Assembly: GCA_037917675.1 (NCBI GenBank)
Contig: JAVCBW010000007.1
Coordinates: 1-20,137 of the forward strand
Source: Thermoproteota archaeon
GTDB lineage: Archaea; Korarchaeota; Korarchaeia; B14-G2
Length of the DNA stretch: 20,137 nucleotides
Reading direction: 5' to 3'
The position numbers and the translations under genes are program-made. Under the pieces are notes generated by a model that saw nothing but the letters and a program-made list of their open reading frames with translations, did no database searches and was not told the origin of the DNA. Below are positions 1 through 20,137 of the stretch, piece by piece. Each line of letters begins with the position of its first letter. The first letter of the stretch is position 1.

Positions 1-2
1 GG

Positions 3-536
3 CTTAGGTTGAGGGGGGTGGGGTGGAGGTGGCTTTCTATGCTTGCTCCAGCTTTGGGTTCGCTGCTTTACTCTAGGTGGAGGTGTAGGTATAGGGTGTG
101 TGATCCAGGTGTTGTTGGGAGGCTTGAGAGAGAGGCTGGGAGGGTTGCTGCACCTGTCTTCGACGAGGGCTTTGTTAGGTGGAGGTATAGGAGGAGGAGG
201 GTTTACTGTGCTGGGGCTGGTGATGCTGTGGCTGTGTGCTCTGTTTCTGTGAAGAGGTTTGCTTTGGGGAGGAGCTGGCTGCAGTTTGATGCTGCTGTCG
301 TTGACGACTTGTATTGGAGGTCTCTTGATGGCTTGAGGAGGCTCCTGGATAGTGTCTTGGAGGACTGTGGTGCTTCTTTGGCTTTGGCTGCTGTCGACGA
401 CGTTGATAGGAGGATTCTTGAGAGGTGTGGTTTTGTTAGGCTTTGGAGTGTGGCTGCTATGGCTAGGCCTGTTAGGAGGAGGCTGCCTAGGGGTAGGTGG
501 TATGTTCATGTTGACTCAGTGCTTGGTGAGCCATAG
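3..536 (+). CDS. GNAT-like acyltransferase, C-terminal part (5'-truncated by the window)
   Basis: The frame is open from position 3, so the real start probably lies upstream. 'FDEGFVRWRY' followed by beta-strands, 'VVDDL' and 'ILERCGF' resembles the second domain of tandem GNAT proteins in glycan loci. Confidence 0.5.
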   Translation, partial: LRLRGVGWRWLSMLAPALGSLLYSRWRCRYRVCDPGVVGRLEREAGRVAAPVFDEGFVRWRYRRRRVYCAGAGDAVAVCSVSVKRFALGRSWLQFDAAVVDDLYWRSLDGLRRLLDSVLEDCGASLALAAVDDVDRRILERCGFVRLWSVAAMARPVRRRLPRGRWYVHVDSVLGEP

Positions 537-1604
537 CTTGGATGCTAGCCTTGCTGTAGCCTGTGTTGTTGCTTTAGGGTTCTTTAGGGGTGTGAGGTGG
601 TCGCAGTAGCTGAAGCATGGGAGCTTGCATAGCTTGTTTCTGTCTCTCCATCTTCTTATGGCTCCATGCTTGTATTCTATGGTTAGGCTGCTTGAGCTGA
701 GTGAGGCTAGGGCTGTGTGCTGGATTGGGCATGGCTTTACTGCTCCATGCTCGTCTATGAATAGGCTTTCTGCTCCAGCTGTGCATGCTATGGGTGGGAG
801 GATGCCTGCTGCAGCTTTCTGTAGCCTGTCTATGGTTAGGGCTGTGTATGCTGATATTAGTGCTATTCTAGCTTGCCTCAGTGGGCTTGCTGTCAGCTTT
901 GGCTTCTGGATTAGCTTGAGGTATGTTTTGAGGTCTGCTGCAGCCTTTAGGTAGAGCTCTCTGTCTGCTCTGTGTTCTCTCCTGTATAGGCTTCCTCCCT
1001 GCTCTACTGCAGGTGTAACTTGGTCTGCTTGTGCTGCAGCTTTTTCCCTCATCCATTTTAGGAACTCTTCTATGTGGCCTATGTTTGCTCTGGATACTGT
1101 GTAGTTGATGTGTGCTATGAGCTTGTCTGGGCTCTCTCTTTCAATGCTCTTTAGGGAGATGTATGTTTTCACGGCTTTTCTGAAGGCGTCTACTCCTCTC
1201 GCCTTCCTGTAGACTTGGCCTATGCCATCTATTGATACTCCTATGGCTAGGGTGCATTTCCTTGGGAGGCTTGGGAGTATGCTCTCGACTTCTCTGGTAG
1301 ATTGCTTTATCCCGTTTGTAACGAGCTCTACTACATGTGGCTTAGCTATCTCAGCTGCATCTAGTATGAGCTCTGGCCAGTCTCCTCTGAGGGTTGGCTC
1401 TCCGCCAGTGAGCTGGACTGCTATAGGTGGGCCTAGCTTACGTGCTTCTAGCAGAGCTTTATGGTATGTTGCTGTGTCTAGGTCTGTTGGCTTCGACCTC
1501 CATATGTTGCAGATTGTGCACTTTGAGTTGCATCTTGTTGTCACAGCTATGTTGAGTCTGAGGAGGCTTCTGTCTAGTAGTGTTTTAGCTAGCTTTAGCA
1601 TCAT
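516..1604 (-). CDS. Radical SAM protein with twitch/SPASM-like C-terminal domain
   Basis: CxxxCxxC (RCNSKCTIC), 'LTGGEPTL', 'VTNG', 'VSIDG', CX12GX4C (CTAGAESLFIDEHGAVKPC) and terminal CKLPCFSYC. Start set at ATG 1604 (or 1601) rather than GTG 1673, which avoids overlap with the divergent gene and fits TATA spacing. Confidence 0.92.
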   Translation of the reverse strand: MMLKLAKTLLDRSLLRLNIAVTTRCNSKCTICNIWRSKPTDLDTATYHKALLEARKLGPPIAVQLTGGEPTLRGDWPELILDAAEIAKPHVVELVTNGIKQSTREVESILPSLPRKCTLAIGVSIDGIGQVYRKARGVDAFRKAVKTYISLKSIERESPDKLIAHINYTVSRANIGHIEEFLKWMREKAAAQADQVTPAVEQGGSLYRREHRADRELYLKAAADLKTYLKLIQKPKLTASPLRQARIALISAYTALTIDRLQKAAAGILPPIACTAGAESLFIDEHGAVKPCPIQHTALASLSSSSLTIEYKHGAIRRWRDRNKLCKLPCFSYCDHLTPLKNPKATTQATARLASKLWLTKH

Positions 1605-1623
1605 ATGCTCTGGTAGATTGCTG

Positions 1624-1630
1624 TTTTTAA
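1624..1630. promoter_or_regulatory. Putative bidirectional TATA box
   Basis: TTTTTAA is the main AT tract in the 47-nt gap between divergent genes, centred about 25 nt from both GTG 1652 (+) and ATG 1604/1601 (-). Confidence 0.55.
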
Positions 1631-1651
1631 GTTGCTGGTATGTGAGCTCTG

Positions 1652-3367
1652 GTGCCTTTGTTGGAGCATGCACTCAAGGTGCTTGGCGGTAGCTGGGGGT
1701 GGAGGTGCTTCTTCCTCGTGTTCTTTGTGTTTCTGGTGTCTTCTTCTCTGTTTGGTGCTGTTAGGAGGCTTGGTGATGCATCTAGCCACTGGATGATGTG
1801 TAGTAGCATGCTCTATGATAGGGATTTGGCCTATGATGTTGAGAGAGACCTTAGGAGGGCTCTTGAGCATAGGTTTGATGACCTTCCAGCAGGTATCTTC
1901 CTCTTGGAGAGGGGTGGGAGGTATGTTTATGCTAAGAGCCTCCACTATGCTGCTTTCTGTATGCCTTTCTTCCTCCTCTTTGGGAGTAGGGGCTTTCTGC
2001 TAGCTAACAGCCTGCTTTTCACTGGGACTGCTCTCCTAGCTGGGTCTGTTGTCTCTAGGCTACGTGGCGTGAGGAGGGAGCATGCTCTGCTCTTCACCTT
2101 AGTCTGCCTCCTCTTCTCTAACTTCTATGCTCTCATGTGGTGGATTGACCCCTTCGTCTTCCTTGGCTTCATGCTTGTCTTATCTTATTACCTGTGGTTT
2201 TCTGGTAGGAGAGCTGCTTCAGGCTTGGTTTTGGGCTTTGCTTCATCATATAGGTTTATTGAGGGGGCTCTGCTGCTTCCTCTCTTAGCATGGGATCTCT
2301 TGGATAGGAGGCTTAGGGATGCTGCCATGCTGGTTCTATCGTTTTCTTCAGCTTTCTCAGCTGTCCTGGCATTGAACTACATGGTTTTCGGCTCCTATAC
2401 CCCTTACTCTGCTGGGGGAATCTACTACCTGGCCTCTTTAGATGAGTGCTTTGACCCTTCTACTGGAGTCTTTGACAACTGTACGATTCCTCTCTTGCCT
2501 AGAGCTCTACCTGGCGTAAAGGTGGTAGCATATAACTTCCTCTACCTCTTTTTTGGGAGGAAGTCTGGTGTCTTCTTGTATAATCTTCCTGCTCTGCTTG
2601 CTTTCATGTCAGTAGCTAGGGGAGGGAGGGTTGAGAGATGTATAGTCTTGGTCTGTCTGCTAGACTTGCTTATGCTAGCTGTCCTCAGGCCTACACTGTA
2701 TCATGGTGGCTACCATACTATTGGGAACAGGTACTTCACCTTCTACCCTATTTTGCTGCTTGCAGTAGACTTGAGGAGGCTTGACAGGAGAGCTGTCTTA
2801 GCTGTTCTCGCTGCATCAGCTCTCCTAGCTGCTCCAGTGAACGCTAACCCTGTTATGAGCTCTCTTGAGTGGAGGAGGATAGGCTATAGCTACCCTTATA
2901 GGGCTTTCCCACTTGAGCTGACTACACTTGGACTAGACTACGACTTTAGTGGAGACGGCTTCGCTGTATACTATGCTGACTTGAATAGCTATAGAGCTGA
3001 GGAGAATGGCTTCTGGACTAGAGGTGGTAGCCAGGCTGTGTTTGTAGTGAGGTCTGTTAGGTGTGGGAAGCTCTATGTCTCTCTTACTAATGGGCTCTAT
3101 AGGAATGTGGTTGAGGTTTCTGTTGGAGGTGTGAGTAGGAGGGTTGAGTTAGAGAGCTTTGAGGGAGCTACACTGGAGTTTGATGTTGAGCCTGAGCTCA
3201 GGTATGTTAGCTACTGGATCTATGATAGGGTTAGTAGGCTAGTTGAAATCTACGTCTATACGGTGAGGGTTAGGTGTAGTAGTCTGTGGGTTCCAGCTTT
3301 GACTGGGCATGGATCTGACTCTAGGTGCCTTGGCGTCTATGTCCAGGTTTCTGTCGGAGGCTATTAG
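1652..3367 (+). CDS. GT-C-fold-like polytopic membrane glycosyltransferase with C-terminal soluble beta domain
   Basis: TM1 followed by an acidic loop 'LGDASSHWMMCSSMLYDRDL', roughly 10-12 hydrophobic segments, 'GGYHTIGNRYF' (GG..GxRY motif) and a C-terminal beta-rich domain ('NGFWTRG', 'DSRCLGV'). Confidence 0.7.
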   Translation: MPLLEHALKVLGGSWGWRCFFLVFFVFLVSSSLFGAVRRLGDASSHWMMCSSMLYDRDLAYDVERDLRRALEHRFDDLPAGIFLLERGGRYVYAKSLHYAAFCMPFFLLFGSRGFLLANSLLFTGTALLAGSVVSRLRGVRREHALLFTLVCLLFSNFYALMWWIDPFVFLGFMLVLSYYLWFSGRRAASGLVLGFASSYRFIEGALLLPLLAWDLLDRRLRDAAMLVLSFSSAFSAVLALNYMVFGSYTPYSAGGIYYLASLDECFDPSTGVFDNCTIPLLPRALPGVKVVAYNFLYLFFGRKSGVFLYNLPALLAFMSVARGGRVERCIVLVCLLDLLMLAVLRPTLYHGGYHTIGNRYFTFYPILLLAVDLRRLDRRAVLAVLAASALLAAPVNANPVMSSLEWRRIGYSYPYRAFPLELTTLGLDYDFSGDGFAVYYADLNSYRAEENGFWTRGGSQAVFVVRSVRCGKLYVSLTNGLYRNVVEVSVGGVSRRVELESFEGATLEFDVEPELRYVSYWIYDRVSRLVEIYVYTVRVRCSSLWVPALTGHGSDSRCLGVYVQVSVGGY

Positions 3368-4028
3368 GCTTGAGGTAGGCCATGATGTATGACTGGGGGA
3401 GTAGGAGGAGCTTTGAGAACCTTGTGTGGTAGACTCTCTTTAGGTATAGGAGCTGTAGGCCTCGCTTAAGCATCCAGCTGGCTATGTTCTCGATGCTGGC
3501 TGTGAAGTTTAGTGTTGTTGGTGAGCGTGCTCTTATGACTGCTTCTCTGAGCTTCTTTGGGAGCATGTGTAGGAGTGGGAATAGCGTGTGGAATTCCATG
3601 TAGTATCTTAGGTTTGGTACCTGTACTACTACTAGGCTTCTAGCTACTCTGCAGCACTCGTCTATAGCCTTCTCTGGTGAATTGAGGTGCTCTATTAGGC
3701 TGAAGCAGAGTACAGCTTGGAAGGCTTGGCTTCTGAGTGGCATGTGGCAGGCGTCTCCACATATGAACTCTAGGCTGCTGTATCTTCTTTTCCCTGCTGT
3801 GAGCTGGTTTAGGTCTATGTCGAGGACTGCAGCTAGCTTTATGCTCTCTAGCTTCTCTATCTCTGATGCCATGTAGCCTCTTCCTCCTCCGACGTCTAGC
3901 ATGGTTTCTTTTAGCCTGAGCTTCCGTATCATGTTGGATGCTTCCTCTGAGTATAGGCTTATCCTTGGTAGAGCAAACCTCCTGGCTAGTGACTTCAGTA
4001 TGAGCTTTCTGATTGCTTTAGCTGTCAA
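3321..4028 (-). CDS. Class I SAM-dependent methyltransferase (type 11-like)
   Basis: Motif I 'MLDVGGGRG', 'GDACHMPL', 'LIEHL..P', 'VQVPN'. TTG start with AGGAG upstream. Confidence 0.9.
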   Translation of the reverse strand: MTAKAIRKLILKSLARRFALPRISLYSEEASNMIRKLRLKETMLDVGGGRGYMASEIEKLESIKLAAVLDIDLNQLTAGKRRYSSLEFICGDACHMPLRSQAFQAVLCFSLIEHLNSPEKAIDECCRVARSLVVVQVPNLRYYMEFHTLFPLLHMLPKKLREAVIRARSPTTLNFTASIENIASWMLKRGLQLLYLKRVYHTRFSKLLLLPQSYIMAYLKPNSLRQKPGHRRQGT

Positions 4029-4045
4029 CTCAGCTCTCCTTGTAG

Positions 4046-5284
4046 CTAGATTAGTAGGGCTGCTGACGCTATTAGGAGAGCTCCTATGGTAGCTCTCTGA
4101 GCTACTCTGGCTTTTGCTCTGAGCTTTGTGAGGGAGCTGATCTCTAGGATGCCTGCAGCTATTAGTGCTCCTAGAGTGAATGTTGGGATTACTGTTCCAG
4201 CTGAGTATGATAGCATGTATGCTAGAGAGGACTTGAGCTCTGCTATCGACTTGTATACTACTAGCAGGTATATTGGAGCGACGCAGGGTAGCTTTACTAG
4301 CGAGAAGACTGCTCCTAGGGTGAAGTCTAGGGCTGTGCTCTCTAGCTTACCTATCTCTCTTATGAGAGACTTGAGCATGGCTGGCGTCTTGAAGAGTGGG
4401 ATCACAGGCTCTCCTCCTGCTGCATGTAGCTTCGACCTTAGCTCTAGTAGTGCTTCAGCTACGTGTAGTGCTCCGATCGATGCTAGGATTGCTGCCAGCG
4501 GGATGGCTAGAGCCTTGAGTGCTCTCGTAGCTTGCTCAGAGGAGTAGATTACGTAGCCGAAGACTAGGTATGTGTAGAATACTCCTAGGCTTATTGCAGC
4601 TACCCTCCAGACTACCTTCTTGAGTGAGCCTCCTCTAGCTGCTGTAGCTGAGGCTATGAAGGCTAGTAGCGCTATCAGGCATGGGTTTATTCCTGATATG
4701 GCTCCTATTGCAGCTATGCTGATGGCGCTTAGAGCCATGGGCTGACTGCTCTCTTCTAGCTTAGGCTCCTCGATCTCTCCTTGAGAGAGCCTCTCTATGG
4801 CTTCAGTTATCACGCTCATGTCTCTGGTGGTGAAGACTAGTGCTGTACTGCCTCTTGCAACTATCACTAGAGGATCTCCCTCAGGGAGATCACCTAGCTT
4901 CTCATGGAGCTTGGTGTACTCCTCCATTCCCCTCTGGGATCTGAAGCTGTAGGCTTGAGCTACTAGCTCTACTCTGCTAGCAGCTGCCCTCCACTCCTCT
5001 AGGCTCCTTTCGAATACCTCCCTGTTGCATCCGCAGCCATAGAAGAGGTATAGGTAGATTTTGTCGCTGCTGAAGATGCCCTCAACCTCTCTTGGTGCAG
5101 CCTTCACATCTCTCACTGCATCTATGTAATGTTCTAGTGAGGTCAGCTTCTCTCTTGCTGCATTGAGCTCTCTCTTAAGGTAGGCTATCTTGGAGTACGT
5201 GTATGCTAGGGTGAAGGCTGAAGCTAGGAGTAGCGTTAGGAGGGCTGTGTCAGCTAGAGCTAGCCCTCTAGGTACTTGAGGCAA
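4046..5284 (-). CDS. CcdA/DsbD-family transmembrane electron transporter fused to an N-terminal anchor, coiled coil and thioredoxin-like domain
   Basis: C-terminal six-TM region with both Pro-Cys motifs (GINPC, KLPCVAPIY). N-terminal TM, short coil, then 'LYLFYGCGC'. Confidence 0.8.
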   Translation of the reverse strand: MPQVPRGLALADTALLTLLLASAFTLAYTYSKIAYLKRELNAAREKLTSLEHYIDAVRDVKAAPREVEGIFSSDKIYLYLFYGCGCNREVFERSLEEWRAAASRVELVAQAYSFRSQRGMEEYTKLHEKLGDLPEGDPLVIVARGSTALVFTTRDMSVITEAIERLSQGEIEEPKLEESSQPMALSAISIAAIGAISGINPCLIALLAFIASATAARGGSLKKVVWRVAAISLGVFYTYLVFGYVIYSSEQATRALKALAIPLAAILASIGALHVAEALLELRSKLHAAGGEPVIPLFKTPAMLKSLIREIGKLESTALDFTLGAVFSLVKLPCVAPIYLLVVYKSIAELKSSLAYMLSYSAGTVIPTFTLGALIAAGILEISSLTKLRAKARVAQRATIGALLIASAALLI

Positions 5285-5754
5285 GCTTCTAGCACCTCTC
5301 TAGTCAGATCTAGCCTGGATATAAGTATTAGCTTGCTGCCATGCATGAAAGCTATCTTGTCGATAGGCCATGTTGGTATGCCAGCTGCCTTACAGAGGTT
5401 CGTGTAGAGCTGGTAGCTTCTAGGCACACTTATGTCATACTCCTTGACCTCTACTCCTGCTGCATTGAGCTCACTCAGCCATCCCTCTAGCTTCTCTACG
5501 AGGCTCTTTGGCCTAGTGTACTGGTAGAATAAGGCTATTGTCGTCTTCTCTGTTGTGTTCCATGGGAGCTCTATTGGAGGCTGCTTTGCTAGCTTTATGA
5601 TAGTGTACTCTAGCATAGCCTTGTCTAGCTTATGCTCTAGCTCAGCTAGCTGAGCTTGAAGTAAGCTAGCCTGCCTTCTAGCTGCTAGCGATGAGGCTAG
5701 CATGGCTATGGCAGCTATAGCTAGAGTGCCCCTCACAGCTGCTTTTGTAAGCAA
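5260..5754 (-). CDS. Membrane-anchored protein with thioredoxin-like domain lacking the redox motif; paralogue of the N-half of 4046..5284
   Basis: N-terminal hydrophobic helix, short coil, then LFY..LEGW..YDI..YTNL..GS, which aligns by eye with LFY..LEEW..YSF..YTKL..GS in the neighbour. Confidence 0.65.
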   Translation of the reverse strand: MLTKAAVRGTLAIAAIAMLASSLAARRQASLLQAQLAELEHKLDKAMLEYTIIKLAKQPPIELPWNTTEKTTIALFYQYTRPKSLVEKLEGWLSELNAAGVEVKEYDISVPRSYQLYTNLCKAAGIPTWPIDKIAFMHGSKLILISRLDLTREVLEACLKYLEG

Positions 5755-5893
5755 GCTGACACCAGGTGTCTATGGCATGATAACTATTTCTGTCTCTAGC
5801 TTGCATGGCCTAGTGGATCCCAGAGCTCTTAGGCTGCTAGCTGTACACACGCTATGCCTTAGAGTAGTAGGCTAGCTGTAGCTTGACATAAGC

Positions 5894-5900
5894 TATTTAT
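5894..5900 (+). promoter_or_regulatory. Putative TATA box of the methyltransferase-GT4-GT4 operon
   Basis: TATTTAT centred about 26 nt upstream of ATG 5923, as expected for a leaderless archaeal transcript. Confidence 0.55.
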
Positions 5901-5922
5901 GGCTTGTGTGAGCTGGTTAAGC

Positions 5923-7128
5923 ATGTCTTTGAGTGAGGCTGAAGTTGAGGAGCTGATGGCTGAGGTAAAGAGGAGGATGGAGGAGAGGAGGAAGAGGGAG
6001 GCTGAGGGCGGTGCTCTCCTGGAGGCAGCTGATGTCTGGGGGCCTCTTGACAAGCTGGTCTCTAGGAGGAGGCTTATAGGGCCTTTTGTGACCCTTAAGA
6101 GGCTTAGGAGGATCATGGGGTCACTTATCATGAGGCAGGTTGAGTTCAATAGGATGGCTGCTAGAGAGATCCTTAAGGCTGCTAGGGAGATCAGGGAGGT
6201 TAGGCAGGCTGCTACTGAAGCTGCTAAGAGGGTTGATGGTAGGCTATCAGAGGTCGATAGGAGGCTAGATGAGGTCAGGAGGAGGCTAGATGAGCTGAGT
6301 GGGGAGGTGCGTAGGGTGCTTGGTGTTCTTGAGGAGCTTTCAGGTAGGCTTGTGGTTGTTGAGGAGTGGAGGAGAGCTCTTTCAGAGGCAGCTTTGAAGG
6401 GTGAGGGTGGGGTTGGGGAGCTTAGGAGGCTTCTTGAGGGTGCTGCTCGCGGTGGGGGGAGCTTTGATATTGGTTGGAGGTTTAGGGGGAGCCTTGAGCA
6501 TGTGAGGAGGCATCAGTCTAGGTACTTGAGGTACTTTGAGGGGAGGAGTAACGTTGTTGACTTGGGCTGTGGGAGGGGGGAGTTCCTGGAGCTTCTAGCA
6601 GAGAGGGGGGTTGACTGCTATGGTGTTGAGGCAGACTTAGACATGTATCTTTACTGTAGGGGTAGGGGGCTTAAGGTTGTCTATGGGGATGCGATAGAGC
6701 ACTTGAGAGGGCTTAGTGATGAGAGCCTTGGTGGGGTGTTTCTCTCACATGTCGCTGAGCACCTTGAGCCTAGTGTTCTCCTTGAGCTGATCAGCTTATG
6801 CTATAGGAAGCTTAAGTCTGGCTGCTATCTTGTGGTTGAGTCTCCTAACCCAGCTTCACTCTATGCGATGGCTAAGCACTTCTATAGGGACTATACGCAT
6901 GTGAAGCCTATCCACCCTGATGCTATGGCTTTGATGCTTGAGAAAGCTGGTTTCCAGGATGTTGAGGTCCAGTATGTCTCTGAGGTCCCTGAGGGGGAGA
7001 GGCTTAAGCTCCTTGATGCCCTGGGGCTCCCTATGGAGGCTGCTGAAGCTCTGAATGAGAACTTCATGAAGCTTAACTCTATTGTCTTCGCTCCACAGGA
7101 CTATGCTGTAGTTGGGAGGAAGCCTTGA
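5923..7128 (+). CDS. Coiled-coil plus class I SAM methyltransferase; putative glycan chain-terminating (WbdD/WsaE-like) enzyme
   Basis: Basic amphipathic segment 'SRRRLIGPFVTLKRLRRIMG..RQVEFN', a heptad region of about 89 aa, then 'FRGS..RY', 'VVDLGCGRGEFL', 'SHVAEHL', 'ESPNP', 'DYTHVKPIHP' and 'QDYAVVGRK'. Start set at ATG 5923 by TATA spacing. Confidence 0.85.
   Translation: MSLSEAEVEELMAEVKRRMEERRKREAEGGALLEAADVWGPLDKLVSRRRLIGPFVTLKRLRRIMGSLIMRQVEFNRMAAREILKAAREIREVRQAATEAAKRVDGRLSEVDRRLDEVRRRLDELSGEVRRVLGVLEELSGRLVVVEEWRRALSEAALKGEGGVGELRRLLEGAARGGGSFDIGWRFRGSLEHVRRHQSRYLRYFEGRSNVVDLGCGRGEFLELLAERGVDCYGVEADLDMYLYCRGRGLKVVYGDAIEHLRGLSDESLGGVFLSHVAEHLEPSVLLELISLCYRKLKSGCYLVVESPNPASLYAMAKHFYRDYTHVKPIHPDAMALMLEKAGFQDVEVQYVSEVPEGERLKLLDALGLPMEAAEALNENFMKLNSIVFAPQDYAVVGRKP
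6241..6303 (+). repeat. 3 x 21-bp imperfect tandem repeat encoding coiled-coil heptads
   Basis: aggctatcagaggtcgatagg / aggctagatgaggtcaggagg / aggctagatgagctgagtggg = RLSEVDR / RLDEVRR / RLDELSG. Confidence 0.8.
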
Positions 7129-9401
7129 GCCACTATGATAGGATTGCTGTACTCATGCCTACTCAGCCTACTCCAGTTAGGGGTGGGGCTGAGAGGCTTA
7201 CTGAGAGCATAGTGAGGAAGCTTAGAGAGAGGGGGTATTCAGCTGACCTCATTAGGGTTGAGGTTGATGAGAGGAGGTGGGAGACTCTACTCGAGGGCTA
7301 CTGTAAGTTCTTCTACCTGGACTTAGATAGCTATGACCTGGTGATATCTACTAAGGCTCCATCTTACATGGTGAGGCATAGGAACCATGTCTCCTACCTA
7401 TATCATACTGTCAGGGTCTTCTATGACATGTTTCATGAGATCTCTTATGATAGGGAGAGCTATAGGAGGAGGGACATAGTACACTCACTTGACAAGTATG
7501 GGCTTAGCCCAAGGAGGGTTAGGAGGCACTTCGTTCTTGGGAGCCAGGTTGTTAAGAGGCTTATTGAAGCTGACAGCTACTGGCGTAGCATACCCTTTGA
7601 GGTCCTGCATCCTCCTTCTCCACTTGAGGGCTTTAGGGAGGGAGACTACAAGTATGTGTTCATAGCTGGGAGGCTTCATAGATGGAAGCGTATAGACCTT
7701 GTTGCTAGGGCTATGAGGCATGTCAAGGGTGATGTCCAGCTCCTCATTGCAGGAGATGGAGAGGATAGGGCTGCTATAGAGGAGGTGGCCTCTAGGGATA
7801 GGAGGATAGAGCTTTTAGGTGAGGTTAGTGACGAGGAGCTCCTAGAGCTCTATGCTAACGCCCTGGTTGTCCCATTCACACCTAAGTGGGAGGACTTTGG
7901 CCTGGTCACAGTAGAGGCTTTCATGAGCAGGAAGCCTGTGATAACATGTATAGACTCAGGTGAGCCTACAGTCCTCGTCAGAGATGGGTTCAGCGGCTTT
8001 GTCTCTCCTCCGAAGCCTAGGGAGATAGCTAGGAGGATAAGGTACTTCCTCAAGTGGCCTGATGAAGCTAGGAGGATGGGTAGGAATGGGTATATGACTG
8101 CTAGGAAGATAACCTGGGATAGGCTGATAAGCAGGCTTCTCGGGCTAGAGTACACTCAGCATGAGGAGAGGGGGGTTAATGTCCTCGTTACAGACAACCA
8201 GGTCTTAGATCCTCCAGTTGGGGGAGGTAGGCTCAGGATATATGACCTGTTTAGGAGCATGCCACCTGGCTTTAACGTGACCTATGTGGGTGCATTCGAC
8301 TGGCTTGGGCCAGGGTTCAGAGACCAGAAGCTCGGTGATAGGCTTAGAGAGATATGTGTCCCTATGACTGTCCCTCATATAGCAGTCGACTCTCTCATCA
8401 GCAAGGCTTGTGGAGGAGAGGTTACACTAGACGTCACTACACCATTCCTGATGAGGCTTACTCCACTCTTCAAGAGGGTTCTGAGATACTATGCTGACGT
8501 CTGTGATGTTATAGTTTGTAGCCACCCCTGGGTGTATCCTTACATCGAGAGGAGAGGGAAGCCTCTGATATATGATGCTCATAACTGTGAGTACTATATT
8601 AAGAGAGAGATCCTTGGCAGGAGTCTCCTCGGTAAGCTGCTTGCTTGGCTTGTTAGGAGGATTGAGAAGAAGCTCTGCCAGGAGTGTGATGCCATACTTG
8701 TGTGCTCAGAGGAGGATGCAGAGCTCTTCCAGAAGGCCTATGGGGTCAGTAGAGAGAAGATACATGTCATACCGAATAGCGTTAGGACTGACGTCGTAAA
8801 GCTGACGCCGCTTAGCAGAGATGAGGCTAAGAGGGATCTTGGGCTCTCAGGCAGCATAGTGCTCTTTGTCGGCAGCCCTTATGGCCCGAATATAGAGGCA
8901 GCTAAGTTCATATGTGAGAGGCTTGCTCCAGAGATGGAGGACTGTACCTTCCTGGTTGTCGGAGGGATCTCTGAGAGGCATGTGGGAGGGAAGCCAGGTA
9001 ACGTCAGGTTCACTGGTATAGTAGGCTTCAGTAGGCTCATGAGGATCTATGAGGCATCTGATGTAGCTGTCAACCCGGTCTTCAGGGGCTCTGGGTCTAA
9101 TGTGAAGATGTTCTGGTATATGGCAGCAGGAGTCCCTGTTGTCACAACTAAGGTTGGTGCTAGAGGGATTAGAGGAGAGAACATGAAGCACTTTATAGTC
9201 TGTGAGCCAGAGGAGTTCCCTAGGTACATTAGGCTACTGCTCACTGATAAGAGGCTCTATGCTAGGATTAGGCAGGAGGCTAGGAGGCTTGTTGAGGAGG
9301 CTTATGATAGTAGGGTGGTAGCTAGGAGGCTAGGGGACATAGTGCTTAGGCTTCTGGGGGAGAGAGGTGAGGATACTAGTAGTGTCAACTTACTTGCCTG
9401 A
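7125..9401 (+). CDS. Tandem two-domain GT4 (GT-B) glycosyltransferase
   Basis: Domain 1: 'RGGAE', 'GRLHRWKRID', 'EDFGLVTVEA'. Domain 2 from about 8175: 'GGGRLR', 'YDAHNCE', 'FVGSPYGPNIEA', 'GSGSNVK..YMAAGVPVVTT'. TTG start overlaps the upstream TGA (TTGA). Confidence 0.92.
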   Translation: MSHYDRIAVLMPTQPTPVRGGAERLTESIVRKLRERGYSADLIRVEVDERRWETLLEGYCKFFYLDLDSYDLVISTKAPSYMVRHRNHVSYLYHTVRVFYDMFHEISYDRESYRRRDIVHSLDKYGLSPRRVRRHFVLGSQVVKRLIEADSYWRSIPFEVLHPPSPLEGFREGDYKYVFIAGRLHRWKRIDLVARAMRHVKGDVQLLIAGDGEDRAAIEEVASRDRRIELLGEVSDEELLELYANALVVPFTPKWEDFGLVTVEAFMSRKPVITCIDSGEPTVLVRDGFSGFVSPPKPREIARRIRYFLKWPDEARRMGRNGYMTARKITWDRLISRLLGLEYTQHEERGVNVLVTDNQVLDPPVGGGRLRIYDLFRSMPPGFNVTYVGAFDWLGPGFRDQKLGDRLREICVPMTVPHIAVDSLISKACGGEVTLDVTTPFLMRLTPLFKRVLRYYADVCDVIVCSHPWVYPYIERRGKPLIYDAHNCEYYIKREILGRSLLGKLLAWLVRRIEKKLCQECDAILVCSEEDAELFQKAYGVSREKIHVIPNSVRTDVVKLTPLSRDEAKRDLGLSGSIVLFVGSPYGPNIEAAKFICERLAPEMEDCTFLVVGGISERHVGGKPGNVRFTGIVGFSRLMRIYEASDVAVNPVFRGSGSNVKMFWYMAAGVPVVTTKVGARGIRGENMKHFIVCEPEEFPRYIRLLLTDKRLYARIRQEARRLVEEAYDSRVVARRLGDIVLRLLGERGEDTSSVNLLA

Positions 9402-10422
9402 GAGGTGTGGTATCGCTAGGTATGCGTGGCAGCTTGTTGAGCACCTCAGGAGCCAGGGGCATGTGGTCAACGTCTTGGCTCCACCTGGGTCGCTCTCAGA
9501 CTTCTGTGAGGACCTTAGGGGAGCTGGTGTCCTTAGGATACTCAAGTATGCTCCATTCTATGATAAGGTCATAGTAAACTTCCATGAGTCATTCTTCTAT
9601 AGGGGGGGTGTGCTTGGTAGGCTAATCACACACATCTCGCTTTCACTGCTCTTTCTAGCTGCTAGGAACATTGAGGTGATATGCCATGAGTACCTGAGGG
9701 CAGCTGGAGGCATCTTAGGTTGGGCTGATAGGCTGCTCTTGAAAGCTATGTGGCGTCTTGCTCCTAAGGTCGTCTTCCATACGAGGAGGGAGCTTGAGGA
9801 GTTTAGGAGGAGATATGGCGATGTGAACTCTGAGGTTAGGAGGCATGGTGAGGCCTTTAGGAAGATGGCTGAAGTCAGTAAGGCTGAGGCTAGGAGGAGG
9901 CTTGGCCTCAGTGAGGAGGACTTCATACTCTTGTGTATAGGTTTTATCCAGCCTCACAAGGGCTTTGACAGGGCTCTGAGAGCCTTCAGGTCTGTTGGTA
10001 GCAGTAGGGTTAAGCTCTATGTGGTTGGGTCTATCAGGCTGCTTGGAGGATGGACTCTCAGGTACCTGAGAGAGCTTAGAGAGCTTGCAGATAGCTGTGA
10101 GAGAGCATACCTGGTATATAGGTACTTGAGTGACGAGGAGTTTGACCTGTGGATTATAGCCTCAGATGTCGTAGTCTTGCCTTACCGTGAGATATGGTCT
10201 TCAGGTGTATTGGAGAGAGCTAAGCTTTATGGTAGGCCTGTTATAGCCTCTGATGTAGGAGGCTTGAGGGAGCAGCTTTCAGATGTAGACTACTGCTTTA
10301 AGAGCGACGAGGAGCTTGAGGAGGCTCTCAGAGTGCTCTCAGAGCTGGTGGATGAGGCTTCTGCAGCCTCCTCTAGGAGAGCTGAGAGCTCTGACGCAGT
10401 CTTCTCTAGCGTGAAGGAGTGA
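9367..10422 (+). CDS. GT4-family glycosyltransferase
   Basis: 'MRILVVSTYLPERCGIARY', 'GFIQPHKGFD', 'DVVVLPY..SSGVL..GRPVIASDVGG'. Confidence 0.9.
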   Translation: MRILVVSTYLPERCGIARYAWQLVEHLRSQGHVVNVLAPPGSLSDFCEDLRGAGVLRILKYAPFYDKVIVNFHESFFYRGGVLGRLITHISLSLLFLAARNIEVICHEYLRAAGGILGWADRLLLKAMWRLAPKVVFHTRRELEEFRRRYGDVNSEVRRHGEAFRKMAEVSKAEARRRLGLSEEDFILLCIGFIQPHKGFDRALRAFRSVGSSRVKLYVVGSIRLLGGWTLRYLRELRELADSCERAYLVYRYLSDEEFDLWIIASDVVVLPYREIWSSGVLERAKLYGRPVIASDVGGLREQLSDVDYCFKSDEELEEALRVLSELVDEASAASSRRAESSDAVFSSVKE

Positions 10423-11459
10423 GCTCTCAGGAGCCCGAGCCTACCCATCTCAGCAGCCTTCTCCCTAGACTTTAGGAGGGATATGGCTCTCCACGCGATT
10501 GCTGCTGGGCTCTTTGAGACCAGGTAGCCTGTCCTGCCATCTTCTACAAGCTCTCTCACCCCTCCCTCTCTTGATGCGACTACAGGCTTTGATGAAGCCA
10601 TGGCCTCGAGGACTGCTAGGCCAAAGGGCTCTCTGTGAGGCACGTATATTAGGCAGTAGGCTTCTGAGTAGGCTTCTATGAGAGCTCTCTCGTCTAGAGT
10701 AGTGATCCTGACAGAGGCTTCTAGGCCTAGAGCTCTTATGAGGCTTATCAGCCTGCTCCTCTCAGGGCCTTCTCCTACTATGAGCAGCCTGGCTTCTGGG
10801 ATCCTCTTCGCTATCAGCTTCATGGACTCTATGACTAGGTGGATGTTCTTGTGGTAGATGAGCCTCGACACAGATAGTAGCAGCGGCGACTCTGGCTCTC
10901 TAGGCTTGTATGCGCTCAGCTTGACACCAGGATAGACTACCATGCTATCTCTACCATAGGCGAGCCTTATGTACTGTCTTGTGAACTTGGAGTTTGAGGC
11001 TATGGCATCGACTCTCAGAGCCTTTGCCCTGTCATAGGCTCTTAGAGCAGAGAGCACTATGCGTGACATGGGTGATGGGAGCCTAGACCTCGCAGCATAC
11101 TCTCTTGATAGGTCATAGAGCTCTCTTGGAGGCTCATGGCAGTACCATACTGAGGGGTGTAGTGAGATCAGGTATGATGGGAAGCTATGGAGGTTATAGA
11201 CTTGGTGCTCTCTGATAGCAGCCTGGAGTGCTGTGGCAGCAAGAGGGTAGAAGGGGAGCTTCATCATCTTCTTGGCTAAAGGGACCTCTACGACTTGAGG
11301 TAGCTTCAGGAAGCTCCACTTCCCGCTGCTGAACCTTGACGTGTATACTGTCACATGGTGGCTTCTAGAGAGAGCTTCTGCAAGCTGTAGTGTAAGCTTC
11401 TGTGCACCACCATATGCTGAGAGGTCTGGGTGGACTATAGCTACGTCTAGGCTAGCCAA
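10290..11459 (-). CDS. GT4-family glycosyltransferase (Alg2/WbaZ-like)
   Basis: 'VAIVHPDL..YGGAQ', 'WYCHEPPR.LYD', 'SNSKFT', 'VSRL..HKN', 'EPFGLAVLEAMA'. TTG at 11459 with GAGGAG upstream overlaps the wzm stop. Confidence 0.92.
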   Translation of the reverse strand: MASLDVAIVHPDLSAYGGAQKLTLQLAEALSRSHHVTVYTSRFSSGKWSFLKLPQVVEVPLAKKMMKLPFYPLAATALQAAIREHQVYNLHSFPSYLISLHPSVWYCHEPPRELYDLSREYAARSRLPSPMSRIVLSALRAYDRAKALRVDAIASNSKFTRQYIRLAYGRDSMVVYPGVKLSAYKPREPESPLLLSVSRLIYHKNIHLVIESMKLIAKRIPEARLLIVGEGPERSRLISLIRALGLEASVRITTLDERALIEAYSEAYCLIYVPHREPFGLAVLEAMASSKPVVASREGGVRELVEDGRTGYLVSKSPAAIAWRAISLLKSREKAAEMGRLGLLRAHSFTLEKTASELSALLEEAAEASSTSSESTLRASSSSSSLLKQ

Positions 11460-12207
11460 TGTAGTATCTCTCCTCTCTAAGCTTGAATACAGCATAGCCT
11501 GCCATCAGGGAGGCTGCTATAGCTGCCAGAACATAGGCTAAGCTTGAGGCTGGTGGAGGAGACGCCTCTAGGACAGCTGACCTAGCCATGGATAGCAGGT
11601 GTGTGTATGGGTTTATCATGACTATCCTCTTGAGAGGTGGAGAGACGCTTTCTAGCGGGTATACTACTGGGACTGAGAAGAACAGTAGGTTTAGGTATAT
11701 GTCTGTGAGGTAGCCTATGTCATCGTATTCAGCATAGAGTGAAGCTAGCACCATTGCTATGCCTAGAGTGAATAGGTGGGTCAGTATGAGTACTGGGAGT
11801 ATCAGGGTGCTCTCTAAGCTCAGCCTTATGCCTAGTAGAGCTACGCCTACTAGGAGGAGGGCTGCTAGGTCTCCTATGCTGTGGAATAGGGAGGAGAGGG
11901 CGTTTCCAATAGGTATTGAGAGCATGTGTATCGGTGTGGAGTTTATCAGAGCTCTCTGCTGCCTTATTGAGCTCATGACCTGAGTTGTGCAGTGAGCTAT
12001 TGTCCTCCAGACTGTCAAGCCTACTAGCAGGTATGCTCCATACTCTCTCAGGTTGAGGTTTAGTATGGCTGAGAAGACTAGCGCGAAGACAGCTAGCAGC
12101 CCTAGTGGGTGTATGAAGCTCCATAGGAAGCCTAGTAGAGAGTTCCTGTACTCTACCTTGATGTTCTTCCATGCTATGATTATGCTCGTCTTCAGTACTT
12201 CGATCAA
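11452..12207 (-). CDS. wzm: Polysaccharide ABC transporter permease (Wzm/TagG-like)
   Basis: 'EYRNSLLGFLWSFIHPL', six TMs, 'FFSVPVVYP', 'INPYTHLL..AR'. TTG start directly abuts the wzt stop. Confidence 0.92.
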   Translation of the reverse strand: MIEVLKTSIIIAWKNIKVEYRNSLLGFLWSFIHPLGLLAVFALVFSAILNLNLREYGAYLLVGLTVWRTIAHCTTQVMSSIRQQRALINSTPIHMLSIPIGNALSSLFHSIGDLAALLLVGVALLGIRLSLESTLILPVLILTHLFTLGIAMVLASLYAEYDDIGYLTDIYLNLLFFSVPVVYPLESVSPPLKRIVMINPYTHLLSMARSAVLEASPPPASSLAYVLAAIAASLMAGYAVFKLREERYYIG

Positions 12208-13395
12208 CTATATCACCCTGTAGCTTACCTCAGTTTCAGCTAGCAGCATTCCATCTGATGTCTTGTCTGCAGGAGCTACTCTGAAGCCTAGGATGTTCTC
12301 TCTCCAGTCGAAGACCTCTCTGGAGTCAGGAGTGTGTGCTGCGACAGTGAGGTTGTAGAACCCAGAGTTTAGAGGGAGCTTCTGGGTGAAGTCTACTATT
12401 AGAGTGTCTCCAGCCTTCAGCTCTGGTAGCTTCACATTCTTCCTCCAGGTGTTCGTGCCATAGACTATGCTTCCAGATGGATCTGTTACCCTTATGCCTA
12501 CTACTGGGCTGCTCACCTCACTGTTTGCTCTACAGACTACTCTCACCATGAGCCTGCTTCCAGCCTTCACTGTAGTGAGCTCACTAAGGGAGGAGGCATC
12601 TAGGAGCTTTACCTCTAGGATCTCCATCTTCTGGGTAGGGGCCTCTACATGCTCCTGTGGCTTAGACTCCTCTGTGATCACTCCCCTATTCATGTATGCT
12701 ATTATATCACACATCTTCTCAGCGAGGCTCCTGTCGTGGGTTACTACCATGAAGGTCTTGCCCTCCTCTCTCTTCTCTAGGAGGAACTCTAGGGCTTTCT
12801 TCCTGAACTTCTCGTCACCGGGAGCTAGAGCCTCATCTATGAGGATGACTTCTGGGTCATGTATGAAGCTTCTGGCGAAGGCTAGCCTAGCTATCATCCC
12901 ACTAGACAGCTTCTTCACCTTTGTGTCAGCAAACTCCTCTAGCTCAGAGAACTCGAGTGCCCACTTTATCTTCTCTCTCCTCTCTCTCCTGCTGAAGCCC
13001 ATGTAGCGAGCATAGAAGTCTAGGTTCTCTTTTACAGTCAGCTCACTATAGAGGTTGGATCCTAGAGCTACTATCACAGCAATCCTCCTCTTGAGTGCCT
13101 CTATGTCTCTCAGAGGGTTGAGGCCTAGCACTCTGACATGTCCTCTTGTAGGTGGGAGTATCCCAGCTACCATCTTGAGCAGCGTGGTCTTCCCAGCTCC
13201 ATTAGGGCCCATCAGCCCATATGACATGCCTACTTCTATGGATAAGCTGACGTTGTTGACTGCTGTGATGACTCTCTGCCTATACTTGCCTGTCAGCATG
13301 TGGAGTAGCGTATGCCTGATGCTTCTCGATGCCTCAGGTGAGGCTATGGTGAACTCTCTGGTCAGGTTCCTAGCTTCTATCGCAAGCAAGTGCAT
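12208..13395 (-). CDS. wzt: Polysaccharide ABC transporter ATPase with C-terminal carbohydrate-binding module (Wzt_C)
   Basis: Walker A GPNGAGKTT, signature LSSGMIARLAF, Walker B ILIDEALAPGD and H-loop VTHD. The C-terminal domain of about 140 aa (12211-12627) has 'IVYGTNT', 'LPLNSGFYNLTVA', 'FDWRE..GFRV'. TTG 13398 is an alternative start. Confidence 0.93.
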   Translation of the reverse strand: MHLLAIEARNLTREFTIASPEASRSIRHTLLHMLTGKYRQRVITAVNNVSLSIEVGMSYGLMGPNGAGKTTLLKMVAGILPPTRGHVRVLGLNPLRDIEALKRRIAVIVALGSNLYSELTVKENLDFYARYMGFSRRERREKIKWALEFSELEEFADTKVKKLSSGMIARLAFARSFIHDPEVILIDEALAPGDEKFRKKALEFLLEKREEGKTFMVVTHDRSLAEKMCDIIAYMNRGVITEESKPQEHVEAPTQKMEILEVKLLDASSLSELTTVKAGSRLMVRVVCRANSEVSSPVVGIRVTDPSGSIVYGTNTWRKNVKLPELKAGDTLIVDFTQKLPLNSGFYNLTVAAHTPDSREVFDWRENILGFRVAPADKTSDGMLLAETEVSYRVI

Positions 13396-13415
13396 CAAGG
13401 TACTTGAGAGGTGGC

Positions 13416-13422
13416 AATTAAA
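13416..13422 (-). promoter_or_regulatory. Putative internal TATA box for wzt-wzm-GT4
   Basis: TTTAATT on the minus strand just after the GT2 stop, centred about 24 nt before ATG 13395. Confidence 0.45.
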
Positions 13423-13423
13423 G

Positions 13424-14329
13424 TTATTGAGCTAGAGGCCCTGTGCAGATGCTAGAGCTACATGAGGCTGAGGAGGCTTCCACGATGCTTGATGCCAGGG
13501 CTTGAGCTACACCTAGAAGCATTGATGCAGCAGCTATTATCAGAGCAGCTAGGTAGTAGGCTTTTGCAGATGCTTTAGGTAGCTGTGTAGGGAGGTAGTT
13601 CACTGCATTAGCCTTTGCATCCTCATATACTGTCCTAGCCCCCCAGTAGAGCAGCTTGAGGGGGGTGAGCTTCTTGAAGACGTCGCTGTGCCTCCTGAGT
13701 ATGCTGACTACCCCTCTCCCATGCCTGATCTGGCTTAAGACTAGCTCCCTCATCCTCCAGAACGGCTCGTGGACGACCTCTGCCTCCTTCACCTGCCTGA
13801 ACTTGTAGCCTGCCTTCATTACCCTCAGCTGGAAGTCCTTGTCTTCAGCTGCCTCTAGGCTCTCATCGAACAAGCCTACTTTGATGGCTGCCTCCTTTCT
13901 GAATGCCATGTTAGCTCCCCAGAACACCTCACCAAACAAGCTCTTCTTCTCAGTCTTCTGCCCAGCTATGTTCAGTACGGTGCCGCATACGACACCGACC
14001 TCTGGGTCTCTGAAGGGCTTACATAGTGAAGCTAGCCACCTGTCTGAGGCAGGGTAGCAGTCTGCATCCAGGACCACGATTATCTCGCCTCTAGCCTCTC
14101 TCACCCCGATGTTCACTGCCATAGACTTCTTTGGGGAGCTAGCTCTCAGCACGCGAGCCCCCTTAGAGCTAGCGATCTCAGGGGTACGGTCCCTTGAGCA
14201 GCTGTCGACTACTATCACCTCAAATGGCCACTTAGCCTGCTGGGATAGCACTAGGCTCAAGCACTTCCCTATGGTTCTCTGCTCGTCTCTCGCTGGTATG
14301 ACCACTGTCACCTTTGGAGCTAAGCTCAT
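13424..14329 (-). CDS. GT2-family (GT-A) glycosyltransferase with C-terminal membrane helix
   Basis: 'VTVVIPARDE', 'VIVVDSCSRD.T', DxD 'LDADC', 'GANMAFRK..VGLFDE..EDKD'. ATG 14329 is preceded by AGGTG. Confidence 0.93.
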   Translation of the reverse strand: MSLAPKVTVVIPARDEQRTIGKCLSLVLSQQAKWPFEVIVVDSCSRDRTPEIASSKGARVLRASSPKKSMAVNIGVREARGEIIVVLDADCYPASDRWLASLCKPFRDPEVGVVCGTVLNIAGQKTEKKSLFGEVFWGANMAFRKEAAIKVGLFDESLEAAEDKDFQLRVMKAGYKFRQVKEAEVVHEPFWRMRELVLSQIRHGRGVVSILRRHSDVFKKLTPLKLLYWGARTVYEDAKANAVNYLPTQLPKASAKAYYLAALIIAAASMLLGVAQALASSIVEASSASCSSSICTGPLAQ

Positions 14330-14362
14330 TAACACCTGCCACCATGGGGCTTAGGTAGCTGG

Positions 14363-14369
14363 TTATTAT
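14363..14369. promoter_or_regulatory. Putative TATA-like tract between divergent GT2 and GT4 genes
   Basis: TTATTAT within a 64-nt gap, ending 25 nt before TTG 14394. Confidence 0.45.
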
Positions 14370-14393
14370 GTATTGATGTAGCTGGTGTAGTGG

Positions 14394-15536
14394 TTGAGGG
14401 TTGCTATGGTGAATAGCTTTTACCCGCCATGGAGGGGTGGAGCTGAGACCTATGTGAGCAACCTAGCTAGGTGCCTAGTAGAGCTTGGTCATGATGTCAC
14501 TGTGTTCTGCTCTGAGGCTCCTCTGAGAGCTGGCGTCTACTCTGATGGGGAGGTATCTGTCTGGAGGATGGCTACAGCCTTCAGGGTATATGGGACGCCT
14601 GTCTTCCCAGAGCTAGCTTACAGGCTGCTGTCAGAGGACTACGACCTTGTACACGCTAACTTCCCAAGCCCATATGTGGCCTCATGCTCTTCTCTAAGCT
14701 CGCTGCTGAGGAGGAAGCCTGCTGTGCTGACCTGGCACAACGACCTGCCTCCAGTTGCCCCAGCAGCTAGGGGGATCATATCGGTGCACGATAAGCTGGC
14801 TGCACTCTACCTCAGGTCTTTCAGAGCTATAATAGCAACCACTAGGGTTTATGCATCCAAGTCTAGGGTGCTCAAGCTGCTCTCAGATAGGGTTCATGTG
14901 ATACCCTGTGGCGTCGACGTGTGTAGGTTTAGCCCCCTAGTGAGTGGCAGGAGGGTTAGAGACGAGATAGATGGAGCTGACTGGGTTGTCTTGTTTGTTG
15001 GAGCACTGACTAGGTGGCATGGGTATAAGGGGCTTGATGTCCTCTTGAAGGCTATGAGGGCTGTCAGGAGGGCTCTCAGCGGCGTCAGGCTTATTGTAGT
15101 GGGGGAGGGGGAGCTTAAGGGGTCCTATATGAGGCTTGCTGAGAGGGTTGGAGTCAGAGACATGGTTTACTTCGCTGGAGAGGTGAGTGATGAGAGGCTT
15201 CCAGAGTACTATGCTGCAGCAGACCTGCTAGCTATGCCTAGCAAAGACGACTCTGAGGGCTTTGGTATAGTGGCATTGGAGGCCAATGCGTGTGGGAAGC
15301 CTGTGGTGGCATGTAGGGTCGGTGGAGTGGTTGAAGTCGTTAGAGACGGTGTGAATGGCATTCTGGTTGAGCCTAATAGCCCTAGTGAGCTCGCCTCAGC
15401 TATAGTTCACCTGCTGACTAGAGAAGACCTTAGAGAGGAGCTTGGGAGGAGAGGTAGGGCTATAGCTGAGATGTATGACTGGAAGCGTATAGCATCGATG
15501 GTCTCAGAGCTCTATGCTAGGGTAGCTGACAGGTGA
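14394..15536 (+). CDS. GT4-family glycosyltransferase (PimA/RfaB-like)
   Basis: 'FYPPWRGGAE', 'LFVGAL..YKGLD', 'EGFGIVALEANACGKPVV', 'YDWKRIA'. Confidence 0.94.
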   Translation: MRVAMVNSFYPPWRGGAETYVSNLARCLVELGHDVTVFCSEAPLRAGVYSDGEVSVWRMATAFRVYGTPVFPELAYRLLSEDYDLVHANFPSPYVASCSSLSSLLRRKPAVLTWHNDLPPVAPAARGIISVHDKLAALYLRSFRAIIATTRVYASKSRVLKLLSDRVHVIPCGVDVCRFSPLVSGRRVRDEIDGADWVVLFVGALTRWHGYKGLDVLLKAMRAVRRALSGVRLIVVGEGELKGSYMRLAERVGVRDMVYFAGEVSDERLPEYYAAADLLAMPSKDDSEGFGIVALEANACGKPVVACRVGGVVEVVRDGVNGILVEPNSPSELASAIVHLLTREDLREELGRRGRAIAEMYDWKRIASMVSELYARVADR

Positions 15537-15541
15537 GGTAG

Positions 15542-16555
15542 GTGAGGGTTCTGGTCGTCGGAGACAGCTCATCTCCGTTTGTTAGGCAGGATTATAGGCT
15601 GCTGTCTGAGCTGGCCAGCGTGAGCTTGCTGTCAGCTAGAGGGTACCTAGGGTATCTTGCTAAGCTCCCTGAGGCTAGAGGCTATGACGTCTACTATGCG
15701 TGGTGGGCTAGTAGCTTACATAGCATCCTCTACTCTAAGCTGTATGGTGGAGCATCAGTTGTGGTTGCTGGAGGCTTCGACGTCGTCTCTGAGGATAGTG
15801 TGAGGTATGGGTATAGGTGGCAGCCTTGGTGGAGGAGGCAGGCTGTAAGGCAGTGCCTAAGGAGAGCTGACCTCATCTTAGCTGTCAGCAGGTTTGTTGA
15901 GGAACACGTTAAGAGGATAGATGCTAAAGCTAGGGTTGAAGTAGCTTATCTGGGAGTCGATGTGGAGAGGTTTGCTCCAGTAGGCCTCAAGCAGAGGAGG
16001 CCAGTTGTCTTAACTGTAGCTCACTTGACTCCTAGGAGCATAGTGTATAAGGGGGTTATGGACTTGCTTGAGGCATTCGCTTACGTTGCTAGGAGGAAGC
16101 CTGAAGCTAGGCTCTGCATCGCTGGAGCACACCTAGGTGGGGAGGCTGCTGTAGCTAAGAGAGCTAGAGAGCTGGGTTTAGATAGCAGAGTTAAGCTCAT
16201 AGGGGAGGTAGATCATGATAGGATCCACATGCTCTATCAGCAGGCTATGGTCTATGCTCAGCTTAGCAGAGTTGAGAGCTTTGGGCTATGTGTAGCTGAA
16301 GCTATGGCATGTGGGACTCCTGTCGTGGTATCTGGTGTAGGAGGGCTTCGTGAGGTAGCTGGGAATGTGGGAGCTACTGTCAAGGTGGAGAAGCCTAGGG
16401 AGGCTGCTGACATCATATGTAATCTACTAGAGGATAGAGAGCAGTGGCGTAAGATGAGTGAGCTGGGGAGGCTTAGAGTGCTGAGCATGTTCACGCTAGC
16501 TCATAGGAGGAAGAGGCTAGCTCAAGCTTTAAGCTGCATCACTCAGCTCAGCTAG
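15542..16555 (+). CDS. GT4-family glycosyltransferase
   Basis: 'AGGFDV', 'ILAVSRF', 'YKGV', 'ESFGLCVAEAMACGTPVVVS'. GAGGT precedes the GTG start. Confidence 0.92.
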   Translation: MRVLVVGDSSSPFVRQDYRLLSELASVSLLSARGYLGYLAKLPEARGYDVYYAWWASSLHSILYSKLYGGASVVVAGGFDVVSEDSVRYGYRWQPWWRRQAVRQCLRRADLILAVSRFVEEHVKRIDAKARVEVAYLGVDVERFAPVGLKQRRPVVLTVAHLTPRSIVYKGVMDLLEAFAYVARRKPEARLCIAGAHLGGEAAVAKRARELGLDSRVKLIGEVDHDRIHMLYQQAMVYAQLSRVESFGLCVAEAMACGTPVVVSGVGGLREVAGNVGATVKVEKPREAADIICNLLEDREQWRKMSELGRLRVLSMFTLAHRRKRLAQALSCITQLS

Positions 16556-17336
16556 GCTGCTGTGCTCTCTGCCTAGCCTTCCTATGCCAGTAGGCTGCTA
16601 GCAGAGCTCTAGCAGTAAGCATCCATGCTGGGATAGCTGTGAGTAGGGCAATGTACCTTGCTGCTAGCCCTATGGTAGAGCACTCAAGCCTACCTGCAAT
16701 GTACACTGGGTATAGGGCTATTTTAGCGAGGGCTTCAGCTAGCTTTGTGTAGCTTGCTCTCGGCACCCTCACCTCAACGCCATTCAGCTTCTTCTCAGCT
16801 AGTGGAGCAAAAGTGATCAGCGTAAGCAGCAGTAACGCCATGGATGCTAGTGGAGCTACTGTAGACCCTAGCTTACCCTCTGGCATCAGCTTATAGGCTG
16901 CAATGGAGAGTGAGATGTGAGCTAGCAGCAGAGGGAGAATCCAGGGAGAGGAGGGGAGCTGCAGAAAGATGTATGACCCAATCTCCTTTACTACTGGATT
17001 GGGTAGCTTCATTAGGTAAGCTGATGCAGCTAGCAGCATTGAGGATACGGTGATGAATGCTATGAAACTCGGCTTCAGCCTCCTGTCTGCTGGCAGGAGA
17101 GCTGCATAGGCTGTAGCTAAGGGGAGGGCGAAGGTATATACTACAGCTTGGAAGGACATCCCGAGCATGAGCCTCCCAATCTTCACATAGGATGGCATGT
17201 AGAAGACGTTTAGGCTTACTCTACCTCGAGTGAAGCCTGTCCTCCCAGCTGAGGTGTAGAGTAGCCCTACTGAGTAGAGTATGATCCCTATGAGGCTCAG
17301 GATAGCTATTGAGGTAGGTAGGTAGCTGGCTCTCAT
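16548..17336 (-). CDS. Hypothetical polytopic membrane protein (about 6 TM)
   Basis: Multiple hydrophobic segments. ATGA start/stop overlap with the upstream gene at 17336-17333. No recognisable motif. Confidence 0.65.
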   Translation of the reverse strand: MRASYLPTSIAILSLIGIILYSVGLLYTSAGRTGFTRGRVSLNVFYMPSYVKIGRLMLGMSFQAVVYTFALPLATAYAALLPADRRLKPSFIAFITVSSMLLAASAYLMKLPNPVVKEIGSYIFLQLPSSPWILPLLLAHISLSIAAYKLMPEGKLGSTVAPLASMALLLLTLITFAPLAEKKLNGVEVRVPRASYTKLAEALAKIALYPVYIAGRLECSTIGLAARYIALLTAIPAWMLTARALLAAYWHRKARQRAQQPS

Positions 17337-18892
17337 CCACCACACCTCATGTAGACTGAGGCCTCTCCGGTGTCGACGACCTTCGATAGGCCTTGAGCTA
17401 GTAGCAGGTAGTCTACTCCTCTCTCAGTGACTATAGCTGCAGCCTCCTTCCCCATGGCCTCTGGAAGCATCTTCACGTCGCTGTACTGTGAGCTAGGCTC
17501 TAGCATAGCTTCAGCTAGAGGAGCTAGCTTATCTGGATAGAGTACTGGAGCTCTTGAGAGGCTTCTAGCATAGTCTACTGCCTCAAGGAGGCTTGCTGGG
17601 TAGGCTGGCGTCACACCAGTGAGCATCAGGTAGAATCCAAGAGCCATTGAAGCTGAGACAGCTAAAGCTGAGGCCATGGCTGCAGCAGTACTCTTCTTCG
17701 AGAGGTCTCCTAGGAGGCATCCTATAGCTATGCTCAGCAGTACTCCGAGTGTTATCGTGAACCTTGGAGCTGTGATAGCTGTGTCTATGCCTGATAGAGC
17801 TAGCAGTAAGCTTGCTAGAGAGAGCATTAGGAGGTGGCGTGATGCAGTAGACTTCTTCCTTACAAGGCTTAAGAGAGCTACAGCTCCTAGGGACCACTGG
17901 ATTATCCCCCAGCATACTGCTGAACCCATTGTAGCTGAGAGCTCATATATGCTGCCAGCTCCACGAGCATACTGCACCACATAGCTGAGGACAGCAGAGC
18001 GTAGGGTGCTGTCTATAGCTAGGGCAGCTGCAGGCAGCATGGAGGCAGCTAGCATCATCAGGTTATGCTTTGCCTCACCTCGCTTTCCTGAGGTAAGCAT
18101 GTATGCTGCCATACCAGCTAGGTAGACCTGTGTTATAGCTAGGGTCATCTCATGAGAGGAGAGGAGAGCTAGCCCTGCTACTACATAGAGGAGAGGCCTT
18201 GCATGAGGCTTAGCTCTGCTAGCTAGCTTGAGCAATGTCGGTGTTGAGAGCAGTAGAGGGAGGCTGAGAAGCTGCCTCAGGTAGCCCCAGCTTAGAAATA
18301 TCCATGTGCTAGATGAGACTATGAGAGCTGCAGCTATTGGAGCTGCCTCTACGCCTGAGGCCTCTCTAGTGAGGTCGTATACTATGGGGATTACTAGAGC
18401 ACATGCTAGCGTAGGGAGTAGGATGTAGAAGCTATGTGGGCTGACACCTAGGATGGAGAAAAGCCTGCTTACAGATGTTATGGCTATCAGCGTCGGGAAG
18501 ACTCCTTTGCTCCAGTGTGAAAGCTCAGCCATGTATATGTATGGGTCTAAGCCCAAGATGACTCCATATCGCCTGAAAGGTATCAGGCAGTATGCTATGC
18601 CAGCTATGCATGTAGCTGAGAGGAGGAGCAGATCTCTTGTGTGAGCCTCGATTTCCATGCGGCTAGCGAGAAGCAAGGCTAGAGCAGACTCGATCAGGCA
18701 AGCTGCGAGCACGAGCTCTGCGCTCCCAGCTGCGTAGGCTGCCAGGGCAGCTAGGTACATGTGGCATACCCCTAGAGCTATGGTTTCGCTGATGAGCTTC
18801 GGTAGGTCTGCTCTCCCTGGAGCAAGCAGCTCTCTGAGAAGCATCCCAGGCAGCACTATGGTTACAGCTACAGCTGCTATGAGCCTAGGCAT
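17333..18892 (-). CDS. GT-C/STT3-like polytopic membrane protein lacking WWDxG
   Basis: Many TM segments (about 13-15 by eye), 'GLDPYIY' acidic loop motif, 'WGYLRQ', 'SH', 'PRF', and a short C-terminal soluble domain starting 'SLLEAVDYAR'. ATG 18892 is preceded by AGGTG. Confidence 0.65.
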   Translation of the reverse strand: MPRLIAAVAVTIVLPGMLLRELLAPGRADLPKLISETIALGVCHMYLAALAAYAAGSAELVLAACLIESALALLLASRMEIEAHTRDLLLLSATCIAGIAYCLIPFRRYGVILGLDPYIYMAELSHWSKGVFPTLIAITSVSRLFSILGVSPHSFYILLPTLACALVIPIVYDLTREASGVEAAPIAAALIVSSSTWIFLSWGYLRQLLSLPLLLSTPTLLKLASRAKPHARPLLYVVAGLALLSSHEMTLAITQVYLAGMAAYMLTSGKRGEAKHNLMMLAASMLPAAALAIDSTLRSAVLSYVVQYARGAGSIYELSATMGSAVCWGIIQWSLGAVALLSLVRKKSTASRHLLMLSLASLLLALSGIDTAITAPRFTITLGVLLSIAIGCLLGDLSKKSTAAAMASALAVSASMALGFYLMLTGVTPAYPASLLEAVDYARSLSRAPVLYPDKLAPLAEAMLEPSSQYSDVKMLPEAMGKEAAAIVTERGVDYLLLAQGLSKVVDTGEASVYMRCGG

Positions 18893-19298
18893 CAGAGGCA
18901 CCTGCTAGGTATATCAGGCAGCTCCTGTATGGTGATGGGCTACCAGAGGTGTAGAGCGTTACAGAGATCTTAGAGGGAGCGTCCTCTGGGAGCCTGACTT
19001 CCAGCTTAGCTCTATCCCCATCTGGGATAGATAGGCTTGCCTTATAGAAGACTAGAGGCCTACCAGGAGTTAAGCCGCTCACTACTAGAGTATAGTTTAG
19101 CAGCCTCCCCTCTCTATTTGATACCTCGATGGTGAGCCTAGTAGACTTCCCTTGTGGAGTCTTAGATGTATGGATAGCTGAGACAGCTAGGGTAGTGTAT
19201 CCCTCACTTCTCCACTCTGCATTCCATAGCATAGCTATGGATAGTAGAGCTGTGTAGGCTGCTAGCAGAGCAGCTTTCCTATAGCCTACAGGTGACAT
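18885..19298 (-). CDS. DUF1616-like membrane-anchored beta-sandwich protein
   Basis: One TM, then 'YTTL', 'IEVSNREG...NYTLVV', 'KISVTLY', 'PYRS.LIYL', matching the remembered pattern of the archaeal DUF1616 C-terminal domain. Confidence 0.65.
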   Translation of the reverse strand: MSPVGYRKAALLAAYTALLSIAMLWNAEWRSEGYTTLAVSAIHTSKTPQGKSTRLTIEVSNREGRLLNYTLVVSGLTPGRPLVFYKASLSIPDGDRAKLEVRLPEDAPSKISVTLYTSGSPSPYRSCLIYLAGASDA

Positions 19299-19321
19299 GA
19301 TGTCGTTTTGCTCTTAGCTTC

Positions 19322-19327
19322 TTTAAA
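19322..19327 (-). promoter_or_regulatory. Putative TATA box for the DUF1616/GT-C/membrane-protein operon
   Basis: TTTAAA centred about 26 nt upstream of ATG 19298. Confidence 0.6.
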
Positions 19328-19364
19328 GGTTTAGATGGCTTTAGTGGATGCTTCACTGTCAGGG

Positions 19365-20137
19365 TTAGGCTTCAGCTAGCTTCAAGGCTAGCTTATGTAG
19401 GTCAGCTACGCTCTTAGGGTGGATTGGAGGCATGGTGCTCAGAGACCAGAAGGCCTCAGGGTAGTGTGCTCCCCCGCTATCCATCCCGTGGTCGCTTACG
19501 ACCATGACCACGCCACTAAACCTAGCTCTCACAATGCTAGCTAGGCTGTTGACTAGCGTATATGCCTTAAGGAGCTTGAGCTTGCTGTGAGGGTATATGT
19601 GGCCTATGTTGTCGAGCAGCCTTATGTATGCTAGTGCCAGCTTGAAGTCCTCTGAAAGCAAGGCTAGTATCCTCTTCCTCTTCTCGTAGAACTGAGTGTA
19701 TGCCTCCTTCTCGTAGGCACGTATTCCTCTCTTCATGGCTTTGGCTAGCCTCCTCATGCTTCTCCTCGTGTCGTCGTATAGTATCATCCCTATGGTTCTA
19801 CTGCTGTCAACTAGGTCTGGGAGGGCTCTTGGAGCCCTGTACTCTCTCGTTAGGATGCTGCTTAAGCCTAGGGTGAGGGCTATCCTCCTAGCTGCCTTCC
19901 TAACTCTTAGTATGCTAGCTATCTTCTTGGAGTATTCTAGGAGCCTTGTTGGGGTAACCCAGCTCAGCTTCTCTGGAGGCATCTCACCTGTGAGGAATGT
20001 GTGCCATATTTCGAGGCTGTGTACTCTGCCATATCTCTGCTGGAACTCGGTTAGGTCTATTATACCGCTGTACTCCTGTAGGAGGCTACGCAGCCTGAGC
20101 TTCCTTACGAGCCTGTGGTCTAGTCCATCTATGCATA
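19365..20137 (-). CDS. Alkaline phosphatase superfamily protein (nucleotide pyrophosphatase/phosphodiesterase-like), 5'-truncated by the window
   Basis: The frame stays open past the ORF-track start (19982) to the window end and reads CIDGLD...HSLEIWHTFLTGEMP. Downstream are LDNIGH, VSDHG and GAH metal-ligand motifs. Confidence 0.88.
   Translation of the reverse strand, partial: CIDGLDHRLVRKLRLRSLLQEYSGIIDLTEFQQRYGRVHSLEIWHTFLTGEMPPEKLSWVTPTRLLEYSKKIASILRVRKAARRIALTLGLSSILTREYRAPRALPDLVDSSRTIGMILYDDTRRSMRRLAKAMKRGIRAYEKEAYTQFYEKRKRILALLSEDFKLALAYIRLLDNIGHIYPHSKLKLLKAYTLVNSLASIVRARFSGVVMVVSDHGMDSGGAHYPEAFWSLSTMPPIHPKSVADLHKLALKLAEA

Follow-up and report, generated by a model that had tools for sequence, protein, structure and literature searches.

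A predicted methyl-capping and ABC export cassette with a coiled-coil methyltransferase on a contig assigned to an uncultured archaeon

We examined the gene content of a contig of 20 kb, placed by binning with an uncultured archaeon from sediment, over its whole analysed length of 20,137 nt (the window). The features are given below with their strand, the two polytopic membrane proteins being included as leads only.

1652–3367, forward: polytopic membrane protein, possible GT-C-like glycosyltransferase (571 aa, nine hydrophobic segments)
5923–7128, forward: coiled-coil methyltransferase (401 aa from the gene-caller start, ATG 5923; 409 aa if started at 5899)
6049–6120, forward: N-terminal segment of the methyltransferase, basic and hydrophobic, residues 43–66 (net charge +5 to +7 per 18-residue window)
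6082–6450, forward: coiled-coil spacer, residues 54–176 (from model helices and heptad register)
6460–7125, forward: class I SAM methyltransferase domain, residues 180–401
7125–9401, forward: two-module GT4, predicted polymerase (758 aa)
9367–10422, forward: GT4 (351 aa; Pfam Glycos_transf_1, 51.9 bits; dN/dS 0.17)
10290–11495, reverse: GT4, last gene of the wzt-wzm operon (401 aa; Glycos_transf_1, 131 bits; dN/dS 0.23)
11452–12207, reverse: Wzm, ABC-2 permease (251 aa)
12208–13398, reverse: Wzt, ABC ATPase with C-terminal carbohydrate-binding domain (396 aa; ATG at 13395)
12211–12636, reverse: Wzt_C β-sandwich domain (PF14524), residues 255–396 of Wzt
13424–14335, reverse: GT2, first gene of the wzt operon (303 aa; Glycos_transf_2, 91 bits)
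14394–15536, forward: GT4 (380 aa; Glycos_transf_1, 148 bits; dN/dS 0.16)
15542–16555, forward: GT4 (337 aa; Glycos_transf_1, 110 bits; dN/dS 0.15)
17333–18901, reverse: polytopic membrane protein, orphan (522 aa with some 10 or more hydrophobic segments)

The methyltransferase and two-module GT4 genes share a TTGA start/stop overlap at 7125–7128, and the latter shares 35 nt (9367–9401) with the gene of the 351-residue GT4. On the reverse strand the TTG start of wzm abuts the TAG stop of wzt, and wzm overlaps the GT4 gene at 10290–11495 by 44 nt. The two operons are convergent, with 133 nt common to their 3′ ends (10290–10422). A first-pass annotation had described a translationally coupled run meeting a wzm/wzt operon, and this arrangement was borne out across positions 5923–13398 by start and stop codons that overlap or abut. 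The genes of the methyltransferase, polymerase, Wzm and Wzt lie together within 7.5 kb. The locus exceeds the coordinates first assigned to it, as the GT2 gene and the two GT4 genes at 14394–16555 are collinear in the sister genome, and its glycosyltransferases total five GT4 (one of them two-module) and one GT2. The GT2 has a C-terminal hydrophobic, TM-like segment at residues 262–280 and MftF/AglJ-like NCBIfam matches below the cut-off. The earlier description of a near-complete module holds for the six-gene set, which is present, but the window does not include the initiating enzyme, the genes for sugar precursors or the acceptor step; no sugar-nucleotide gene or initiating transferase was found within its 20,137 nt.

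The structure of the 401-residue methyltransferase protein was modelled using AlphaFold2 (pLDDT 85.2), which gave a helix of 106 residues (54–159), then 161–176, and a methyltransferase fold at 180–401. A single heptad register extends over residues 54–176, with hydrophobic residues at 76% of the a and 83% of the d positions. Compared with the sister species the coil is of the same length and contains no indels at an identity of 63%, the corresponding identities being 90% for residues 1–53 and 87% for the methyltransferase domain. G53 and Q72 were nearly invariant among 33 homologues, and the motif region falls within the N-terminal segment, which is predicted to be the membrane- or partner-docking end. 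There is no hydrophobic segment in the protein, so that a membrane-proximal position of the N-terminus is something we infer.

The methyltransferase domain was matched by Pfam Methyltransf_23 at residues 207–356 (54.4 bits), and also by MetW, and contains the invariant D-x-GCGRGEF, EH and E-x-x-NP motifs. The closest solved structure was a SAM methyltransferase from Archaeoglobus fulgidus (PDB id. 3DLI; sequence E 2e-63), likewise archaeal, which was also the top Foldseek match of the domain with 47% identity and a TM-score of 0.89. This structural genomics entry comprises the catalytic domain alone, with a solved chain of 221–240 residues, and we know of no functional data for it. Residues 186–326 aligned with the methyltransferase of E. 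coli IAI1 (O8) with 39% identity over 147 residues (E 7e-28), and the O8 enzyme in turn scored 153.6 bits on the methyltransferase-domain HMM of the cassette family. The name WbdD for this 425-residue E. coli ORF follows from its position, the record itself giving class I SAM-dependent methyltransferase. The enzyme therefore sides, as had been proposed, with a glycan terminator and not with non-glycan enzymes, and its catalytic domain is homologous to the O8 terminator; as a counterpart of WbdD it differs in having the reverse domain order. No kinase family was detected in the protein by Pfam or NCBIfam, and the WbdD chains in the PDB gave no match at E ≤ 0.01. By analogy with the characterised systems the coiled-coil methyltransferase is predicted to be a chain terminator and ruler.

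The 758-residue protein encoded directly downstream contains two stretches each of Glyco_trans_1_4 (132 bits) and Glycos_transf_1 (117.5 bits) in Pfam, and a Glyco_transf_4 N-domain at residues 444–556, which together indicate two GT4 modules; the protein is predicted to be the polymerase. Its conserved family, with proteins of about 767 residues and 40–48% identity, gave at least 120 matches, those listed all having E ≤ 8e-175. The closest match among named genomes was from Methanothrix (E 9e-221). The two-module GT4 directly follows the methyltransferase in loci of Methanothrix, Methanoperedens, Methanoregula and Paenibacillus. Its earlier likening to WbdA is apt for the layout, a multi-GT4 protein directly after the terminator, but the protein is a generic GT4 relative. 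Orthology with WbdA was rejected, the best local match to the 1213-residue O8 glycosyltransferase being 25% over 143 residues (E 1e-5).

Wzm has five or more hydrophobic segments and was matched by ABC2_membrane (68.7 bits), the best NCBIfam match being the galactan export permease Wzm/RfbD. Wzt contains ABC_tran (101 bits) and, at residues 255–383, Wzt_C (PF14524) with 94.5–97.4 bits at a cut-off of 30.4. The nucleotide-binding domain scored higher on the DrrA/NodI models of NCBIfam (166 and 153 bits) than on Wzt/RfbE (113 bits). In the model of Wzt (pLDDT 89.5) residues 258–395 are all-β, and the top seven Foldseek matches listed were to full-length Wzt from Aquifex aeolicus, over 381–417 columns with E of about 1e-36. 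The sequence of the Wzt_C domain matched the solved Aquifex carbohydrate-binding domain (6O14/8DKY; E about 4e-10, 4.5e-10 for 6O14). The assignment of the Wzt C-domain to a CBM fold was thus confirmed at the level of Pfam (94.5 bits), solved domain and full-length model. Wzt also aligned with E. coli O8 Wzt over both domains, with 30% identity over 359 residues (E 4e-51).

The distribution of the methyltransferase family was surveyed using 80 related loci, 73 bacterial and 7 archaeal, some of which span only 3–10 kb. An N-terminal extension of at least 120 residues (median 205) was present in 116 of the 120 homologues listed, and a C-terminal extension of at least 100 residues in none of them. 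Of the 80 loci, 30 have Wzm, 36 an ABC ATPase and 27 a Wzt_C-like domain, and all seven archaeal loci have a Wzt_C-like ATPase; Pfam confirmed Wzt_C in each of four loci examined. In 23 of the 36 loci with an ABC ATPase, its gene lies on the methyltransferase strand and ends no more than 350 nt upstream of the methyltransferase; the order wzm-wzt-methyltransferase occurs in 23 of the related loci. The co-occurrence of the methyltransferase with wzm/wzt was accordingly upheld, the genes adjoining in 30–36 of 80 loci and in 7/7 of the archaeal ones. The order wzm-wzt-methyltransferase-glycosyltransferase recurs in relatives, again including every archaeal locus. A survey of synteny across archaea had been proposed earlier; among the loci examined the cassette recurs, and it is not unique to this archaeon.

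On the methyltransferase tree the presence of wzm/wzt was clustered, with two changes, a number as low as this being reached in 0 of 500 shuffles. There was no ABC ATPase in the locus DNA examined for 44 of the 80 loci, and a Vicinamibacterales/Aminicenantes clade of 33 rows was wholly without wzm/wzt, so the family is not exclusively tied to ABC export. The methyltransferase of the cassette sits on a long branch without resolved placement. In the full-length FastTree it grouped weakly (87) with Actinomycetota, and in the tree of the methyltransferase domain it was basal to a clade that includes the methanogen group (support 86/90). The methanogen relatives of the cassette carry Gmd/Rmd-like genes.

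Functions that the window lacks were sought in the rest of the genome. Genes for two initiating transferases of PF00953 and for one STT3/AglB lie on other contigs. No Wzy_C ligase and no true gmd above the cut-off were found in the genome, and no manB/manC accompanies the cassette. The 571-residue membrane protein weakly matched the putative glycosyltransferase family LA_3751/3752, and its nearest Atlas clusters were GT87/PMT/Glyco_transf_22-like (0.97–0.99). Those of the 522-residue membrane protein were PMT_2/DUF6541/DUF2206-like (0.97–0.98), and among 1.84 billion representatives it matched only itself and a sister fragment; it is possibly a GT-C-like enzyme for a step after export. The contig also carries a second methyltransferase (3321–4028) and a radical SAM gene.

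The locus probably encodes the assembly of a lipid-linked polysaccharide that is built in the cytoplasm, likely methyl-capped at its non-reducing end and likely exported only when capped, a reading to which we give a probability of about 0.6. Initiation would take place on dolichyl phosphate through one or other of the two PF00953 transferases from other contigs, followed by an adaptor added by the single GT4s and by polymerisation by the two-module GT4. The basic and highly conserved N-terminal segment of the methyltransferase may sit at the membrane or the polymerase, mirroring WbdD, which would place the C-terminal enzyme at the distal end. Once the chain spans the coil of about 16–18 nm its non-reducing end would likely be methylated, the methyl cap would be read by the Wzt_C domain, and probably only capped chains would be exported. 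Once exported, the polymer may remain lipid-anchored, or AglB or the contig's GT-C-like membrane proteins could transfer it. We infer the product's methyl cap, its chain length and its lipid carrier from the characterised counterparts. On every point where computation could have spoken against the first-pass annotation, the outcome fell on the side of its reading.

The archaeon of the bin is the likely host of the contig. An alternative, which we consider very unlikely, is that the contig is bacterial and misbinned, the module then being a cluster of the common bacterial kind for O-antigen or S-layer glycan. The contig was found to carry no phylogenetic marker, no tRNA and no Rfam RNA, and three flanking genes had no relative in the phylum, or none outside the sister genus, and no close paralogue within the genome; the host assignment therefore rests on binning. 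The predominance of bacterial loci in the family (73 of 80), the weak Actinomycetota grouping and a MAG contamination estimate of 1.9% would also fit a bacterial origin. Against this, the tetranucleotide composition of the contig correlated with that of the genome, in which archaeal rRNA genes are present, at 0.97 and ranked 74–96 among 170 chunks, in the middle of the range. A collinear cluster was found in a contig of a sister-species MAG (same genus, separate record), the sole match returned by a metagenome scan with the contig, and its identity of 76% is close to the 73–84% of two random 6-kb genome regions. Bacterial homologues reached at most 48% identity for the polymerase (among the matches listed), 44% for the methyltransferase and 33% for full-length Wzt, and the affinities of the polymerase with Methanothrix and of the methyltransferase domain with the methanogen clade likewise speak against a bacterial contig. 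The archaeal assignment made earlier is likely; composition and sister-MAG collinearity support it, and it comes from binning, not from a marker gene. The view that the module was not recently acquired was sustained, its composition fitting the genome, the sister species keeping the cluster and dN/dS against that species being 0.13–0.33 (nine genes), which indicates purifying selection. Within the phylum Wzt_C is confined to this genus, in 2 of 43 genomes, so the module was horizontally acquired at some point. In the Methanothrix phylum 55 of 401 genomes have Wzt_C, and the existence of similar cassettes in methanogens makes the present case notable, not unique among archaea.

The function of the methyltransferase may also be read differently. 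It is conceivable, although on balance unlikely, that Wzm/Wzt export a glycan while the methyltransferase decorates internal residues or another substrate, with the coil serving for oligomerisation or as a scaffold and length being set by export kinetics or another enzyme. The 44 family loci with no ABC ATPase nearby and the second methyltransferase and radical SAM gene of the contig are in keeping with this, as are the WbdD(O8)-like proteins PA5457 and PA5459 of the P. aeruginosa CPA cluster, which in the passages of PMC3560663 concerning them do not act as WbdD-type length regulators. Those same passages give PA5457 and PA5459 no extra interaction domains, whereas the cassette family nearly always has a helical extension of 160–340 residues. 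The length of the coil was exactly kept despite its sequence divergence, wzt lies immediately upstream of the methyltransferase in 23 loci, and Wzt_C implies the reading of a chain-end signal, as described for O8, O9a and O12 in the relevant parts of PMC3482155 and PMC11231755, all of which favours a terminator. It is quite improbable that the product is instead a short lipid-linked oligosaccharide for N-glycosylation by AglB, with Wzm/Wzt as the flippase and the methyl group a routine decoration of the kind found in some Agl pathways. Archaea are known to have methylated N-glycans, AglB/STT3 and GPT-family initiators are encoded in the genome, which has no Wzy_C ligase, and weak NCBIfam matches of the GT4/GT2 proteins to Agl16 and AglJ, below the cut-off, would agree with such a product. 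The two-module GT4, the 16–18 nm coil and Wzt_C are features of polymer pathways, not of Agl clusters, and the overall arrangement parallels the E. coli O8 cluster.

No account of a Wzm/Wzt system in archaea was found in the literature. A broader proposal, offered tentatively and at odds somewhat worse than even, is that a cap-and-ruler ABC pathway based on an inverted WbdD is in use in several archaeal phyla, its ruler being held by the conserved basic N-terminal segment with the methyltransferase at the far C-terminal end, and that the exported dolichol-linked, methyl-capped polymer is attached by AglB or by lineage-specific GT-C-like membrane enzymes. If so, the product would belong to a class of long archaeal envelope polysaccharides of controlled length that has so far gone undescribed.

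The closest parallel among known systems is that of E. coli O8 and Klebsiella pneumoniae O5, whose polymannose bears a methyl cap only and whose cluster is wzm-wzt-wbdD-wbdA-wbdB-wbdC. In the O8 record the order read directly was wzm-wzt-methyltransferase-polymerase-GT4-wbdC, and relatives of the cassette share the order wzm-wzt-methyltransferase-glycosyltransferase; the parallel with E. coli gene order noted earlier is retained. The O8 system and the cassette share a multi-module GT4 polymerase with single GT4s, and a terminator of about 400–425 residues with no kinase domain. They differ in that the operons are convergent in the cassette and form one run in O8, and in that the likely archaeal host lacks both a lipid A-core acceptor and WaaL. 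The O8 methyltransferase occupies residues 3–216 with the remainder C-terminal, whereas in the cassette the coil (54–176) precedes the methyltransferase (180–401).

The coiled-coil terminator, two-module GT4 and cap-dependent export through the Wzt-CBM are logic shared with E. coli O9a and K. pneumoniae O3, as set out in sections of PMC3482155 and PMC11231755. WbdD is described in the former as recruiting WbdA and serving as a ruler, and the coiled-coil terminator in the latter as a hallmark of the capping strategy. Unlike the cassette enzyme, O9a WbdD has a kinase domain and forms a methyl phosphate cap, and its catalytic domains are N-terminal while its C-terminus binds the membrane and WbdA. 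The O9a Wzt carbohydrate-binding domain (2R5O) matched the cassette Wzt with an E of only 0.38, the best structure and sequence match being WzmWzt of Aquifex aeolicus (7K2T, 8DKU, 8DNE; CBD 6O14) with about 30% identity. In the CPA cluster PA5457 and PA5459 are WbdD(O8)-like methyltransferases beside Wzm/Wzt and GT4, and the Gmd/Rmd-like genes of the methanogen cassettes parallel its GDP-D-rhamnose pathway (the CPA details as given in part of PMC3560663). K. pneumoniae O12 WbbB and O7 ORF6, in the account of them within PMC11231755, likewise carry the terminating enzyme at the coil's distal end. There, however, an N-terminal terminator has the GT modules fused on its C-terminal side, whereas the terminator of the cassette is placed C-terminally and its polymerase has a gene of its own, translationally coupled. 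Every characterised terminator has the opposite domain order to the predicted terminator of the cassette.

Judged from its sequence, the window carries a glycan-assembly locus of the ABC-transporter-dependent kind that is genuine and maintained, and for which the chemistry, the ruler function and the fate of the exported polymer are predicted. ORF, Pfam and NCBIfam analysis showed that positions 5923–14335 are occupied by two convergent, densely packed operons, which confirmed the presence of the methyltransferase, GT4, wzm and wzt module described in the first-pass annotation. The extent given for that module, 5923–13395, was too small, as the locus continues through a GT2 gene to 14335 and further GT4 genes to 16555.

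Genes of the glycan assembly locus (coordinates, strand, product)
5923–7128, + strand: methyltransferase, 401 aa; an ORF start is also possible at 5899
7125–9401, + strand: two-module GT4, 758 aa, containing two GT4 modules
9367–10422, + strand: GT4, 351 aa
10290–11495, − strand: GT4, 401 aa
11452–12207, − strand: wzm, ABC2_membrane; best NCBIfam match Wzm/RfbD
12208–13398, − strand: wzt, ABC_tran and Wzt_C (94.5 bits)
13424–14335, − strand: GT2
14394–16555, + strand: two more GT4 genes, outside the operons

The methyltransferase and two-module GT4 genes meet at a TTGA junction, the two-module GT4 and 351-aa GT4 genes overlap by 35 nt, the wzt/wzm junction reads TAG followed immediately by TTG, and wzm overlaps the 401-aa GT4 gene by 44 nt. 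As these junctions abut or overlap, the earlier statement that the genes are translationally coupled is a fair description. The 3′ ends of the two convergent GT4 genes share 133 nt (10290–10422), in which Ser/Ala/Glu-rich tails are encoded on both opposite strands; the alignment of the minus-strand GT4 with its sister-species counterpart does not include its final 26 residues.

The C-terminal 146 residues of Wzt matched the carbohydrate-binding domain (CBD) of Aquifex aeolicus Wzt (8DKY, 6O14) with an E-value of about 4e-10, compared with 0.028 for the O12-type CBD 5HNO and 0.38 for the O9a CBD 2R5O. The Wzt model, built from a 34-sequence alignment, had a pLDDT of 89.5 and contained an all-beta domain at residues 258–395. 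A Foldseek search with this model gave full-length A. aeolicus WzmWzt as the seven best listed matches, over 381–417 columns at E about 1e-36. The carbohydrate-binding fold proposed for the C-terminal domain was thus upheld by sequence, model and structure search together. The nucleotide-binding domain scored 166 bits against the NCBIfam model for DrrA, 153 for NodI, 125 for TagH and 113 for Wzt/RfbE, and the whole protein aligned best with Wzt proteins. A chimera of a DrrA-like nucleotide-binding domain with Wzt_C was considered as a special feature and rejected, both domains aligning with O8 and Aquifex Wzt.

The AlphaFold2 model of the methyltransferase (33-sequence alignment, pLDDT 85.2) consists of a helix at residues 54–159, a second helix at 161–176 and a class I methyltransferase fold at 180–401. 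Residues 54–176 keep a single heptad register, with hydrophobic residues at 76% of a and 83% of d positions. An alpha helix rises by about 0.15 nm per residue, from which the modelled coil would be roughly 16–18 nm long. The segment ahead of the coil (residues 43–66) is basic and hydrophobic, with a net charge of +5 to +7, and the nearly invariant family residues G53 and Q72 fall in the N-terminal region before or at the coil. Relative to the sister species the coil has exactly the same length at 63% identity, while identity reaches 90% over the N-terminal 53 residues and 87% over the methyltransferase domain; in this one species pair, a diverged coil of kept length behind a conserved N-terminus is the pattern that would be expected of a spacer with a docking end. 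Complex prediction for the two-module GT4 with methyltransferase residues 1–185 gave a score of 0.56, and one control gave 0.52.

The closest solved structure was 3DLI (E 2e-63, 47% identity, TM 0.89), an uncharacterised SAM methyltransferase from Archaeoglobus fulgidus, and the PDB search returned no WbdD chain at E <= 0.01. At least 996 homologues were obtained at E <= 1e-3 (8,000 scored), many of them labelled 'O-antigen chain-terminating methyltransferase' by one source. The N-terminal extension of the 120 homologues listed has a median of 205 aa (range 23–340) and is 120 aa or longer in 116 of them; a C-terminal extension of 100 aa or more occurs in none. Five bacterial loci (L056, L074, L095, L080 and L091) hold family members in ORFs of 683–963 aa, which suggests that the coil-methyltransferase unit has been fused with further domains.

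The host was examined at the level of both contig and genome. The window is one entire contig (C59, 20,137 bp). The assembly comprises 1.78 Mb in 62 contigs and is an estimated 92.7% complete and 1.9% contaminated; its rRNA genes are archaeal (SSU 726 bits, LSU 1140 bits, top of their clans). Anchoring by marker genes, as the first-pass annotation had proposed, yielded nothing, with no tRNA, Rfam RNA or marker gene found on the window contig, and the AlkP-like flanking fragment gave one weak match in the anchoring search. No close paralogues of the flanking genes were found elsewhere in the genome. In searches across the phylum, the radical SAM protein had no other match at E <= 1e-20, and the 522-aa protein matched only within its own genus. 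The archaeal host is supported by composition and by a collinear contig. The tetranucleotide profile of the window correlated with the rest of the genome at 0.97 (rank 74–96 of 170 chunks), and that of the 7.5-kb core at 0.953; for random 7.5-kb pieces the median was 0.966 and the 5th percentile 0.888. An 11,086-bp contig of a second MAG of the genus is collinear with window positions 6485–17544 at 76% nucleotide identity, and two random 6-kb regions of the genome gave 73–84% against the same MAG. The nine genes compared had dN/dS values of 0.13–0.33, all indicating purifying selection, and a metagenome scan for linked sequence returned the sister contig only. An archaeal host is given a probability of roughly 0.85–0.9, for an assignment made by binning.

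Both within the class (40 genomes) and within the phylum (43 genomes), Wzt_C was detected in two genomes, all of this genus, and the module therefore reached the window lineage by transfer. No relative outside the genus exceeded 48% identity for the polymerase, 44% for the methyltransferase or 33% for full-length Wzt. Archaeal Wzt-CBM systems are not rare in genomes, since Wzt_C exceeded the cut-off in 55 of 401 sampled genomes from the phylum of the Methanothrix genome and Methanosarcina acetivorans was positive among 14 control genomes. A full-text search covering journals outside subscription, judged by titles and the beginnings of abstracts, found no paper on an archaeal Wzm/Wzt system. 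The datasets listed as containing the 7.5-kb stretch included no RNA set and two DNA sets from sediment metagenomes, which are possible sources.

A genome scan with one genome per species gave 507 methyltransferase relatives, of which the best 80 loci were kept and their neighbour genes identified by phmmer on six-frame ORFs. Wzm was present in at least 30 of these 80 loci, an ABC ATPase in at least 36 and a Wzt_C-like domain in at least 27, these counts being lower bounds because several loci are shorter than 10 kb; one, the archaeal L037, is a 2.9-kb contig too short to include wzm. For 23 of these 36 loci, the ATPase gene lies on the strand of the methyltransferase and terminates no more than 350 nt upstream of its ORF. 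Seven loci are archaeal, as judged by record titles (Methanothrix, Methanoperedens, two Methanoregula, Methanoregulaceae, Methanomicrobiales and a Methanobacteriota MAG), and all seven carry a Wzt_C-like ATPase, split in locus L029. Pfam confirmed Wzt_C at 92–108 bits in all four loci scanned; the scan covered 45 ORFs out of 52, the seven edge ORFs being excluded. The co-occurrence of the methyltransferase with wzm and wzt is thus borne out. In 5 of the 80 loci, four of them archaeal, the methyltransferase is followed by a close relative (E <= 1e-100) of the two-module GT4. This GT4 family is large and well conserved, with 313 matches at E <= 1e-3; the 120 listed were all at E <= 8e-175 with 40–48% identity, and their length is about 767 aa, rising to about 1035 aa where a GT2 is added.

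On a FastTree phylogeny of 77 methyltransferases, with four loci having ORFs below 330 aa removed, the wzm/wzt label changed twice, a value as low in none of 500 shuffles. The family has no exclusive tie to ABC export, because wzm/wzt are absent from the locus sequences of a 33-row Vicinamibacterales/Aminicenantes clade. The window methyltransferase forms a long branch in both trees: FastTree placed it weakly with Actinomycetota, and IQ-TREE, using the domain alone, at the base of the wzt-linked clade (support 86/90). Neither tree identified a donor of the module. A 3,148-bp 'Marinimicrobia' MAG contig (L034) has its methyltransferase inside the methanogen clade, beside a Methanomicrobiales MAG (support 98–100), and this short contig may be misbinned.

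The genome encodes two PF00953 proteins, predicted initiating transferases, on contig C60 and one STT3/AglB on contig C57, which would provide the remaining steps of the pathway. Neither a Wzy_C ligase nor a gmd above cut-off was found in the genome, and no sugar-precursor genes were found in the window. Beside wzm, wzt and the methyltransferase, Methanoperedens (L022:8357–9289) and Methanoregula (L023:4072–6275) carry GDP-mannose 4,6-dehydratase-type (449 bits in L023) and reductase-type genes, which points to a 6-deoxyhexose polymer in these organisms; these Gmd/Rmd-like genes resemble the P. aeruginosa CPA pathway. In Methanothrix (L019:2184–5431), wzt is immediately followed by genes for a methyltransferase and a B12-binding radical SAM protein, and the window has a radical SAM gene (516–1673, −) and a second small methyltransferase (3321–4028, −) upstream of the cluster; in both, these may be further sugar-modifying enzymes.

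The nearest Atlas clusters of two polytopic proteins of the contig are GT-C-like (PMT_2, GT87, DUF6541, DUF2206; 0.97–0.99), and PMT_2-type proteins flank the Methanothrix and Methanoperedens cassettes; as GT-C-like enzymes the two proteins are leads only. The polytopic 522-aa protein (17333–18901, −) is placed by language-model features near PMT_2/DUF6541/DUF2206 clusters, and among 1.84 billion representatives no relative was found except itself and a sister-species fragment. The start of its gene is overlapped by a 137-aa ORF that weakly matches DUF1616. The 571-aa protein (1652–3367, +) has about nine hydrophobic segments, a beta-rich C-terminal part, a weak match to the LA_3751/3752 family of putative glycosyltransferases and GT-C-like Atlas neighbours. 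Adjacent genes at 4046–5754 (−) encode proteins of 412 and 164 aa whose N-terminal parts are similar, each with a hydrophobic segment and then a charged helical stretch; in the 412-aa protein there are six more hydrophobic segments, and it weakly matches an ArsG-family permease.

Little is understood of the long surface polysaccharides that archaea make, and the glycan pathways described for them are mainly those of short Agl-type N-glycans. The window and its relatives in Methanothrix, Methanoregula and Methanoperedens suggest that archaeal genomes encode the full bacterial ABC-dependent logic of polymerising, capping, checking and exporting. An inverted family with a WbdD(O8) catalytic domain would be a natural test of whether the ruler depends on an anchored coil end, and as cultivated carriers exist (Paenibacillus allorhizoplanae, methanogens), the question is directly testable. 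The uncultured state of the organism and a host assignment that rests on binning limit the value of this window.

The locus was compared with the O-antigen locus of E. coli IAI1, whose wzt and wzm are labelled 'O8 family' in RefSeq and whose order is manC-rfbK-wzm-wzt-class I methyltransferase (425 aa)-glycosyltransferase (1213 aa)-GT4-wbdC. From its position we infer that the 425-aa ORF is WbdD(O8), a name absent from the record. The catalytic domain of the window methyltransferase can be assigned to the O8 terminator type because residues 186–326 share 39% identity with residues 12–158 of the E. coli protein (E 7e-28), residues 3–216 of which scored 153.6 bits against an HMM of the family's methyltransferase domain. 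The two proteins differ in domain order, the catalytic domain being N-terminal in the E. coli terminator and C-terminal in the window protein. The alignment of the window Wzt with its O8 counterpart (30% identity, E 4e-51) spans 359 residues and takes in the C-terminal domain. The two-module GT4 showed 25% identity to the O8 polymerase over 143 aa (E 1e-5), a generic GT4 similarity, and is an analogue of it, not an orthologue. The parallel drawn earlier with wbdD-wbdA-wbdB therefore holds for a homologous terminator and for the layout of the two-module GT4, but not for the domain order of the terminator or for orthology of the polymerase. Excerpts from PMC3482155 describe the architecture of WbdD, its trimer, the recruitment of WbdA and the ruler idea, and those from PMC11231755 present a coiled-coil terminator, always distal, as the hallmark of the strategy. 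The WbdD(O8)-like methyltransferases of P. aeruginosa CPA, in excerpts from PMC3560663, have no extra domains and are not length regulators. The window locus most closely resembles the E. coli O8 type, which has a methyl cap only, and differs from it in an inverted terminator architecture, a non-orthologous polymerase and a likely archaeal host.
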